DNA of 64,000 nt from Candidatus Cloacimonadaceae bacterium (GTDB lineage Bacteria > Cloacimonadota > Cloacimonadia > Cloacimonadales > Cloacimonadaceae). Of this stretch, positions 1 through 64,000 are shown piece by piece (the stretch's first letter is position 1; every line of letters begins with the position of its first letter). Where the stretch lies: positions 46,248 to 110,247 of the forward strand of contig JAXDBS010000095.1 in assembly GCA_034678545.1 (NCBI GenBank). Reading direction: 5' to 3'. Under the pieces are notes generated by a model. That model saw only the letters and a list, made by a program, of their open reading frames with translations, was not told where the DNA came from and did no database searches. Both the position numbers and the translations under genes were made by a program.

Positions 1-847
1 TGTCCGGGTCCGGTTCCAGACGCAGGGGGAGGGGCTTCTCATTGGCGATAACGACTTGCGGGAAGGGGATCTCGATCCCGGCTGCAGAGAATTTCTCCCT
101 GACGGCGATGAGCAGCGCGGTTCTCAGCGCAGCATAGTTCTCCGCTTTTCCCCAGACGCCAAACAGAATATTAACACCGGATTCAGCCAGTTGGGTAACA
201 TGGACGTCGGCTTCAGGTACCTTCAGGGATAGCGGTTCCTGCAACGCGATCTCTTTCAGGACCTGCAGGACACTGTTGAGGTCATCACCATAGCCCACGG
301 AGAGTGTTAGATCCACGCGCCTCACATCGAATTTGGTCAGGTTGATCACTTCGGTTTTGATCATGTTTTCGTTGGGGATGCGGACAAAGCGGCTGTCAAA
401 TGTTTTCAGCTTGATGGAGAGCAGATCAATTGAGAGAACCGTACCCACTGTGGAGCCGACCTGTATGATGTCCCCTACTACAAAGGGTTTTTCCGAGATC
501 AGGAAAATGCCGCTGATGATATTGGCAAAGCTGGTTTGGGACGCGAACCCGATGGCGATGCCAAAGACGCCGGCCGCGCCCAGCAGGGCGGAAAGCTTGA
601 ACCCGAGTTCATTGAGGACGCTGACCAGAAGGATGAGGACACCCACATAATAGACGAATCGCTTGATCAGCATTTCGGACTGGTCGGAGAGCTTGTCACG
701 GATCAGGCGGCCGACCAGGTTGCGCAGAAAACGGATGAGCGGGATCCCGATCGCCAGGATCAGGATGATCCTGATGTAGAGTGAAAGGCGCTCGGGTGTG
801 ATAAGATCTGCCACGAATTTATGCAGATCCAGTAATGAAGAGGTCAT
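1..847 (-). CDS. MscS-family mechanosensitive channel; 3' end truncated by the window edge
   Basis: Absent from the ORF track because there is no in-window stop. Hand translation of the reverse strand from ATG 847-845 gives MTSSLLDLHKFVADLITPERLSLYIRIILILAIGIPLIRFLRN...LLGAAGVFGIAIGFASQTSFANIISGIFLISEKPFVVGDIIQVGSTVGTVLSIDLLSIKLKTFDSRFVRIPNENM...AAGIEIPFPQ, with no stop down to nt 1. This is the MscS TM3 plus beta-domain pattern. ATGA start/stop overlap with the upstream gene at 844-847. Confidence 0.8.
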   Translation of the reverse strand, partial: MTSSLLDLHKFVADLITPERLSLYIRIILILAIGIPLIRFLRNLVGRLIRDKLSDQSEMLIKRFVYYVGVLILLVSVLNELGFKLSALLGAAGVFGIAIGFASQTSFANIISGIFLISEKPFVVGDIIQVGSTVGTVLSIDLLSIKLKTFDSRFVRIPNENMIKTEVINLTKFDVRRVDLTLSVGYGDDLNSVLQVLKEIALQEPLSLKVPEADVHVTQLAESGVNILFGVWGKAENYAALRTALLIAVREKFSAAGIEIPFPQVVIANEKPLPLRLEPDPD

Positions 848-1605
848 GTTTCCTTCCCAAGGTCAGATTTTATTGTTTTCATTTTATCGTCTGGATACAG
901 GGTTTTAGGCAGAAAGGCGGGATTGGCGTTGGCAGCAGCCCTATACAGGTTATCAGCAACCCTCAGGCGCGGGAACTGCTTTTGCCAAAGGTGGATCTGT
1001 GCTTTTATCCAGGCGCGGCGGCTGTCTCCATCCAAGCCGCAGGTCCAGGAGGTTACAGGCGCTTGCCAGGCTCGGGCGTGGCGGGCTATGAATTTTTTCT
1101 CCGTATCGAACAGCGGCCTTACCAAGCGCAGCCGGCCGCCGAACAGTTCCTGCTCCGGCAGCAGGGTGCTGAGCTCGCGCTGGAAAAGCATATTAAGCAG
1201 CAGGGTCTGGATCATGTCGTCCCGGTGATGCGCAAAGGCCAGGGTGTCAAAACCGTTGGCAACGGCAAAGCGGCAGATCGTTTCACGCCGGAGCCGGCTG
1301 CAGATGTAACACTTGTTACCGCGCCGGACAGCTTTCACCTGCGTCAGGATATCAGTGTCGACGACTGTAAATTCTGACCGCTCCCGGCAGAAGTCAGCGA
1401 AGCCCAGGGGCGCGGTACCGTCCAACCGGATATGCAGGGAATGCAGCTGGGGTATGTGCAGCCGGTGCAGGCAGTCCAGCAGCACCAGGCTGTCCTTACC
1501 GCCGGAGACGCAGACCAGCAGCTTTTGATCGGGGCGGAAAAGGCGGCGGAGTCTGATCGTGTTTTGGACCTGTGACAGTAACTTCCTGGGAGGGGCTGGA
1601 CTCAT
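844..1605 (-). CDS. ttcA: PP-loop ATPase, TtcA-type tRNA 2-thiocytidine synthetase family
   Basis: SGGKDS PP-loop (VCVSGGKDSLVLL) and CYICSRLRR, matching the TtcA CxxCSRLRR cysteine motif. 253 aa. Confidence 0.7.
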   Translation of the reverse strand: MSPAPPRKLLSQVQNTIRLRRLFRPDQKLLVCVSGGKDSLVLLDCLHRLHIPQLHSLHIRLDGTAPLGFADFCRERSEFTVVDTDILTQVKAVRRGNKCYICSRLRRETICRFAVANGFDTLAFAHHRDDMIQTLLLNMLFQRELSTLLPEQELFGGRLRLVRPLFDTEKKFIARHARAWQAPVTSWTCGLDGDSRRAWIKAQIHLWQKQFPRLRVADNLYRAAANANPAFLPKTLYPDDKMKTIKSDLGKET

Positions 1606-1811
1606 TTACTTCGGTCAGTATAGTAGGCCTCGATCGTGAGCAGGAAACGCTCCAGTTCCTGCTTCAGGTTGCCGGCCAGGAAGGTTTTTTTATCTCCGTT
1701 GTCAAAGGTGACGACGATCCCGCCCAGGGCGGTTTGAACCTCGCGGATCTTGGGGATCAGGATGTAATCCTTGCCGGTGTGTTCGTCCTCGAATGTGTAT
1801 ATGGCTTTCAT
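1602..1811 (-). CDS. Hypothetical small protein (69 aa)
   Basis: ORF with a 4-nt ATGA overlap onto the ttcA-like start (1602-1605), suggesting translational coupling. No recognisable motif. Confidence 0.45.
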   Translation of the reverse strand: MKAIYTFEDEHTGKDYILIPKIREVQTALGGIVVTFDNGDKKTFLAGNLKQELERFLLTIEAYYTDRSK

Positions 1812-1933
1812 GGCGTCCTCGTTACAATTATTATAATGCTTGTCTGTGTCATTCCCTGCAGTAGGGGCGTCTGTAGTTCCGCAGTTCTCTGCGGGCTCTC
1901 AGCAATTTCAGGCAACGGCCCGTGTTGGTAACT

Positions 1934-2791
1934 CTATTTCTTTACAGTTATCATTTGGATGATCGCCTGGTTTTCCTGGTTGGGATTGTCCTTGGTATCG
2001 CGGGGCAGGGCTTCTATCTTGTGTACAATGTCCATACCCTTGGTGACCTTGCCGAATACTGTGTGTTTGCCGTCCAGCCAGTTGCAGCCTTCTTTTTTGG
2101 TCACGATGAAAAACTGGGAGCCGTTGGTGTTGGGGCCGCTGTTGGCCATGCAGATGGTTTCGTAAGCTACCGGGTGCTTGAGTGTGCGGTTGCTGTTATC
2201 CATGAGAGGCGGCATGCCGGTCTTCTCAGAAAAGAACTCAAAGGTCTTTTCCATGATGGGTTGACCGCTCTGCTTGGCCATTACTGAGTCAGCCACTGCC
2301 TTGACTTCGGGATCTGGGTCGGGTGCGGACTGCATGTAGGGCATGATGATGCTCTGCCAAACCTGGTGAGCCAGTTGTTCAGATACGATTTGTCCTGTGT
2401 AGGGGACACCTGCACCTGCGTAACACTCATCCTCGAAGCGGTAGTCAGGTCCTCCGGCGCCGTCATTGGAGCGGTCTCCGTCCTTGGTGTTGGGGTCGCC
2501 GCCCTGGATCATGAAATCCGGAATGACGCGGTGAAAATAGGTGTTTTCATAATATTTTTCATTGCTCAGTTTGACAAAATTATCCACGGCCTTGGGTGCC
2601 ATATCAGGCCATAATTCCAGGTCAATATCACCCTGGTTGGTATGAAGCGTAACCTTGACTTTGTTGGCGGTCAGATCTTTCATTTCATTCTCTTCCTTGT
2701 TCTTGGCGTTTTTGGCGCAGGCGTTGGACAGCAGGGCGGCAAAAACCGTCACCAGCACCATCAAATGCAGGCCTTTTCTGATATATTGCAT
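1934..2791 (-). CDS. Cyclophilin-type peptidyl-prolyl cis-trans isomerase, probable lipoprotein
   Basis: [14 protein letters not shown] and [15 protein letters not shown] cyclophilin signatures. I moved the start to ATG 2791 ([25 protein letters not shown], lipobox-like LSNAC), which has AGGAG 5 nt upstream at 2797-2801. Confidence 0.85.
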
Positions 2792-2962
2792 GATCACTCC
2801 TCGCATTGTTGTATGCCCTTTACGATTTCGGTTAATGCCAACTAATTGAAGGGGTGATTTTCTGCAATGGATTTCTGCCGTAAAGGCATAAATATCTTTT
2901 CTGAAGCAGTGCGGACACACCTCTGCAATCGGTAAACGGTTAACAATTCTGGCAGTAAAATC

Positions 2963-3208
2963 CTACCGGCTGCTTCTGAAGGCGGCGGGAACGGAGACAG
3001 CCCGACCGGGCAGTTCTTCAGCTTCACTCAGAAAAGTGGATTCGAAAGCGTAGTTATGAAAGAAAATGATCTGCTTGTTGCGGTACAGGGTGATGACCAG
3101 GATCGGCTCGTCCGGGGTTTCCCCAGTCTCCACCTTAATACTGTCATAATCACAGGGCGGGACAAACATCCCGTCGATCATGGACCGTAGTTTTTTTTGC
3201 ATGTACAT
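2963..3208 (-). CDS. Hypothetical small protein
   Basis: ORF 2963-3235. ATG at 3208 is preceded by GGGAGG (3214-3219). No recognisable family. Confidence 0.35.
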   Translation of the reverse strand: MYMQKKLRSMIDGMFVPPCDYDSIKVETGETPDEPILVITLYRNKQIIFFHNYAFESTFLSEAEELPGRAVSVPAAFRSSR

Positions 3209-3361
3209 AGCGTCCTCCCTTCCGATATAATTCAACCTTAACTAGTATACAGCCAAAGTTGAGCCAAACCTGCAGGAGCCCACTTTCTTGTTGCAGGAGT
3301 TTAGGATAGGTGAGTTTAAACGCTACCATAACTTAAGAAAAAAGTAACTCTGCGTACCGGT

Positions 3362-3383
3362 GGCAGTAATAATTATTACTGCC
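3362..3383 (-). terminator. Perfect 22-bp palindrome downstream of the RND permease; weak terminator candidate
   Basis: GGCAGTAATAATTATTACTGCC lies 59 nt after the stop at 3443. On the minus strand the T-run (acttttttc) begins only about 16 nt after the stem, so it is non-canonical. Confidence 0.3.
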
Positions 3384-3442
3384 CGGTCATGGGATGTTCT
3401 TACTTCAATAATGTGATTTCTCTACACATGCGGTTGGGCAAC

Positions 3443-6400
3443 TCAGGGTCGGGATGCCTGATCCGATCGCCTGCCTTTTCCTGATCTCTCTTCAAAGTAG
3501 GAATAAACAACCGGTATCAGAACCAGCGTGATCAGGGTTGAACTGAGCAATCCTCCGACCACAGCCCGGGCCAGGGGGGCCTGCGCTTCGCCGCCTTCGC
3601 CCAGGCCGATGGCCATGGGGAGCAGTCCCAGCATCGTTGTGCTGGCTGTCATCAGGACAGGGCGCAAGCGCCGCCTGCCCGCCTCTTCAATGGCAGCATG
3701 CACATTCATGCCGTCCCGCCGGCGCAGCAGATTCATGGTATCAACCAGCAGAATCGCGTTGTTGACCACAATTCCAGCCAGCATAATGATCCCTATATAG
3801 GATTGGATATTGAAAGTGGTCCCGGTCAGGAACAGGATCAGGACAACTCCGATGATGGCGAAGGGAACGGAGAACATGACGACAAAGGGATCCCGCAGGG
3901 ATTCATACTGGCTGGCCATGACCATATAGACCAGGATCAGGGCCAGCACAAAGCCCAGGAGCAGTTCCCGGAAGGACTTCTGCTGTTCCTCGTAATCTCC
4001 GCCAAAGACCACGGCAAAATCCTCGGGAATGGCCACTCCCCTGAGTTTGGTCCTGACCTCGCTGATGACGGATCCCATGTCCCGGCCGCCGATATTGGCA
4101 TTGATGGAAGAAATTCTCTCCTGGTCCTGGCGTTCGATTTCGACCGCTCCCAAGCCGGATTTCAGGGTGACAGCGTTGCGTAGCACTACCGGTTGCCCCT
4201 GCTGATTGGTGATGGTAAGATTCAGGACCTCTTCCAGGCTTTGTTTATCCTCGTCCTCAACCTGCATCAGAATTGTGAATTCCTTGCCGCCCTCGCGGTA
4301 AACTCCCGCGTTGGAACCTGACAGCACTATCTGCAGCATGCGGGCGATCTGCTGCACGCTCAGACCCAGCTCCGCGGCTTTTTCCCTGTCCACAACGACC
4401 AGTTCCTCAGGCGTTCCGGTGGAACGGCTGATGTTGCTGTCAGTTACGCCTTCCACGGAATCAACGATCTTTTTGATCTGGCGGGCCAGCCGGGAGGCTT
4501 TCTCCAGGTCGTGGCCCCGGATGATTATCTCCAGCCGTCCGGCAGAGCCTTGCAGAGCGCGGAATGCCATCATGGTCGAGACGGCGAAGACGCGGACCTT
4601 GGTCCCCGGCAGGCTGCCCAGTAGTTTTCTCAATTGGTTGCCGACCTCTTCGCTGGAACGCTTTCTCTCTGCCAGGGGGACCAGCGAAATCCTCATGGAA
4701 CCGGTGTGCGACAAGGCGGCGCCCCAGCCTCCGCCCCCTGTGGAACTCACCATGTTTTTGATTTCGGGAACAGCCTTGGCGGCGATCGCTTCGATTTCCT
4801 TCATCCGGGCATCAGTGATCTCCAGTTTGGTCCCTGTTTCCAGTTCGACGTTGACGCGGATCTCGCCCTCGTCGGTCTCCGGCATCAGCTCAGACCCCAC
4901 CAGCGGGATCAGCAGCAGGCTCAGGCCCAGCGCCGCTATTGCCGATACGGCTGTGATCATCCTGTGCCTGAGCGCCAGGTGCAGCAGCTGTTTATAATTG
5001 TTTTCCAGGTTGGTGAAGAATCTGCCTGTGGCATGAAATATCCTGTCTCTGATACTCTCCCGGGAGGTGGAATCGGAATTGTTAACGGTCAGCAGTTTGC
5101 TGGCCAGGACCGGAACGATGGTCAGGGCCGTTATCATGGAACAGAAAATGGAAAATGCCACCACATAGGATAGCTGTTTAAACATGACTCCGGACATGCC
5201 CCGCATGAAGATCAGAGGCAGGAAAACCACGATAGTCGTGATCGTGGCCGCAATGATCGGGGCCGTCACTTCCCTGGAGCCTTCGATGGCAGCCTGTTTC
5301 CGGACCAAGCCCTGCTCCCGCAGGCGATAGATGTTTTCCAGCACCACGATCGAATTGTCCAGCAGCATGCCCACGCCCAGCGCCAGGCCTCCCAGGGTCA
5401 TGATATTGAGAGTGAAACCGCTGAAGTACAGCAGGCCGAAAGTCGCTATGATGGAGATGGGGATTGCCGTGGAGATGATCGCCGTGCTTCTGACGTTGCG
5501 CAGGAAGATCAGCAGGACGATGATGGCCAGCAGGCCTCCGAACACAGCTGCCAGGCCCACATTGCGGATGGAGCGGCGGATATAAACGGAGCTGTCGTTG
5601 ATGGTGACAAGTTTTACCTGCCGGATGTCGGCATTGATCCTTTCCACCTCGGCCAGGGCGGCTTTGGCGACTGCCACCGTATTGGTTCCTGATTGCTTGT
5701 TGATCGAGATCTGGATCCCCGGCACTCCGTTGACTCTTGTGTGGCGGGTGATCCTGGTCCAGGCGTCATCCACTTGCGCAAGCTGGCTCAACGTTATGAC
5801 GCTGCCGCCCCGCTCTAAAACCACGCAGTTTTCCAGTTCTTCAAGACTGTTGAATTCGCCGGGGGTGCGGATCACGATTTCTTTGTTGCCGGATATGACC
5901 GATCCGGCCGGCAGGTTGATGTTGGCGGCTTTGATCGCGGAGATTATCTGGTCCAGCGGCACTTTCAGGGCCTTGATCTTATCCGGGTCCAGATTGATAT
6001 GAATTTCGCGTTCCAGACCTCCCCGGACGCTGATGGCCGCCACCCCCGGGACACGCTCCAGCCTGTATTGGATCTGGTTGTCGATCAGTTGCCTGAGCTG
6101 CAGCGGGGGCAGATTGCTGGTAACACCCAGCATCAGGATGGGCGTGGCCGATAGGTCAAACTTGAACAGGACCGGTCGGGAGGTTTCATCCGGCAAAGCT
6201 GAGATCACCCTGTCCAGCCTGTCTCGCACGTCGTTGGAGGCCGTGTCCAGGTTGGTGCCCCAGTTGAAGGAGATGCGCACGCTGCTGTTGCCTTCGCTGC
6301 TTTCTGATTCGATCGATTCGACTCCCGGCACGGCTGCCAGGGACTGCTCGATCGGACGGGTCACCAGTTCCTCCATTTCCTCCGGACTGGCGTTGCCGTA

Positions 6401-6550
6401 GCTGGTCGAGACGCTCAGGGATGGGAAGGTGACGTCCGGCATCAGGTCTATGGGAAGGCGCAGGAAGGCTATCCCCCCCAGTATGATTACGATCAAAGTC
6501 AGCATGATCGTGAAGACGGGGCGATTGACTGCCAGTTCGGAAAGGCTCAT
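3443..6550 (-). CDS. RND efflux transporter permease (AcrB/HAE-type), 1035 aa
   Basis: Length and 12-TM architecture with two large periplasmic loops. N-terminus MSLSELAVNRPVFTIMLTLIVIILGGIAFLRLPIDLMPDVTFP is typical of AcrB-family pumps. 4-nt overlap with the adaptor gene. Confidence 0.9.
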   Translation of the reverse strand: MSLSELAVNRPVFTIMLTLIVIILGGIAFLRLPIDLMPDVTFPSLSVSTSYGNASPEEMEELVTRPIEQSLAAVPGVESIESESSEGNSSVRISFNWGTNLDTASNDVRDRLDRVISALPDETSRPVLFKFDLSATPILMLGVTSNLPPLQLRQLIDNQIQYRLERVPGVAAISVRGGLEREIHINLDPDKIKALKVPLDQIISAIKAANINLPAGSVISGNKEIVIRTPGEFNSLEELENCVVLERGGSVITLSQLAQVDDAWTRITRHTRVNGVPGIQISINKQSGTNTVAVAKAALAEVERINADIRQVKLVTINDSSVYIRRSIRNVGLAAVFGGLLAIIVLLIFLRNVRSTAIISTAIPISIIATFGLLYFSGFTLNIMTLGGLALGVGMLLDNSIVVLENIYRLREQGLVRKQAAIEGSREVTAPIIAATITTIVVFLPLIFMRGMSGVMFKQLSYVVAFSIFCSMITALTIVPVLASKLLTVNNSDSTSRESIRDRIFHATGRFFTNLENNYKQLLHLALRHRMITAVSAIAALGLSLLLIPLVGSELMPETDEGEIRVNVELETGTKLEITDARMKEIEAIAAKAVPEIKNMVSSTGGGGWGAALSHTGSMRISLVPLAERKRSSEEVGNQLRKLLGSLPGTKVRVFAVSTMMAFRALQGSAGRLEIIIRGHDLEKASRLARQIKKIVDSVEGVTDSNISRSTGTPEELVVVDREKAAELGLSVQQIARMLQIVLSGSNAGVYREGGKEFTILMQVEDEDKQSLEEVLNLTITNQQGQPVVLRNAVTLKSGLGAVEIERQDQERISSINANIGGRDMGSVISEVRTKLRGVAIPEDFAVVFGGDYEEQQKSFRELLLGFVLALILVYMVMASQYESLRDPFVVMFSVPFAIIGVVLILFLTGTTFNIQSYIGIIMLAGIVVNNAILLVDTMNLLRRRDGMNVHAAIEEAGRRRLRPVLMTASTTMLGLLPMAIGLGEGGEAQAPLARAVVGGLLSSTLITLVLIPVVYSYFEERSGKGRRSDQASRP

Positions 6551-7752
6551 GGCCTGGCCCCGCGTTTGTCCGGCTTGCCTGGATTGTTATTGTTCTGCGC
6601 CAGGCTGATGCTGCCTCCGTCCTGCAGCTGTTCCTGACCCAGGATGACAATCTCTCCAGACAGTTCAGGTTCCACCACTTCGGCGTTTTGCGCGTCCCGG
6701 ATGCCGGTTTTCAACGGAACGAACCTGGCGGTCAGTTTTTCTTTGTCAGCCAAAAAAACTCCCTGTTGGCCGTCGCGCTCGACCAAAGCCGCCAAGGGGA
6801 CCACAGGCACGTCCTTGTGTTCGGAATATATGATCGAGACCCGGACGAACATGCCCGGCTTGAGCAGGCCATCAGGATTGGGAATTTCAATTTCGGCCCG
6901 GGCCTGTCTGGACGACTCCTGCAATACGGGCGCCAGCCTGGCCAGCCGGCCCGGAAAAATCTTATCCGGATAGGCGTCAGTTGTTATGTCCACCGCCTGG
7001 TCGGCGCGGATACGGACATAATCCTTTTCTATGACGTCGATCTCTGCGGTTACGGAGCTGTTGTCAACCAGGGTCAGGATTGGGGTGTTGGCTGTCAAAA
7101 TGTCTCCCTCGTCGGCGAAGATCTCTCCCACCAGGCGGGTCTTGCCGCCGCCGGACCAGGAGGCTTTTATTTTTGTATACGAATATTGGATCTCGGCTTT
7201 GGTCAGGGCGGCCTGGGCTTTCCTTACTTCTGCCAGGGCAATTTCGTGTTTGGCCCGGGTTGCGGCATAATCGGCATCAGCTTTATCCATTGCCCCCTGG
7301 GATTCGTAGTTTTGTTCAAACAACCGTTTTACGGTCTGCCAGGCGCCTTCCTCAGCTTTCATCGCCAGGCGCAACTGCTCCACCTGGGCCTGGGCAACTG
7401 CCAGAGCTGCGCGGTTTTGTTCCAACTCCTGCTGGTAAAGGGAAGCGTCCATTTCTGCGATGACCTGGCCATTGCTTACTCTGTCGCCCAGATGTACCAG
7501 CAGCCTTTCCAGCCTGCCGGACAACTGGGGCGCCACAGTGTAGGTGGCATTGGATTTAAGTGAGCCGCCAAATCTTCCAACATCCTGCATGGCCGCCAGG
7601 CGCACCGGCGCAGTCTCGACTGGAACGGTGAATCTGTCTCTGGGCTTTCCGCCGGGTCCGGCTTCCGCCTTTTTATCTGATACCGTCTGTATTATCCGCC
7701 AGCCGATCAGGGCCACCAGTACAATCACAACGATCCACAGTACCTTTTTCAT
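6547..7752 (-). CDS. RND efflux periplasmic adaptor (HlyD/MFP family)
   Basis: N-terminal TM anchor, coiled-coil hairpin region (LEQNRAALAVAQAQVEQLRLAMKAEE...) and beta-barrel region. Translationally coupled to the RND permease. Confidence 0.85.
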   Translation of the reverse strand: MKKVLWIVVIVLVALIGWRIIQTVSDKKAEAGPGGKPRDRFTVPVETAPVRLAAMQDVGRFGGSLKSNATYTVAPQLSGRLERLLVHLGDRVSNGQVIAEMDASLYQQELEQNRAALAVAQAQVEQLRLAMKAEEGAWQTVKRLFEQNYESQGAMDKADADYAATRAKHEIALAEVRKAQAALTKAEIQYSYTKIKASWSGGGKTRLVGEIFADEGDILTANTPILTLVDNSSVTAEIDVIEKDYVRIRADQAVDITTDAYPDKIFPGRLARLAPVLQESSRQARAEIEIPNPDGLLKPGMFVRVSIIYSEHKDVPVVPLAALVERDGQQGVFLADKEKLTARFVPLKTGIRDAQNAEVVEPELSGEIVILGQEQLQDGGSISLAQNNNNPGKPDKRGARP

Positions 7753-7821
7753 TGGTTACTCCTGTCTGATGCATTAATATTCAACCCGTTCCGGATACCT
7801 CAGCATGGGTGTTAAATGGTT

Positions 7822-7837
7822 TGCATTTTTCTATCCA
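7822..7837 (-). promoter_or_regulatory. Weak sigma-54-type (-24/-12) promoter candidate upstream of the RND operon
   Basis: The minus strand reads TTGGATAGAAAAATGCA. GG and GC have the canonical GG-N10-GC spacing and -12 is TGCA, but -24 is TGGATA instead of TGGCAC. The -12 element is about 70 nt upstream of ATG 7752 and directly downstream of the sigma-54 activator gene. Confidence 0.25.
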
Positions 7838-8105
7838 ATCTGGCTGTTTTCCGGTCAAGCTTTTTCTGAGACCGGATGTTGTTGTCTCGTATCAAAGGAT
7901 GTTTTTCGCTTTCTTCTGCCGATTTCTCAGTGAAGGATATAACTTCAGGCTGGAATCTTGATGTCGATCGGAATCCTGTTTTTCTGGTATAATTGAAACA
8001 TTGATTTCTATATTAGTCAATCCCATCTGGATATTCTGTTGGCAGCCAGCCAATTTACTGGCTGGTTGGGAGGGATGCTGCCAGGAAACTCCTCAGGCGT
8101 TGATT

Positions 8106-9641
8106 TCACTGGATACCCAGCGCCTTTAACCTCGCCCGGAACGTATGCGGCTGCAGTTTGAGCAGGCGGGCGGCACGGGAGGCGTTGCCGCGGGCTTTGC
8201 TGAGCGCGGCGCGGTAGTAGAGGGGCAGGATCTCCTTTTCCAGGTCGATCCCGTCGTCCGGGATGGAGATGGAAACTTCAGGTCCGTCGGTGACGCTTTT
8301 GCATTCTATGTCCTCTGGCCGGATGGTATCGTTCTTGCAGTTGATGCAGGCGATCTGGATGATGTTGCGCAGTTCGCGCACGTTGCCCTTCCAGGTATGG
8401 GCCAGCAGGATCTTTTCCGCGGGCGGGGAGAGCTTTTTCTGCGTCTGGTGCTGGTGGTTGAAGAGCCGGATGAAGTGCCCGGCCAGCAGCAGGATGTCCG
8501 TGCCGCGAGTGCGCAGGGGCGGCAGGCCGATCTCATAATTGACGATGCGGTAAAACAAGTCTTCCCGGAATTTGCCTTCGTACACCAGGTCACGCAGGTT
8601 TCTGTTGCTGGCGGTCAGCAGCCTCACGTTGACCTTGGCGACGCGCCCGCCCACAGGAGTGATCTCGCCGCTTTCCAGCACCCGCAGCAGCTTCACCTGC
8701 ATGCTCAGGGGCAGGTCCGCCACCTCGTCCAGGAAGAGGGTGCCGGTGTCCGCGTCCTTGAAATAGCCGGGATGGTCGGCAATAGCGCCCGTGAAGGAAC
8801 CTTTTCTATGGCCGAAGAATTCGCTTTCGAACAGGTTTTCGCTGATGGAGCCGCAGTTCACCGGGATGAAGGGTTTCATTTTCCGGATGCTCTGCCGGTG
8901 GATGAGCCGGGCCACGACCTCTTTGCCGGTGCCGCTTTCCCCGCTGATGTGGACGGGCAGGTCATACCTGGAGATGGTGTTGATCATGTTCTTGACGCTC
9001 TGGATGGAGTCGCAGTTGCCGATAAAATTCTCAAACTCATGCTCGACCATCTGCTTCAGCATCACGTTTTCCCGGCTCAGGCGGGTGGCCTCCACCACTA
9101 TGTAATCAATGGCCTCTTCTTTTTCCACCCCGGTTTTTTTGCGGGTGTCGCGCGGGCTTTCCAGAGAGTAACAGACACGCTCCATCTGGGGAAAGTCATT
9201 GAGGCGGAAGGAGATCGGCGTGACGCCCTGCTCCCGGGAACTTTGGATCAGTTCCGCTTGGATGATCCCGCCCTGCTTGAGCAGCACCCAGCAGGAATGC
9301 ATGGTGGGCGTGCCCGAGGTGACAGACACGGTGAACTGCGTTGTTTTGGGATTTTCCTTTTTCAGGATGTTGGTCACGGCATTGTACATGGCGGGATAGA
9401 CCAGGTTGTAATCGATGGGGTCCAGCGTCACTGCCGGTTCAAAGAACACCTGCAGGGCGGGGAACTTCGCCTTGCACCAGTCACGGATCTCGTAAGCGTG
9501 CTCCAGGTAGGCTTCCTTGTTGAACAGGATGTAGAGCGCGTCAAAGGGCCGCTCCCTCAGGATGCTGACAATGGCGCCCTCCTTCCCTTCGCTCAGGTAG
9601 CAGTCATTGTTCCCGATAAAACTCAACAATGCTTTCTTCAT
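8106..9641 (-). CDS. Sigma-54-dependent transcriptional activator with an RtcR-like N-terminal CARF domain
   Basis: AAA+ bEBP core: GESGTGKEVVARLIH (Walker A), GSFTGA (GAFTGA loop), TLFLDEV (Walker B). C-terminal Fis-type HTH: GNASRAARLLKLQPHTFRARLKALGI. The N-terminal ~155 aa (LLSFIGNNDCY...VSVTSGTPTMHSCWVLLKQGGIIQAELIQSS) parallels the E. coli RtcR CARF domain (FGFVGTVLDY...IHITTGTHVAQICWFLLAEARYLPARLIQSS, from memory). Start moved to ATG 9641 (GGGAGA 7 nt upstream); the track start at 9656 is a TTG. Confidence 0.85.
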   Translation of the reverse strand: MKKALLSFIGNNDCYLSEGKEGAIVSILRERPFDALYILFNKEAYLEHAYEIRDWCKAKFPALQVFFEPAVTLDPIDYNLVYPAMYNAVTNILKKENPKTTQFTVSVTSGTPTMHSCWVLLKQGGIIQAELIQSSREQGVTPISFRLNDFPQMERVCYSLESPRDTRKKTGVEKEEAIDYIVVEATRLSRENVMLKQMVEHEFENFIGNCDSIQSVKNMINTISRYDLPVHISGESGTGKEVVARLIHRQSIRKMKPFIPVNCGSISENLFESEFFGHRKGSFTGAIADHPGYFKDADTGTLFLDEVADLPLSMQVKLLRVLESGEITPVGGRVAKVNVRLLTASNRNLRDLVYEGKFREDLFYRIVNYEIGLPPLRTRGTDILLLAGHFIRLFNHQHQTQKKLSPPAEKILLAHTWKGNVRELRNIIQIACINCKNDTIRPEDIECKSVTDGPEVSISIPDDGIDLEKEILPLYYRAALSKARGNASRAARLLKLQPHTFRARLKALGIQ

Positions 9642-9896
9642 ATATCTTTCTCCCAATTCAGATTGTCAGTCTGCATAGAGATGCATTCTGGTGTCAAGCG
9701 CGATTTTTCGCTTGATAGAAAAATGCTCCGAATAACATGGCTCGGTCCGATGATTCCGAGGTTTGATCATTCCCCTGCCGGAGGGGAGCCAATCCTGGAT
9801 TTGCCAAAACTGTGTAATTATTAAGGTAACTCCATCTATATCAATGTGTTCTGCTATGCAATATCCCCAGCCTCAACTTTTCATTTCCCCCTTTGG

Positions 9897-9980
9897 CCCT
9901 TGCTTGCACTACGGACCCATTACGGACCCAATACGGACTTTATCCGTATTGGGTCCGTAATGCTAACAGGGGCGGAGCGG
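9897..9980. repeat. Palindromic intergenic repeat, copy 1 of 3 (~85 bp)
   Basis: cccttgcttgcacTACGGACCCATTACGGACCCAATACGGActttaTCCGTATTGGGTCCGTAAtgctaacaggggcggagcgg. Perfect hairpin arms at 9920-9937 and 9943-9960 (stem extendable to 9918-9962), loop CTTTA. The left arm is made of 11-nt direct repeats TACGGACCCAW. Near-identical copies are at 34381-34465 and 48994-49077. Confidence 0.9.
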
Positions 9981-10251
9981 ATAACACACTGGATTAGTAG
10001 AAATTTGCGGCGGCCAAGCTGCAGGAATATGCTTGACAGGATGAGCCCGGCCGGCTCAATATAAATCTGCTGGATAGCCGGGAACAGCGTGTGAACTGAT
10101 TTCAGCGGTCTTGACAGACGCATAGGATTATGCGTTAAACGGATAGCGGGACGGCCTGAACCGGATTTGGCGTGCTCGAGCGGCCGGGGGGGCAGTCCTG
10201 GTGTCAGCTTGGACATAATGTTTTGAAGTTAATCTTGATTTGGGAGCAAGC

Positions 10252-10461
10252 ATGGGAAAGAAAAAACTGTTTTTATGGCTGGCCCCGGGCGCCGGAGCCC
10301 TGGCAGGCAATCTAGTCCGGCACGAGGCCTTTGAATTCACCAGGCCGGAGGGGGGAGACCGACTCTGTACTCGAACGGTGACGAATTCTGAACAGCGGAT
10401 CAGTATATTATATAATCATACAGAACCATCCCTGAAATTATTGAAAGTGATAAAGAAGTAG
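10252..10461 (+). CDS. Possible small ORF (69 aa) just upstream of the giant protease gene
   Basis: ATG 10252 has GGGAG 5 nt upstream (10242-10246). Hydrophobic N-terminus MGKKKLFLWLAPGAGALAGNLV. It stops 12 nt before the giant gene ATG. No family recognised, so it may be non-coding leader. Confidence 0.3.
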   Translation: MGKKKLFLWLAPGAGALAGNLVRHEAFEFTRPEGGDRLCTRTVTNSEQRISILYNHTEPSLKLLKVIKK

Positions 10462-10473
10462 AAGGAGTTTTAT

Positions 10474-13400
10474 ATGCTTAAAAGCAAGCAGTGTTTAATC
10501 ATTCTGATGGTGTTATTTCTGTTTACCGGCCTGTCAGCCCTGCCGGTTGAACTAAGCCCGGCCCAAGTCAGAGAGGTCGCCGATAAATATGCCAGACAGC
10601 TTTGGGGCAGCCAGCTTAATCCCGCAGAGCCGATTCCCTATTACAGTCCGGATGAGAAAATCATCGCCTGGCACTTCAACTATGCCATCGGCGGAACCTT
10701 CCCGGACAGGGCAACTCTGCAGCAGAGAAGCGACGCTGCTTTCAAAGCAGGCAACCGCGACCTGGGCTGGGGCAATGAAGAATTCGGCAACATGGTGGTG
10801 GGTGCCAACCGCAATATGCCTGTCTTCGTGGAATATTCCAAATGCCTGTCCAAACAATACGCTCTGGGCACCAAGATAGAGGAACTGGCAGCCAAAGCCT
10901 TTCCGGAAGGATATAAGTTTGGCAAGACCTATTACCTCGGACCTGTGAGTGTCTGGTTTGCCGTCAGTAATGGCAGGGAAACCAAATACATCAATCCGGA
11001 ACCCAAAGCCCGGACCTATTCCGAAACTCAGTTCAGGGAGTATGTTGAATCCATGCGCCTGTTCTGGACCCGGGACAACTTTGAAGATGACTGGTCCCGC
11101 ATCCTGGATGATGGACAAATCCTGAGGCTGGATAGATCTGCCTTTATTCTTTACAGAGAAAAGATGCCATACTACGAATGGCATGAAGGCTGCACTCCCT
11201 CTTCAGCGTCCATGCTGCTTGCCTGGTGGGATAACCGCTATGACAATATCGGCAACCTGACCCGCTATACGATGTCCAAATACGACACAGTTCAGAACCA
11301 GACAGATCATCACGTGACAGATGCCTGCCTTTCACTGCACAATCACATGGATACAGATTCAGAAGGCAGCACCAGCAGAGAAGATATCTGCGACGGATAT
11401 ATTGCGACAGTTGAAAACAGGGGTTACAACTGCTCTTCGGATGGACATTGGGCTGCTTCCTGGGAACCCCGGGAGATCTTTAACGATATCAAAGGACAGA
11501 TAGATCAGGGTTTTCCGGTGCATGTCAGCATACCGAATCATTCTGTAATTGGAGTGGGTTATTCGGATGATCCGGATATGGTGACAGTGCATGATCCCAA
11601 CATGTCCACCGACCGTATCATCAATCGGGGTATACTGGAAGGCGCTTACTGGGTGCACATAGAAGCCAATCCCAACCATAACAAGGTTGATGTGCTCTCA
11701 CCGGACGGCGGTAAGGAATGGGGCACCAATAACGGCGGTGAAACCCTGTACTCCGGTGAAATGTATGAGATCAGATGGGACAGCACCTTCTTCCCTTATA
11801 CCTATGCCAAGATCTATTACCACGACGAAGGCGGATCCACAACAGACGGATGGACTCTCATTACAGCCAATACTCCCAACGACGGCAGTTATGACTGGCT
11901 GGTGCCCCCCATCGATTGTTTCTATGGAAACTCTACTGCATATGGCAGGATCAAGATCGAGATCTATAACTCCAATACCAGCCTGATGATAGCCAGCGAC
12001 GGCAGCCATGGCAATTTTACAATCATGCCCGGCGGCAGCCTGCCTGCCCTAAGCGGCATCCTGCAAAACGTTGACCGCACTCCGGACTTTTTCTCCGCCA
12101 ACCTCAATGAAACAGGATGCTGGTATGTGATCTCCATTATGGACAACATCCAGGAGGCATATAATCCTTGGGATATTGAATTATACAACAACACCGGTTT
12201 TTCCGGTCTCTTGGAAACAGCAACCGGAAGTGACATAGTAAACTATCTGGTGGTAAATAATTATCAGCAGTCGCCCTTTGAATACGGAGTTAAATTCATC
12301 AATCCGGCAGGGAATACAGCAGCTAAAGTGCATAAATCCGGGGATCCGGGCAATACTTTGACCACAGGCACCAATAACCTGACCTGGTATTCCACCCGGG
12401 CTGCGGAAATGTGGAACCTGTATCTGACTCCGGAAACCTATTACTTCGAAATGACAGGGGCGGATTCAACCGCCGATCTGGATATATCAGTCTATCAAAG
12501 CAACGGAGACGGATTCCAGACCTATCAGCAGGCTGTTGTTGCCTCCCACAACCTGGGAGCAGGTATCGCTGAATCCTTCCATTTTTCGCCCACAGCGAAT
12601 GGCTGGTATGGAGTATGTGTAAGCTCGAGAACCCTGGTGCAGACTGATTTTACGATCAATATCAGCACGGCTGGAAACTGGACCGGCGCGATCAGCACAG
12701 ATTGGCATACACCCGGCAACTGGTCAGGCAACGTCGTTCCCGACCTCAATGATAATGTGGTTATCCCCTCCGGCAGCAGCAACTATCCCCTTGTGAATGC
12801 CAATGCCTTTATCAAGTCTCTGACCCTAGAGACAGATGCCACCCTGCATATCGGTGCATCAGGATATCTCAGCGTGTACGGCAACCTGACTGTCTATGGA
12901 TTCGTATATCTGGATAATTCCACAAGCGTGCTGGACATAGCCGGTAATGTCAGTTGGGAAGCAGGCTCGCAACTGTTTACTGACAGCAACGCCAATATCT
13001 ATTGCTACGGCAACTGGACCTTCCAGAACGGCACCATCTTCCAGCCGGACGGCGGTATTGTGCATTTCCAGTCCAATCAGGACAGCTATATCGCCAATTA
13101 TGACAACAACTCCAGTTTCCATAACCTTGTTATCAACAAAATGGAAGGCAAGACTGTCTTCTATAGCCAGGGTTCCACCAATGACCTCAAGGTCAATGGA
13201 CAATTGACTCTGCAGGCCGGATATCTGGGCTCCACTTCCAGCCGCACGATAAGTTCATTAGGTCAGTTGGTCACAATCGGAGGAGGCTTCCGCCTGGACA
13301 ACGGGACTTTTAAGATAGGCGGAAACACTGCCACGCTGGTCTGCCAACCCAATACTTGGTTCAATCACCTGCAGATCAACAGCTCGCAGCAGATCCAGTT

Positions 13401-16400
13401 AGGCTCCGACCTGACCCTGAAAGGCAACATGAGTATCAGCAACGGCGGTATGGCTGCCGGAAGCTGGCATATCTATGCAGGCGGTGACTGGTTCAGTAAC
13501 AACTGGCCTTCACCTTTCAATCCGGGTACGGGAACTGTGACCTTCAACGGCGGTCAGCAAAGCTTGTGCGGCGGCGGCAACTTCAATATTTTGGAGATTA
13601 GCAACAATACAGAACTGCACTTCAACGTAAATACCTCAATCTGCAACAGCTATGTTTATACCAGCGGAGCGCTTTATGTGGACGGCGGATACCTGACTAT
13701 TCTGGATCTGGCAGCCAATGGACTTACTGGTAAGTTCTATGTGGAAGCAGGTAACCTCGATATCATCCAGGATTCCAATCAAAGGATTGATCTGATCGGA
13801 GAAATCCATATCAATGGCGGATATATGTTTGTCAGCGGCGGTTATGGTATGAGCACCTGGCCCTCTGGAGCCAACTCCGTGATCGAAATGAGCGACGGAT
13901 ACCTGGAATTCACCAATAGCGGCATCTCCCTTGAAGGCAACACAGGATACACCCTGACCAGCAACCTGACCGGCGGCACCATTGCCCTGGCAGGCAATCT
14001 GGCTTGCACCAGAACCGATTTTCAGCCCACCGGCGGCACCTTCAGGATCAAACGCGCCAATCAGGGCACCCAGTATATCTACTGCAACGCAGCCAGCCGG
14101 TTTGCCAATCTTGTAATAGACACTGCTCTTTCCAGAGATGAGACAGACAGACCTGCTGACCAGCGTCTGGAGATCATCACCCTGCAAACCGACATCAACC
14201 TCCTGAATGACCTGATTGTCCTCTCCGGCACCCTTGACCTTTCCGGTTTTACCATGAACGTAGGCAATGACGTCGAAGTATCCGGCAATCTGGTTATGGA
14301 CAGCACCTATGATCTGCTGATAGCAGGTTCTTCTTTCTATTGGCATCCGACTGCCACAGGCACCCTGACCACCGGCGAGATCAGAGTCGCCAATTCCCTC
14401 TATGTATTGGAAGGAGCAAACTTCCAAATGGGCACAGGCACCATCTTCAGCTTCTTCGGCAGTCTGAATGACGGTTATCTCTCCAACCACGGCACCAACA
14501 CCACCTTCGGCAACCTCTTAATAAACAAGACGGATTACGTGGTGGAAACCGACACCGACTGTACACCCATGACCGTGCTGGGCAACCTGACCATCAACAG
14601 CAATAACTACCTGACCCTGACTGCCTGCTCCCTCAGTGTCAACGGCATCCTCAACGCCTCCTCCGGCTCAAACCTGCAGCTTATGAACGGCTCCAACCTG
14701 ACTGTAACAGGCAACGCCACCTTCTATGGCGACCTGAGAGTGGAGACCGATGCCATCCTGACCTGCCATACCGGCTTTGAGCTCAACCAGCTTGGTTCTA
14801 TCCAGCTTCTGGGTGGCAGCATCGTTCTGGACAGAGCCTTTGACAGTTCCTATTACAACTTTGCCGGAGCTGTGTATTTCAGCGGCGGAACTCTCAATAT
14901 CCCCAACAACGGACTGCAGATCGCCTCCACCTGCGATTTTGACATGACCGGCGGCACTCTGAGGCTGGGTTGGGTCTTTCGTGCTCTCATCTCCGGAACC
15001 TTCCTCCCGAGCGGAGGAACGGTCGAATTCATCGGAGCCAATCCCGGCGGCATCATCATGTCAACGGGCAACAGCTTCTATGACCTGAAGATAGCCAAAT
15101 CCTCCTCCATAAACGTTGCTCTGGGCAGCAATACGAATGTCAGTAACGACCTCATCGTCCAGCGCGGCAGTCTCAACCTCTCCTATCAGGACCCTATTCT
15201 GCACACCTGGTCTGATTATGACCTGTCCGTCGGCAGAGACGTCATCATCAACGTAGGCACCCTGATCGCTGGACGCACCGCCAATCTCCTCAGCGTCGGC
15301 AGGAACTGGACCAACAACGGCGGACCGGCCTACTTTACGGAAGGCACCGGCACCGTCAGCTTTGTCTCCGACCAGTTGGCGACCCTGAGCACGGAATACT
15401 TCTACCATGTGAATGTGAACAAGACCTCCACCGAAGTCCATGACCTTTCCATAGATCCATCAGCCTCAGTCAGAGTCAGCGGCAACCTGAATATCGGCAG
15501 CACTTCCGGACTGAAGCTGACCTCTGGTTCCAGCCTGGACTGCAACGCAGGAGTGACCATCAATGGCAGCCTGGACCTCACCTCCACCCAAACCCCCAAC
15601 ACCCTCTATCTGGCTGGCAACCTGTTTGATGAACATGACACCGAGCTCGGTCTGCTCGCAAACAGCGGCTGCAGCATTGTCTTCGACGGCAGCACTGACC
15701 AGACCTTTGGCGGAGACTATATGACAGGTCTGGTCCTGCCGCTCTGCCACGTCAGCGTAAATAAATCCGGCGGCAAAGTCCTGCCCTATAATCCCATCGA
15801 TGTCATGGGAAACTTTACCATTACCAATGGTGAATGGAGCTACATTGACGCAGGTTATACCAAGAACTTCCACGGCAACCTGATCATTGAAACAGGCGGA
15901 GCTTATACCGACAGCACCGGCACTGTTAACCTTTCCGGCTCTGCCGATACCGGTCTGAAGCTGCTCGGAATAGCCAAGTTCGGTTCTTTCATTGTGAATA
16001 AAACTGCCGTCTCCAACGTCAACCTGACCGGCAACGCCATTTTCAGCGGTACGACAGCCATCCAGCTTACTGCCGGCATCCTCAGTGTCAATGCCAATAC
16101 CCTGAAATACAAAGGCACCTTTGTGATCAACACAGACGGCAGACTCAATCTCGGACCCGGTTCCATCTTCAATCTGAATGACAATTCCACCTTCTCTCTC
16201 AACGGCGGAGCCGAATTCTACAGCCTGGGAGAAGCTGCCAATCCTGCCCTGCTGACCAGCGATACCGGATATTATACCTTCTCAACCTCCGCTACTGTAG
16301 TAACGACTATTGGTGCCCGTTACACCATCTTTGAAAAGATGGGAACAGCCGGGATCAACCTCTCTTCACGTTGTGCTTTGGCAGAAGGCAATCGCTTTTA

Positions 16401-16866
16401 CCACTGCACCTTCAGGGACGGCACAGTCGGAGGGACGCTGCTGACCATCAACAGCAACGCCATTTACACCATTATCGGAGCTGATTTCCCGTCTCAGGGA
16501 AGCAGTGCCAGTAACGTCACCCGCTCCAACACCGGTTCTATGTATCTAATCACCTTCAGCAGTTGGACAGGCGATTTCGGCGGGGAAGACCATGATGCCG
16601 GAGCAGGAGACAGCAGGATTGCCTGGGTGCAGCCGGTTCAGCCCGATCCTCCGCTCAATCTGCAGATCACTAAAAGTGGCGGCGTTGCAGTCCTCACCTG
16701 GAATCCGGTTACCGGAGCCACAGGCTACAATATCTACCGCTGCTTCGCTTACGAAGACCTGGACGAAGCCCAACTGGCTGGAACCACCACCGGCACGACC
16801 TGGACCGATACGCAGATGCTCAGTAATCCGTCGGCACTTTACTACCTAAGGTCATATTCGGAATAA
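10474..16866 (+). CDS. Giant secreted protein (2130 aa): signal peptide, papain-fold (C10/C39-like) cysteine peptidase, long beta-helix repeat region, C-terminal Fn3
   Basis: Signal peptide MLKSKQCLIILMVLFLFTGLSALP. Candidate catalytic Cys in YYEWHEGCTPSSASMLLAWWD (Cys240, nt ~11191) and His in PNHSVIGVGYSDDPDMVTVHDPN (His356, nt ~11539). About 1500 aa of degenerate GNLT/GxL...L repeats typical of right-handed beta-helix adhesins. C-terminal Fn3-like PPLNLQITKSGGVAVLTWNPVTGATGYNIYRC. RBS GAAGGAG upstream. Confidence 0.85.
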   Translation: MLKSKQCLIILMVLFLFTGLSALPVELSPAQVREVADKYARQLWGSQLNPAEPIPYYSPDEKIIAWHFNYAIGGTFPDRATLQQRSDAAFKAGNRDLGWGNEEFGNMVVGANRNMPVFVEYSKCLSKQYALGTKIEELAAKAFPEGYKFGKTYYLGPVSVWFAVSNGRETKYINPEPKARTYSETQFREYVESMRLFWTRDNFEDDWSRILDDGQILRLDRSAFILYREKMPYYEWHEGCTPSSASMLLAWWDNRYDNIGNLTRYTMSKYDTVQNQTDHHVTDACLSLHNHMDTDSEGSTSREDICDGYIATVENRGYNCSSDGHWAASWEPREIFNDIKGQIDQGFPVHVSIPNHSVIGVGYSDDPDMVTVHDPNMSTDRIINRGILEGAYWVHIEANPNHNKVDVLSPDGGKEWGTNNGGETLYSGEMYEIRWDSTFFPYTYAKIYYHDEGGSTTDGWTLITANTPNDGSYDWLVPPIDCFYGNSTAYGRIKIEIYNSNTSLMIASDGSHGNFTIMPGGSLPALSGILQNVDRTPDFFSANLNETGCWYVISIMDNIQEAYNPWDIELYNNTGFSGLLETATGSDIVNYLVVNNYQQSPFEYGVKFINPAGNTAAKVHKSGDPGNTLTTGTNNLTWYSTRAAEMWNLYLTPETYYFEMTGADSTADLDISVYQSNGDGFQTYQQAVVASHNLGAGIAESFHFSPTANGWYGVCVSSRTLVQTDFTINISTAGNWTGAISTDWHTPGNWSGNVVPDLNDNVVIPSGSSNYPLVNANAFIKSLTLETDATLHIGASGYLSVYGNLTVYGFVYLDNSTSVLDIAGNVSWEAGSQLFTDSNANIYCYGNWTFQNGTIFQPDGGIVHFQSNQDSYIANYDNNSSFHNLVINKMEGKTVFYSQGSTNDLKVNGQLTLQAGYLGSTSSRTISSLGQLVTIGGGFRLDNGTFKIGGNTATLVCQPNTWFNHLQINSSQQIQLGSDLTLKGNMSISNGGMAAGSWHIYAGGDWFSNNWPSPFNPGTGTVTFNGGQQSLCGGGNFNILEISNNTELHFNVNTSICNSYVYTSGALYVDGGYLTILDLAANGLTGKFYVEAGNLDIIQDSNQRIDLIGEIHINGGYMFVSGGYGMSTWPSGANSVIEMSDGYLEFTNSGISLEGNTGYTLTSNLTGGTIALAGNLACTRTDFQPTGGTFRIKRANQGTQYIYCNAASRFANLVIDTALSRDETDRPADQRLEIITLQTDINLLNDLIVLSGTLDLSGFTMNVGNDVEVSGNLVMDSTYDLLIAGSSFYWHPTATGTLTTGEIRVANSLYVLEGANFQMGTGTIFSFFGSLNDGYLSNHGTNTTFGNLLINKTDYVVETDTDCTPMTVLGNLTINSNNYLTLTACSLSVNGILNASSGSNLQLMNGSNLTVTGNATFYGDLRVETDAILTCHTGFELNQLGSIQLLGGSIVLDRAFDSSYYNFAGAVYFSGGTLNIPNNGLQIASTCDFDMTGGTLRLGWVFRALISGTFLPSGGTVEFIGANPGGIIMSTGNSFYDLKIAKSSSINVALGSNTNVSNDLIVQRGSLNLSYQDPILHTWSDYDLSVGRDVIINVGTLIAGRTANLLSVGRNWTNNGGPAYFTEGTGTVSFVSDQLATLSTEYFYHVNVNKTSTEVHDLSIDPSASVRVSGNLNIGSTSGLKLTSGSSLDCNAGVTINGSLDLTSTQTPNTLYLAGNLFDEHDTELGLLANSGCSIVFDGSTDQTFGGDYMTGLVLPLCHVSVNKSGGKVLPYNPIDVMGNFTITNGEWSYIDAGYTKNFHGNLIIETGGAYTDSTGTVNLSGSADTGLKLLGIAKFGSFIVNKTAVSNVNLTGNAIFSGTTAIQLTAGILSVNANTLKYKGTFVINTDGRLNLGPGSIFNLNDNSTFSLNGGAEFYSLGEAANPALLTSDTGYYTFSTSATVVTTIGARYTIFEKMGTAGINLSSRCALAEGNRFYHCTFRDGTVGGTLLTINSNAIYTIIGADFPSQGSSASNVTRSNTGSMYLITFSSWTGDFGGEDHDAGAGDSRIAWVQPVQPDPPLNLQITKSGGVAVLTWNPVTGATGYNIYRCFAYEDLDEAQLAGTTTGTTWTDTQMLSNPSALYYLRSYSE

Positions 16867-16898
16867 CCCAGTACATCAGAATCAGATCCGACATTTGA

Positions 16899-16947
16899 AA
16901 CGGGCAAGACCGGTAAAAATATTTACTGACCTTGCCCCGTTTTTTTA
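16899..16947 (+). terminator. Rho-independent terminator of the giant gene
   Basis: aacgggcaag...cttgccccgtt stem (one bulged G) followed by ttttttt. Lies 33 nt after the stop. Confidence 0.7.
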
Positions 16948-17281
16948 CCAATAAGCTTATTGCCTGACCAGCAGAGAGATACGCGGATCTTTGCTCTTTC
17001 TAAACGCGGCCAGACAGTTTAACATCCCGTTCGCAAGCATTAGGATGGTTGCATTCAATCCTTTGCTGTAGAGCGTTTATCCACCGCTACTGTCCATATT
17101 CCGTCCAATATAAGACAATTACGTCTGCCAACCTGAGCATATCCCTTTCTGCAAGAGGCTTGTTTGTTTTCATATCCCAGACGGGGAGTGGTCAGAATAT
17201 TTACTTTCAGAACACAGCCCGGCAATCTGGCCGGAGTGTTTAAGATACTATATGTCATGGAGATGTGATTGAAATGCGGAT

Positions 17282-17297
17282 TGGAACGCAAGGTGCG
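17282..17297 (+). promoter_or_regulatory. Sigma-54-type (-24/-12) promoter candidate for the 17368-18696 gene pair
   Basis: TGGAACGCAAGGTGCG compared with consensus TGGCACG-N4-TTGCW. GG (17283-84) and GC (17295-96) have the exact canonical spacing, and 10 of 13 specified positions match. The -12 element is 72 nt upstream of ATG 17368. It overlaps the perfect palindrome GCGATATATCGC (17295-17306). Confidence 0.35.
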
Positions 17298-17367
17298 ATA
17301 TATCGCGGTATGGATACTCAGTCAGATGACCGGAATAACAAATCAAACGTGAGGGAGGATCAGACTT

Positions 17368-17712
17368 ATGCTCAGGTCGGAGATCAGGCAGGTTTTGGGT
17401 GTGGACTTACCCATAGAGGGCGGGAATGGAACAAGTCTGGAAGAGGCGATCGTCATCCGTAAGCGCAAGGGGCATGACATTTACTCAGTGGAAAGTGCTG
17501 TCCTAAAATACCTGTACGAACGATACTGCCTTGCGCAGGAATTGGTCAAGCAGGAACTGCTGAGCAGGGAGGGCAGGATTTATGACAGGTTCGTATCCTT
17601 TTGCCAATATAAAGAAAACAAGCCGGATGAGATAGATCTGGTCAATGTTTACTTTGACATCACCGACTGCTGGAACCGGAAAGCCAAGCCCGGCAAACAG
17701 CAGAATTCATAG
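17368..17712 (+). CDS. Hypothetical protein (114 aa)
   Basis: ATG with GGGAGG 7 nt upstream. Only 9 nt separate its stop from the next gene. No family recognised (contains IEGGNGTSLEEAIVI...YFDITDCW). Confidence 0.6.
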   Translation: MLRSEIRQVLGVDLPIEGGNGTSLEEAIVIRKRKGHDIYSVESAVLKYLYERYCLAQELVKQELLSREGRIYDRFVSFCQYKENKPDEIDLVNVYFDITDCWNRKAKPGKQQNS

Positions 17713-17721
17713 GAGGTAAAC

Positions 17722-18696
17722 GTGCAACAACTACACGAACTATTCATCAAAACCATTAGATGGGGAGATCGTCAGGCCTTCGGCGGCATGACCGTATTTC
17801 CCATCTTCACAAGTCAGGAGAAGGACCTGGCTTATCTGAGCCTTAAACAGGCCATAGCACAGCGGCTGCTGGTGATCACGGAGATTAGCGAGGGAGGCTC
17901 GGTGCCCAATCTCAAAGTCCAGAACAACGCCGACCTGCCGGTTCTGCTTTTGGACGGGGAGGAGATCTCCGGTGCCAAGCAGAATCGAATCCTCAACACC
18001 AGCATCCTGCTGAAGGAGAAATCGGAGGCGATCATCCCGGTCAGTTGCACGGAGCGGGGAAGATGGTCCTATGACCAAAGGCATTTCAGTGAATCAGGGC
18101 ATGTGGCGAGCGCGTCCGTCCGATCTTCAAAACTGGGCGATGTCGCTTGCTGCCTGAGGTCTGAAAGGTCTTTCAGATCCGACCAGGGAAAGGTCTGGCA
18201 AGAGATAGACAAGATGAGTTCGCGACTGGAAGTGAGATCTGGTTCCGACGCAATGAAAGACATGTACGACGCCAGCCAGGATAAGCTGCAGGATTACCTG
18301 GCCCGGTTTCCCCGCCTGGAAAGCCAGACCGGCATGGCTGTCTGTTTTGAGGACAGGGTAGCCGGTCTGGATGTGCTGTCCCGGCCCGAGGTGTGGGCTG
18401 ACCTGCATGAAAAGCTGATCCGCAGCTATGCAGTGGATTGCCTGGGACGCACTATGAAAGAAAGCACCTGCCAGTTGGAACAGGTCAGGGCTTTCCTGGA
18501 TAAGTTCTCTGCCTGCACACCCCAATCCTTTCCCTCCATCGGTTACGGCGAGGATCTCCGCTATGAAAGTCCCGAACTGATTGGGGCGGGTCTGGTCTGG
18601 CAGGATTCTTTCATTCATCTGGAACTATATGCCAGGTTCGGTCAGGCATCTCAGTATGACACCAGGTATCACAGTCCGCGCCACAGGTTCCATTAA
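17722..18696 (+). CDS. Uncharacterised protein, DUF6569/ARPP-1-like (tentative family assignment)
   Basis: GTG start with AGGAGG 5 nt upstream. The N-terminal block GGMTVFPIF...YLSLKQAIAQRLLVITEISEGGSVPNLKVQNNADLPVLLLDGEEISGAKQNRILNTSILL...IPVSCTERGRWS matches my recollection of the conserved core (LLLDGEEL.GAKQNR.LN...PVSCVE.GRW) of proteins annotated as ARPP-1 / DUF6569 family. Function unknown. Confidence 0.55.
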   Translation: MQQLHELFIKTIRWGDRQAFGGMTVFPIFTSQEKDLAYLSLKQAIAQRLLVITEISEGGSVPNLKVQNNADLPVLLLDGEEISGAKQNRILNTSILLKEKSEAIIPVSCTERGRWSYDQRHFSESGHVASASVRSSKLGDVACCLRSERSFRSDQGKVWQEIDKMSSRLEVRSGSDAMKDMYDASQDKLQDYLARFPRLESQTGMAVCFEDRVAGLDVLSRPEVWADLHEKLIRSYAVDCLGRTMKESTCQLEQVRAFLDKFSACTPQSFPSIGYGEDLRYESPELIGAGLVWQDSFIHLELYARFGQASQYDTRYHSPRHRFH

Positions 18697-18794
18697 TCCT
18701 GATAGCTGTAACACTGAACTGCGGCGGTAAGCCCAAGGAATCTGAACAAACTGACAGCTTAAGAACTCAGCCCTGTCCGGCTAACCGTTAACTG

Positions 18795-18832
18795 GAAGTC
18801 ATCCCTGCCCGCCGGGGATGACTTCTCTTCTG
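18795..18832 (+). terminator. Hairpin terminator candidate after the DUF6569-like gene
   Basis: gaagtcatccc-tgcccgccg-gggatgacttc (11-bp stem, 18795-18825) followed by the pyrimidine-rich tcttctg. The U-tract is imperfect. Confidence 0.45.
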
Positions 18833-18949
18833 ATCAGTACTGGTGAAACCTTAGCCTGCCTTGTAAAATGCCAGGCGGAAATCCGGAATCTGATAACTTA
18901 TCAACTGGCGTTTCTTGACAGAAAAACGTCCGTTTTAAAGAGGGAATCC

Positions 18950-19663
18950 ATGGATAAAACAAATGATCAGGATGAAGTTCAGTCGGTCGATGTAAAGAGC
19001 TTACTGGATGACTGCATTATAAAACACACCCGGCGTCGGAGCATCGGTTTTTTCCTGACAGGCGACAACCGGCTGGAAGTACGGGTGCCTCTGAAAATGT
19101 CCGAAGAGAGTGCCAGGGCCACGGTGGAACGGAACCGGAAATGGCTGCTTCAGAAGGTGGGAGCCATCCTGCAAGCGCGTCTTCCGGTACGGAACTTCCA
19201 GGATGGTGATATCCTGTTTTATTTGAGAGAACCCTACAAGTTGAAATTCGTCCACGGCCTCAATGATTACATCGTTTTAACTGATCAGATCTGCATAAAT
19301 TCCCATCTGCAAAACCAGGCGGAAAAACTGCTCACAGCCTGGTACCGCTATCAGGCAGGCAAGGTCCTGGTCCAGCGCACCCTGATGTGGAATGCCAGGC
19401 TCCTACTAAAGCATAGGCCGGTAAAGATCTCCAATGCTTCCTCCCGGTGGGGTTCGTGTTCCAACATGGGAAACATCAACCTGAACTGGAGGCTGGTCAT
19501 GGCTCCGCTGGAGATCATTGACTACGTGGTCGTGCACGAGTTGCTCCATCTGGAGGAATTGAACCATTCCAAGGCTTTCTGGGCCAGGGTTAAGGAAGTT
19601 CTGCCTGACTACCAGCAACGGCGTCAGTGGTTGAAGGAAAACTCGCATCGGTTGAAGCTCTGA
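18950..19663 (+). CDS. DUF45/YgjP-like (M48-related) zinc metallohydrolase
   Basis: WGSCSNMGNINLNWRLVMAPLEIIDYVVVHELLHLEELNHSKAFW, i.e. the WGSC...HELxHLxxxNHS HExxH signature of the YgjP/DUF45 family. Start moved to ATG 18950 (MDKTNDQ). Confidence 0.8.
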   Translation: MDKTNDQDEVQSVDVKSLLDDCIIKHTRRRSIGFFLTGDNRLEVRVPLKMSEESARATVERNRKWLLQKVGAILQARLPVRNFQDGDILFYLREPYKLKFVHGLNDYIVLTDQICINSHLQNQAEKLLTAWYRYQAGKVLVQRTLMWNARLLLKHRPVKISNASSRWGSCSNMGNINLNWRLVMAPLEIIDYVVVHELLHLEELNHSKAFWARVKEVLPDYQQRRQWLKENSHRLKL

Positions 19664-19988
19664 GGCCTATCCTTATTATCCTAATTGTAAGCAGTGAAGA
19701 TGTATTCTTGAGCAGATAATCCCTTAACTGAAGCTTTCCAGCTCAATCCGATGCTTGTGGGTGTGTGATACTTGCTTTGCGCACAGGAACCTGATGAGGA
19801 CCTGCATAAAGGCATTGTTTCATCAGAGGCACTCAGGAATTTGGGGTGGTTTCAAGAAAAAGATTTGACATAAACATGGCGCAGTTTTTTTTGGCATTTA
19901 CTTTGGAAAAATGATATTTGAAAAGTGATAGCGTGAACTGACCGGTAGACAAACTACCGGGTAGCCGGAGAAGTGGATCGAGCGAGCG

Positions 19989-20063
19989 GCCGATGTAGCT
20001 CAACGGTAGAGCAATTGATTTGTAATCAATAGGTTGGGGGTTCGATTCCCTTCATCGGCTCCA
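19989..20063 (+). tRNA. tRNA-Thr (anticodon TGT)
   Basis: Hand-folded cloverleaf: acceptor gccgatg/catcggc, D stem gctc/gagc, anticodon stem attga/tcaat with loop ttTGTaa, T loop ttcgatt, encoded CCA. Confidence 0.9.
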
Positions 20064-20071
20064 GAACTTGT

Positions 20072-20157
20072 GGAGAGGTTCCCGAGCGGCCAAAGGGAAC
20101 AGACTGTAAATCTGTCGTCAGACGACTTCGGAGGTTCGAATCCTCCCCTCTCCACCA
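20072..20157 (+). tRNA. tRNA-Tyr (anticodon GTA), long variable arm
   Basis: Acceptor ggagagg/cctctcc, anticodon loop ctGTAaa, long variable arm cgtcagacgacttcg, T loop ttcgaat, encoded CCA. Confidence 0.9.
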
Positions 20158-20173
20158 CTATTTTGCAGCGGTA

Positions 20174-20250
20174 GCGGGAGTAGCTCAGTTGGCTAGAGCA
20201 TCAGCCTTCCAAGCTGAGGGTCGCGGGTTCGAACCCCGTTTCCCGCTCCA
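20174..20250 (+). tRNA. tRNA-Gly (anticodon TCC)
   Basis: Acceptor gcgggag/ttcccgc, anticodon stem tcagc/gctga with loop ctTCCaa, T loop ttcgaac, encoded CCA. Confidence 0.9.
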
Positions 20251-20307
20251 TTGTTTTGCGGGAGCCGCCGCATGCCCAGGCAGTTGAAACCGGAGAGATA
20301 AACTAGA

Positions 20308-20383
20308 GCTCACATAGCTCAGCCGGTAGAGCACCTCCTTGGTAAGGAGGAGGTCATCGGTTCAAGTCCGATTGTGAGCTCCA
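20308..20383 (+). tRNA. tRNA-Thr (anticodon GGT)
   Basis: Acceptor gctcaca/tgtgagc, anticodon stem cctcc/ggagg with loop ttGGTaa, T loop ttcaagt, encoded CCA. The Thr-Tyr-Gly-Thr-tuf order matches the E. coli thrU-tyrU-glyT-thrT-tufB arrangement. Confidence 0.9.
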
Positions 20384-20548
20384 TGTTTTATTATCAGCAT
20401 CCCGGCCGGGAGTGACAAGAGGGATTTCCCGTCCGGAGAGAGTTTTTTGATACAATGCCAAACATAGATTTGGTATTCTGAACGGGTAAACTCCTCGTTT
20501 ACCGCTAACAACAGAGAAAAAAATGGATGGAAACATCCAGGAGGAACA

Positions 20549-21733
20549 ATGGCGAAGGAAAAATTCGTACGCTCGAAGCCGCACGTCAACGTCGGTACCA
20601 TTGGACACATCGACCACGGCAAGACCACTTTGACTGCTGCGATGACACTGTACCTGAGCAAGAAGGGTGGAGCGCAATTCCGCTCCTTTGACAGTATTGA
20701 CAATGCCCCTGAAGAAAAAGCCCGTGGTATCACCATTGCCACCGCACATGTGGAATACGAGTCCGACAAACGGCACTACGCCCACGTTGACTGCCCCGGT
20801 CATGCTGACTACATCAAAAACATGATCACCGGCGCAGCCCAGATGGACGGTGCCATCCTGGTCGTCAGCGCTGCCGACGGCCCCATGCCCCAAACCCGCG
20901 AACACATTCTGCTGGCCCGCCAGGTGGGTGTGCCCGCCATTGTCGTATTTATGAACAAATGCGACCTGGTGGACGATCCCGAACTGCTGGACCTGGTGGA
21001 AATGGAAGTGCGCGAACTGCTGGAGAAATATGAGGTCCCCGGCAGCGACCTACCAGTGATCCGCGGCTCCGCCCTCAAGGCGCTGAACGCTGACCCGGAA
21101 GGCGAAAAGCAGATCCAGGAATTGATCGATGCCATCGACAGCTATATTCCGCTGCCGGACCGTGCTGTTGACAAACCGTTCCTGATGCCGGTGGAAGACG
21201 TTTTCTCGATTCCCGGGCGTGGAACTGTGGCCACCGGCCGGGTCGAACGCGGCGTGATCAAGATCCAGGACAAGGTCGAACGCGTCGGCATCAGAGAGAC
21301 CGTGGAAACCACCTGCACCGGCGTGGAAATGTTCCGCAAGCTGCTGGACGAAGCTCAGGCCGGTGACAACATCGGCGTGCTGCTGCGCGGCTTTGCCAAG
21401 GACGACGTGGAACGCGGCATGGTTTTGGCGAAACCCAAATCCATAACACCTCATACCAAGTTTGTCGGTCAGACATACGTTCTCACCACGGATGAAGGCG
21501 GCCGTCACAAACCGTTCTTTTCGGGTTACCGCCCTCAATTCTATTTCCGCACCACCGATGTGACCGGAACCCTCCACCTGCCGGAAGGCGTGGAAATGGT
21601 CATGCCCGGCGACAACATCCAAATCAGGGCTGAACTGATCACTCCGATCGCCATGGAGCAGGGTTTGCGCTTCGCCATCAGGGAAGGCGGCCGCACCATC
21701 GGCTCAGGCGTGGTGGCCAGCATTATTGAGTAA
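20549..21733 (+). CDS. tuf: Elongation factor Tu
   Basis: [18 protein letters not shown] and NKCD GTPase motifs. 394 aa, full-length EF-Tu pattern. Confidence 0.98.
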
Positions 21734-21787
21734 ACCGGGCGTTGCACCCTAAGGAAGCCAATCCATTGGAATGGTAAGGAAGACTGA

Positions 21788-21937
21788 ATGAGAGAGATCA
21801 TAACCCTGGCTTGTGAAGATTGCAAAAACCGCAACTACACGACCACCCGCAATAAACGTAAGCATCCAAACAGGATGGAGATCAAGAAGTTTTGTCCATT
21901 CTGCCGGAAGCATACACTGCATAAGCAGACGCGTTAA
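21788..21937 (+). CDS. rpmG: 50S ribosomal protein L33 (49 aa; below the ORF-track size cut-off)
   Basis: Hand translation: [49 protein letters not shown]. CxxC...CxxC zinc-ribbon L33 in the canonical position between tuf and tRNA-Trp/secE. Confidence 0.9.
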
Positions 21938-21948
21938 AAAAGTGGCAT

Positions 21949-22024
21949 AGGATAGTAGCTCAATTGGTAGAGCACCGGTCTCCAAAACCGGGGGTTGCGG
22001 GTTCGATTCCTGCCTGTCCTGCCA
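21949..22024 (+). tRNA. tRNA-Trp (anticodon CCA)
   Basis: Acceptor aggatag/ctgtcct, anticodon stem ccggt/accgg with loop ctCCAaa, T loop ttcgatt, encoded CCA. Confidence 0.9.
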
Positions 22025-22060
22025 TTTTTTTAGCGGCCTGCCAACACAATGGTATAGATA

Positions 22061-22249
22061 ATGAAGATGTTTGACGGAATCATCCGGTTCTTTAAAGAAG
22101 TGCGCGCAGAGATGAAATCGGTTACCTGGCCGACCAGGGACGACCTTAGGGAAGGCACCGTTGTCGTGATAGTGATGTCCGCCATCGTAGCCATTTTCCT
22201 GTCGCTGGTTGACCTCGGATTTACCCAGGCCATCAACGCCATTTTTTGA
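22061..22249 (+). CDS. secE: Preprotein translocase subunit SecE
   Basis: 62 aa; FFKEVRAEMKSVTWPTRDDL followed by a single TM helix. Canonical position before nusG. Confidence 0.9.
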   Translation: MKMFDGIIRFFKEVRAEMKSVTWPTRDDLREGTVVVIVMSAIVAIFLSLVDLGFTQAINAIF

Positions 22250-22268
22250 GTGAAACAGGTCAGCAGTT

Positions 22269-22793
22269 ATGAAATGGTATGTTGTTCACACCTACGCCTC
22301 ATATGAGAACAAGGTCAAGACTGCTATAGAAAAAGGCTTTACAGGGACGGAACTGGGCAAGCAGATAGGCCAGATCCTTGTGCCGGTGCAGAAGACCTTT
22401 CAGATCCGCGACGGCAAAAAGGTGGAACGGGAGAAGAAACTCTTTACCAGTTATATCATCCTGGAAGCAGACCTGAGCCCCGCCCTGATCTCGGCCATCC
22501 GTAACATAGCGGGAGTGACCAATTTCCTGGGCCACGGCAAGGATCCCATCCCGCTGAGCGAGGAAGAAGTGAAGCGGTTGCTTGGAATTGCGGACAGAGA
22601 CAAGACCTCCAAGGCTTATGAATTTTTGCCGGGAGATATGGTAAAGGTGATCTCCGGACCTTTCACTGATTTCGAGGGAGTGATCGTCAAAACCAGCGAT
22701 GACGGGGCCAAACTGGTCATCAACGTCACCGTTTTCGGCAGGATCACACCGGTCGAACTCAATGCTGACCAGGTTGAGATGACAAAACGTTAA
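22269..22793 (+). CDS. nusG: Transcription termination/antitermination factor NusG
   Basis: MKWYVVHTYASYENKV NGN start and KOW motif GDMVKVISGPFTDFEGVI. Confidence 0.95.
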   Translation: MKWYVVHTYASYENKVKTAIEKGFTGTELGKQIGQILVPVQKTFQIRDGKKVEREKKLFTSYIILEADLSPALISAIRNIAGVTNFLGHGKDPIPLSEEEVKRLLGIADRDKTSKAYEFLPGDMVKVISGPFTDFEGVIVKTSDDGAKLVINVTVFGRITPVELNADQVEMTKR

Positions 22794-22841
22794 CCGGTAT
22801 CGCGCTTAGCGATCCCGGTCCAATTAAATTGAGGTGAGACA

Positions 22842-23273
22842 ATGGCAAAGCCAAAAGATGCGGCAGCCATCATAAAACTACAGCTACCAGCCGGCAAGGC
22901 GACTCCCGCCCCGCCGGTCGGCCCGGCCTTAGGCCAGGCCGGAGTCAATATCCCGGAGTTCTGCCGTCAGTTCAATGAAAAGACACAGGACGCCCCCGGC
23001 ATGGTTTTTCCCGTAGTGATATATGTTGCCAAGAATAAATCCTTCACCTTTGAGATCAAGACCCCTCCCGCTTCCATTCTGATCAAAAAAGAAGCCGGAC
23101 TGGCCAAGGGGAGCGGAGTTCCCAACAAAACGAAGGTGGGTCACATCACAAAGGATCAGTTGCGTCGAATCGCTGAGATGAAGATGCAGGACATGAATTG
23201 TCATTCCCTTGAATCCGCGATGAGTATGATCGCCGGCACTGCGAGAAGCATGGGTGTTACTGTTGAAGAATGA
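22842..23273 (+). CDS. rplK: 50S ribosomal protein L11
   Basis: [26 protein letters not shown] signature. Confidence 0.97.
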
Positions 23274-23312
23274 ACTTCTTTTGCAGGAGAACGTATTCAT
23301 TAAGGAGAGTAG

Positions 23313-24017
23313 ATGAAACATAGCAAAAGGTACAAACAGGCCTACGTGATGTTCGACCGCCAGAAAAGGTATGACCTCGATGAGGCCATCCGAACGCTGA
23401 AGTCATTTCCGGCTCCCAAGTTTGACGAGTCGGTCGAGATGCACTTCAATCTGGGTGTCGATCCGCGCAAGGCCGAACAGCAGATCCGCAACTCGATCGT
23501 ATTACCCTTTGGAACCGGGAAAACGGTGCGGGTGCTGGTTTTTGCTGAAGGAGAAAAAGCGGAGGAAGCAAAAGCTGCTGGTGCTGATCATGTCGGTCTG
23601 GACGAGCTTGTGGAAAAAATCATGGGCGGATGGTTTGACTTTGATATGGTTATAACCACTCCCAACCTGATGGGAAAGATCGGCAAGCTGGGCCGGGTTC
23701 TGGGGCCGCGCGGGCTTATGCCCAACCCCAAAGACGGAACGGTCACCATGGATTTATCCAGGGCAGTTAAAGATGCCAAGGGCGGCAAAGTTTCTTATCG
23801 CATTGACAAATTCGCCAATCTCCATATCCCCACTGGCAAGCGAAGTTTTTCCGACGAGTATCTCAAGGAAAACATCAAATCCATTTTAACGGCAGTTCTG
23901 CGGGACCGTCCGGCCACCCTTAAAGGCGTGTATATTAAAAGCATTACCCTGTGCACGACCATGGGACCCGGAGTCAAGCTTCAGATTGCCAACGCCATGA
24001 TGGAAGCCAAGGGTTAA
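23313..24017 (+). CDS. rplA: 50S ribosomal protein L1
   Basis: 234 aa; L1 pattern ([23 protein letters not shown]...[10 protein letters not shown]) in operon context. Confidence 0.95.
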
Positions 24018-24028
24018 AGGAGGCGGAA

Positions 24029-24556
24029 ATGGTGCAGGCATTTAAGTTAGATATCGTTAGGAATCTTAAGGAGCGGCTCCAGGACGCCAAGGCGATCGTG
24101 CTTGTGGATTATAAGGGAATCAACATCGAGGAAGTCAACCAGTTGCGGACTCGCTTCCGCAATGAGAAGGTGGATTACTTGGTTCAGAAAAACACGCTGG
24201 TCAAGATAGCTTTGCATGATCTTGGCATTACCGGCCTGGATGAATACCTGGTCGGCCCGACTGCACTTGCCGTAAGTAAAAATGACGAGGTTGCCGCGGC
24301 GCGGGTGGTGGTGAAATTTCTTAAAGAAGTGATGGAAGAAAAGGAATTTCCCAAATTCAAGGCTGGTTTCGTCGCCGGGAACGTGTTGGATGCCGGTCAG
24401 ATGTCAGCGTTGGCAAAACTGCCCTCCCGCGACGAACTGCTGGCCAAGGTCTTAGGAAGCGCGCAAGCTCCCATAAGCAGACTGCTGGGAGTCACCCAGG
24501 GCATTATCCGCAAATTCGTCTATGCGGTGGATGCTGTAGCCAAAAACAAACAATAA
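24029..24556 (+). CDS. rplJ: 50S ribosomal protein L10
   Basis: Start moved to ATG 24029 (AAGGAGG at 24017-24023). MVQAFKLDIVRNLKERLQDAKAIVLVDYKGINIEEVNQLR is the L10 pattern. Confidence 0.93.
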   Translation: MVQAFKLDIVRNLKERLQDAKAIVLVDYKGINIEEVNQLRTRFRNEKVDYLVQKNTLVKIALHDLGITGLDEYLVGPTALAVSKNDEVAAARVVVKFLKEVMEEKEFPKFKAGFVAGNVLDAGQMSALAKLPSRDELLAKVLGSAQAPISRLLGVTQGIIRKFVYAVDAVAKNKQ

Positions 24557-24580
24557 AATATTCTCAATGATGGAGGAACA

Positions 24581-24961
24581 ATGTCCGATAAAAAACAGCA
24601 AGTAATCGACCTGATCAAGGATATGACCGTCCTGGAACTGGCCGAATTAGTCAAAGACATGGAAGAAATATTCGGGGTTTCGGCTGCAGCGCCAGTCGCA
24701 GCCGCAGCAGCCGCACCTGCGGCTGGAGCAGCCTCTGCCGCAGAGGAAAAGAGTGAGTTTGACGTAATTCTGCAAAGTGCAGGAGACAAGAAAATTAACG
24801 TGATCAAAGTTGTTCGCGAGATCACCAAGCTTGGCCTGAAAGAAGCCAAGGACCTGGTGGACGGAGCGCCCAAGGTAGTTGTGGAAAAAGTCAGCAAAGA
24901 AGAGGCCGATTCAGTCAAAAAGAAACTGGAAGAAGTCGGCGCCAGTATTGAAGTCAAATAA
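24581..24961 (+). CDS. rplL: 50S ribosomal protein L7/L12
   Basis: Ala-rich hinge [17 protein letters not shown] and C-terminal domain [25 protein letters not shown]. Confidence 0.97.
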
Positions 24962-24977
24962 ACTCATCATCAGCTTG

Positions 24978-25019
24978 CAAGGGAATGGGAACATAAATCC
25001 CACTTCCCTTGTATTTTCT
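24978..25019 (+). terminator. rplL-rpoB intergenic hairpin (attenuator or partial terminator)
   Basis: caagggaatggga...tcccacttcccttg stem (one bulge) followed by tattttct. This is the same position as the known partial terminator between rplL and rpoB in E. coli. Confidence 0.55.
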
Positions 25020-25066
25020 ATGATTTGCAACTTGCCAATACCCACAGATTACAAAGGAGTGCGCTT

Positions 25067-28000
25067 TTGAGAACTATCAAAAGTTATTCCCGCATTAACA
25101 AACGGTTTCAGGAACTCGGTATTCCGCGGGTGGAGATCCCGGATCTGCTGGCCATGCAGGTCGAGTCCTTTAATGATTTTCTACAGAAGGATATCCATCC
25201 CCAGTTCCGCCAGAAAAAGGGACTGCAGGCAGTCTTTGAAAGCATTTTCCCGTTGGAGGACCCAAAGGGCAATTTCCTTCTGGAATTCATCGAATACAAT
25301 GTCCTGAAGGAAAAATACTCGATCACGGAGTGCATCGAGCGCAACTTGTCGTATCAGGCACCCTTGAAAGCCAAGATGCGGCTCACGATCTATGAGAACC
25401 GCGAGAATGAGCGGGTGGTCAAGGATGTCATCGAACAGGACGTTTTTCTGGGCGAGATCCCTTTGATCACAGAGCAGGGAACCTTTATTGTCAACGGCGC
25501 TGAAAGGGTTGTGATCTCGCAGCTCCAGCGTTCACCCGGGGTTTATTTCTCGGAAGAGAAGCATCCCAGTGGCAAGACTCTTTATTCAGCCAAAATAATC
25601 CCCTATAACGGCTCCTGGCTGGAATTCGATATCGATTTGCACGATGTGATGTATGTGCATATCGACAAACGGCGTAAGCTCCCGGTAACAGTGCTACTGC
25701 GCGCCATCGGTATCTCGGAGAACGGTGATTTGCGCGACAAGTTCTATCAGAAAGAGAAACTGGCGCCCAAAGCTGCCAAGGGCAGGCATCTCTACTCGGA
25801 TATTCCCTCCGATGATCCCGCCAAACCCCTGGCCCTGGCCAACGATCTGGTCAATGACGCATTGATTAAAGTCTTGACCGAAGCTAAAATCAACACCATA
25901 GAAGCCATAGACTATAATTATGAAATCGCCCGCAAGGTGCTGGAAAATACAATTGCTAAGGATCCCACAAATAATCAGGCGGAAGCCCTGGAAAAGATCT
26001 ATTCCATCATCAGGCCGGGGGAGGAAGCGACTCCGGAGACGGCAAAACAGATGATCGACCGGATGTTTTTTAACGAGAAACGCTACAATCTGGGCGATGT
26101 GGGCCGTTATAAAATCAATAAGCGTTTGGATTTAAAAGTATCTCTCGACACCCTGACCCTGACCGTTGCTGACTTTGTTCAGATCTTCAAGACCATGATC
26201 AATATCTACAGGGACGAGGATTCCATAGACGATATCGATAACCTGGCCAACCGGCGAGTGCGCACCGTGGGCGAACTGCTTCAGGAGCAATATGCTTCTG
26301 GGCTTTCGATGATGTCACGCATCGTGTTGGAACGCATGAGCATTGCCAATACGGACGATGTTAACGTTCACGATCTGGTCAACAGCAACGCCCTGATTTC
26401 AGTCGTGCAGTCCTTTTTCCTGACAGGCCAATTGTCCCAGTTCATGGAACAGACCAATCCGCTTGCGGGGCTGCGGCATAAAAGAGCGCTTTCAGCCCTC
26501 GGCCCAGGCGGCCTCACCCGTGACCGGGCCGGATTCGAAGTGCGCGACGTGCATCATTCCCACTACGGCAGAGTCTGTCCCATTGAAACTCCTGAAGGAC
26601 CCAATATCGGCCTGATCGTATCACCGGCTATTTATTCCCGCATCAATCGGTTCGGGTTCATTGAAACTCCTTACATCAGGGTCAAGAACGGCGTTGTAAC
26701 GGACCAGTATGAATGGATGGATGCTGCGGAAGAGGAAAAATATACCATCGCGCAACCCAATGTTGTCCTTGATAAAAAGAGGCGCATTACGGATGAAGTG
26801 ATCTTTGCCCGCCAGAAGGGCGAGTTCATTCAGGTGAAACCCACTGAAGTGCAGTTTATCGATGTATCTCCTCAGCAGATGGTTTCAGTATCGGCCGCTA
26901 TGATTCCCTTTCTTGAGCATGACGATGCTAACCGCGCTCTGATGGGCTCCAACATGCAGCGCCAGGCTGTGCCCTTGATCAATCCAGTGGCCCCTGTCGT
27001 CGGAACAGGCATGGAAATGATCGCTTCCTACGATACTTCCAGCGTAACTTTAGCTCCGTATGACTGCGAAATAACCAATGTCAATTCCGAATTCATTGAG
27101 GTCAAACCTCTGGATGAGAAGGACGAAGCCTTTTACCTAAGCCAGGGAAACAGGATCTATCTGAAGAAGTTCCTGCGGACAAACCAGGACACCTGCATCA
27201 ATCAGCGCGCCACTGTCAGAAAGGGTGACATTGTGAAAAAGGGGCAGCCTATCACGGATGGCCCCTGTGTGGAAGACAACCGCCTGGCTCTGGGCACGAA
27301 TATGCTGGTCGCTTTCATGCCTTGGTACGGATACAATTATGAGGACGCCATCATCCTGAGCGAAAAGGTGGCCAGAGAGGATACGCTGACCTCTATTTAC
27401 ATCGAGGAGTTGGAAGTGATGGTCCGAAACGTGAAAAACGGCAAGGAAGAACTTGCCTACGATATTCCCAACGTTCCGGCCCATGCCTTGCGAAACCTCG
27501 ATAAAACCGGTATCATCAGAGTCGGTTCAGTGATCCAGGCCGGTGACATCATCGTGGGGAAGGTCACTCCTAAATCTATAGAGATAGATCCCTCTCCCGA
27601 GGAAAACCTGATGCGCGCCCTGTTTGGAGACAGGGCGGGAGACTTCACGAACAGCTCACTCAAGGCCAAACCCGGGATGGAAGGTGTCGTGATCGATGTT
27701 AAGGTCTTTTCTCGCCTGGAAGAAACCGGGGATGTGGAAGAAAAGAACGTCAAGCTGATCGATACCCTGAAACAGGAGCTGAACGAACGTCGCATTAAGA
27801 TTGAAAACTTCAAGGAAGAGAAACTCTCCGCCTGCCTGGTGGGAGAAGTTGCCAAATCCCTGACAGATGAGAAAACTGGTATGTATTTCATTCCCGCCGG
27901 TAAAAAGATTAAAAAAGATGACCTCAAGCGGATCAACTTCAAGAAGCTGAACCTCGAAGTGGAAATGGTCGAGGACCGGGAAAAGAACATGCAGATCTAC

Positions 28001-28846
28001 CAGGACGTGATCATGAAAGTCAAATCCGCCCTGGAAGAAAGTGAAAACATCTACCGAAAGGCACGCGAACGCCTGAAACATGGCGATGAGCTTGCTTACG
28101 GAGTCCGCAAGATGGTCAAAGTCTATGTTGCTAAAAAGCGTAAGATTGAAGTGGGCGACAAGATGGCGGGTCGGCATGGCAACAAGGGCGTGATTTCCAT
28201 TATCGCGCCCATCGAGGATATGCCTTTCATGGAAGACGGAACGCCGATCGACATTGTCCTCAATCCTTTGGGCGTGCCCTCCCGTATGAATATCGGGCAG
28301 ATAATGGAAACGCATTTGGGCATGGCAGCTAAAATGCTGGGCTTTGATGTAGAAACCCCGATCTTTGATGGAGCCGCAATCGAGAACATAGAGGAAGAGC
28401 TTATCAAGGCTGGCTTGCCCCGCGACGGCAAGCAAATCCTGTATGACGGGAAGACCGGCGACAGGTTCAGGGAAAGGGTAACGGTTGGTATCATTTATAT
28501 GATGAAACTGAATCACCTTGTGGCTGACAAGATGCACGCCCGTTCCACAGGACCCTATTCACTGATCACGCAGCAGCCACTGGGCGGCAAAGCCCAGCAT
28601 GGCGGGCAGCGTCTGGGTGAAATGGAAGTCTGGGCGCTGGAAGCCTACGGCGCCGCTCACCTGCTGGAGGAAATGCTGACCATCAAATCGGATGACGTGG
28701 ACGGGCGCAACAGCGCTTTCAAGGCCATCACACGTGGAGATAACCCGCCTCCTCCGGGAGTGCCGGAAAGCTTTAACGTCCTGGTTAGCGAATTAAAATC
28801 GCTGGGCTTTGACATCGAGTTTCTTCAGGAAGACGAACTGGAGTAG
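25067..28846 (+). CDS. rpoB: DNA-directed RNA polymerase subunit beta
   Basis: GDKMAGRHGNKGVIS and NPLGVPSRMNIGQ signatures. The track start at 25025 is a TTG. I prefer TTG 25067 (MRTIKSYSRI...), which has AAGGAG at 25054-25059 with 7-nt spacing. The start is uncertain by 14 codons. Confidence 0.95.
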   Translation: MRTIKSYSRINKRFQELGIPRVEIPDLLAMQVESFNDFLQKDIHPQFRQKKGLQAVFESIFPLEDPKGNFLLEFIEYNVLKEKYSITECIERNLSYQAPLKAKMRLTIYENRENERVVKDVIEQDVFLGEIPLITEQGTFIVNGAERVVISQLQRSPGVYFSEEKHPSGKTLYSAKIIPYNGSWLEFDIDLHDVMYVHIDKRRKLPVTVLLRAIGISENGDLRDKFYQKEKLAPKAAKGRHLYSDIPSDDPAKPLALANDLVNDALIKVLTEAKINTIEAIDYNYEIARKVLENTIAKDPTNNQAEALEKIYSIIRPGEEATPETAKQMIDRMFFNEKRYNLGDVGRYKINKRLDLKVSLDTLTLTVADFVQIFKTMINIYRDEDSIDDIDNLANRRVRTVGELLQEQYASGLSMMSRIVLERMSIANTDDVNVHDLVNSNALISVVQSFFLTGQLSQFMEQTNPLAGLRHKRALSALGPGGLTRDRAGFEVRDVHHSHYGRVCPIETPEGPNIGLIVSPAIYSRINRFGFIETPYIRVKNGVVTDQYEWMDAAEEEKYTIAQPNVVLDKKRRITDEVIFARQKGEFIQVKPTEVQFIDVSPQQMVSVSAAMIPFLEHDDANRALMGSNMQRQAVPLINPVAPVVGTGMEMIASYDTSSVTLAPYDCEITNVNSEFIEVKPLDEKDEAFYLSQGNRIYLKKFLRTNQDTCINQRATVRKGDIVKKGQPITDGPCVEDNRLALGTNMLVAFMPWYGYNYEDAIILSEKVAREDTLTSIYIEELEVMVRNVKNGKEELAYDIPNVPAHALRNLDKTGIIRVGSVIQAGDIIVGKVTPKSIEIDPSPEENLMRALFGDRAGDFTNSSLKAKPGMEGVVIDVKVFSRLEETGDVEEKNVKLIDTLKQELNERRIKIENFKEEKLSACLVGEVAKSLTDEKTGMYFIPAGKKIKKDDLKRINFKKLNLEVEMVEDREKNMQIYQDVIMKVKSALEESENIYRKARERLKHGDELAYGVRKMVKVYVAKKRKIEVGDKMAGRHGNKGVISIIAPIEDMPFMEDGTPIDIVLNPLGVPSRMNIGQIMETHLGMAAKMLGFDVETPIFDGAAIENIEEELIKAGLPRDGKQILYDGKTGDRFRERVTVGIIYMMKLNHLVADKMHARSTGPYSLITQQPLGGKAQHGGQRLGEMEVWALEAYGAAHLLEEMLTIKSDDVDGRNSAFKAITRGDNPPPPGVPESFNVLVSELKSLGFDIEFLQEDELE

Positions 28847-28856
28847 GGGGAAGGCA

Positions 28857-31800
28857 ATGAAAGACAACCATCGTGATCACCGCAACCTGTCCTACGATCT
28901 GGTCAGGATCAAGCTGGCGTCTCCGGAAGTCATCCGTGACGAATGGAGTTACGGCGAGGTTACAAAGCCTGACACACTGAATTACCGGACGCTCAAACCG
29001 GAAAAGGACGGCCTGTTTTGCGAACGCATCTTCGGCCCGGAACGGGATTATGAATGCGCCTGCGGCAAATACAAAAAGAAACGTTTCCAAAACACTGTCT
29101 GCGACCGCTGCGGAGTCCTGGTCACTTCTTCCAGGATCAGGCGCACCCGCATGGGACATATTGATCTGGCCGTACCAGTGGCGCATATCTGGTTCGTGAA
29201 AAGCGCTCCCAGCAAGATCGGAGTCCTGTTGGACATGACGGTCAAGGACCTGGAACGCGTACTATATTACGAATCATATATTGTAATTGATCCGGGCGAC
29301 AGTCCCTACGAGCGCTTGGAACTGATAGATGTTGACGAATTTTACGAAGTGAAGGATAAACTGGACGGCAACTTCCTGGCCATGATCGGCGCTGAGGCGG
29401 TTAAGGAACTGCTAAGCCGCATTGACCTCGAAGGTGAACAGCAGAATCTGAAAGCGCTTCTCAAGATGGAGGTTTCCGCACTCCGAAAACAAAAGATCAT
29501 TAACAAGCTGAAAATAGTGGATGCCTTCCTGCAATCCGGAAACCTGCCTCAACACATGGTTATGGACGTGCTGCCTGTTCTGCCGCCTACCCTGCGGCCT
29601 TTGGTCCCGCTGGAAGGAGGCAGGTTCGCGACGGCAGATTTCAACGACCTCTACCGCAGGGTCATCACACGCAACAACCGCCTGAGGCAGTTGCTGGAGA
29701 TACATGCGCCCGAAGTGATCCTGCGCAACGAAAAACGGATGCTGCAGGAGGCGGTGGACGCTCTGATCGACAATTCGCGCAAGGCTCGTCCGGTCAGAGG
29801 CCGGGGCAACAGGCCCCTCAAATCCCTGACCGACCAGCTCAAAGGAAAACAGGGCCGCTTCCGCCAAAACCTCTTGGGTAAGCGGGTTGACTACTCCGGC
29901 CGTTCAGTGATCACTGTCGGTCCCGAACTTAAACTGTGGCAGTGCGGCCTGCCCAAGGAAATGGCAGTTGAACTCTTCAAACCTTATCTGATCGAGCGTC
30001 TGCAGAAGATGGGCGAGGTGGACAAGGTCAAGAATGCCAAGAAACTGATTGAAAAGAAGCAGCCGGAGATCTGGAGCATTCTGGAAGACGTTATCAAAAA
30101 TTATCCTGTTCTTCTGAATCGTGCTCCCACCCTGCACCGCCTTGGTATCCAAGCCTTTATGCCGGTTCTGACGGAAAACAAGGCAATCCAATTGCACCCC
30201 ATGGTTTGCGTACCCTTTAATGCAGACTTCGATGGAGACCAGATGGGTGTTTATGTTCCGCTTTCGCAGGAGGCGCAGATTGAAGCCCGCATTCTTATGT
30301 TATCCACCCGCAATCTGCTCCTGCCCTCCAATGGCAGGCTGTCCATGGCGGCCAACCAGGATATCGTGCTGGGATGCTATTATCTGACTATGGAGGAGGA
30401 ACCTCCACCCAAGGACGTCAAACAGCTGCGCCATTTCTACGGAATGGACGAAGTTGTCATGGCCTACGAGCAGCAGGAACTGCTTTACAGCGCCAAAAGT
30501 GACGCGGCCGACGAACGCAGCCTTGATTTGCATTCCTGGATCAGGCTCAAACTCGGAAGTGAATATATTGTCACGACTGTGGGCCGGGTTATCTTCAACC
30601 AGGTTCTGCCAGCCAAGATCGGATTCCAGAATATCACCTATGACAAGGGCAAGCTCAATGACCTCGCCATGCTCTGCTACGAAGCTGTCGGGCAGTGGGA
30701 AACCGCCGATATTCTGGACAACGTCAAGGAAACCGGATTCCGCTATGCCACGAGAGCGGGTGTAACTTTCAGCTTTGGTGACATCATTGTGCCCGTCAAG
30801 AAGCAGCAGATCCTGGATGGGGCCGAAAGAGAGGTCCAGAAGATATTCGACCTCCAGATGAAAGGCGGAATCACTGAAAACGAGCGCTTTTCCCGCGTCG
30901 TTGACCAATGGAAAAAAACCTCCGTCCGGGTTACCGACGAGATGATGGAAGACCTTTCCAAGGACAGGAAGGGGCTCAACTCCATTTATATGATGTACAA
31001 ATCCGGCGCCCGCGGCAGCAAGGACCAGATCAAGCAGCTGGGCGGCATGCGGGGCCTGATGGACAAGCCTACCAAAACCACTGCCAGCGCCGGCGGGGAT
31101 GTGATCGAGACCCCTATCAAGTCCAATTTCAAAGAAGGCCTCACTGTTTTGGAATACTTCATCTCCACGCACGGAGCGAGAAAGGGTCTTGCCGACACAG
31201 CGCTGAAAACTGCCGATGCAGGCTACCTGACCCGCAGACTGGTGGACGTTGCCCAGAATGCCATCATTAGCATTGAGGACTGCGGCACTTCCCGCGGCGT
31301 GGAAATGACCTGCCTCAAGGAAGGCAATGAGATCGTCCAGACCTTGGCTGAAAGGATCCAGGGCCGAACCGCAGCCGAGGATGTGATCGATCCCGTCACG
31401 GGCAAGACCATCGTCCAGACCGGCGAAGAGATCACGAACAAAATGGCGCGCACCATCCAGAACCACGGCATCATTTCAGTAAAGGTTCGTTCGGTCCTGA
31501 CCTGCGAGGCGGACCGCGGAATTTGCGCCGCCTGCTACGGCAGGAACCTGGCCACTCAGAAGCCTGTGATCATAGGCGATCCGGTCGGTATTATTGCCGC
31601 GCAAAGCATCGGTGAGCCTGGCACGCAACTCACGCTGAGGACCTTCCATATCGGCGGAGCAGCCAGCACGGCTACGGAACTGGCCGAAGTGGCCTCCAGC
31701 TATGACGGGATTATCAGGTTTGAACGCATGAACTTTGTCACCAACCGTGAAAACCAGTTGATCTCGGTCAGCCATCTGGGCAAGATCATCATCGTAGATG

Positions 31801-33332
31801 AAAAAGACAAAAACAAGGTCCTGGAGGAATACAAGGTCGAATACGCTGCCACCATCCACGTCAGGGACGGCCAGAAAGTGGCCAGGGACACCGTTCTGCT
31901 GAGCTGGGACCAGTACAACAACCCGCTCATCTCGACCGCCAAGGGTGTCCTGCATTATGACAATTTCCTCAAGGACCTTACCTTCAAGGAAGAATACAAC
32001 GACATCACCTACACGCGGGACATCACGATCATTGAATCCAAGGAACGCAAGGTCCAGCCCCAGTTCAAGATCATCGGTGACGACGGGCGCGCTACCCAGG
32101 TTCCACTGCAGACAGGGCTGATCGTCCGGGTTGAGGACGGCAGCTACGTTTACCCCGGCGACATTCTGGGTCAAACCTCGAGGACCACTATCAAGCAGCG
32201 CGATATCACGGGCGGCCTGCCCCGCGTGCAGGATCTGTTTGAGGCCCGCGTGCCCAAGGACAAGGCCAAGATCTCTGAAATTGACGGGCTGGTCACCATC
32301 GGCGGCCTGAAAAAGACCGGCCGCGATATCTTTGTCACGCCCACCAACGGCCTTTTTGCACCTGCCGAAGGTAAAGTCCTGGTTGAGAACAGGGATGACC
32401 GGATCGTGATCGTCGTATTGCCCGAACAGACTGTCTATGTTGACAAGGACGGCAAAGTAACCATAACCGAGGAAAGGAAAAAACAGATCGTCACTGTCAC
32501 CAAAAAGAATGCCAAACCGGTCGCGTATGAAATCCCCAGGAAAATGGAAATTATCGTCCATGACGGTGATTCCGTCAAGGCTGGCACACCGCTTTGCGGA
32601 TTGGTTTACGATGTTCCCTCCGATCAGGAAAGCATCGTGGCCACCGGCGATCCCATCAGAGAGGGGCAACCTCTGGCCGGGCGCAAATATGCCATCCCTT
32701 CCGGCAAGCGCATCATAGTTCATCAGGGTGACTGGGTGGAAAGCGGCGACGCCTTGTCTGACGGTCCGTTCGACCCGCACGATATGCTTGTAAAGGGTAT
32801 CATTGAAGCCCAGATGCTGATCCTCAACGAAGTTCAGGAGATCTACCGAAAGCAGGGCGTGAAGATCGACGACAAGCACATCAGTGTCATCATCCGCCAG
32901 ATGTTCAAGAAAGTGCGCATTATAGATCCCGGCCAGACCAGCTTCCTGGAAGGCGACATCGTTGACAAGGTGGCTGTGGAAAAGGAAAACCGCCTGGCTC
33001 AGGACAACGACCTGGAGCCCGCGCAGTTCGAACAGCTGCTGCTGGGCATCACCAAAACTTCCCTGTTAACTGACAGCTGGCTCTCAGCCGCGTCATTTCA
33101 GGAGACCACCAAGGTGTTGACCAAGGCTTCCATCGAGGGCCGGGTCGATCATCTGGAAGGCCTCAAGGAAAGCATCATCATGGGTCACCGCATCCCTGTG
33201 GGCACCGGTTCCCGCATCTATACCCAACGGGTCAAGCAGGCTTTGGCGGAAGGCAAGACGGTGGCCGAGATCGTTGAAGAGATAGCGCATCCGGCGGAAA
33301 GTGAAACCGCTGAAAGCATATATGACTTCTAA
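28857..33332 (+). CDS. rpoC: DNA-directed RNA polymerase subunit beta-prime
   Basis: NADFDGDQM catalytic motif and zinc-binding [20 protein letters not shown]. Start moved to ATG 28857 (MKDNHRDH...), just after the rpoB stop at 28844-28846. Confidence 0.97.
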
Positions 33333-33370
33333 ATAAGATAAACACACTAAAAAGTGGAGGAAAGAAACAA

Positions 33371-33754
33371 GTGCCAACCATTAATCAGCTAATCCGCAAA
33401 GGCAGAACTGAGGTTATCACCAAAAAGAAAACCAGGGCGCTGATGGGATGTCCGCAAAGGCGCGGAGTATGCACTCGTGTTTACACGACGACGCCCAAGA
33501 AACCCAATTCAGCCTTGCGCAAGGTTGCCCGTGTCCGGCTCGTGAACGGATTTGAAGTCACGGCATACATTCCTGGCGAAGGGCACAACCTGCAGGAACA
33601 CTCCATTGTGATGGTGCGCGGAGGCCGTGTCAAGGACCTGCCCGGCGTGCGTTACCATATCATTCGCGGCGCCCTTGACACCGCCGGCGTGGATAAACGG
33701 GTGAATTCCCGCTCCAAGTACGGCACCAAGCGTCCCAAGGCTGCCAAGAAGTAG
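33371..33754 (+). CDS. rpsL: 30S ribosomal protein S12
   Basis: GTG start; [11 protein letters not shown]...[17 protein letters not shown] signature. Confidence 0.97.
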
Positions 33755-33766
33755 GGGGAGGGGAGC

Positions 33767-34237
33767 ATGCCGAGAAAGAGAAGAGCTGTCCTCAGGGAAG
33801 TGCTGCCGGATCCTAAATACAACGATCTGGTCGTGACCAAGTTCATGAACTGCGTCATGAAACGCGGCAAGAAATCCGTGGCGGAAAGAATCGTCTACGG
33901 TGCGTTTGATATCATTGCCGACAAAACCAAACAGGATCCCCTGGAGGTTTTCAAGAACGCGCTGGAAAACGTCCGGCCCCTCGTCAAGGTGATGTCCCGA
34001 CGCGTCGGCGGTTCCAACTACCAGATCCCCACCGAGGTGACTGAAAAGAACGGCCGCGCCATCGCTTTCCGCTGGATCATCAGCTATGCCCGCGCCCGCT
34101 CTGAAAAGACCATGCGCGACAAGCTGGCCGGTGAGCTTCTGGCCGCCTACAAGAAAGAAGGCAACAGCATCAAGAAACGCGAGGACACCCACAAGATGGC
34201 CGAGGCCAACAAAGCCTTCGCCCATCTGCGCTGGTAG
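33767..34237 (+). CDS. rpsG: 30S ribosomal protein S7
   Basis: [20 protein letters not shown]...[10 protein letters not shown], the canonical S7 termini. Confidence 0.97.
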
Positions 34238-34311
34238 CCTCTGAACAAACGCCAGTCTACGCCAGAAAACCTTATCCTGCGCAGGCTGGAAGCCGGTTTA
34301 TAAACTAATCA

Positions 34312-34337
34312 AGCCCGTCTCACGACGGGCTTTTTTT
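34312..34337 (+). terminator. Rho-independent terminator after rpsG
   Basis: agcccgtc-tcac-gacgggct followed by ttttttt. Confidence 0.85.
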
Positions 34338-34380
34338 GTGTTTCCAAAGATTCGATCCAAACCTTTTTTTCCTGCTTCCT

Positions 34381-34465
34381 CCCTGCTTGCACTACGGGCC
34401 CAATACGGACCCAATACGGACTTTGTCCGTATTGGGTCCGTAATGCTATTAAGGGCGAAGCAGGG
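34381..34465. repeat. Palindromic intergenic repeat, copy 2 of 3
   Basis: ccctgcttgcacTACGGGCCCAATACGGACCCAATACGGACtttGTCCGTATTGGGTCCGTAatgctattaagggcgaagcaggg. Hairpin at 34404-34442. The outer ends CCCTGCTT / AAGCAGGG are also complementary. Confidence 0.9.
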
Positions 34466-34551
34466 ATTTCAGCCGGAGAGCAGCAGGGAAGGCATGTTTG
34501 AATCTACCGGACTTTCTAATCCGGCCCGGGAACGGTTCTAACAGATATTCA

Positions 34552-34580
34552 TTGACAGATATGTAAATATTTGTATAAAT
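34552..34580 (+). promoter_or_regulatory. Sigma-70-type promoter for the 34619 gene
   Basis: TTGACA (34552-57), 16 nt, then TATAAA(T) (34574-80), with TG at 34572-73 as an extended -10. It ends about 39 nt before ATG 34619. Confidence 0.6.
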
Positions 34581-34618
34581 GCCATGGTAGCATTTACGTA
34601 GGATGAAAAGGAGATATC

Positions 34619-35245
34619 ATGGACAACAAATTCACCGATTTTCTGGCGCCCTATCTGGCTTTCATCGACAAGGGGGAGATCTTCAGAAAGCCTTTCGGCT
34701 GGATGTATGTGATCATCGCCTTTCTTAATCTTCTCTTGCCGTTGTATATCCTGATCAAGGCCATCGACATCGGCATCTTTGAAGCTCCGGCCGCTATCGT
34801 GTTCGCGATGATCCTGTTCTGGATCGTGCTTGCCGCAGCAGGCTGGTTCAGTTTTCAGATCTGGTGGAACCGGGCCAGGCAGGTGGTCAATGCGGACGAT
34901 CAGGATGACAAGTTCGTGGCCATTCCCGTAGTTTCCCATTTTATTCAAACGGTGGGAGAGTGGTTTGGGACCTGGTTTGGCTTTGTAGGTTTGTTTATCA
35001 CGCTGATCTCAATGATCCTGCTCAAGGGAGGCAGTTTTGTATACTCCCTGGGATTGCCCCTGCCTTCTTACGGGTGGCTGGGGATTGTCCTGTTTCCCAT
35101 TATCGGTTTGCTGATCATCCTGTTCACGCGCTTCATATCGGAATCTTGGAATGCGATAGCGGCCATCGCCAACAATACTGCCCACCACAAGCCGTCCGAG
35201 CCGGAAAAGAATCCTGCTCAGGAACCGGTTACACTGGAGGAGTGA
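34619..35245 (+). CDS. Hypothetical multi-pass membrane protein (208 aa)
   Basis: Four or five hydrophobic helices (e.g. WMYVIIAFLNLLLPLYILI, AAIVFAMILFWIVLAAAGWF, WFGFVGLFITLISMILL, LGIVLFPIIGLLIILF). RBS AAAGGAG upstream. No family recognised. Confidence 0.65.
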   Translation: MDNKFTDFLAPYLAFIDKGEIFRKPFGWMYVIIAFLNLLLPLYILIKAIDIGIFEAPAAIVFAMILFWIVLAAAGWFSFQIWWNRARQVVNADDQDDKFVAIPVVSHFIQTVGEWFGTWFGFVGLFITLISMILLKGGSFVYSLGLPLPSYGWLGIVLFPIIGLLIILFTRFISESWNAIAAIANNTAHHKPSEPEKNPAQEPVTLEE

Positions 35246-35426
35246 TTCTTAATCCGAGAAGAATGTTTGCTTCAAGCTTTTTGGCATAGACTCTGACACC
35301 CTTGATGCGGGCGTCTGGAATAGCTTCCTGGAAAGCGGATGTTTTCCATTGACGAACCGGCAGGTTCCAAAAAATGGCACAAGTTGATTTTGCTTAATTG
35401 CATAAAAGAGATCAGAGGAGAATAGA

Positions 35427-35603
35427 ATGGCAAAGAATCACCGCGGCAAAGGCATCCGGAATCTGCCCAATCACGGCAGGGGTGAATGCCCCGGCTGCCA
35501 CCGGACCGGCGTCAAGATCACGCACGAGATCAAGGCCGGAGAAAAGACCGTTAAGGTCTGCAAGATCTGCAGCAAGGCAGATCCTGCCAAATTAGCGCTG
35601 TAA
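35427..35603 (+). CDS. Small zinc-ribbon protein (58 aa; below the ORF-track cut-off)
   Basis: Hand translation: MAKNHRGKGIRNLPNHGRGECPGCHRTGVKITHEIKAGEKTVKVCKICSKADPAKLAL. Two CxxC pairs. GAGGAG RBS ~6 nt upstream of the ATG (AGAGGAG at 35414-35420). Preferred over the Arg-rich overlapping track ORF 35398-35595. Confidence 0.5.
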   Translation: MAKNHRGKGIRNLPNHGRGECPGCHRTGVKITHEIKAGEKTVKVCKICSKADPAKLAL

Positions 35604-35625
35604 GCGATTAGTTACAGAATCAAAA

Positions 35626-35657
35626 CTCCGGGCCGGGGGCTGATACCGGGCCCGGAG
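35626..35657 (+). terminator. GC-rich hairpin after the small zinc-ribbon ORF (non-canonical terminator or processing site)
   Basis: ctccgggcc...ggcccggag, a 9-bp GC-rich stem plus 2 inner pairs. No U-tract follows, and rsmA starts at 35684. Confidence 0.3.
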
Positions 35658-35683
35658 TCCTCATTAAAAGCAACTCTGAGGAT

Positions 35684-36514
35684 ATGTTGCCCCCCCTGCA
35701 CCCAATCCGGCAGTTTGGCCAGCACTTTTTAACAGATACCGGGACAGCCGACCAGATCATTGAAGCATCCGAAATCCAGGCCGGAGAACCGGTGTGGGAG
35801 ATCGGCCCCGGCAAAGGCATCCTGACCGGTAGAATCCTGAAATTCACCAATGATCTGACGGCCTTTGAGATAGACACCCGTCTCAGCAACTTTCTGCAAC
35901 AGCAGTTCGGGCGCGCGGTGCAAATTCTCAACCGGGATGTTCTGGCCTGCGACTGGGAAGCCATGCTGGCAGCCAAGGAGGCTGCTTCCGGCCGAAAAGT
36001 CAAGCTGGTTTCCAACCTGCCTTACCAGATCACTTCGCCTGTCCTGTACGCTTTGGAAGAAAACGCGCGGTGGTTCAGCCGAGCAGTGCTCATGCTGCAG
36101 AAGGAGGTGGCGGAACGGCTGGCGGCCAGAGCGGGCTGCAAGGCCTACGGGGTGCTGACTCTGAGGATCAGGTATTACTTTGATCTGAAACTCCTGTTCA
36201 ACGTACCACCAGAGTCCTTTGACCCGATCCCGAAGGTAAGTTCATCCGTTGTCGTGCTGACGCCACGGTCAGATCCTCCCGCGCTTAAATCCCTTGACAC
36301 ATACAGAATGATCATTAAAAAAGCTTTTATCCACAGACGCAAGACCTTAAAGAATAATCTGCGCTGCCTGTACTCCGAAAAACAGCTTGAGAGGCTGGAA
36401 CGGGAAAGCGGAATAGATTTCCGGCGCAGGGGAGAAACGATTGAAGAAGGCGAGTTTGCTCATCTGGCTGATTGCGCTTATGAGCTGCCCGGTCCTCAGC
36501 CAGACCGGAGTTAA
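35684..36514 (+). CDS. rsmA: 16S rRNA (adenine1518/1519-N6)-dimethyltransferase
   Basis: RQFGQHFLTD start motif, SAM-binding VWEIGPGKGILT, and VSNLPYQITSP. Confidence 0.93.
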   Translation: MLPPLHPIRQFGQHFLTDTGTADQIIEASEIQAGEPVWEIGPGKGILTGRILKFTNDLTAFEIDTRLSNFLQQQFGRAVQILNRDVLACDWEAMLAAKEAASGRKVKLVSNLPYQITSPVLYALEENARWFSRAVLMLQKEVAERLAARAGCKAYGVLTLRIRYYFDLKLLFNVPPESFDPIPKVSSSVVVLTPRSDPPALKSLDTYRMIIKKAFIHRRKTLKNNLRCLYSEKQLERLERESGIDFRRRGETIEEGEFAHLADCAYELPGPQPDRS

Positions 36515-38255
36515 TGGTTTCCGCCTCTATTATTTCAGCAGCGCCAACCAGCGCCGGTTGGAACAGAGCACCGATTACCAGATCATTCCGCTGTCCGGGT
36601 GGCAGGCCATATTCGGCAGCAGAAACCAGGAAGACTACCGCATAGACTTTGACCAGAACAGCCGCAACATCCTGTTCAACCTGTCCCTGCTGCAGACCGG
36701 CCTCCGCCGGGAGCATGAGATTCTGTCCGGATATGAATACCTGTATGACTACAGCGATCTGGAAAGCGAACTAAATCCCTACAGCAACAAAACCGGCTTT
36801 TTGGGCTACGGTTACCGTTATTCCATCCTGGACAGCCTGAAGCTGCGCGGCCTGGTCAAAGGCTATTACAGGCAGGAACAGGACCGCTATCTGCCAGGTC
36901 ACGACCTGGTCAGCAAGGGCATGCTGGGCTGGTTGGGAATGACATATTCATCCTGGCAGCCGGACAGGGCGATCCAGGTTTCCGGCAGTTTTGAACACAA
37001 GGATTTGAAATGGGAACGCTACAGACAGATCAACGCCAGTCTGTCAGCTGACTTTGCCTTGGCTGGTAATGCGGTAAATACGCTGGTCAGCTTGGCAGAC
37101 CGCGCGGAGGACCTCTATGTGCTGACCGCTCCGGAAGACGAATTCCTGACCAGCCGCTATTCCAGGTATGACCGGCAACTTAGGAGAAACCTGACAGCCG
37201 GACTTAACGTGGTGCTGCCATTGTCAGGCCAACTGGACATGCTGGTCTCCGAGCATTACGCATTAAGCCGCTATCGGCACGATGTAAACCGGAACAGGAA
37301 CACGGGGGATTACAATAATCAGGCGCAGATCGATTTTAACTACCGCCTGACGGAAGGAATCACAGCCCGGGCCAATGTCTCGCATAAGTACTATCTTAAG
37401 GACCTTTCCCACATAAGCAACACCCGCATCATCGATCAGCGCAACCTGGAATGCGGGTTTGCCTGGGAGTTTCTGCCTTCAGACTCACTGCTGTTCGATT
37501 ACTTAGTTGCCCTGCAGCGTACGGTCTATCCTGATTCTTACCACAGGCTCGACAATGATTACCTGACCCATGTTTACAACCTTGGCTGCATCGTTTTCTG
37601 GAAAGACAGGGTCAGGCTGGCCAACAGGTTCATCTTCATGAACAGGGATGAGGTCTATCTGGATTCCTGGCTGTCGGCCAACAACAACAAAGTCACAGGA
37701 TACCAATGGCAGCCGCAGTGTGATGTCCTGATCGGCGACCGTCTGCTGCTGCAGCAGAGATACGGGCTGCGGGCAGATTATGATGATTACGAATACAGCG
37801 GCGAGGAAGATTTCGGGATCAATGATACCTTTTACCGTAAAGCTGAAGCTGGTTTTAACCTGATCTGGGATACCACCCCGCTGGCGGCTAAACTCACGCT
37901 CCCTGTTTGGAACCGGCTGCCCTACAGGAACAGGTGCTTGGAAGCCTGGCACTTTGACCTGGGCTACGCCTGGGAGCGCAATGAAACCAGCGAAAAGAAA
38001 GGTGAGATCTATTGGATCAACGGCAGCTATGACAGGCAGACAATCAGCCTTTTGCTGCAAAAGCAGCATGGGATTCTGATCCTTCAGGCACTGCCTAAAT
38101 ACAGCTGGGGAAACTGGAAAGAATACAATCTGATACTTTCTTCAGCCCTGCAACTTAATCAGAATTCAATGCTGGAGTTAGTCCTGAATCCTGTTGGGCC
38201 GGACGCGGGAGATCTTGACTGGAGGCTGTCCTGCTCGCTTAATATGCTGTTCTAA
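36441..38255 (+). CDS. Putative outer-membrane beta-barrel protein (604 aa)
   Basis: Signal peptide MKKASLLIWLIALMSCPVLSQ. Alternating Tyr/Gly/Asp-rich beta-strand pattern. C-terminal ...LSCSLNMLF with a terminal Phe typical of OMPs. Overlaps the rsmA 3' end by 74 nt. Confidence 0.65.
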   Translation: MKKASLLIWLIALMSCPVLSQTGVNGFRLYYFSSANQRRLEQSTDYQIIPLSGWQAIFGSRNQEDYRIDFDQNSRNILFNLSLLQTGLRREHEILSGYEYLYDYSDLESELNPYSNKTGFLGYGYRYSILDSLKLRGLVKGYYRQEQDRYLPGHDLVSKGMLGWLGMTYSSWQPDRAIQVSGSFEHKDLKWERYRQINASLSADFALAGNAVNTLVSLADRAEDLYVLTAPEDEFLTSRYSRYDRQLRRNLTAGLNVVLPLSGQLDMLVSEHYALSRYRHDVNRNRNTGDYNNQAQIDFNYRLTEGITARANVSHKYYLKDLSHISNTRIIDQRNLECGFAWEFLPSDSLLFDYLVALQRTVYPDSYHRLDNDYLTHVYNLGCIVFWKDRVRLANRFIFMNRDEVYLDSWLSANNNKVTGYQWQPQCDVLIGDRLLLQQRYGLRADYDDYEYSGEEDFGINDTFYRKAEAGFNLIWDTTPLAAKLTLPVWNRLPYRNRCLEAWHFDLGYAWERNETSEKKGEIYWINGSYDRQTISLLLQKQHGILILQALPKYSWGNWKEYNLILSSALQLNQNSMLELVLNPVGPDAGDLDWRLSCSLNMLF

Positions 38256-38259
38256 CTAA

Positions 38260-38544
38260 TCAGAGCAGCCCCAAGAGCTTGATCAGAATGATCAGAAGCA
38301 GGATAAGGTTAGCGCCCAAACTTACAAAGAGTATCTGCTGAAGGCGGTTGATCAGGTTGCGGTTGGCCTGGATCTTTTTCTCCAGGCGGAGCAGCATATT
38401 CTCTATCGTTCCCAGCTTCTCGGTAGTTTTATCCAGTTTCTTGATGTTGTTGTTGTGGGCATAGTCCCGCTTCCAGTGCTGCATCAATTCGAAGGCAATG
38501 GTAATGAAGGAAGGCAGGAAGCTCTTGAATCCTGCTTTAGCCAT
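38260..38544 (-). CDS. Small tail-anchored coiled-coil membrane protein (94 aa), hypothetical
   Basis: Last gene of the minus-strand operon. Coiled-coil segment LDKTTEKLGTIENMLLRLEKKIQANRNLINRLQQ and C-terminal TM LFVSLGANLILLLIILIKLLGLL. Confidence 0.5.
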   Translation of the reverse strand: MAKAGFKSFLPSFITIAFELMQHWKRDYAHNNNIKKLDKTTEKLGTIENMLLRLEKKIQANRNLINRLQQILFVSLGANLILLLIILIKLLGLL

Positions 38545-38545
38545 A

Positions 38546-39400
38546 TCACTCTCCCTTGAATCTGTAACCGATGTTCAGGTAATGGGTGGCATCCAGGACT
38601 GCATGCTGTGTAAAGGAATAATCCAGGATGATCCCGATCAGCCGGAAGCTGGCTCCGGCAGACCAGGTGGCGGGATTCTGATGCACGCCGGCCCTCAGCC
38701 AGAGCGGATCGAACAGCCTGAACTCCACTCCGCCCATGAATTCGGTATCCTGGGCAAAATCCTTTTTCATCTCGACACTGGTCACAACCTGGTCATAAGG
38801 CGTGTAGGCAATTCCCATGGAAAACTGGCGGGGCAGGCTGTGCTGGTTGTTTTCGCCCATCTTGGGCTGATTCAGATTGGTAACCGCGAAACCGAATCTG
38901 GTCCTCTGATGCAGAGTGGCAATAGCTCCAAGGTTCACGCCAAAAGCCGTGTCCTTGTCATATCCATCCATGGCAAGCTCATACAGGTTGGCAGACCAGC
39001 CCACATGGATGGAGGAATGTATGTCTTCCATCAGCTTGAACCCATGGGCCAGGACGTATTGGTTCTCTGCCATCAGGACCTCATCCTCAAAATCCACATC
39101 AAAGGACTTGATCCCGAGAGCGGCGGTTCCCCAGTTAGCGGGTAAAGGGTAAGCCAGGCTTCCTGTCTTGAGTTCGGAAAATTGCTGCCCGAAAAGCTGA
39201 GCCATGCCGACGGAAGCGCTCATGGGCACAGTGTATAAACCGGCAGGATTAAAAAACACGCCGTTGGGGTCATCGGATAAAGCCACAAAGGCGTTGCCCA
39301 TGGCGCGGGCCCGGGCTGACGGCTGGTAATCATTGAAGACAGCCAGTAACAGATATACATTGGTCACAAGGATCAGCGCGATTATTATCTTTTTCATCAT
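38546..39400 (-). CDS. Outer-membrane beta-barrel protein with a PorV/PorQ-like N-terminal motif (T9SS-associated type, tentative)
   Basis: Signal peptide MMKKIIIALILVTNVYLLLA, then SARARAMGNAFVALSDDPNGVFFNPAGL, the ARAxGMGxA...NPAGL motif seen in PorV/PorQ/PorP-like OMPs. Ends ...LNIGYRFKGE. The start (39400, 39397, or GTG 39418) is uncertain. Confidence 0.5.
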   Translation of the reverse strand: MMKKIIIALILVTNVYLLLAVFNDYQPSARARAMGNAFVALSDDPNGVFFNPAGLYTVPMSASVGMAQLFGQQFSELKTGSLAYPLPANWGTAALGIKSFDVDFEDEVLMAENQYVLAHGFKLMEDIHSSIHVGWSANLYELAMDGYDKDTAFGVNLGAIATLHQRTRFGFAVTNLNQPKMGENNQHSLPRQFSMGIAYTPYDQVVTSVEMKKDFAQDTEFMGGVEFRLFDPLWLRAGVHQNPATWSAGASFRLIGIILDYSFTQHAVLDATHYLNIGYRFKGE

Positions 39401-39424
39401 TCCCTCTATTCTGAACACTTTAAG

Positions 39425-40888
39425 CTATTTGAGTTCTGCCGCTATGATGATCGGTTGAACTGCTGTATCGGATTTTCCGCTGGCCCGGTCAATGACTTCC
39501 AAATGGCAGTAATACAACCCGATAGGCAACAGATTCTTGTTTTTATCCCGGCCGTCCCATAGATAGGAATCAATACCGTTGGAAGTTTCCACGATCTCGT
39601 TAATGGGAGTGTGAACCAGCCGTCCCTGTGAGTCGTAGATCCTGATAATGGCCTTGCTGCTGGGGACTCCGGCCTGGACCAGGCAGCCGTATTCGATCCA
39701 GATCTCCTGATTTAACCAAGGATTGAAGATGTTTTTCTTGTTGTATTTGTCATCATTTTCGGTCCAGATGCTTAGCCATGCCAGCCGTTTCTGGATGGGG
39801 ATAGTAATGCTGCCGTCATTGAGGATGGCGAAATCGACAGAATCCGTTGCCGTGCTTAGCCAGCCGGCGGTGAGGTCAAGGTCTGACTTGCCGTAGGAGA
39901 GTGTTTTGAACAGCAGCTTGAGCAGGACACCGCTGTTGGTCTGAGAAACCAGGGCATTGTCACTCTGATAAATAATGACCACCGAATCTTCCATGGCTGT
40001 CAACTCGATATCAGGCATGGTTGAGGAGACTGTTGAAGTTATGTCAGCATCAACAAACTCGAGGATTCGCTGGTTAAAGCTCACTGTGAAGGAATAGCGG
40101 GTGACGTTCCAGCTTTCCTCCAGCTTGGATACAATTACGTCTACAGGCACGATTTCGCCTTTCTCAGCTTCCACTTCCATCACGTCCAGTGAAACGGTGT
40201 TGATATCGGCCAGCGGAACAAGATCCAGGTCAGACCTGGGATTTAGCCTGTATTGGGGAGGGTTGGGAGAGGAGTAATAAACGATGCCTGTGATCTCAGA
40301 CCAGACTTGGCCGGAAATAACGCCCGTCCAGGCATGCGGCTGGGTGTAAAACCCGTCGTTAATCTGGCAGGTGGCAGTGTTGCCGCTGACGGCTGCAACG
40401 TAAAATATACTGCCTGTGACCAGGGTAACCTTGACATTCGTGAGTTTGACCAACACACTTTCATACGCTTCGCCTGCATAGTTGGGATAACCTTGCAGGT
40501 CCACCGGAGAGACAGGCGCGGCAGCAGGTATAGCATTACCACTGCTGATCAGGCTGTAAGCGGTGATGTCACCTATTTCCGTGCATCCCCCTACCTCGGT
40601 CACAGTCCCTGTTATGGATACCTTGTCACCGAGGGCGGGAGAGTGGGCTGGATCATTGACAACTATGCTTTTCCAGCTTCCGGACTCTTCAGCAATCACA
40701 TACTTGCCGCCGGTAAAACCAGTTCCCGTTACTGTCCCTTCAGTGCTTACGGCAGTTCCGTTGAGAGGGGAGGGATAGGTATTCCCTGTTCCGGGAACTG
40801 TGGTGTATTGGATCTCATAAATGGTGGTGCTCCATGCCAGGGCACTCATCAGCAATAGGGCAATAAACATACTGAATGATCGCATCAT
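39425..40888 (-). CDS. Secreted protein with a cohesin-like middle domain and a C-terminal FlgD-Ig/T9SS-type sorting domain
   Basis: Signal peptide MMRSFSMFIALLLMSALAWS. N-terminal TIYEIQYTTVPG... module. SLDVMEVEAEKGEIVPVDVIVSKL is a cohesin-like strand. C-terminus IRIYDSQGRLVHTPINE...YLWDGRDKNKNLLPIGLYYCHLEVID is typical of CTD-type sorting domains. Confidence 0.7.
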   Translation of the reverse strand: MMRSFSMFIALLLMSALAWSTTIYEIQYTTVPGTGNTYPSPLNGTAVSTEGTVTGTGFTGGKYVIAEESGSWKSIVVNDPAHSPALGDKVSITGTVTEVGGCTEIGDITAYSLISSGNAIPAAAPVSPVDLQGYPNYAGEAYESVLVKLTNVKVTLVTGSIFYVAAVSGNTATCQINDGFYTQPHAWTGVISGQVWSEITGIVYYSSPNPPQYRLNPRSDLDLVPLADINTVSLDVMEVEAEKGEIVPVDVIVSKLEESWNVTRYSFTVSFNQRILEFVDADITSTVSSTMPDIELTAMEDSVVIIYQSDNALVSQTNSGVLLKLLFKTLSYGKSDLDLTAGWLSTATDSVDFAILNDGSITIPIQKRLAWLSIWTENDDKYNKKNIFNPWLNQEIWIEYGCLVQAGVPSSKAIIRIYDSQGRLVHTPINEIVETSNGIDSYLWDGRDKNKNLLPIGLYYCHLEVIDRASGKSDTAVQPIIIAAELK

Positions 40889-40895
40889 TTTACTC

Positions 40896-41456
40896 CTAGA
40901 TTGACTTGTCTGGATTTGGGGTTTGCTTTGCTTGCATCAGCTCATTCGGATTTCGTTTGATTATCATGTCCAGGATCAGCAGCCCCATGGCAATTACGAT
41001 AGAACTGTCGGCAATATTGAAAACGGGCCAGCGTTCCATAATAAGATTGGGAAAATTTACATCAATGAAATCAGTAACGTAGCCAAACAGGACCCTGTCG
41101 ATCAGGTTGCCAATGGCGCCACCGATAATCATGCTGAGACTGATTAACTGCAGCTTGTTGTTTGAACGCAGAATCAGGTATACAACAAAACCGATGGCCA
41201 GAATCGTCATGCCTATGAAGAAAAACCGATTGACAAGGGGAGATCCCAAGCTTAGACTGAATGCGGCTCCATCATTTCGGACACGTGTCAGCCACAGGAA
41301 ATCGCCCCAGATTCTATGGGGAATGTACAGAGGCAACTTGGCTTTGGCCAGGATTTTCAGGAATTGGTCAATCAGGATGATGACTGCCGATATCCACAGA
41401 TACCTGAACTGCCTTGCAGCATTTGTGTCTTTGGGCTGTAACCAGGAAGGCGACAT
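40896..41456 (-). CDS. lspA: Lipoprotein signal peptidase II
   Basis: VRNDGAAFSL and FNIADSSIVIAMGLLIL conserved LspA boxes. Start moved to ATG 41456, which overlaps the upstream stop as TAATG. Confidence 0.88.
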   Translation of the reverse strand: MSPSWLQPKDTNAARQFRYLWISAVIILIDQFLKILAKAKLPLYIPHRIWGDFLWLTRVRNDGAAFSLSLGSPLVNRFFFIGMTILAIGFVVYLILRSNNKLQLISLSMIIGGAIGNLIDRVLFGYVTDFIDVNFPNLIMERWPVFNIADSSIVIAMGLLILDMIIKRNPNELMQAKQTPNPDKSI

Positions 41457-41854
41457 TATCTGCGATGCCTCTTTTTGTCTTCTTCCTTGGACTTGCAATC
41501 CATGCAATATTTGGCGTAGGGAATGACTTCCAGGCGCGCTTCCGGGATCAGGTCACCGCAGATCTCGCAGATGCCGAACGTGCCTTCCGAGATCTTTTTC
41601 AGGGCATCATTCAGATGCCTGATCTTCTCCCTTTCCTGTTCCATGAGCATCACATTTTGTTCCATGAGATTCGTATCGCTGCCCTGGTCGGCCTGATGAA
41701 AAGCATAGGAGGACAGATCTCCGGAGCTTTCCTTGGCTCCGATGCTCTGGTCCTGCGTAGCCCGGTCGATATAGGCCCGGCTTTCTTCAAGTTCGGTTTT
41801 TATCATTTCTTCAAAGTGTTTCAGTTTTGCGGCTGATAATTTTTTTGCTGCCAT
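41456..41854 (-). CDS. DksA/TraR-family C4 zinc-finger regulator
   Basis: CEICGDLIPEARLEVIPYAKYCMDCK C4 finger preceded by a coiled-coil region. 132 aa. Confidence 0.85.
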   Translation of the reverse strand: MAAKKLSAAKLKHFEEMIKTELEESRAYIDRATQDQSIGAKESSGDLSSYAFHQADQGSDTNLMEQNVMLMEQEREKIRHLNDALKKISEGTFGICEICGDLIPEARLEVIPYAKYCMDCKSKEEDKKRHRR

Positions 41855-41955
41855 GTCATTCTCCTGTTACCAATCTCACTCTCACGATAACTGCGAATTA
41901 TACTTTATTTCTTTTTTTGTCTAATCTGTCAATCTAAAAAGCAAGCCTTGCTTCC

Positions 41956-42759
41956 TCAGGCTTTCAGCAAGGCGGTCACAAGTGTTTTTAACTGAGACGA
42001 AGCTTTGTCGGCATTCGCTCTGATTTCTTCTTGGGAATGGGCCAGACTGTGGAACAAATTACTGTAATTGGTGACAACGGATACACCAAGAACTTCCAGT
42101 CCTGCGTGCCGGGCTGCAATCACTTCGGGTACTGTTGACATGCCGACCAGGTCAGCTCCCCATTGGGCAAACATGGCGCATTCTGCTTTGTTCTCCAGGC
42201 TGGGGCCGCTGACAGCAAGGTAAATTCCTTTTTTAACGTTGATGCGCTGCTCCTCCGCAAGCAGCTCAATTTTTGCTTGCATCGTGGTGGAATAAGGCAG
42301 GTTCATGGAGGGGAATCTTTCGCCTAAAGCCGGATCGTTGCTGCCGATCAGGGGATTGGTTCCCATGAAGTTGATGTGGTCTGTGATCAGGACTATGTCA
42401 CCCGGCGCTAATTCTTCTCTCAGGCTGCCTGACGCGTTGGTGACTATCAGGCTTTTCACTCCCAAAAGCGCCATGACCCTTACCGGGAACACAACCTGGT
42501 GCATGGAATAGCCTTCGTAATAATGGAACCGGCCCTGCAGGCAGATAACCGGTTGTTTTGATAAAAAACCAAACAGCAGATTCCCAGCATGTGAAGGTGC
42601 GGTGCTTCTGACAAATCCCGGGATCTCTTCATATGGAAATGTCAGCTTGTTTTCCAGTATGTCTGCCAGTGAACCCAATCCTGTGCCCAGGATGATACCA
42701 ACGCTGGGAGACTGGGGCAATCTCTCCTTAAGCCACTGTGCAGTTGTTTGATAGTCCAT
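41956..42759 (-). CDS. Purine nucleoside phosphorylase (PNP family I, PunA-like)
   Basis: VGIILGTGLG, HAGNLLFG, LQGRFHYYEGY and GMSTVPEVIAARHAG motifs. Confidence 0.9.
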   Translation of the reverse strand: MDYQTTAQWLKERLPQSPSVGIILGTGLGSLADILENKLTFPYEEIPGFVRSTAPSHAGNLLFGFLSKQPVICLQGRFHYYEGYSMHQVVFPVRVMALLGVKSLIVTNASGSLREELAPGDIVLITDHINFMGTNPLIGSNDPALGERFPSMNLPYSTTMQAKIELLAEEQRINVKKGIYLAVSGPSLENKAECAMFAQWGADLVGMSTVPEVIAARHAGLEVLGVSVVTNYSNLFHSLAHSQEEIRANADKASSQLKTLVTALLKA

Positions 42760-43340
42760 TACCTGGCTGTCTCGCTTTCCTGCTGCTTCTTGGCGGGGGG
42801 AGCCATATCTTCCTTGATCTGATGGAATTCCCTGTCGATCAGTTGTTCCGATTCCCTGACCAGCAGCGGATCCTTGCCGATCCTTTCCATGAAGGTTTGC
42901 AGCTCGGACTTAAACTGCATCAGGAACTGCCTTTTCTGTTCCTTGACTTGAAGATACTGATGTTCCAAGACGCTCAGGTATTGCTTGGCTTCCTGGATGG
43001 CGCGTTTGGCTTTGATCTCGGCTTCCTTGATGATATTTTCCGCTTCCTTTTTGGCGTTGGCAATGATGTCGGCCTTGGTCTTCTCGGCAAATACGAGGGT
43101 GCGGCTGATCAGTTCCTCCCTCCGTTTCAGGTCGTCCACCGCTTGCGAGGCGTGGGCGGCCTCCTGTCTTACTTCCTGCCGCAGCTGCTGCTGGCGGTGT
43201 GCCTCGCGTTCCTGGGTTTTGTTGAGATCCTCGATCTCACGGGCCAGCGTTTCGAGGTAAGCTCTGACTTCCTTCTTTTTGTATCCGCCCAGAGCCCCGG
43301 AGAATTCCTGGTGTCTGATATCAATGGGATTCAATGGCAT
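42759..43340 (-). CDS. divIVA: DivIVA-domain cell-division protein
   Basis: MPLNPIDIRHQEFSGALGGYKKKEVRAYLETLAREIEDL DivIVA N-terminus, then coiled coil. Start moved to ATG 43340 (GGAGGA upstream). Confidence 0.85.
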   Translation of the reverse strand: MPLNPIDIRHQEFSGALGGYKKKEVRAYLETLAREIEDLNKTQEREAHRQQQLRQEVRQEAAHASQAVDDLKRREELISRTLVFAEKTKADIIANAKKEAENIIKEAEIKAKRAIQEAKQYLSVLEHQYLQVKEQKRQFLMQFKSELQTFMERIGKDPLLVRESEQLIDREFHQIKEDMAPPAKKQQESETAR

Positions 43341-43358
43341 GTGTCCTCCAAGCAATTA

Positions 43359-43619
43359 TCAGATGGGACTCAATAGCCCCAATAGTAGTTTTTTCAACAC
43401 AAGGTCTATCAGTAGGATTGCTATCACAGGCGATATGTCTATACCCTGCAGCGGAATTATCCTTCGGATCGGGCCGAGCACAGGTTCGGTGACTGAGATC
43501 AAAAACCTGTAAAACTGGTTGCGCCGGTTGGGACTGAACCACGACATGATGGCCCGGACCAGAATTATGATGGTGTAGATGTCCAGGAGTCTTACGGTAA
43601 GCATTACAAGTCCGTTCAT
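43359..43619 (-). CDS. yggT: YggT-family membrane protein
   Basis: LLDIYTIIILVRAIMSWFSPN...FLISVTEPVLGPIRRIIP pattern. Classic yggT-divIVA neighbourhood. Confidence 0.85.
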   Translation of the reverse strand: MNGLVMLTVRLLDIYTIIILVRAIMSWFSPNRRNQFYRFLISVTEPVLGPIRRIIPLQGIDISPVIAILLIDLVLKKLLLGLLSPI

Positions 43620-43635
43620 GTGATGTGCCGGCCTA

Positions 43636-44196
43636 TCAGTCGAGGATTTCGTGGCAGTTGCGGCAGCGGGCCTCGTAGGCTTCAGTGGAACCTACCAGGA
43701 TCTGTTCCCCGCTGTGAACTGTCCTTTGGGTGCGGTTGGCAGGATTGCCGCATTTAAGGCAAATGGCCAGATTTTTGGTAACGTATTCCGCTATTGCCAT
43801 CAGTTGCGGCATACAGCCGAATGGCTTTCCCCTGTAGTCCTGATCGAGGCCTGCGACTATTACCCTTATCCCGCGGTCTGCAAGTGCATTGCAGACATCG
43901 ATCAGGGATGCTTCAAAGAATTGAGCCTCATCTATGGCCACGACTTGGGTATCTTTTGTAATACGCTCCAAAATCTCCCCCGCCTGTCTGATCGGGATCG
44001 AGGGAGCCTGCAGTTGGGAATGTGAAACAATGTTGTTGTCATCGTAGCGGTTGTCTATCGCCGGTTTGAAGACCAGGATCTTCTGCCTGGCATATTCAGC
44101 CCGGTGGATTCTGCGGATAAGCTCTTCCGTCTTGCCGCTGAACATGCTGCCGCAAATCACTTCGATCCAACCAGTCGGTTGTATGTTAATGTTCAC
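43636..44196 (-). CDS. tdk: Thymidine kinase
   Basis: GSMFSGKTEELIRR P-loop, VAIDEAQFF, and zinc cysteines CLKCG...CRNCH. The GTG start at 44196 is inferred from the usual TK N-terminus; the track start at 44286 would overlap the upstream gene by 100 nt. Confidence 0.88.
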   Translation of the reverse strand: MNINIQPTGWIEVICGSMFSGKTEELIRRIHRAEYARQKILVFKPAIDNRYDDNNIVSHSQLQAPSIPIRQAGEILERITKDTQVVAIDEAQFFEASLIDVCNALADRGIRVIVAGLDQDYRGKPFGCMPQLMAIAEYVTKNLAICLKCGNPANRTQRTVHSGEQILVGSTEAYEARCRNCHEILD

Positions 44197-45028
44197 TTGC
44201 CTTCCCCTGTAACTGTCGCTTTCTTGTCCTGACCAAACTTCCGGCCCGGCCTTTTTCGTCAACACAAAACCTCCCGGCCATTTCATACAGAGCTATGCCG
44301 GTTGCGGTTGCCGCGTTCAGAGATTCCATCCGGTCTGATATCGGGATGCGCACTTCCGCATCCAGCAGAGCCCTGATTTCAGGACTGATGCCTCTGCTTT
44401 CGGAACCCATGACTATGATCAGTTGTTTACTTTTATCAATTCTAAAGTCTCTCAAGCTTGAACTGCCGTTGGAGGATAGGCCTGCCTTCAAGGCGTCCTG
44501 CCGTTGCAGCCATTCCGGCCCGGCTGTCAGTGACGGCACCCAGAAGACGCTGCCCAGCGAGGCCCTTATCACTTTGGGTGAGAAGACCTCGCAGCAGTCT
44601 TGGGATAATACTACCCCATCCAGGCCAAAGGCTGCGGCACTACGGAAGATCGTTCCCAGGTTGCCGGGATCCCTTATCCCGTCAAGGTATAAAGCCATTC
44701 GGTAGTCCTCAAAGCCAGTGGACGGGATGGCATAAATTCCTAACATGGGCTGCGGCGTTTCCGTATCTGCCAGCGTTTCCAGCTCATGCGGCCTGGCCAG
44801 CAGGATTTTGCACCTCAGGTTAGGTATGGAAAGCGCCTTGGCTATGTCGCCGGCGATGATTTCCTCCGGGAAAATACCGTTGGCGGCCAGTTGTTCTATC
44901 AGGTTGAATCCTTCTGCCAGGGTCTGATTTGATTCCAGGCGGTATTTCTTCTGTTTCAGTTTTTTCAGTTCGTGCAGGTGGTTCTTGCTCAGTTCTCCCA
45001 TCCCGGCTCGCGCAGGGGTGTCAGTCAT
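44186..45028 (-). CDS. TrmH/SpoU-family RNA 2'-O-methyltransferase (RlmB-like)
   Basis: RDPGNLGTIFRSAAAFG, IVMGSESRGIS and IPISDRMESLNAATATGIALYE SpoU motifs. Confidence 0.85.
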   Translation of the reverse strand: MTDTPARAGMGELSKNHLHELKKLKQKKYRLESNQTLAEGFNLIEQLAANGIFPEEIIAGDIAKALSIPNLRCKILLARPHELETLADTETPQPMLGIYAIPSTGFEDYRMALYLDGIRDPGNLGTIFRSAAAFGLDGVVLSQDCCEVFSPKVIRASLGSVFWVPSLTAGPEWLQRQDALKAGLSSNGSSSLRDFRIDKSKQLIIVMGSESRGISPEIRALLDAEVRIPISDRMESLNAATATGIALYEMAGRFCVDEKGRAGSLVRTRKRQLQGKASEH

Positions 45029-45314
45029 TGGCCAGCTCGATTCTCAGTTGCAGGATGTCATTCAGGTAGCGGGGATCCAGGCCCGGCTGGACCGCGATCA
45101 ACATCATCGCGGGCATTTCGCCTTCGAAGATGATACTGTTGTGGCTGTATACGCAGGTCTTTTTATTCAGGAACCGCTCGTCCGGATACAGGAAAATGTT
45201 GCCGGTTTCGTCCTTCTTCAGCGTGAAGCTGGACGCGAAGAAAATGTCATCCAGCTCATACTGCTGCAGAAGCTCGAAATAAAAAGCGTCATCCCGGTTG
45301 TCTTGCTCGTTCAT
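45021..45314 (-). CDS. Hypothetical protein (~97 aa)
   Basis: First ORF of the minus-strand operon, with an 8-nt overlap onto the next gene. The start is either ATG 45314 or GTG 45353. No family recognised. Confidence 0.45.
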   Translation of the reverse strand: MNEQDNRDDAFYFELLQQYELDDIFFASSFTLKKDETGNIFLYPDERFLNKKTCVYSHNSIIFEGEMPAMMLIAVQPGLDPRYLNDILQLRIELAND

Positions 45315-45449
45315 TTTTGGTTTTTCCCTCGTTGCTGCATGGTTCCAAAACACGGCACCCGTTTATCCTGTCAAGCGGAGATCAGGTTGCCGTTTTGACT
45401 TCGAATTCTTCCTCTTTCGCATAGCTTTGCCAATATGTCAGATAAGCAG

Positions 45450-45555
45450 TTATCCACAAATCCGGTGGATATCGCCTTTTTTGCATCATACTGATATGCT
45501 TTGAGTTACATCCAACTCCAACCGGCCCGTCCAAGTTATCCACAAGTTATCCACC
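45450..45555. promoter_or_regulatory. Cluster of four DnaA-box-like 9-mers
   Basis: TTATCCACA at 45450-45458 (perfect). GGTGGATAT at 45464-45472 (reverse orientation, ATATCCACC, 7/9). TTATCCACA at 45536-45544 (perfect). TTATCCACC at 45547-45555 (8/9). Confidence 0.7.
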
Positions 45556-45647
45556 CACCGCCGCGGAACGGATAACTGGCTGTAAGGCAAAAGAAAAAGG
45601 GACAATTACTATCCCTTCTTCCCGACTCGATAGCTCTGGTGTAATAT

Positions 45648-46727
45648 TTAATAAGGATAATCCTGCGCGGGCTCGAGGCCTTTGAGCACGCGGACGGCGC
45701 CCTGGCTGAGCGCTTCCATTTCCTTTTCTCCCGGATAGACGTGAAAGGACGCGATGAATCCGCAGCTCCGTTTGATCTCTTCCACGATCATGGGGTCATA
45801 GACCAGTCCGCCGGAGAGGAATATGGCGTCCACCTTGCCGCAGAGCACGGCGGCGCAGGCCCCGATCTCCTTGGAGATCTGGTAGCACATGGCATCCAGG
45901 ATCAGTTTTGCTTGCCGGTCTCCCGCTTTGATTCTGTTCTCCACTTCGATGCCGTTGTCTGTTCCCAGGTAGGCCATCCAGCCGCCGGTCTTGGTCAGGC
46001 GCGTGACCAGTTCCTTGTGAGAATATTTTCCGGAGAAGGCGAGCTCCAGCAGGTCTCCGATTGGGAGTGCCCCGCACCTTTGGGGCGAGAAGGGGCCCAT
46101 GCCGAGCAGGGCGTTGTTCACGTCCACGATCCTGCCTTCCTTGATGGCCGCCACGGAGATGCCGCCGCCCATATGGACGCCGATCATGTTCATGGTGTGG
46201 AAGTCCTTGCCCTGTTCGCTGGCCAGCAGCCTGGCGATGTATCTGATGTTGAGGGCGTGCAGCAGGGACTTGCGTTCGATCTCCGGAATGCCGGAAACGC
46301 GGGCGATGTCGTCAAATTCGTCCACCACCACCGGGTCCACGATGTAAGCGGGAATGTTGAGTTCGCGCCCTATGGGTTCGGCAATGAAAGCGCCCAGGTT
46401 GGAGGCGTGGATCCTGCCCCAGAGGGACGGGTCTTTTAGGTCCCGCAGCATGTTGGGGCTGATCTTCATGGTGCCTCCGCCGACCGGCCTGACCAGGCCT
46501 CCGCGGCCTACGACAGCGTGCAGGCTTTCCGGGGCTACATTGTTTTCCCGCATGGCCTCCATCACCAGTTCCTTGCGGTATTCATACTGCTCCAGGATGC
46601 CGCCGTACCTATCCAGTTCGGCCGGGTCGTGGCGCAGGGTTTTTTCAAATACGGGGGACTCGTCGTCGTAGACTGCGATTTTGGTTGAAGTGGAACCGGG
46701 ATTGATGGCTAGAACTCGATACGTCAT
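45648..46727 (-). CDS. buk: Butyrate kinase
   Basis: MTYRVLAINPGSTSTKIAVYDDE N-terminus and ASKHA fold; length ~359 aa. Start moved to ATG 46727 (GGAAGGA upstream). Confidence 0.85.
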   Translation of the reverse strand: MTYRVLAINPGSTSTKIAVYDDESPVFEKTLRHDPAELDRYGGILEQYEYRKELVMEAMRENNVAPESLHAVVGRGGLVRPVGGGTMKISPNMLRDLKDPSLWGRIHASNLGAFIAEPIGRELNIPAYIVDPVVVDEFDDIARVSGIPEIERKSLLHALNIRYIARLLASEQGKDFHTMNMIGVHMGGGISVAAIKEGRIVDVNNALLGMGPFSPQRCGALPIGDLLELAFSGKYSHKELVTRLTKTGGWMAYLGTDNGIEVENRIKAGDRQAKLILDAMCYQISKEIGACAAVLCGKVDAIFLSGGLVYDPMIVEEIKRSCGFIASFHVYPGEKEMEALSQGAVRVLKGLEPAQDYPY

Positions 46728-46919
46728 GCATTCCTTCCTCTGATTATTTTTTGAATCCATCTTCATTTTCGGTTGATTTTGTCAACAGGAAAACCTCTGC
46801 CCTGCCGGTTATTTTAACCCCTGGAAAAACCAACTGGCGGCTTGACAATCTGGCGGCATTCAGATTTTCAGGATTTGTAATGATTATGCTGAAAAGCCCT
46901 GTACCTGAATGAGGAAATT

Positions 46920-47396
46920 ATGAACGACAGACCCACCTGGCAGAAATACTTCATGGAAATGGCTTTCCTGGCCTCGCAGCGGAGCACCTGCCTGCGGCGC
47001 AAGGTTGGGGCCGTTCTGGTTCGCGATAACCAGATCCTTTCCACCGGCTACAACGGCAGTCCCAAGAACATCGCCCACTGCAACGAAACCGGCTGCCTGC
47101 GGGAAAAACTGAATGTCCCCGCGGGAGAAAAGCACGAGCTCTGCCGCGGCGTCCATGCCGAACAAAACGCCATCATCCAGTGCGCCATCAACGGCAGTTC
47201 CACCCGCCAGGCTGTGCTCTACTGCACAAACCAGCCCTGCAGCATCTGCGCCAAGCTCATCATCAACGCCGAGATCAAAACCGTTTACGTAGCTCAAAGC
47301 TATCCTGATAAGCTGGCTGAGAATATGTTTGAGGAAGCCGGCGTGGAGATGATCAGCTATGACAGCGAGACCGGCGGGATGACCCGGCTCACCTGA
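46920..47396 (+). CDS. dCMP deaminase (ComEB-type cytidine/deoxycytidylate deaminase)
   Basis: HAEQNAI and PCSICAKLI zinc-binding motifs. 158 aa. Confidence 0.88.
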
Positions 47397-47440
47397 ACGG
47401 GCTGACGCGCCGGGATTTATTCTTGTCTGTTTGGCAAAAG

Positions 47441-48277
47441 TTATTTCTTCTTTTTGACGGCTGACGCCAGCCCTTTTCTGATCTCGTCCCGCAGCTTCTT
47501 GGCTTCCTTGGCGGCGGTTTCGGCGAAGGAAGCGGAGTTGTCCTGAAAGATGATCCCGCGCGAGGAATTGACCAGCACATTGGGTTCCCTGCCTGATCTG
47601 ATAGCGTTCAACAGCACGGCCTTCAGGTCCCCGCCCTGGGCTCCGATGCCCGGGATCAGGAAGATCTGGTCCGGCAATAAACTGCGCAGTTCGGCCAGAT
47701 GCTCCGGATGCGTTGCGCCCGCCACAGCGCCGAGTTGCTTGGGATTGTACTTGGCTATCCAGTTCGCGATGTCCCTAAACAGTTCCTTCTTGATCAAAAA
47801 TTCCGAGGCGGACGGGTTGGAGGTCAGCGCCAGGGCAAAGGCGAAGTTCTTTTCGTCATTGAGCAGGGCGCGGACCGTGTCCTTTCCCATCAGCGGGTTG
47901 AGCGTAATGGCGTCGCAGCCCAACTCGTCGAAATAAGCTGCCAGATAAGCTTCCATCGTGTTCCCGATATCCCCGGCCTTGCAGTCCAGGATGATCGGGA
48001 TGTCCTGCGGAACGGCGTTGATGGTCAGCTTGAGAGCTTCCAGCCCCCGGTAGCCCGCGGCCAGGTAAAAAGCCAGATTCGCCTTGTAGGCGCAGGCCAG
48101 GGTCGCGGTTGATTCGATGATCGCCCGGTTGAAGGTGTAGATCGGGTTCTTATCCCCGCGCAGGCAGCGGGGCAGCCTCTTCAGTTCGGGATCCAAACCT
48201 ACGCAGAGGAACGATTCCTTGCTGCGCCAGGCTTTCTGATACTTAGTCCAAAAGGATTTTGACCGAATCCTCGCCAT
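47441..48277 (-). CDS. pyrF: Orotidine 5'-phosphate decarboxylase (type 2)
   Basis: LCVGLDPE and [12 protein letters not shown] motifs. 278 aa. Confidence 0.88.
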
Positions 48278-48779
48278 CTGTTTCCTCGAATGCTACTTTG
48301 ATTATTTCGTTTTTGGAGGTGGGCACGTTTTTGCCCACGTAGTCAGCCTTGATGGGCAACTCCCGGTGTCCGCGGTCCACCAGCACTGCCAGCTGGATCT
48401 GTTTGGGCCGCCCGAAGTCCAGTAGGGCGTCTATGGCGGCGCGCACCGTCCTGCCGGTAAACAGTACGTCGTCCGTTAATACTATGATAGCATCGTCCAT
48501 CTCGAAATCGATCGAACTGCCCTTGATCACAGGCTGATGCGAAATCGTGCTCAGGTCGTCCCGGTAAAGCGTGATGTCGATTATCCCGACCGGGATATCC
48601 ACATTTTCAATCATCTTCAGATAACTGGCGATCCTTTCCGCCAGCGGCACGCCCCGGCTGCGGATGCCCACCAGCCGGATCTTCTCCAGGCCCTTGTTCT
48701 GCTCAATTATCTCGTGCGCCATGCGCCGGACGGTCCGTTCCATGTGGGCCTTATCCATGATGATGCTTTTGACCGGCAT
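48243..48779 (-). CDS. pyrR: Bifunctional pyrimidine operon regulator / uracil phosphoribosyltransferase PyrR
   Basis: Aligns by eye along its whole length with B. subtilis PyrR ([14 protein letters not shown]..., [47 protein letters not shown]). Start moved to ATG 48779 (GGGAGG at 48786-48791). Confidence 0.9.
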
Positions 48780-48817
48780 CAAAGCCTCCCTCAGCAGTCC
48801 TTTTTTATAATAATCAA

Positions 48818-48846
48818 GTATATTTAAAAGATTGCCTGACGTCAAG
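48818..48846 (-). promoter_or_regulatory. Sigma-70-type promoter of pyrR-pyrF
   Basis: The minus strand reads TTGACG (48846-48841), 17 nt, TATACT (48823-48818). This implies a leader of only ~30 nt and supports the ATG 48779 start. Confidence 0.6.
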
Positions 48847-48993
48847 TCATTTTTTGATGTAGATTTATATCTGCTTGCATATATATGCGTTTGCGCTTGC
48901 TTCCTGTCCGCTCGTAAAAGTTCCGCCTCTTGTTTATTATTGTTAAATAATTCAAATCATGCAAGAATTCTGACTTCCACTGCCCTTTCTCTT

Positions 48994-49077
48994 CCCTGCT
49001 TGCATTACTTACCCATTACGGACCCATTACGGACTTTATCCGTAATGGGTCCGTAATGCCAGCAGGGGCGAAGGCGG
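48994..49077. repeat. Palindromic intergenic repeat, copy 3 of 3
   Basis: ccctgcttgcatTACTTACCCATTACGGACCCATTACGGActttaTCCGTAATGGGTCCGTAAtgccagcaggggcgaaggcgg. Arms at 49016-49033 and 49039-49056 (stem extendable to 49014-49058). Carries a paired A>T / T>A change relative to copies 1 and 2. Confidence 0.9.
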
Positions 49078-49226
49078 TTTGGGCAGGCTAAATAAGCGGA
49101 AATGGGGAACGGATACGGTCGGTCAGGATAGTACTTGACCGCAAAACACATGACGGCAGGATTGCATCAGGCGTAACATGGGAAGGCACTAATGTGCGAA
49201 ACAAAGAAAACATAAAGCGGGGAAAG

Positions 49227-49628
49227 ATGCCGTTCAGTTTCAAGAAAAGGATCTATGGTTACGAGTGCGACATTTACGGGCACCTGAACAACGCCAACTA
49301 CCTGCCCATCCTGGAAGCGGCCCGCAGCGAGGCCTTACAGGATATGGGAATGCCCGTCCAGAGGCTGCTGGACCTGGATTGGCACATCTATATCCGGCGG
49401 TTTGAACTGGATTACATCAAGGCAGTCCGGCTTGAGGATATCATAGAAGTGAAAAGCTTTGTAATGGCTCTGACGAAGGTCACAGGCGAGTGGCGCCAGG
49501 AGATCTATAACTCTGCGGGAGAGCTGTGCTTCCGGGCTGTTCTGTCAGCCATCTTTGCCCATCGTGGCAAACCGGCGCGGCTGGTTCCTGAGATCTACGA
49601 TTTATTTGCCCGCTATGTCGAAAAGTAA
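49227..49628 (+). CDS. Acyl-CoA thioesterase, 4HBT/YbgC hotdog family
   Basis: FKKRIYGYECDIYGHLNNANYLPILEAARSEAL hotdog N-terminal motif. Start moved to ATG 49227 (GGGGA upstream). Confidence 0.75.
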   Translation: MPFSFKKRIYGYECDIYGHLNNANYLPILEAARSEALQDMGMPVQRLLDLDWHIYIRRFELDYIKAVRLEDIIEVKSFVMALTKVTGEWRQEIYNSAGELCFRAVLSAIFAHRGKPARLVPEIYDLFARYVEK

Positions 49629-49635
49629 ATGATGA

Positions 49636-50598
49636 TCAGGTCTGCCGGGTGTCCTCAAACCAGCGGATGAAGCTGCGCAGGCCTTCCCGGAACGTCCACT
49701 TCGGATCGTAATTAAGTTCGGCCCGGCTGCGCGTGAGGTCGGCGCAGGTGTAGGGCACGTCACCCGGCTGCAGGGGATGCCACTGCAGCGCGGCCTGCCT
49801 GCCGCTGGCGGCTTCCAGTTCGTAGATCATGTCCAGCAGTTGGACAGGTCTGGCTTCCCCCAGATTAAAAACGGCGTAACCGGAATGGGTCTGCACATAT
49901 TCGACAGCGCCCATGACACCGTCGATTGTATCATCTATGTATGTGTAATCGCGGCAGGTGCTGCCGTCGCCAAAGACTGGCAAAGGCTTTCCGCCGTAGA
50001 GCAGGGAGGCGAATTTATGAATGGCCAGGTCGGGTCGTTGGCGCGGGCCATACACCGTGAAGAAGCGCAGGCAAACCACGGAAATGCCTAGTTCCCTTTG
50101 CCAGAGCTGCGCCAAGACTTCACCCGCGCGCTTGGTTTCGGCATAGGGCGATTCCGGTTTGCCCAAGTCGTCGTTCTCGCGGAAAGCGCCGCCCTGCTTG
50201 CTCCCGTAGACGGAAGAGGAGGAGGCAGATACCAGCCGTTTCACCCCGTGCTGCTGACAGGCGAGCAGAACCTTGTGGGTTCCCATGATATTGACCTCGG
50301 CATATAACTCCGGCTCCAAAATGGAAGGCCTCACGCCGGCCATGGCGGCCAGGTGGACGATCAGACCGATTTCATGTTCAGAGAAGCATTTATCCAGATC
50401 GTTGATGTCGCGGACGTCGCCTTCGACCAGGCGGAAATCCGGATGGTCAATGATGCCGGCCAGGTTGGTCCGCTTGATCTGCGGATCGTAAAAGGAATGA
50501 AAATTATCGAGGCAGACCACCCGGTGGCCGGACGCGACCAGGCGCTCGCAGAGATGCGAACCGATGAAACCCGCGCCGCCCGTGACCAGGATGTTCAT
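49636..50598 (-). CDS. NAD-dependent sugar-nucleotide epimerase/dehydratase (extended SDR)
   Basis: MNILVTGGAGFIGSHL Rossmann motif and YAETKRAGE (YxxxK catalytic). 320 aa. Confidence 0.85.
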   Translation of the reverse strand: MNILVTGGAGFIGSHLCERLVASGHRVVCLDNFHSFYDPQIKRTNLAGIIDHPDFRLVEGDVRDINDLDKCFSEHEIGLIVHLAAMAGVRPSILEPELYAEVNIMGTHKVLLACQQHGVKRLVSASSSSVYGSKQGGAFRENDDLGKPESPYAETKRAGEVLAQLWQRELGISVVCLRFFTVYGPRQRPDLAIHKFASLLYGGKPLPVFGDGSTCRDYTYIDDTIDGVMGAVEYVQTHSGYAVFNLGEARPVQLLDMIYELEAASGRQAALQWHPLQPGDVPYTCADLTRSRAELNYDPKWTFREGLRSFIRWFEDTRQT

Positions 50599-50612
50599 GC
50601 TGACGGCAGCTG

Positions 50613-51866
50613 TCAGGCGCTGTCCCTGACGATTTGGGCGCCGACCGAATTGAGCTTCTCCTCAATCTTGTCATAGCCGCGGTCGATATGGTAGATGCGG
50701 TTCACGATGGTTTCGCCCTGCGCCTTGAGGCCGGCCAGGACCAAGGCGGCGCTGGCGCGCAGATCGGTGGCCATGACTTCCGCTCCGCTCAACTGACTGA
50801 CGCCCTTGACGGTGGCTACGTTGAGGTCGAGACTGATGGCTGCCTGCAGGCGGTTGAGCTCCGCCACATGCATGAAGCGGTCTGGAAAGATGGTGTCGGT
50901 GATCACGCTCTGCCCATGGGCCAGGGCCATGAGAACCATGAACTGGGCCTGGAGGTCGGTCGGGAAACCTGGATAGGGCAGGGTGGTGATATCCACGGGC
51001 TTGATCACGCGGACCGGTTCCACTGTGATGGAATCCTCCTGTACGGCGATCCCGCAGCCGGCAGCGCGCAGCTTTTGGATCAGCTCGTCCAGATGGTGGG
51101 GCTGGCAGTTGGCCACGGTCAGGGGCTCGGAACTGAGCGCGCCCGCAATCAGGAAAGTGCCTGCTTCGATGCGGTCCGAGATCATCTGCATGCCCACCGG
51201 AAACAACTCATCAACTCCTCGGACGGTCAGGCGGGTGGTGCCGCGGCCACTGATTTTCGCGCCCATCTGGGCCAGGAAATCAATGGTGGAATCAACCTCA
51301 GGCTCCATAGCGGCATTGAGCAGTTCAGTCTGACCCTCAGCGGTGACGCAGGCCATCAGGGTGTTTATGGTGGCGCCCACGGAGGATTTCTCAAATTCGA
51401 TGACAGCGCCCTTCAGCTTTTTGGCTTTGGCGTGGATGTATCCGTGCTCGATGCTGACTTCAGCTCCGAGCTTTTCGATCGCTTTCAGGTGCAGGTCCAC
51501 GGGCCGGGTTCCGATCGCGCAGCCTCCGGGAAACGAGACACGGGCTTCACCCAGGCGTGCCAGCAGCGGCCCCATTACGTAGATGGAGGCGCGCATCTTG
51601 CTCACCAGCTCATAGGGGGCTTCGCAGTAGCAGACATCGGTGGAGTCGATCTGCATCTTCCCGTCGGCCAGGTCAACCCGGGCTCCGATAACGCGCAGGA
51701 GGTGGGCCATGGTCTTGAGGTCAATGAGGTTGGGAACGTTGGAAAGCACCGACTTGCCGGGCGCCAGAAGACTGGCAGCCATGACCGGCAGGATGGCATT
51801 CTTGGCTCCGCTGACGTGAATCACGCCCGCCAAGGGATTACCGCCCCGGATGATAAATCTGTCCAT
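50613..51866 (-). CDS. murA: UDP-N-acetylglucosamine 1-carboxyvinyltransferase
   Basis: [35 protein letters not shown]-terminus and full-length 417-aa MurA pattern ([16 protein letters not shown] with the catalytic Cys). Confidence 0.95.
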
Positions 51867-51935
51867 TAAACCGCCTGTTAAGATGAATACTGATGCAAAG
51901 ATCGCTTTACGGGAGGGGACTTTTTGTCAATAACT

Positions 51936-52793
51936 TTAGCGGGAGAGGCAGAGGCAGCGGTCGCGGCCGGCCAGGTCCTTCCGCAGTTCGGATGTGAGGA
52001 AACCGTTTTCCCTGGCCAGTTCGATGACTGACCGGGCCTGCGTTTCGCCGATCTCCAGATAGATCCTGCCCTTGTAACTAAGGCGTTTTGCGGCTTTGGC
52101 CAGGATCCTCCGAAAAGCGTCAAGTCCGTCCTTACCAGCAAGCAGAGCCAGTTGGGGCTCGTGCAGACTGATCTCGGCGGCCAGTCCGGAAAATTCGGAA
52201 GTGGAGACATAGGGCGGATTGGAAACTATCAGATCGAATTTCTCCGGCTTTTTGGGAAAGAGGTCAGCAACCGTGAAGCGCAGTTCAAGGCCCAGGCGGC
52301 GGGCGTTGGCGCGAGCCAACAGGATGGCGGGATGGGAGATGTCTGTGGCTGTAATCTTTAGATCAGGATTATGGTGTTTCAGGGCCAGGGCGATGGCGCC
52401 GCTGCCCGTACCGATGTCCAGAACGGCGAGCAGGCCCTGCTCCCGGTTCAGGATCCACTGCACCAGGCATTCAGTTTCGGGACGCGGGATCAGGACGCAG
52501 GGATCGACCAGCAGGTCCAGTCCGTAAAAGCAGGTGTGCCCCAGAATGTACTGCAACGGCTCCTGCAGGATGAGACGGTTGACCCAGTCGCGCCATCTGG
52601 TCAGCGCTTCCGCGTCGAGGCGCAAGTCCTTGTGCAGAGCCAGTTCGGGCCGGGTGAGTCCGGTCAGTTCCGAAAGCAATAGGTGGAATCTGGACAGAGA
52701 AATGTTATGTTCAGACGAAAGAGAAACAGATTCCGAAAGCAGCGAGAACAGGTCGGCAGATCCGTCAGGCGCTTTGCTTGATGTTCTTTTCAA
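51936..52793 (-). CDS. prmC: Release-factor glutamine N5-methyltransferase PrmC/HemK
   Basis: VLDIGTGSGAIA SAM motif and IVSNPPY catalytic motif. 29-nt overlap with the upstream gene, so the start is somewhat uncertain. Confidence 0.85.
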   Translation of the reverse strand: MKRTSSKAPDGSADLFSLLSESVSLSSEHNISLSRFHLLLSELTGLTRPELALHKDLRLDAEALTRWRDWVNRLILQEPLQYILGHTCFYGLDLLVDPCVLIPRPETECLVQWILNREQGLLAVLDIGTGSGAIALALKHHNPDLKITATDISHPAILLARANARRLGLELRFTVADLFPKKPEKFDLIVSNPPYVSTSEFSGLAAEISLHEPQLALLAGKDGLDAFRRILAKAAKRLSYKGRIYLEIGETQARSVIELARENGFLTSELRKDLAGRDRCLCLSR

Positions 52794-53676
52794 TGCGGAC
52801 GAGTCTGCCGCCCTTGCTGAATGAAACCTTGTCGGTGAGGTGGAAGAGGATGGAGATGCCGCGCCCGTATTCGTCCAACTGGATGCCGTCCGAGTGCCGT
52901 ACCTTGGTCATCCAGCTTTTATAATCGAAGCCCTGGCCCTCGTCTTCGACCTCGAAACAGATGGTGTGCCTGATCTGGTTTATGGAAAGGCGGATATGGA
53001 TCTTCTTGTCGGCTATTTCCTTGTCCTTGAGTTTCGTGTAGATCAGATTCTTGTAGTCCTCATAACTGAGGGTGCGCTCTTTCATGTTCAAGCGCAGGGT
53101 ACCGTGGATAAAGGCGTTGTAGAGCATTTCCTCCATGCAGAGCAGCATTTCGTTGCCAATGGGTTTGGGGAGGCTGAGGCTCTGGGAAAAGAAGCGGGTG
53201 AAGATCTTGATGAAATCGACCTGCCTGAACATATGGGAGGGCAAAGACAATTTAATGTCCAACAGGCTGGCCTTGTTGCTGACGCTGAGGAAATCGATGT
53301 CCTCTTTCTTTTTGTTGATCTGGAGCTGGATGGAGTTGAGCAGGTGTTCCGTGTCAATGGGTTTGCGGATGAAGTCTGAAGCTCCCAGTTGGATGGCGCG
53401 GATGAAATAATCCTGTTCCAGGTATCCGGTCATCAGGATAAAGGATATCTGGTCATAATCCTTGCGCACGTATTCCAGCAGTTCCAAGCCGTTCATGCCG
53501 GGCATTTCGATATCGCTGACAACCAGATCATAAGTCTTGGTCGTGATTTTCCGCAGGGCGTCGTGCCCGTTGTAGGCAGGATCCACATCGTAGCCAGAGA
53601 CCTGCAGGATCTGCACCAGCCCATCCACAAGGCTGATGCTGTCGTCAACAACCAGAACCTTGATCTTGTCGCTCAT
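52765..53676 (-). CDS. Response-regulator receiver fused to an RsbW/SpoIIAB-like HATPase (anti-sigma-type Ser kinase) domain
   Basis: REC: KVLVVDDS...YDLVVSDIEMPGMNGLELL...ILMTG. C-terminus: NAFIHG (N box), EVEDEGQGFD (G1), GRGISILFHL (G2), with no DHp/His box. Confidence 0.75.
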   Translation of the reverse strand: MSDKIKVLVVDDSISLVDGLVQILQVSGYDVDPAYNGHDALRKITTKTYDLVVSDIEMPGMNGLELLEYVRKDYDQISFILMTGYLEQDYFIRAIQLGASDFIRKPIDTEHLLNSIQLQINKKKEDIDFLSVSNKASLLDIKLSLPSHMFRQVDFIKIFTRFFSQSLSLPKPIGNEMLLCMEEMLYNAFIHGTLRLNMKERTLSYEDYKNLIYTKLKDKEIADKKIHIRLSINQIRHTICFEVEDEGQGFDYKSWMTKVRHSDGIQLDEYGRGISILFHLTDKVSFSKGGRLVRIEKNIKQSA

Positions 53677-53679
53677 GCC

Positions 53680-53988
53680 TCAGCCCTGGTTCACTGTGAA
53701 AAGCTGATTGAGTTTAAGCATGGAGAACAATTCATATACGCCGTGGGAGCATCTGGTGACTTCTATTTCGCCGCCTTTGGCGATGAAGTCCTTGTAGAAC
53801 AGCAGGATCTTGCCGATGCCGGTGCTGCTGATGTTGCGGCATTCCAGCAGATCGAGTTCCAAAAAGGTGTAATCCCCGGCCAGGACCTCGTTCAGCTTTT
53901 CCTGCAGTATAAAGCTGTTATCACTGGTCAGGACGCCGTTAATCTTGATCTTGGCGGTTTTATCCGCAAAAGTCAGATCAATACTCAT
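53680..53988 (-). CDS. STAS-domain anti-sigma-factor antagonist (SpoIIAA/RsbV-like)
   Basis: 102 aa. LELDLLECRNISSTGIGKILLFYKDF matches the STAS pattern with the conserved phosphorylatable Ser region (ISSTGIG). Confidence 0.8.
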   Translation of the reverse strand: MSIDLTFADKTAKIKINGVLTSDNSFILQEKLNEVLAGDYTFLELDLLECRNISSTGIGKILLFYKDFIAKGGEIEVTRCSHGVYELFSMLKLNQLFTVNQG

Positions 53989-54340
53989 TGTTATCCCCCG
54001 CTCGGATCATTTCCAGTATTTTGCAAGTGAGAAACAATCCATTATGGACATTTTACATAAGACGTGATACATTGTCAAGTGTTTAATTTGGCCCAGCCCT
54101 TCCGGACTTGCTTTTCCCAAGTTGGTTTGCGACATTGGTTATCCGTTTTCGGCCAAAGAGTGAAAAACCTGCAGAGACATTGTTCACATAAGGAATGAGT
54201 AAAGGTTTTACCTTTGAATGGTGTAGTAATAAAGACAGGTTTTAATTGACAATAAATCTGAATCGTAAATCAGGAAGCGACAGCCGAACAGGTTTTACGG
54301 TAATTAGGAAGTATTAAAAACAGATAACATGGAAGTAAGC

Positions 54341-55855
54341 ATGAAGAGAAAAATCCGGCTCCTTATCATCCTGGCCCTGATAGCGGCAGTAATAATAGGT
54401 TATGCAGCATACAGGAAAAAACAAAGCCGCCCGGAGTGGAGGCTGGCAAGCTCCAGCCGGGGCACGATCAGGGAAGAGGTCACCGCCAGCGGGACTTTGA
54501 GCCCATCATCGCAGGTGGAGGTCGGGACGGAAGTATCCGGCAAGATTGTCAAACTCTACAAGGATTTCAACGATGCAGTCAGAAGGGGAGAACTGCTCGC
54601 CAAGCTGGACACGGATAACTTGGAAACGAATCTGGAAATGGCCCGTTCCGATGTCAGCAAGGCGCAGATCAATGTCCGGGAAGCCAAGCTGGACCTGGAC
54701 CTGCAGACTGAGTTGCATGACAAGGGCATGAGCACCGCCTACGAATTGCAAAAAGCCCGGAATTCCCATGACCAAGCAGTGCTGAACCTGGCCAACGCCC
54801 GCGCCTCCCTCAAGCGCAGCGAAACCAATCTGCATAACGCGATCATCACTTCTCCCATTGACGGAGTGGTCATTTCCCGCAACGTGGAGGAAGGCCAGAC
54901 CGTGGCGGCCAGCATGAACGCGCCCACCCTATTCGTCATAGCCAACAACCTGCAGAAAATGCAGATCAAGGCGGACGTGGACGAGGCAGACATTGGCAAG
55001 ATCAGGGTCGGGCAGCCAGTGGAGTTCACGGTAGACGCCTTTGCCGACGAGCAGTTCGAAGGCGCTGTCCAGCAGGTCAGGCTCAGCCCCAGCAGCGCCA
55101 ATAACGTTGTCACCTACACTGCCATCATTGACGTCCAGAATCCGCAGCTCAAGCTGCTGCCGGGCATGACGGCCAACGTCACGATCGTGATCCAGTCCCT
55201 GGAAAACATTTTGCGCATCCCGGAAGCGGCGATCCGCTTCAAGCCCAGCAAGGAACTTTGGGAGCAGTTTGGGCTGAGATGGGAAGAGCAGTTGGCTCGC
55301 AGTTCCAGCGCCCGTATGCAAAGGGGACAGATGGCCGGCAGCAACGGCCAGACAGCGCAAATCGGGCCGACCGGCATGAACAGCACAAGCTCCAAGCCTT
55401 CAGCCGGGATACCGGACAGCCTGAACGCAAAACCGGATAAGATGAAATCCGAGCAGAGAGCCGAATTTCGCCAGAAATTACGCACTGAAGGAAGCAGGCC
55501 TGCTCCGGCTGATCAGACCGGTGAACCAAGGACAGGCCGGCAAAGAGGCGACCCCGGCCAGGGGCATCCCCCGGCGAATGTGGCCGTGACTCAATCTTCC
55601 GATCAGAGCGCTCCGGCAGATGCAACGTTTGCAGAAATAAAACCCAGCCGCAACAGGATCTGGATCCTGTCAGATGGTAAACCGCAGCCTCTGGAGATCG
55701 TTACCGGCATCTCAGACGGCACTTTCATCCAAGTCATCTCGGGATTGAAAGCAGACCAGCAGTTCATTACAGGAGTCACTTACAAGAATTCCAAGCAGGC
55801 CAACGCCACCAACGGATCAGCTTTCAGGTCCGGCGGTTTCGGACCCCCGCGCTAA
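54341..55855 (+). CDS. MacA-like periplasmic adaptor (HlyD family) with a long low-complexity insertion
   Basis: TM anchor, coiled coil (LETNLEMARSDVSKAQINVREAKLDLDLQ...), ITSPIDGVVISRNVEEGQTV lipoyl motif, and an upstream position relative to the MacB-type ABC pair. ATG 54341 is preferred (GGAAG upstream). Confidence 0.85.
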   Translation: MKRKIRLLIILALIAAVIIGYAAYRKKQSRPEWRLASSSRGTIREEVTASGTLSPSSQVEVGTEVSGKIVKLYKDFNDAVRRGELLAKLDTDNLETNLEMARSDVSKAQINVREAKLDLDLQTELHDKGMSTAYELQKARNSHDQAVLNLANARASLKRSETNLHNAIITSPIDGVVISRNVEEGQTVAASMNAPTLFVIANNLQKMQIKADVDEADIGKIRVGQPVEFTVDAFADEQFEGAVQQVRLSPSSANNVVTYTAIIDVQNPQLKLLPGMTANVTIVIQSLENILRIPEAAIRFKPSKELWEQFGLRWEEQLARSSSARMQRGQMAGSNGQTAQIGPTGMNSTSSKPSAGIPDSLNAKPDKMKSEQRAEFRQKLRTEGSRPAPADQTGEPRTGRQRGDPGQGHPPANVAVTQSSDQSAPADATFAEIKPSRNRIWILSDGKPQPLEIVTGISDGTFIQVISGLKADQQFITGVTYKNSKQANATNGSAFRSGGFGPPR

Positions 55856-55865
55856 GGGATCAGGC

Positions 55866-56609
55866 ATGGCGGAAACCCTAGTGAGAATTGAGCACCTGAC
55901 CAAGGTGTATAAAATGGGCGATGTGGAAGTACACGCACTGCGGGGAGTGGATCTTCAGATCAGGCAGGGTGAGTTCATAGCCATCATGGGGGCCAGCGGG
56001 TCGGGTAAAACCACGCTGATGAACCTGATCGGCTGCCTGGACAAACCGTCGACCGGAACCTACAGTCTGGACGGTATTGACGTGCACACGATCTCCGAAG
56101 AGGACCTGGCCCAACTGCGCAACCAGAAGATCGGTTATGTCTTCCAATCCTTCTACCTGCTGCCCCGAACCACGGCTTATGAGAACGTGGAACTGCCGCT
56201 TCTGTACAGGACCAGGCTGTCCCATCACGAGCGGAGGGAGCTGACCCACAAAGCCATGCGCAATGTAAGCATCGAAGACCGGGCCCACCATTTCCCCAAC
56301 CAGCTTTCCGGAGGCCAGCAGCAACGCGTGGCCATCGCCCGCGCCATAGTCAACGAGCCGGTAATCCTGCTGGCTGATGAGCCGACCGGCAACCTAGACT
56401 CGCGGACCAGCGTCGAAGTCATGACAGTGTTTCAGGAACTGCACAACAAGGGAATAACGATCATCCTGGTCACGCATGAAAATGATATTTCCCAATACGC
56501 GCAGCGGATTATCACCTTCCGTGACGGCAGGATCAAATCCGATTTGCCCAACCATTCGATCCGCAACGCCTCGGAAGATTTATCGGCGCTTCCGCCCCTG
56601 GAGGACTGA
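55866..56609 (+). CDS. ABC transporter ATP-binding protein (MacB/LolD type)
   Basis: GASGSGKTT (Walker A), [14 protein letters not shown] (signature), [11 protein letters not shown] (Walker B). Confidence 0.93.
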
Positions 56610-56610
56610 C

Positions 56611-57828
56611 ATGACCGTTCCCGCCATTTTCCGGATCGCTGTGAAATCCCTGCAGCGCAACAAAACCCGCACCATCCTCACCATGCTTGGCATCATCATC
56701 GGCGTGGCGGCCGTGATCACCATGCTGGCCATCGGAGGCGGCGCCAAGAAGATCGTCGATGAACAGATCAGCAGCATGGGCACCAACGTTCTGACCATTA
56801 CTTCCAACTTCGGCAGCAACCGCACCACTGCGCGCAGCGAAGCCGGCACAGGCAACATGCTCACCCTGGAAGACGCCCAGGCCATCCGGGAACAGGTGGG
56901 CGGCGTGCTTTACGTTTCGCCTGTAGTCAGGTCCTTCGGCCAGCTCAAATACGGCAATCAGAACTGGCGCACCCAGGTCATGGGCGCGGATGTGGATTTC
57001 TTTTACATTAGGGACATGGAATTGGAACAGGGAGAGTTTTTCAACAGCAGCCATGTCCGCTCCGGAGTGAAGGTTTGCGTCATCGGCAAGACCGTGGCGG
57101 ACAACCTGTTCGGGGATGCCGATCCGATAGACAAAGTGATCCGGGTCAGAAACATACCAGTCAAGGTCGTGGGAGTGCTCAAGTCTAAGGGCCAAAGTGT
57201 GATGGGCGGAGATCAGGACGACGTGGTGCTCGCGCCTTATACCATGGTGCTGACGAGATTCCTGGGCGGCCGGCGGCCGACGCTCCAGATCTATGCTTCG
57301 GCGGAATCAAAGGACGCCATGCTCAGGGTTCAGCAGGATATCACGGACCTTTTACAGCAAAGGCACCGGGATACAACTTCGGAGGATTTCTTCGTGCGCA
57401 GCCAGACCGACATCGCCGAAACTTCGGAAGAAGTGTCCAATACCATGACGCTTTTACTGGCCAGCATTGCGGGGATCTCGCTATTGGTAGGCGGGATAGG
57501 GATTATGAACATCATGCTGGTATCGGTCACGGAACGCATCAAGGAGATCGGCATCCGCATGGCGGTAGGCGCCAAAAAGCGTGATGTGCTGCTTCAGTTC
57601 ATCATCGAAGCCATCACCATCAGCATCATAGGCGGAGTGATCGGGATCGGGATCGGGATTGGGGCTGCCCAGATCATAGGACACACGCAGAATTGGACGA
57701 TTTCGATCAGCGGTTGGTCAGTGCTGCTGGCAGTGGGCTTTTCCTGCGCTATCGGCATCTTTTTCGGTTGGTATCCGGCCCGTAAAGCCGCCAATCTGAA
57801 CCTGATCGACGCCCTCAGGTACGAATAG
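56611..57828 (+). CDS. ABC transporter permease (MacB/FtsX type)
   Basis: Start moved to ATG 56611 (MTVPAIFRIAVKSLQRNKTRTILTMLGIIIGVAAV), 1 nt after the ATPase stop. Large periplasmic domain, then an FtsX-type C-terminal 3-TM bundle. Confidence 0.9.
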   Translation: MTVPAIFRIAVKSLQRNKTRTILTMLGIIIGVAAVITMLAIGGGAKKIVDEQISSMGTNVLTITSNFGSNRTTARSEAGTGNMLTLEDAQAIREQVGGVLYVSPVVRSFGQLKYGNQNWRTQVMGADVDFFYIRDMELEQGEFFNSSHVRSGVKVCVIGKTVADNLFGDADPIDKVIRVRNIPVKVVGVLKSKGQSVMGGDQDDVVLAPYTMVLTRFLGGRRPTLQIYASAESKDAMLRVQQDITDLLQQRHRDTTSEDFFVRSQTDIAETSEEVSNTMTLLLASIAGISLLVGGIGIMNIMLVSVTERIKEIGIRMAVGAKKRDVLLQFIIEAITISIIGGVIGIGIGIGAAQIIGHTQNWTISISGWSVLLAVGFSCAIGIFFGWYPARKAANLNLIDALRYE

Positions 57829-57830
57829 AA

Positions 57831-59921
57831 TCAATAGCCCCGGATGCGTTTCAGGACATTGGCCTGCACATTCGGCGGGGTGATCTCGTATTTCTTGAAT
57901 TCCAGAGTGTAAACCGCCCGGCCCTGGGACAGGGACCTGATCCGCGTCGCATATCCGAACAGCTCGCTGAGCGGGACCTCCGCCACAATTTCCTGCTGGT
58001 ACTCGTTGTGCCGTCTGAAGAAATCCACCTTGCCGCGCTTGGAGTTGATATCGCCGATGATATCACCCACAAATTCGTCCGGAGTGAGCACGGACAGAAG
58101 CATGATTGGTTCCATGATGACCGCTTCCGCTTCCCGCAGAGCTTTGTTGACAGCCATGGAGGTGGCGATGTGGAAAGCCATTTCGCTGGAGTTTACCGGA
58201 TCGAAGCTGCCTCCGACGAGTTCCACCCTCACCCTTTCGACATTGCCGTTGATCAGGGGACCGTCATTCAGGGAATTGAGCGCGCTCTCCTGGATCGCTT
58301 TCCAATATACGGGCGGGATAATGTCTTCCGAAACCAGATTGGCGTATATGTTCTTCATGCCTTCCGGCAGGCTGTTCAGCGCAAGCGGCGTAAGGCGGAT
58401 GCTGACTGCAGCGAAATTGACCTTGCCGCCCATATCGCGCTGGAACATTTCATCCATCGAGACCTGTCTGGTGATGGTTTCCTTGTATGACACCTGCGGC
58501 GTTCCGACATTGGCCTGGACATTGAATTCCCTTTTGAGGCGGTCCACGATGATATCAAGATGCAGTTCTCCCATGCCCGAGATCAGGGTCTGCCCGGTTT
58601 CCTTATCTACGCGCACATTGAAGGTCGGGTCTTCTTCCTCCAGGCGGGACAAGGCGTCTTTAAGTGCGTCCTGGTCAGCCTTGGTCTTGGGCTCGATGGC
58701 GATCGAGATCACTGTGTCAGGGAATTGCATCCTGGATAGCCGGATATTTGCATTGTCGGCCGTAATGGTGTCACCCGTGATCAACTGCTTGGGTCCGACC
58801 ACAGCGCCGATGTCGCCTGCTGTCAGCTGCTCCAGGTCATGCTTGCGGTTGCTCATCATTTGCAGGATTCGGGACACGCGTTCTTTGCGTCCCGTGGTCT
58901 GGTTGACAAAGCTGTCACCTTTTTTCAGGACTCCTGAATAGACGCGGATATAGACAAGTTTTCCCACATATTTATCGATCTGGACTTTGAAAGCCAGCGC
59001 CACCAGCGGTTCACGGGGATCGCAGGAAACCGTTACTGTTTCGTTTGTTTCGTGCTTGAATCCCTGGGTGCAGCCGATGTCCAGAGGCGAAGGCAAGTAA
59101 TCGCAGACTGCATCCAGTAAAAGCTGCACGCCTTTGTTCCTGAGCGAGCTACCACACAACACGGGCACCAGCTGATTGCGCACAGTCCCTTTGCGGATGG
59201 CCCTTTTCAGCACCCCTTCCGTTATGGCTTCCCCGTCCAGATAGCAGGTGAGCAGTTCATCATCAAACTCGGCGACCGTTTCCAACAGCTGATCACGGTA
59301 TAGCCTTGCCTTTTCCAGGTGGCTGTCCGGGATTTCCTCGCGGTGCACGGTGAAGCCCTGGGAATTGGGGTCGAACTTGAAAACCTGCATAGTTACGAGG
59401 TCAATGATGCCGGAAAGGTTTTCCTCTTTGCCGAGCGGGAGGTTGATCGGAATCGCCTTGGTGGTCAGGCGCTCGTGGATCATGGCGATGACGCGCTCGT
59501 AATCAGATCCCAGCCTGTCCAGTTTGTTTACGAAAGCCAGACGCGGGACCTGATAGCGTTCCGCCTGATGCCAGACAGTTTCGGATTGCGGCTCCACTCC
59601 GCCTACCCCGCAAAATATACCGACCGCTCCATCCAGTACGCGTAATGATCTTTCCACTTCTGCTGTAAAATCCACGTGTCCTGGCGTGTCGATGATGTTG
59701 ATCTGGAAGTCATGCCAATGGCAGGCAACAGTGGCTGCCGTGATCGTGATGCCGCGTTCGCGTTCCTGTTCCATCCAGTCCGTAAATGTATTGCCGTCGT
59801 GGACCTCACCCATCTTGTGCAGAAAGCCGGTGTAGAACAGAATCCTTTCTGTCGTCGTGGTCTTGCCGGCGTCAATGTGGGCGATGATCCCAATGTTGCG
59901 GATCCTGGATAGTTTGGTCAC
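57831..59921 (-). CDS. fusA: Elongation factor G
   Basis: IRNIGIIAHIDAGKTTTTERILFYTG, DTPGHVDF and NKLD motifs. 696 aa. Convergent with the ABC permease, with a 2-nt gap. Confidence 0.93.
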   Translation of the reverse strand: MTKLSRIRNIGIIAHIDAGKTTTTERILFYTGFLHKMGEVHDGNTFTDWMEQERERGITITAATVACHWHDFQINIIDTPGHVDFTAEVERSLRVLDGAVGIFCGVGGVEPQSETVWHQAERYQVPRLAFVNKLDRLGSDYERVIAMIHERLTTKAIPINLPLGKEENLSGIIDLVTMQVFKFDPNSQGFTVHREEIPDSHLEKARLYRDQLLETVAEFDDELLTCYLDGEAITEGVLKRAIRKGTVRNQLVPVLCGSSLRNKGVQLLLDAVCDYLPSPLDIGCTQGFKHETNETVTVSCDPREPLVALAFKVQIDKYVGKLVYIRVYSGVLKKGDSFVNQTTGRKERVSRILQMMSNRKHDLEQLTAGDIGAVVGPKQLITGDTITADNANIRLSRMQFPDTVISIAIEPKTKADQDALKDALSRLEEEDPTFNVRVDKETGQTLISGMGELHLDIIVDRLKREFNVQANVGTPQVSYKETITRQVSMDEMFQRDMGGKVNFAAVSIRLTPLALNSLPEGMKNIYANLVSEDIIPPVYWKAIQESALNSLNDGPLINGNVERVRVELVGGSFDPVNSSEMAFHIATSMAVNKALREAEAVIMEPIMLLSVLTPDEFVGDIIGDINSKRGKVDFFRRHNEYQQEIVAEVPLSELFGYATRIRSLSQGRAVYTLEFKKYEITPPNVQANVLKRIRGY

Positions 59922-60220
59922 ATTATCCCCTGTCTATATTCGGAAAAAGTATTTTTCTGTGACAAAAACACAGATTGTGCCTGGCTGTCCATAAAAAACT
60001 TGCGCACCACCGCTAATGTCAACCAATGTGAAATGGAAACCAGATCGGCAGGGCACCAGCCCCGCCCTTGCATGTCAGCATGGCGCTAACATTAGTGAAA
60101 CTCTTCCTCAACCTGGTCAGAATTGCAAAGTAGGAACCTGCTTTCGGGTTCTGTTTCTTGCAAGGAACAGCAGCCCGGTTAGACTTACCGAACTGCGGTA
60201 AAACCGGGTTCGCATTTTTC

Positions 60221-60249
60221 TTGACTTGGTTGATTCAGCAATATAATAT
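60221..60249 (+). promoter_or_regulatory. Sigma-70-type promoter of the M1 peptidase gene
   Basis: TTGACT (60221-26), then TATAAT at 60242-47 (15-nt spacing) or TAATAT at 60244-49 (17-nt spacing). GGGAG RBS lies before ATG 60272. Confidence 0.55.
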
Positions 60250-60271
60250 GTTCAGATAAAAGGGAGACATT

Positions 60272-63154
60272 ATGCTGAGAGAAAAAATGGTGTTGATTTG
60301 GCTGCTCTGTTTCACCGCGTTGGGAGTAACAAACCTATCTGCCATGCAGAAGTTCTGGAGCGACGAGCCCTCCACTCAAAGAGTGGAAAGGTATGATTCC
60401 CTCACCGGTTTTGACATCACAAAATACATCCAGACTATCAAGATAAACGATGTGAGCCACTATATCGAAGGGAACATCAAAGCATTTGTCACCTCAGAAA
60501 GCAACCTGGCAGAAATGAAGTACGAGCTTATGGGAGGCACCCTGGCTGTCACCCAAGTGCTGGTCAACGATTCCGTCAGCACCTACACACACACAAATGG
60601 CGTCATCACCATTCCGGTCAATTTCACTCCCGGACAGCAGTTCACGACAAACGTTTTTTATTCAGGCGTGCCGGCCCTCAGCCCTTCTCCATATTCGATC
60701 GGCATGAAATTCAATACGACCGGGGTTTACACCCTGTCCAATCCGGACGCGGGAAGGTATTACTGGCCCTGTTATGACCACCCCTGGGACAAGGCGCTGC
60801 TGGACCAGAACATAACAGTGCGCAGCGATTGGCTGGTGGCCGGCCAGGGCACCAGGACCGGCATAACGGATAACGGCAACGGTACCAGAACTCACCATTG
60901 GAGCCTTGCATCACCTGTCGCCACATATGTAATCGGCTTTGCGGCCGCTGCTTTTGTGGAATTCAACCAAATGGCAGGCAACGTCCCCATTCAGAATTTC
61001 GTGCTGCAGTCTGATTTGGCAGATGCCCAGGTCTCTTTTTCCCACGTTCCGGACATGATCTCCTTTTTCTCCGATTACTACGGACCCTATCCATTTGAAA
61101 AATACGGCATGGCCGGCATCAGCATTTCACCCTATGCCGCCATGGAACACAACACCATGACTTTGCTGACTGCATCCCTGATCACGGGAACCTATTCCGG
61201 AGAAAACACCATCGCGCACGAACTGGGACACCAATGGTTTGGTGGCGCGGTAACGCCTCTCAGCATGGCGGAAGTCTGGCTCAAGGAAGGCTTTGCCGTC
61301 TATTCCGAGTTTCTCTTCAAACATCATTATTACGGCTGGAGCACCGCCTTGTCCTATTTATGGTCGTCCATCCAAAGTTACTTTCTGAGTTACGAATCCA
61401 GCCATCCCACTAGCGTGATGTACGATCCGCCCTACAACAGCCTGTTCACGCCGTGCACCTATGAAAAAGGCGCTTCTGTCATCCATATGATGCGTTTGAG
61501 AATGGGAAATCCCACCTTCGAGAGCTTCATCCACACCTGGTTCAATACCTATAACGGCAGCAACGTGGTTTCAGCCGAATTCGAGGCCATGGCGGAGCAG
61601 GTCAGCGGGCTTGATTTTACTCAATTCTTCCACCAATGGGTCTATAGTCCGGGTATCCCATCCGCCAAACTTACCTATTTCACGGACGGCGTCGGACAAG
61701 CTAAGATCGTCGGCCAGACAACCAGTTCTTCCTCCACCCAGTTTGACATAGACATCCCGCTCAAACTCGCAAATTCAGCTTTATTGGACTCGGTGGTAGT
61801 GAGGGCGACGCCTGAGGGCTTTACCAACCTCGTTCCTTATGCCCCCGCTGCTGACAATCTGGCCCAGATCCAGATAGATCCCAATCACTGGGTGCTCAAC
61901 CGCGGCTTTTCTGTAAATACATTCCAACTCACCCTCTGCGCCCCGGCCGATCATAGGGTCACCCTGACTTGGAACGCTCTGGCTTCGCCTGTTCCTTTGC
62001 TGGGTTACAATGTTTACCGCAGGCGGATACCGGAAGGAGCTTGGATGCGGCTCAACATGTTTCCGTTGGCAACTTTCTCCTACACGGACCTGACAGCACT
62101 CAACGGTTACACTTATCAGTACTACGTCACGGCCAAAGAGGAAGGCGGCTTCGAGTCCCTGCCCACTAACATTATGACCGCCACGCCGATCGAGTTTCCC
62201 TTCGACTGGGGCTTCCTGGTAGTGGACGAAACCCGGGACGGGACAGGCACGGTATTCAATCCGACCGACCAGAGCGTTGATTCGTTCTATGCTTCCGTGT
62301 TAAGCTCCATGCCCTTCACCCAATGGGATTACAATGGTGTGGGATCACCCACGCTTTCCACGCTCAGCCATTACCCGCTGGTGCTTTGGCACTGCGATGA
62401 CTACTCGGATTTTCAACTGGATGAAAATCTTTCCACCCTGGCCAGTTATGTCATCAGCGGAGGGAAACTGCTGATTTCCGGCTGGAAGTACCCCGGAGCT
62501 CTGCCGCAGGAGTTCTTTGACCAGTGGCTGAACGGAGTGGTGCCCCAGATCATTAACAACCCGCAGCTTATATCGGCCCAATCGGATTATTACCAGGATC
62601 TTCATCCTGACCCCGACAAGCTGACGCCGCTCTGGAACGGGATGCTCAGTATGGCTTATGTCTTTCCTGAGGCTACGCAATTCTTCTACACCGCGGAAGT
62701 CCAGGACAGCCTGACCGGACAAGGCCTGCCTTTGGCCGTGAGAGCGGACAACAACGGCACTCTGGTCATGCTGGGTTTTCCGCTCTATTATATGCTGGAG
62801 GATGAGGTCCGCGCCTTTCTGGAACAACTGCTTCCCCAGCTTTGGGCTCAGGTTCCGGTGGTGGACGCATACAATCTGATAACTGCGGAAGAACTGCCCC
62901 TAATTTGTTATCCAAACCCCTGCTCCGATAGACTTTACCTCCGGTTGAGCGGAAAATCTTCTCCCGACGGTGTAATTTCCTTATACAACATCAAGGGGCA
63001 ACTGATCAAGCGCTGGCAATGCCTTGACAACAAGGAACTGGTCTGGGACGGCCGTGACTCGGGTGAGCGTCCGGTTGCCGACGGTGTTTACCTGATCCGG
63101 ATCTCGGACGGTAAACAACAGCGCAGCCGAAGGATCACACTGATCAGGAATTGA
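60272..63154 (+). CDS. Secreted M1-family zinc aminopeptidase with Fn3 and a T9SS C-terminal sorting domain
   Basis: HELGHQWFG ... WLKEGFA (HExxH-18-E), AAMEHN (GAMEN-like), Fn3-like VTLTWNALASPVPLLGYNVYRR...YTYQYYVTA, and C-terminus CYPNPCSDRLYLRL...ISLYNIKGQLI...GVYLIRISDGKQQRSRRITLIRN (Por/T9SS CTD pattern). Confidence 0.88.
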   Translation: MLREKMVLIWLLCFTALGVTNLSAMQKFWSDEPSTQRVERYDSLTGFDITKYIQTIKINDVSHYIEGNIKAFVTSESNLAEMKYELMGGTLAVTQVLVNDSVSTYTHTNGVITIPVNFTPGQQFTTNVFYSGVPALSPSPYSIGMKFNTTGVYTLSNPDAGRYYWPCYDHPWDKALLDQNITVRSDWLVAGQGTRTGITDNGNGTRTHHWSLASPVATYVIGFAAAAFVEFNQMAGNVPIQNFVLQSDLADAQVSFSHVPDMISFFSDYYGPYPFEKYGMAGISISPYAAMEHNTMTLLTASLITGTYSGENTIAHELGHQWFGGAVTPLSMAEVWLKEGFAVYSEFLFKHHYYGWSTALSYLWSSIQSYFLSYESSHPTSVMYDPPYNSLFTPCTYEKGASVIHMMRLRMGNPTFESFIHTWFNTYNGSNVVSAEFEAMAEQVSGLDFTQFFHQWVYSPGIPSAKLTYFTDGVGQAKIVGQTTSSSSTQFDIDIPLKLANSALLDSVVVRATPEGFTNLVPYAPAADNLAQIQIDPNHWVLNRGFSVNTFQLTLCAPADHRVTLTWNALASPVPLLGYNVYRRRIPEGAWMRLNMFPLATFSYTDLTALNGYTYQYYVTAKEEGGFESLPTNIMTATPIEFPFDWGFLVVDETRDGTGTVFNPTDQSVDSFYASVLSSMPFTQWDYNGVGSPTLSTLSHYPLVLWHCDDYSDFQLDENLSTLASYVISGGKLLISGWKYPGALPQEFFDQWLNGVVPQIINNPQLISAQSDYYQDLHPDPDKLTPLWNGMLSMAYVFPEATQFFYTAEVQDSLTGQGLPLAVRADNNGTLVMLGFPLYYMLEDEVRAFLEQLLPQLWAQVPVVDAYNLITAEELPLICYPNPCSDRLYLRLSGKSSPDGVISLYNIKGQLIKRWQCLDNKELVWDGRDSGERPVADGVYLIRISDGKQQRSRRITLIRN

Positions 63155-63299
63155 GCAGTCTGCAGAAGGTTTGGGGAAACAACCAAGGCCTGACCACTTC
63201 CCTTTGGCAGCTAAGTCCAAATGATTTCAGGGATTGGATATTTCCCTTGTCAGAAAGGGCGTTAAATTAAACTGGGTTCAAAATTTAGTGGAGAGTGCG

Positions 63300-63608
63300 A
63301 TGAGTAAGCAAGAGAAAGAGAAACAAATCCAAGGCTGCGACTGCCAAGAGGACGATTGCAGCTGCGATACGATCACCCTGGAAATGGAAGACGGCAGCTT
63401 TGAGAAATTCATATTCTACGGGACTCTGGAACACCAAAACAAGCATTATATAGCCCTTGCCCCCTTGGAAGGCGAGGAATATTTCATATACGGCCTCAAG
63501 GAAGCGGGGGAGGAGATGGAGATCTTTCCGATCGATGATATGAAAGAGCTGGAAGTGGTGGCCGAGGTGTTCGAACAGCGCATAACGGAGGAAGAGGAAG
63601 GGGAGTGA
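63300..63608 (+). CDS. DUF1292-family small acidic protein
   Basis: Start moved to ATG 63300. ITLEMEDGSFEKFIFYGTLEHQNKHYIALAPLEGEEYFIY...IDDMKELEVVAEVFEQ matches the DUF1292 pattern as I recall it. Confidence 0.65.
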   Translation: MSKQEKEKQIQGCDCQEDDCSCDTITLEMEDGSFEKFIFYGTLEHQNKHYIALAPLEGEEYFIYGLKEAGEEMEIFPIDDMKELEVVAEVFEQRITEEEEGE

Positions 63609-63642
63609 TCCCCAGGCAATTATTCGCAACTCATTTGAATGG

Positions 63643-63669
63643 GGAGGCTCAACTGCAGCCTCCTTTTTT
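63643..63669 (+). terminator. Rho-independent terminator
   Basis: ggaggct-caactgc-agcctcc followed by tttttt. Lies 35 nt after the stop. Confidence 0.75.
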
Positions 63670-64000
63670 CTTAATTCCAACTATGCGGTGACGGATCGCA
63701 TCCCCTGATTTTCTTTCCCTAAGTGACAAAGCTCAATCTACCCGTGTAGCGATCACATACAATATTGCCTGGTTACATCCTCTGCCGGAAACAGGTTTCC
63801 GGGTTGGGGTTGCCTCCATCTTGTGTGGATAGCGGATTTCAGTCAAGAAGTGGATCATAATTACGATTTACGAATTACTGATAGTTGCGGTAAGAAACAG
63901 AGTAAAGAGCGGATTGTCCCTTGCTTGATGGAAGACCTGAGTTTACCACTTTCGCAGGAACGACGGCTTTGTGAAACGGAAAATGGGGCGGAGCCTTGCA

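What the first reader, a model, noticed from the sequence alone, without database searches (positions are those of the whole stretch)
8106..9641. Orphan RtcR-like CARF + sigma-54 activator with no RNA-repair operon nearby
Seen: the first ~155 residues (LLSFIGNNDCY ... DPIDYNLVYPAMYNAV ... VSVTSGTPTMHSCWVLLKQGGIIQAELIQSS) match, block for block, the N-terminal CARF domain of E. coli RtcR as I remember it (FGFVGTVLDY ... NPWDFEEVYACLHDFA ... IHITTGTHVAQICWFLLAEARYLPARLIQSS). A standard bEBP AAA+ core (Walker A, GSFTGA, Walker B) and a Fis-type HTH follow. Established: RtcR is normally divergent from rtcBA, and its CARF domain gates the ATPase in response to a nucleotide or RNA-end ligand. Here the neighbours are an RND efflux pair downstream on the same strand and a 2130-aa secreted protease divergently. 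No rtcB, rtcA, cas gene or cyclase occurs in the 64 kb. Inference: this is a ligand-gated sigma-54 switch rewired to an unknown regulon. Candidate targets in this window are the RND operon and the 17368-18696 cassette, each of which has a -24/-12-like element.
Basis: partly seen in the sequence, partly recalled or inferred. Interest (0 to 1): 0.72.

Follow-up and report, generated by a model that had tools for sequence, protein, structure and literature searches.

The report
CARF-gated sigma-54 activator, targets found
This gene encodes a ligand-sensing switch protein of a catalogued but unstudied family related to the RNA-repair regulator RtcR. It is not really an orphan: its predicted DNA docking sites and sigma-54 promoters sit in front of two small gene sets in the same window, and not in front of the efflux pump next to it.

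Summary
Window 8106-9641 (minus strand) encodes a 511-aa CARF + sigma-54 AAA+ + Fis-HTH activator. Its CARF blocks align with real E. coli RtcR, and an AlphaFold model matches only CARF structures. No rtcA, rtcB or cas gene lies in the 64 kb.

It is not an RtcR orthologue. It fails NCBIfam's RtcR cut-off (277 vs 650 bits) and matches PADLOC's separate model RtcR_PspF2 end to end (E 2e-130). None of about 85 related loci carries rtcBA.

Across this family (Cloacimonadota, Neomarinimicrobiota, Desulfobacterales and others), the palindrome GTAAA-N4-TTTAC follows the activator gene, often as a pair 22 bp apart. A -24/-12 promoter and an operon come next, usually a TPR histidine-kinase-like gene and a receiver-like gene. 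The window's subclade has lost that pair.

In the window, GTAAW-N4-WTTAC occurs exactly twice (0.05 expected). Each copy lies upstream of a -24/-12 element conserved in orthologous loci. One precedes an 81-aa gene (3208-2963, minus strand), the other the 17368-18696 cassette (small protein + ARPP-1). The RND pair has neither element.

The ligand is unknown. This is a new variant of a known kind, of moderate interest.

The parts
8106..9641 (-). CDS of the 511-aa CARF + sigma-54 AAA+ + Fis-HTH activator (RtcR_PspF2 family)
   Evidence: ORF and translation. Pfam domains. PADLOC PDLC01995 matches end to end, E 1.8e-130. dN/dS is 0.12-0.20 against orthologues.
9192..9641 (-). CARF sensor domain (residues 1-150), with motifs SFIGNND, DYNLVYPAM and SVTSGTPTMH
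   Evidence: PF06956 24.5 bits. AF2 pLDDT 92.8. All top Foldseek hits are CARF domains. Invariant residues across 17 family members. The blocks align with E. coli RtcR.
8304..9023 (-). Sigma-54 interaction AAA+ module with lid (residues 207-446); Walker A GESGTGKE, GSFTGA loop, Walker B LFLDEV
   Evidence: PF00158 E 5e-62 and PF25601 E 6e-20. Motifs read.
8121..8210 (-). Fis-type HTH (residues 478-507), predicted to read the GTAAW-N4-WTTAC palindrome
   Evidence: PF02954 23.8 bits. The DNA specificity is inferred from family-wide co-occurrence.
3366..3379 (.). Predicted enhancer (UAS): GTAATAATTATTAC, the core of the perfect 18-bp palindrome CAGTAATAATTATTACTG, about 106 bp upstream of the sm70 promoter
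   Evidence: One of only two GTAAW-N4-WTTAC matches in the 64 kb (0.05 expected). Sequence read. Orthologous positions carry tandem palindromes.
3251..3266 (-). -24/-12 sigma-54-type promoter TGGCTCAACTTTGGCT, ending 43 bp before the sm70 ATG
   Evidence: One base different from the L018 orthologous promoter TGGCACAACTTTGGCT. Compare L015 TGGAACGCAACTGGCT and L016 TGGATCAGTTATGGCT and TGGCATGCCTTTTGCG.
2963..3208 (-). sm70: an 81-aa gene with no known domain (MFVPPxDYDxI...ITLYxN...FFHNY). Predicted primary target.
   Evidence: tblastn: 66% identity to the small gene that directly follows the activator plus enhancer in L018. HMM hits only in this family's loci. dN/dS 0.11. No Pfam or PADLOC hit.
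16913..16926 (.). Predicted enhancer: GTAAAAATATTTAC, the only exact GTAAA-N4-TTTAC in the window, about 362 bp upstream of the cassette promoter. It overlaps a terminator-like hairpin of the 2130-aa gene.
   Evidence: Nearly identical to the L104 site AGTAAAAATATTTACC, which sits about 90 bp upstream of the cassette promoter there.
17191..17204 (.). Degenerate palindrome GTCAGAATATTTAC (2 mismatches in one half-site), at the position (about 85 bp upstream of -24) where orthologous cassettes carry their palindrome
   Evidence: Sequence. Position compared with L009, L016/L105, L017, L103 and L104.
17282..17297 (+). -24/-12 sigma-54-type promoter TGGAACGCAAGGTGCG, ending 71 bp before the small114 ATG
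   Evidence: The same TTGGAAC[GA]-N4-GTGCG lies before the cassette in L009 and L017, although the flanking sequence does not align. PWM score alone (11.4 bits) is not significant.
17368..17712 (+). small114: conserved roughly 100-aa protein of unknown function, first gene of the cassette
   Evidence: Orthologues sit next to ARPP-1 in L009, L016, L017, L103 and L105. dN/dS 0.14. No Pfam or PADLOC hit.
17722..18696 (+). ARPP-1 (PF20208) protein, second gene of the cassette
   Evidence: Pfam E 1e-96. Iyer et al. 2022 (PMC9503650) place ARPP in predicted ADP-ribose-centred conflict systems. AF2 pLDDT 89 with no PDB structural relative.
18818..19663 (+). YgjP-like metallopeptidase-fold gene, a possible third gene of the cassette (loosely linked)
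   Evidence: Pfam E 8e-54. It follows ARPP-1 in L009, L103, L104 and L105. In L016 a 616-aa ORF lies between the two.

Best explanation
The gene encodes a ligand-gated bacterial enhancer-binding protein of the RtcR_PspF2 family. This family is a sister of RtcR, not RtcR itself.

Proposed mechanism:
1. The C-terminal Fis-type HTH binds GTAAW-N4-WTTAC palindromes. This is inferred from family-wide co-occurrence.
2. The N-terminal CARF domain holds the AAA+ ring inactive until a nucleotide-type ligand binds. This is inferred by analogy with RtcR and other CARF proteins; the ligand is unknown.
3. The AAA+ ring, through its GSFTGA loop, then opens sigma-54 closed complexes at -24/-12 promoters about 100 bp (or more) downstream of the palindromes.

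The window holds two such enhancer-plus-promoter units:
- Unit 1: 3366-3379 plus 3266-3251, driving the 81-aa gene sm70 (3208-2963, minus strand).
- Unit 2: 16913-16926 and 17191-17204 plus 17282-17297, driving small114 and ARPP-1, perhaps with YgjP (17368-19663, plus strand).

The MFP-RND pair lies between the activator and unit 1 and is probably not a target. The 2130-aa gene lies between the activator and unit 2.

What is shown and what is inferred:
- Shown: domain architecture, CARF fold, family membership, absence of rtcBA, the motif positions and their conservation, purifying selection.
- Inferred: DNA-binding specificity, sigma-54 dependence of the two promoters, direction of CARF control, nature of the ligand.
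For: Architecture and fold.

Family: PADLOC RtcR_PspF2 at 434 bits over the full length, against RtcR at 175 bits.

Family-wide enhancer:
- 34 of 57 non-redundant loci have a GTAAA-N4-TTTAC site (at most 1 mismatch) within -20 to +250 bp of the activator's stop codon. About 0.045 per locus is expected by chance.
- 14 of them have a pair 21-23 bp apart, mostly 22 bp.
- TGGCAY-N5-xTGCA promoters follow in the same gaps.

Window: GTAAW-N4-WTTAC occurs exactly twice in 64 kb (0.05 expected; 0 of 100 shuffles reach 2). Both copies are intergenic and upstream of GG-N10-GC elements.

Unit 1:
- In L018 and L015 the order is activator stop, two palindromes, promoter, sm70.
- In L009, L016 and the window, the same palindrome-promoter-sm70 unit lies after the RND genes.

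Unit 2:
- The cassette is adjacent and divergent to the activator in L009, L017 and the P0184 contig. The last of these lacks the RND pair.
- The promoter TTGGAAC[GA]-N4-GTGCG is conserved in the window, L009 and L017.
- A palindrome sits 85-120 bp upstream in L009, L017, L016/L105, L103 and L104.

Selection: synonymous sites are near saturation (pS 0.5-0.9) while dN/dS is 0.1-0.2 for the activator, sm70, small114 and ARPP-1. The conserved intergenic motifs are therefore not simply shared ancestry.

Sigma-54: an rpoN homologue lies on the same contig as a family member (L082).
Against: - No experiment supports any step.
- By PWM score alone, neither window promoter stands out. The cassette promoter scores 11.4 bits, and about 4 sites above 11.8 bits are expected by chance. 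The sm70 promoter has a TGGCT -12 box that scores below 9.4 bits.
- I widened the palindrome pattern to W at two positions after seeing the 3366 site. The strict pattern gives one hit, at 16913.
- The 16913 site lies inside a terminator-like hairpin and is 362 bp from the promoter. The site at the orthodox position (17191) has two mismatches.
- In L016/L105, L103 and L104 the cassette keeps TTGGAAC and the palindrome but lacks the GC of the -12 box. In L103 and L104 no activator lies within 10 kb.
- The cassette is not seen within 10 kb of the activator in the L015 and L018 lineages.
- rpoN was not looked for in this genome itself.
Confidence: 0.6

Rival explanations
1. It is a true RtcR orthologue whose rtcBA operon has moved elsewhere in the genome and is still its only target.
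For: The Pfam RtcR domain just passes its cut-off. The CARF blocks and AAA+ region align with E. coli RtcR. The rest of this genome could not be searched.
Against: NCBIfam RtcR equivalog scores 276.6 bits against a 650-bit cut-off. The PADLOC RtcR model scores 175 bits against 434 for RtcR_PspF2. tblastn with E. coli RtcA and RtcB finds nothing in the window or in 1.3 Mb of about 85 distinct related loci. The family has its own conserved downstream operon and enhancer.
Confidence: 0.03
2. It is the transcriptional arm of cyclic-oligoadenylate signalling. The CARF domain binds cOA (for example cA6) made by a type III CRISPR Cas10 or another cyclase elsewhere in the genome, and switches on the two units during infection.
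For: The best structural matches are cOA-bound CARF effectors: Csm6 with a cA6 analogue (TMq 0.78), Cam1, Csm6', Card1 and Csa3. In sequence, phmmer hits Csm6' at E 0.019, and PADLOC CARF1--CARF_HEPN scores E 5e-15 on residues 2-129. One relative, P0003, lies beside a type III-A Csm locus with Card1. ARPP-1 belongs to predicted conflict systems.
Against: No cas or cyclase gene was identified in the window. Among the related loci, no recurrent neighbour family other than C1/C2, MFP and an ABC ATPase emerged, though those loci were not screened specifically for cas genes. P0003 is truncated at residue ~300, and the CRISPR island with an AEP-TOTE gene overlaps its end, which looks like disruption rather than partnership. 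The motif after strand 4 lacks the K/R typical of cOA binders, as in RtcR. Foldseek similarity reflects the fold, not ligand specificity, and no RtcR CARF structure is in the PDB copy for comparison.
Confidence: 0.12
3. It regulates the adjacent MFP-RND efflux operon, acting as an efflux or stress switch.
For: Same strand, 354-bp gap, and the adjacency recurs in the window, L009, L016 and L015. A GG-N10-GC element (TGGATAGAAAAATGCA) starts at 7837 on the minus strand, about 70 bp upstream of the MFP start.
Against: That element scores only 9.9 bits, and I found no positional counterpart when reading L009. No palindrome with at most 1 mismatch lies in 7753-8105. The RND pair is missing from the L018 lineage and the P0184 contig, which keep the activator with sm70 or the ARPP cassette. 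In L015 the RND pair lies after sm70, not before it, so it behaves as a movable insert.
Confidence: 0.08
4. It is a relict: the subclade lost the family's normal histidine-kinase/receiver operon, and the activator now has no functional output.
For: C1 and C2 are absent from the window and from most of the subclade. The palindromes directly after the stop codon are gone in the window. One cassette palindrome is degenerate.
Against: dN/dS is 0.12-0.20 with all catalytic motifs intact. 72-82% identity is kept across at least six lineages. The palindrome-promoter-sm70 unit stays together through rearrangements.
Confidence: 0.1

Closest known systems
RtcR (E. coli / Salmonella), the CARF-AAA+-HTH sigma-54 activator of rtcBA
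   Same: Same three-domain order. RtcR-type CARF motifs (T-[ST]-G-T, no K/R after strand 4). 29% identity over 370 aa. Presumably the same logic: CARF restrains the ATPase until a signal arrives.
   Different: Below the RtcR equivalog cut-off. No rtcBA anywhere near any family member. Different targets. An own palindromic enhancer is placed after the gene rather than in a divergent intergenic region. The E. coli rtcR-rtcB spacer has only GTAAA half-sites.
RtcR_PspF2--CARF_AAA_HTH (PADLOC-DB v2 model PDLC01995). The name looks like one from the CARF census of Makarova et al. 2020; this is my recollection, and the paper was not available.
   Same: End-to-end match, residues 3-511 to model positions 2-481 of 481, E 1.8e-130. 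This is the family I file it under.
   Different: Only a sequence model with no described function. The enhancer, the promoters and the targets (sm70, TPR-kinase/receiver pair, ARPP-1 cassette) are worked out here and were not found in the searched literature.
RtcR-like CARF activators linked to restriction-modification systems and CoCoNuTs (Makarova 2014, PMC4012209; Bell 2024, PMC11090510)
   Same: CARF-NtrC-HTH proteins not linked to Rtc. They sit at the head of same-strand gene arrays and are proposed to switch on conflict genes through sigma-54.
   Different: No R-M, McrBC or HEPN cargo here. The cargo is a small unknown protein and an ARPP-1 cassette, or a TPR-kinase/receiver pair in the wider family.
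ARPP + WYL transcription-factor two-gene neighbourhoods (Iyer, Burroughs, Anand, de Souza and Aravind 2022, PMC9503650)
   Same: An ARPP protein paired with a ligand-sensing transcription factor from the CRISPR-associated sensor repertoire.
   Different: The sensor here is CARF on a sigma-54 activator, not WYL-HTH. The pairing is restricted to one Cloacimonadota subclade. More distant ARPP-1 genes have other partners, for example a DndB-like gene.
Csa3, a CARF-wHTH transcription factor that binds cA4
   Same: A CARF domain that controls transcription directly. It is among the structural matches. The family also has short CARF-HTH forms without the ATPase.
   Different: Csa3 is sigma-70/archaeal-type, has a winged HTH, is CRISPR-linked and has no AAA+ module.

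Membership tests
RtcR (NCBIfam NF038308 equivalog) | Whole-protein score at or above the curated cut-off (650 bits) | tested here: not met
   276.6 bits
RtcR (NCBIfam NF038308 equivalog) | Gene divergent from, or adjacent to, rtcB/rtcA | tested here: not met
   No RtcA or RtcB by Pfam in the scanned window ORFs or by tblastn in the window and 100 loci
RtcR (NCBIfam NF038308 equivalog) | N-terminal RtcR-type CARF domain (PF06956) | tested here: met
   24.5 bits against a 23.1 cut-off, which is marginal. The blocks align with E. coli RtcR.
RtcR_PspF2 CARF_AAA_HTH (PADLOC PDLC01995) | Full-length match to the family profile, better than to sister profiles | tested here: met
   434.3 bits, residues 3-511 to profile 2-481 of 481. 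Sister profiles: RtcR_PspF1 199.9 bits, RtcR 175 bits.
CARF superfamily | Rossmann-like CARF fold | tested here: met
   AF2 pLDDT 92.8. The top 50 Foldseek PDB hits are all CARF proteins, best TMq 0.78.
CARF superfamily | Binds a nucleotide-derived ligand in the pocket formed by the strand-1 and strand-4 loops | not testable with these tools
   The loop motifs SFIGNND and SVTSGTPTMH are invariant or nearly so in 17 members.
Bacterial enhancer-binding proteins (sigma-54 activators) | AAA+ core with Walker A/B and a GAFTGA loop | tested here: met
   PF00158 E 5e-62. GESGTGKE, GSFTGA and LFLDEV read.
Bacterial enhancer-binding proteins (sigma-54 activators) | Upstream activating sequences plus a -24/-12 promoter at the target genes | tested here: met
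   Family-wide palindromes after the gene (34 of 57 loci) followed by TGGCAY-N5-xTGCA. Two such units in the window. All are predictions.
Bacterial enhancer-binding proteins (sigma-54 activators) | rpoN present in the same genome | tested here: inconclusive
   An rpoN homologue (E 2e-42) lies on contig L082 next to a family member with 61% CARF identity. The genome of the window itself could not be searched.
Type III CRISPR-Cas ancillary CARF proteins | Encoded in or beside a cas10-containing locus | tested here: not met
   No cas gene in the scanned window ORFs. Only the truncated relative P0003 abuts a Csm locus.

The most novel reading that the evidence does not exclude
The RtcR_PspF2 family may be a widespread, undescribed signalling circuit. 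A CARF sensor would read an infection- or damage-derived nucleotide and, through sigma-54 and a dedicated 22-bp-phased enhancer, switch on a second signalling tier: a cytoplasmic TPR histidine-kinase-like protein plus a receiver-domain protein with a novel output domain. In this Cloacimonadota subclade, the same sensor and enhancer would have been re-targeted to an ARPP-1 cassette (a predicted ADP-ribose/nucleotide conflict module) and to a tiny orphan protein. That would make it a natural example of enhancer-site capture rewiring a CARF regulon.
Probability: 0.3. Interest if true: 0.7.

Novelty: new variant of a known kind. Interest (0 to 1): 0.45.

Why it matters
CARF domains are best known as cyclic-oligoadenylate receptors that switch on nucleases. 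RtcR is the one case where a CARF domain drives sigma-54 transcription, and its signal is still debated.

This family offers a second, phylogenetically broad CARF-sigma-54 system. Its predicted enhancer is unusually clear (GTAAA-N4-TTTAC, often two copies 22 bp apart), and its regulons are small and well defined. That makes its ligand and output directly testable: genomes can be scanned for the regulon, and the CARF domain can be screened against candidate ligands.

The link to ARPP-1 ties a so-far purely computational 'conflict' protein to an inducible promoter. For annotation, the practical lesson is that these proteins should not be named 'RNA repair transcriptional activator RtcR family', as several NCBI records do.

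Tried and rejected
1. Plus-strand reading of 8106-9641: full of stops. The gene is on the minus strand.
2. Sequence search of the PDB with the CARF domain: only a marginal Csm6' hit. E. coli RtcR CARF has no entry in the PDB copy, so no direct structural comparison with RtcR was possible.
3. Type III CRISPR link via P0003: the gene is truncated where the island begins, and no other locus shows cas genes. I treat it as disruption, not partnership.
4. MAFFT alignment of the cassette upstream regions: not alignable. Motifs had to be found by pattern.
5. Sigma-54 consensus and PWM scans of the whole window: no enrichment over shuffles, and most top hits are inside genes. Promoter calls therefore rest on position and conservation, not on score.
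6. A site starting at 53861 (minus strand) that looked like a promoter lies inside a small STAS-like ORF. Dropped.
7. An ECF-sigma reading of the conserved TTGGAAC (GGAAC as a -35 box): I found no conserved -10 box at 16-17 nt when reading the sequences. The palindrome about 100 bp upstream fits an enhancer better. Not formally excluded for L103, L104 and L016, where the -12 GC is missing.
8. First metagenome scan with the single protein found nothing. The second, with a clade alignment, gave L077-L100.
9. sm70 as a detached N-terminal piece of the C1 kinase-like protein: the HMM finds no C1 hit. Rejected.
11. The ARPP-1 model (pLDDT 89) has no PDB structural relative (best E 0.024, TMq 0.16).
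12. Remnants of C1 or C2 in the window: none.
13. The Makarova 2020 CARF census could not be read, and the profile name is not in the searchable literature.
Full report
**1. The observation**

The ORF at 8106-9641 is on the minus strand (ATG at 9641, 511 aa). Read on the plus strand it is full of stops.

Pfam finds four domains:
- an RtcR/CARF domain, PF06956, at residues 34-137 (24.5 bits against a 23.1 cut-off);
- a sigma-54 interaction domain at residues 207-371 (E 5e-62);
- the AAA+ lid;
- a Fis-type HTH at residues 478-507.

GESGTGKE, GSFTGA and LFLDEV can be read directly in the translation.

I fetched E. coli rtcR from NC_000913.3.

An AlphaFold model of residues 2-153, built on a 17-sequence alignment, has pLDDT 92.8. 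All of its top 50 PDB matches are CARF domains. The best is E. italicus Csm6 bound to a cA6 analogue (TMq 0.78), followed by Cam1, Csm6', Card1 and Csa3. No RtcR CARF structure is in the PDB copy.

The neighbours are as described:
- MFP at 6547-7752 and an AcrB-type RND transporter at 3443-6550, downstream on the same strand;
- a divergent 2130-aa protein with a C39-like peptidase domain.

The rest of the window is housekeeping: tRNAs, tuf, rpoB, and nucleotide and cell-wall genes. No RtcA, RtcB, Cas or cyclase domain was found in any scanned ORF. ORFs at 22-25 kb and the rpoC-sized ORF were not scanned. tblastn with E. coli RtcA and RtcB also finds nothing.

**2. What family it is**

- It fails NCBIfam's RtcR equivalog (276.6 bits against a cut-off of 650).
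- PADLOC-DB holds three separate CARF_AAA_HTH models. The protein matches RtcR_PspF2 end to end (434 bits, E 1.8e-130), against 200 bits for RtcR_PspF1 and 175 bits for RtcR.
- So it belongs to a catalogued sister family of RtcR.
- RtcR-like CARF-NtrC-HTH proteins without Rtc linkage are already in the literature. Makarova et al. 2014 report an association with R-M systems, and Bell et al. 2024 report one with CoCoNuTs.
- Full-length relatives are numerous. A scan of GTDB genomes with a CARF-only alignment returned 62 loci. They come from Cloacimonadota (the majority, and by best hits the source of the window), Neomarinimicrobiota, Desulfobacterales, Calditrichota, KSB1 and others.
- None of the roughly 85 distinct loci (1.3 Mb) contains rtcA or rtcB.

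**3. What the family normally controls**

I clustered all ORFs of the fetched loci. One neighbourhood dominates, on the same strand directly after the activator:
- C1, 500-1000 aa, with TPR repeats, a His-kinase-like H-box (NLSHSIKN) and a GHKL ATPase domain. It is present in 36 loci.
- C2, about 350 aa, with no Pfam hit. By eye it has a receiver-like N-terminus (ILYVEDE...IIDRNL). It is present in 25 loci.

The gap between the activator and C1 often carries a good -24/-12 element, for example TGGCACGCTATGTGCA or TGGCATGTAACCTGCA.

While looking for enhancers I found the palindrome GTAAA-N4-TTTAC lying immediately after the activator's stop codon:
- 34 of 57 non-redundant loci have a site with at most 1 mismatch within -20 to +250 bp of the stop. 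About 0.045 per locus is expected by chance.
- 14 of those have a tandem pair 21-23 bp apart, mostly 22 bp, which is two helical turns.

The activator is the only gene common to all these loci, including the subclade that lacks C1 and C2. I therefore infer that its HTH reads this palindrome. An rpoN homologue lies on the same contig as one family member (L082).

**4. The window's subclade**

Proteins 72-82% identical to the query come from at least six lineages: the window, L009/L010, L015/L077-79, L016/L105, L017, L018/L080-81 and the P0184 contig. They lack C1. Only L016/L105 keeps C2.

Unit 1: palindrome, promoter and sm70.
- L018: activator stop, CTGTAAAAATATTTACCC, 22 bp on CCGTAAAAATATTTACCA, about 65 nt, TGGCACAACTTTGGCT, then a 68-aa ORF.
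- L015: the same order, with the promoter TGGAACGCAACTGGCT.
- The window: the homologous 81-aa gene sm70 is at 3208-2963 on the minus strand (66% identity). It lies just past the RND gene.
- It is preceded by TGGCTCAACTTTGGCT (3266-3251), which differs from the L018 promoter by one base.
- About 106 bp further upstream is the perfect 18-bp palindrome CAGTAATAATTATTACTG, with its core at 3366-3379.
- L009 and L016 show the same unit after their RND genes. L016 has two copies of it.
- In L015 the RND pair lies after sm70. In L018 and the P0184 contig it is absent.
- So the palindrome-promoter-sm70 unit stays together, while the RND pair moves or disappears.
- sm70 has no Pfam or PADLOC hit and only 7 relatives among 1.84 billion representative proteins.

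- small114 (17368-17712) and ARPP-1 (17722-18696, PF20208, E 1e-96) are directly divergent from the activator in L009, L017 and the P0184 contig.
- They are 3.9 kb away in L016/L105 and 7.7 kb away in the window, where the 2130-aa gene intervenes.
- The element TTGGAAC[GA]-N4-GTGCG precedes the cassette in the window (17282), L009 and L017, although the flanks do not align.
- A palindrome sits 85-120 bp upstream in L009 (exact), L017, L016/L105, L103 (exact) and L104 (exact).
- In the window the positionally equivalent site (17191-17204) has two mismatches.
- The only exact GTAAA-N4-TTTAC in the 64 kb lies 362 bp upstream, at 16913-16926. It is embedded in a terminator-like hairpin.

With the two W positions allowed, GTAAW-N4-WTTAC occurs exactly twice in the window, at 3366 and 16913. 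The expectation is 0.05, and none of 100 shuffles gives two. I introduced the W after seeing the 3366 site, so this statistic is somewhat favourable. GTAAT half-sites are, however, common in the family's tandem sites.

Synonymous sites between these lineages are near saturation (pS 0.5-0.9). dN/dS is 0.1-0.2 for the activator, sm70, small114 and ARPP-1. All four are therefore real genes under selection, and the conserved intergenic motifs are not merely inherited.

**5. The RND operon**

- The 354-bp gap at 7753-8105 has no palindrome with at most 1 mismatch.
- Its best GG-N10-GC element scores 9.9 bits, and I found no positional counterpart when reading L009.
- Given also that the RND pair is movable and dispensable, I consider it an unlikely target.

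**6. What the targets do**

ARPP was defined by Iyer, Burroughs, Anand, de Souza and Aravind (2022). They describe it as a protein of unknown fold with an invariant Cys and Gln. It is found in predicted ADP-ribose-processing conflict systems and also in two-gene neighbourhoods with a WYL transcription factor.

My model of the window's ARPP-1 is confident (pLDDT 89) but has no structural relative in the PDB. More distant ARPP-1 genes have other partners, for example a DndB-like gene. The CARF-activator pairing is therefore specific to this subclade.

small114 and sm70 remain unknown. The output is plausibly a stress or conflict response, but this is inference.

**7. The ligand**

The ligand is unknown. 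The motif after strand 4 (SVTSGTPTMH) lacks the K/R typical of many CARFs, as does RtcR's. That fits an RtcR-like signal, which the cited literature proposes to be RNA ends with 2',3'-cyclic phosphate.

Structural and profile similarity is highest to cOA-binding Csm6-type CARFs, so a cyclic oligoadenylate is not excluded. The one CRISPR-adjacent relative is a truncated gene.

**8. Verdict**

The protein is a CARF-gated sigma-54 switch, but it belongs to a known sister family rather than being a rewired RtcR.
- It is not an orphan.
- I rate it a new variant of a known kind, interest 0.45. The added value is the family-wide enhancer, which makes the regulon and the ligand directly testable.

Noticed in passing
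window 9900-9975, 34383-34458, 48996-49071: Three copies of a roughly 75-bp intergenic repeat (CCCTGCTTGCACTACGGACCCATTACGGACCCAATACGGACTTTATCCGTATTGGGTCCGTAATGC...GGGGCGAAGC). It contains a 17-19-bp perfect inverted repeat and looks like a REP/MITE-type element. The core occurs 9 times against 0.07 expected; copies are aligned.
   Followed up: partly
P0005-P0053; loci L047, L054, L062: Many Cloacimonadota encode short (about 238-aa) forms of this family. They have the same CARF domain, coiled-coil linker and C-terminal HTH, but no AAA+ module. They sit in front of the same C1-C2 (kinase-like/receiver-like) pair. They could act as ligand-dependent repressors or competitors at the same palindromes.
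   Followed up: partly
L003-L008 (ENA contigs carrying P0003): A family member with 52% identity in its CARF domain is truncated at about residue 300. At that point an island begins that carries an AEP-TOTE gene, Card1, a Cas_APE2256 (Csm6-like) gene and a complete type III-A csm operon. The CRISPR island appears to have inserted into the activator gene.
   Followed up: partly
L011 11631-14454, L013 11629-15313, L042 11686-14432 and about 30 other loci: This is the family's usual cargo. C1 is a cytoplasmic TPR + HisKA-like + GHKL protein. C2 is a roughly 350-aa protein with a receiver-like N-terminus and a conserved C-terminal domain (motif SE[CFY]G.H) that has no Pfam or PADLOC match. It may be an uncharacterised two-component-like module under CARF/sigma-54 control.
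   Followed up: partly
window 10474-16866 (+); L016 7135-10032 (-): In two lineages, different very large secreted-protein genes lie between the activator and the ARPP cassette. The window has a 2130-aa protein with a C39-like peptidase domain. L016/L105 has a 965-aa CarboxypepD_reg/FlgD_ig protein with a Por_Secre_tail (T9SS) signal. This intergenic region seems to be a hotspot for insertions.
   Followed up: no
P0297 (1996 aa) and P0299 (3420 aa): Residues 17-50 of sm70 match 11 separate stretches of a 1996-aa protein (E 6.5e-20). The sm70 core may therefore also exist as a repeat unit in giant proteins.
   Followed up: no
L101 5081-5268 (E. coli rtcR-rtcB intergenic region): Upstream of the canonical rtcBA promoter CTGGCACGACGGTTGCAAT there are two GTAAA half-sites (CGGTAAATTGG, ACGTAAAGATA) but no full GTAAA-N4-TTTAC palindrome. 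This may be a distant echo of the same HTH specificity, or chance.
   Followed up: no
window 53680-53987 (-) and 52765-53676 (-): A small STAS-like ORF (by reading; not scanned) is followed by a receiver + HATPase_c_2 (RsbW-like) protein, which looks like a partner-switching module. The sigma-54-like match starting at 53861 lies inside the STAS-like ORF and is probably not a promoter.
   Followed up: partly
L009 1-4502: In the closest complete relative, an Eco57I-type N6 methyltransferase and a Fic protein lie a few kb beyond the ARPP cassette. This hints at a defence-island-like setting that is absent from the window.
   Followed up: no

Follow-up and report, generated by a model that had tools for sequence, protein, structure and literature searches.

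TACGG elements, a family of palindromic repeats of about 85-95 bases that occurs almost only in Cloacimonadota and is apparently undescribed, were best explained as REP/REPIN-like, lineage-restricted and vertically inherited non-autonomous DNA repeats that are copied or homogenised within genomes. We put the probability of this reading at roughly one half. The elements were assigned to the vertically inherited REP/REPIN type because the copies were randomly oriented, occupied all intergenic contexts, were absent from phages and plasmids and were restricted to one phylum. Since the defining features of RAYT-associated REPs (RAYT, REP-associated Y1 tyrosine transposase) and, in the loci covered, those of IS-derived MITEs were not found, they would form a distinct variant among interspersed palindromes. 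No account of repeats in Cloacimonadota was found in the literature searched. The window, which is the whole stretch of 64,000 nucleotides that was analysed, contained three copies. The copies and their neighbours were located as follows.

9897-9980, plus strand: copy 1, identified by sequence, motif statistics, fold and family HMM; outer stem 9897-9909, units 9910-9920, 9921-9931 and 9932-9938, loop approximately 9939-9943, inverted units 9942-9959, ATGC and outer stem 9960-9980.
34381-34465, plus strand: copy 2, identified by sequence, fold and family HMM; units 34393-34403, 34404-34414 and 34415-34421, loop TTT, inverted units 34425-34442, outer stem CCCTGCTT...AAGCAGGG.
48994-49077, plus strand: copy 3, identified by sequence, fold and family HMM; first unit degenerate (TACTTACCCAT, 49006-49016), further units 49017-49027 and 49028-49034, inverted units 49038-49055.
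8106-9656, minus strand: gene for an RtcR-like sigma-54 activator, left neighbour of copy 1.
34311-34332: canonical intrinsic terminator of rpsG; copy 2 starts 49 nt downstream.
48243-48845, minus strand: PRTase (pyrE-like) gene, divergent left neighbour of copy 3.
49194-49628, plus strand: 4HBT thioesterase gene, right neighbour of copy 3.

The initial annotation had described three repeats in a common orientation, each with a left arm of 2.6 units, a TTT loop and a right arm of 1.6 inverted units. Their placement was re-read from the sequence and was exact, and the layout was as described. The unit was the 11-nt TACGGACCCAW in all three copies. The left arm consisted of a pyrimidine-rich outer stem, CCCTGCTTGCA, and the direct units. 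The loop comprised TTT with its flanking bases. After its inverted units, the right arm continued with ATGC and a purine-rich outer stem. When up to 3 mismatches were allowed, the 18-nt two-unit motif TACGGACCCAWTACGGAC was matched at 9 places in the window, none of them outside the three elements. The expected number in shuffled windows was 0.02, and none of 100 shuffles attained 9. The TACGG element was the sole true dispersed repeat of the window. The claim of a perfect hairpin was also borne out. The predicted fold showed a perfect inner helix of 17-18 bp and an outer helix, with the extra unit of the left arm forming an 11-nt bulge, and folding was equally good on either strand. The RNA folds reached -50 to -56 kcal/mol (z -6.1 to -8.2 versus shuffles), and the DNA folds reached -27 to -33 kcal/mol (z -6.4 to -8.2). 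For copy 1, the z values were -7.2 (RNA) and -6.4 (DNA), with a family HMM E value of 3.6e-16. Copy 2 gave an RNA fold of -56.3 kcal/mol with z -8.2 and an HMM E value of 1.3e-15. For copy 3, z was -6.1 (RNA) and -7.9 (DNA), and the HMM E value was 1e-13.

The surroundings of the copies had been described correctly, with copies 1 and 3 between divergent genes and copy 2 past a genuine terminator. This terminator closed the tuf-nusG-rplK-rplA-rplL-rpoB-rpoC-rpsL-rpsG block. No fusA was present after rpsG (window 34619-38255), and copy 2 was followed by two ORFs without a Pfam match, of 208 and 604 aa, with one for an RrnaAD-type rRNA adenine dimethylase between them. The rightward genes beside copy 1 were a small ORF of 69 aa with a strong RBS (10252-10461) and then a 2130-aa protein with a Peptidase_C39_2 domain (window 10252-16866 for the two). 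This Peptidase_C39_2 block was missing between rtcR and the ARPP-1/YgjP-like genes in the species of L002-L005, and copy 1 was located at its rtcR-side border. The RtcR-family activator had weak CARF-like N-terminal matches. Its gene adjoined an RND efflux pair (3443-7752, minus strand), not rtcBA, and this arrangement was kept in L002-L008. The TTGAC(A) hexamers noted to the right of the copies were present, at slightly corrected positions (10033-10038, 34552-34557 and 49135-49140, the last being TTGACC) and at distances of 54-87 nt. A simple sigma-70 scan called none of the three as a full promoter. A sigma-54 promoter within the outer stem (TGGC-N7-TAGCA) was considered and rejected, the spacing being one base short by inspection.

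The distribution of the family was determined using a generalised pattern, TACGG-N4-AW-TACGG, a 3-12-nt gap and CCGTA-WT-N4-CCGTA. The pattern is strict and may miss diverged subfamilies, and all copy numbers are lower bounds. The label 'three-copy' was right for the 64-kb window but not beyond it, as at least 115 stretches matched in references with one genome per species. About 112 of these listed stretches were from Cloacimonadota, in about 16 MAGs. One Cloacimonadota MAG carried at least 25-26 copies, and one complete 4.38-Mb chromosome carried at least 10. Three matches were listed outside the phylum, which by a rough estimate is about the number expected by chance. They were single palindromes in Psychrobacillus (L082:6719-6777), a Parcubacteria MAG (L100:1574-1626) and Lepagella (L108:1041-1094), and were probably chance matches or unrelated operator-like sites. 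The palindrome in L100 ran on into further ATTGCC repeats. At least 120 metagenome stretches also matched the pattern. There were zero matches in 2.9 million viral contigs, and a BLAST search with copy 1 gave no plasmid or phage match.

The exact window-type core pattern gave 0 matches in the genome and metagenome collections. This indicated that the species of the window was not in them, and only the Logan contig L001 matched. L001, from the same species as the window, ended within copy 1, and L006 was another short-read contig that ended inside an element. Such breaks were counted in favour of the REP-like reading. The closest RtcR-like homologues of the window protein were 74-81% identical and came from Cloacimonadota, which assigned the window to this phylum. 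In L006, L007 and L008, where RtcR was 76-81% identical, related elements with other unit sequences were located upstream of rtcR. A family HMM found 244 copies in 236 sources (1.7 Mb of loci and the window), of which one was missed by the strict pattern. No decayed relics, isolated arms or half-elements were found in the 1.7 Mb of element-containing loci. About 8 second copies beyond the ascertained one occurred in the 1.7 Mb, which indicated tens of copies per genome, not hundreds. The window was denser than other loci, with 3 copies in 64 kb.

A typical member of the family was a near-perfect palindrome of 85-95 nt with a G+C-rich outer stem (e.g. GGCTCCC-GTTAGC), a 3-5-nt asymmetric loop and 2-4 tandem 11-nt units per arm. 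Most members had 3+3 units in their arms, whereas the three copies of the window all had 3+2 and some lineages had 4+2. The 11-nt period of the initial annotation was kept in every lineage and was a phylum-wide structural feature. Within the unit, the heptamer A-W-T-A-C-G-G was invariant or nearly so, and the invariant motif was WTACGG. The next four nucleotides were lineage-specific (GACC in the window; AGTC/AATC, GATC/GATA, TACC/TAGC or ACTC elsewhere), and this quartet co-varied between the arms. Some terminal units read GTAGTGC/GCACTAC. The DNA folds of other members reached z = -15. When 33 copies from 17 genomes were aligned, 82% of cells paired, compared with 71.5% for shuffled and 30-44% for slid partners, and variable columns co-varied (e.g. 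AU 13, GC 9, UA 9). The W position was mispaired in up to 10 of the 33 copies. Arm covariation does not distinguish a hairpin from symmetric protein binding, as both arms carry the same units in inverted form. The outer stem was far more variable than the core within a genome, and this uniformity of the core is an argument against the REP-like reading. Compensatory change in the outer stem of individual copies was largely rejected on inspection of two MAGs. In MAG JAJBBF, the variable outer-stem hexamers of the two arms were often non-complementary, and in MAG CAZVXK the covariation was weak. No 'empty' outer stems that could be pre-existing targets were found.

The REP-like reading was based mainly on how the copies were related and placed. 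Identity over the 65-nt core was 0.97 within genomes and 0.76 between them, and it reached 0.993 among the 26 copies of one MAG. This near-identity, together with the lineage-specific quartets, requires copying or homogenising at the DNA level. Only a copying process could change the quartet at tens of loci at once. The two loop orientations were about equally frequent (ATGAAAT 20 versus ATTTCAT 17; AGTTAAT 13 versus ATTAACT 12). Relative to the flanking genes, 22 copies had the same orientation and 22 the opposite one. Local GC skew gave no signal of a replication-strand bias (p = 0.69), although this was a weak test. All copies were intergenic, and the 80 classifiable copies were divided into 47 tandem, 20 divergent and 13 convergent contexts by crude longest-ORF calls.

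From this population pattern of copies, we infer a DNA-level process that spreads the family or keeps it uniform inside each genome. Either non-autonomous transposition or gene conversion would bring this about, probably through a single-stranded hairpin or a cruciform as intermediate. The process would be driven by a dedicated factor that acts in trans and recognises the repeated units, and whose gene probably does not adjoin the copies. Copies would persist only in intergenic DNA where neither a promoter nor an mRNA is disrupted, typically just upstream of a -35 hexamer. The element ends would then serve as preferred insertion sites for IS3-like IS and RAYT-type REPs.

A different reading is that the elements form a dispersed binding-site array for a host protein, such as a nucleoid-associated protein, an insulator-like protein or a global regulator. 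It was the main alternative, but we regarded it as doubtful. It proposes that the AWTACGG heptamer is recognised once per helical turn, with three sites per inverted arm, and that the elements are functional chromosomal sites upstream of promoters, not selfish DNA. The strict 11-nt period and the division into an invariant 7-mer and a variable 4-mer, kept phylum-wide, were consistent with this proposal, and a hairpin does not need similarity among the direct units of one arm. The presence of intact copies only was also in its favour. A purely selfish element would not usually leave such a relic-free record, which more closely resembles that of selected sites or of constant homogenisation. However, an identical quartet in all copies of a genome needs copying, not selection alone, and no candidate protein is known.

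The placement relative to promoters was relevant to the same proposal. Outward TTGACA was found in 38 flank-bins within 160 nt, compared with 2 for inward TTGACA, and peaked 10-30 nt past the outer stem, where about 2.6 were expected per 40-nt bin. Four or five of the outward hexamers belonged to IS3-like IS ends. The copies were usually upstream of promoters, not between promoter and gene. The link with TTGACA was real family-wide, but it may merely reflect where insertions are tolerated. Placement upstream of promoters is expected whether the copies are tolerated insertions or upstream binding arrays. An orientation-independent function would match the observed orientations. However, some copies separated convergent genes or occupied narrow gaps inside operons, and the hexamers of the window were at variable distances and were not called as promoters.

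Intergenic regions were re-used across species, and this was a further point for binding by a host protein. About 18 locus pairs from different genomes had an element beside orthologous genes at similar distances, and a rough calculation gave about 8 pairs at random. The excess was modest. It was counted against the REP-like reading, as the same intergenic regions were occupied roughly twice as often as expected by this crude measure, but positional conservation was downgraded as proof of function. The pair L077/L113 aligned through the element, and the other pairs shared the intergenic region only. The region upstream of rtcR was occupied in four species (the window, L006, L007 and L008) and unoccupied in the species of L002-L005. 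This difference in occupancy was counted in favour of the REP-like reading, and the re-use in four species in favour of binding by a host protein. In L002, whose species is without the rtcR-upstream element, inverted TGTCCCAC/GTGGGACA motifs were clustered over 150 nt at 4509-4660. Positions were mostly unshared between genomes, which counts against binding by a host protein.

Searches by tblastn with E. coli RayT and local homologues found five RAYT-like genes among 235 element-centred loci. The matches to E. coli RayT had E values down to 7e-10, and the three genes that were run against Pfam Y1_Tnp gave E values of 2e-9 to 4e-6. The RAYT-like (Y1_Tnp) loci were as follows.

L012:1800-3210, RAYT-like locus.
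L032:1720-2930, RAYT-like locus.
L118:1-1700, RAYT-like locus; the TACGG element directly abuts the REP array around the gene.
L221:1-1540, RAYT-like locus; the TACGG element directly abuts the REP array around the gene.
L210:80-1000, RAYT-like locus.

All five genes were bracketed by arrays of different, classical short REPs (for example CGTAGCATAGCATGCC, GTAGCGCCTACTTCAGGAGG, GGCAGACGTCCCCGTCTGCC and CTACAGACG..CGTCTGTAG), and the TACGG element was outside these arrays. The loci appear to be canonical REP-RAYT loci in Cloacimonadota. The RAYT-like genes had 29-46% mutual identity, and their REPs were lineage-specific. In L118, a (TAAGTTAA)n tandem run (1818-1860) directly followed the element. 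We considered it unlikely that the TACGG elements are an ordinary REP/REPIN family, cut and pasted by the RAYT of these genomes. Three of the five genes were within 750 nt of an element, two elements abutted a RAYT-flanking array, and RAYT was the sole mobile-DNA protein family that recurred near elements. The GTAGTGC/GCACTAC terminal units and the lack of a visible target-site duplication, as Y1 transposition would predict, were consistent with such an origin. However, the RAYT genes were flanked by classical short REPs and never by TACGG elements. The GTAG tag was present only in some terminal units and was not conserved in the family, the size of 85-95 nt with internal tandem units was unlike the 20-40 nt of a REP, and no RAYT was found in the 64-kb window, which also had no IS. 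The initial annotation had held that hundreds of randomly placed copies together with a RAYT would reduce the element to an ordinary REP family. Many copies and RAYT genes were indeed present, but these RAYTs were flanked by other REPs, and the family was therefore not simply an ordinary RAYT-REP family.

Other mobile DNA was found at the ends of the palindromes. In one MAG, the GTAG-REP GTAGGGGCGGACGCCGATCCGCCCC occurred 4 times in 148.7 kb of loci and abutted a TACGG element in all four cases, in a BIME-like mosaic.

L014:2147-2175, GTAG-REP.
L037:160-190, GTAG-REP.
L048:6575-6605, GTAG-REP.
L091:3735-3765, GTAG-REP, which takes the place of the outer stem.

In addition, an IS3-like IS or its approximately 60-nt left-end remnant abutted the palindrome end in 9 loci of several genomes, always with the OrfA-proximal (left) end toward the palindrome. 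The sites included the following.

L097:5880-6286, IS3-like IS.
L013:1-140, IS3-like IS.
L226:1275-1700, IS3-like IS.
L189:11240-11362, IS3-like IS.
L159:1-130, IS3-like IS.
L064:1-105, IS3-like IS.
L060:393-470, IS3-like IS remnant.
L026:4313-4390, IS3-like IS remnant.

The left end of this IS was TGTCTCGTCCTAAAAGAGTTGACA, and the IS ends (TGTCTCGTCCTAAAA...) were unrelated to the TACGG element. Its OrfA matched Pfam HTH_Tnp_1 with an E value of 1e-4, just under the gathering score. A 'conserved promoter' beside elements in several species was rejected, as it consisted of the IS3-like left end or its remnants and not of an orthologous gene. E. coli PUs are insertion hot spots for IS1397, and the arrangement suggests, by analogy, that the IS3-like IS has a similar target specificity. 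The IS and the REPs abutting the palindromes indicated that the element ends are insertion hot spots for other mobile DNA.

Neighbouring ORFs were clustered (668, then 1388), and no recurrent transposase or other mobilising gene was found among them. The clusters contained housekeeping orthologues, T9SS-sorted cargo paralogues, which were the largest, and a few RAYTs. T9SS cargo proteins were rejected as linked genes, as they belong to a paralogue-rich family and their position relative to the element was inconsistent. Proteins of the '23S rRNA-intervening sequence' or bAvd-like type occurred in element-bearing loci (L020:557-964, L086:5151-5531 and L086:7135-7491) and may be accessory genes of diversity-generating retroelements. 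The lack of a recurrently linked mobilising gene and the association of the RAYTs with other REPs are arguments against the REP-like reading.

The assignment to known classes had been left open between a REP/BIME-like element, a MITE, a binding array and a small structured RNA. A REP/BIME-like element fitted closest, with many extragenic palindromic copies in both orientations and in every type of intergenic region, a species-specific sequence (at least 25-26 copies in one MAG) and ends that attract an IS3-like IS and classical REPs. A MITE would have a parent IS with matching ends, and the 1.7 Mb of loci with elements contained no arm-flanked transposase. When 11-20 copies per genome were aligned, no direct repeat that could be a target-site duplication was visible at the borders. 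The ends faded out into a degenerate pyrimidine/purine palindrome, and no empty site was seen that would fix them. The lack of a definable target-site duplication or empty site was also counted against the REP-like reading. Plasmid or phage iterons did not fit, as the window was chromosomal (tuf-nusG-rplKAJL-rpoBC-rpsLG) and there were no plasmid, phage or viral matches. Integron attC or Xer sites, considered from GTTAGC/GCTAAC, were rejected, because the consensus did not fit and the copies were dispersed, not in cassette arrays. The earlier rejections of an IS, a tRNA, a CRISPR and a terminator all stood. The units abutted without spacers and the arms were inverted, which does not fit a CRISPR. 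No copy was followed by a T-run, and only 13 of the 80 classifiable copies were between convergent genes, which does not fit a terminator.

An RNA-level role, in which the long hairpin would serve as a small RNA, stabilise mRNA, provide an RNase III site or terminate transcription without a U-tract, was highly improbable. The predicted hairpins were very stable, the 11 bp per turn is also the helical repeat of the A-form, many copies between co-directional genes would be co-transcribed, and E. coli REP elements stabilise upstream mRNA. However, there was no strand bias relative to the flanking genes (22 versus 22), which disfavoured a discrete strand-specific RNA. Many copies, including copies 1 and 3 of the window, were between divergent genes and upstream of outward -35-like hexamers, where a transcript is unexpected. 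The stem had no U-tract, though the organism uses canonical terminators, and the W position was mispaired in up to 10 of 33 copies. No Rfam family (Rfam 15) reached the gathering score for the element. In the window only tRNAs reached the threshold, and three family members gave only sub-threshold matches to eukaryotic miRNA precursors.

A further proposal can be put forward tentatively. The TACGG palindromes would be a phylum-old class of hairpin-plus-iteron elements, neither RAYT-REP nor IS-derived MITE, in which a dedicated protein reads one 11-bp unit per turn and co-evolves with the quartet. If this is true, the dedicated protein would be either a new mobilising or gene-converting enzyme, or a domesticated factor that organises or insulates the chromosome and places the elements upstream of promoters. 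Cloacimonadota are abundant, uncultured syntrophs of anaerobic digesters. Their TACGG repeats break short-read assemblies and mark hot spots for IS and REP insertion, and the lineage-specific quartet is a sequence tag that could aid binning or strain typing. The elements are a second, structurally different palindromic class beside the classical RAYT-REP systems in the same genomes. This raised the question of whether they are moved by the same Y1 enzymes or by something new, or are kept as a protein-binding array.

We compared the TACGG elements with known systems. The REP/PU/BIME elements of Enterobacteria and Pseudomonas, and REPINs, are also multi-copy palindromes that are strictly extragenic, form hairpins and are found in either orientation. 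Like the TACGG elements, they are species-specific and uniform within a genome, show no visible target-site duplications, form repeat mosaics and are targets of IS3-family elements. However, the TACGG elements are near-perfect palindromes of 85-95 nt, compared with 20-40 nt for a REP, and are built from tandem 11-nt units. They have no conserved GTAG or CGTC tag, and the REPs belonging to the RAYT genes are different. Bacterial MITEs (Correia, ERIC/IRU, RUP, Nezha) are likewise small, non-coding and intergenic with inverted-repeat ends, occur in tens of copies and are able to adjoin promoters. In contrast to MITEs, the whole TACGG element is one palindrome and not two terminal inverted repeats around a core, and no target-site duplication, parent IS or isolated arm was found in 1.7 Mb of loci. 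A third comparison is with iteron or centromere-like arrays. The parC site of plasmid R1 is bound by ParR, and pho-box type repeats have a 7+4 structure. These arrays share with the TACGG elements the 11-bp period, the conserved 7-mer and the looser 4-mer, which would put the sites on one helix face. By analogy, an 11-bp period with 7+4 units is the pattern that would be expected for cooperative protein binding. However, a parC-type array occupies one locus and belongs to a cognate gene on the same replicon, whereas the TACGG elements are tens of dispersed palindromes with no linked gene.
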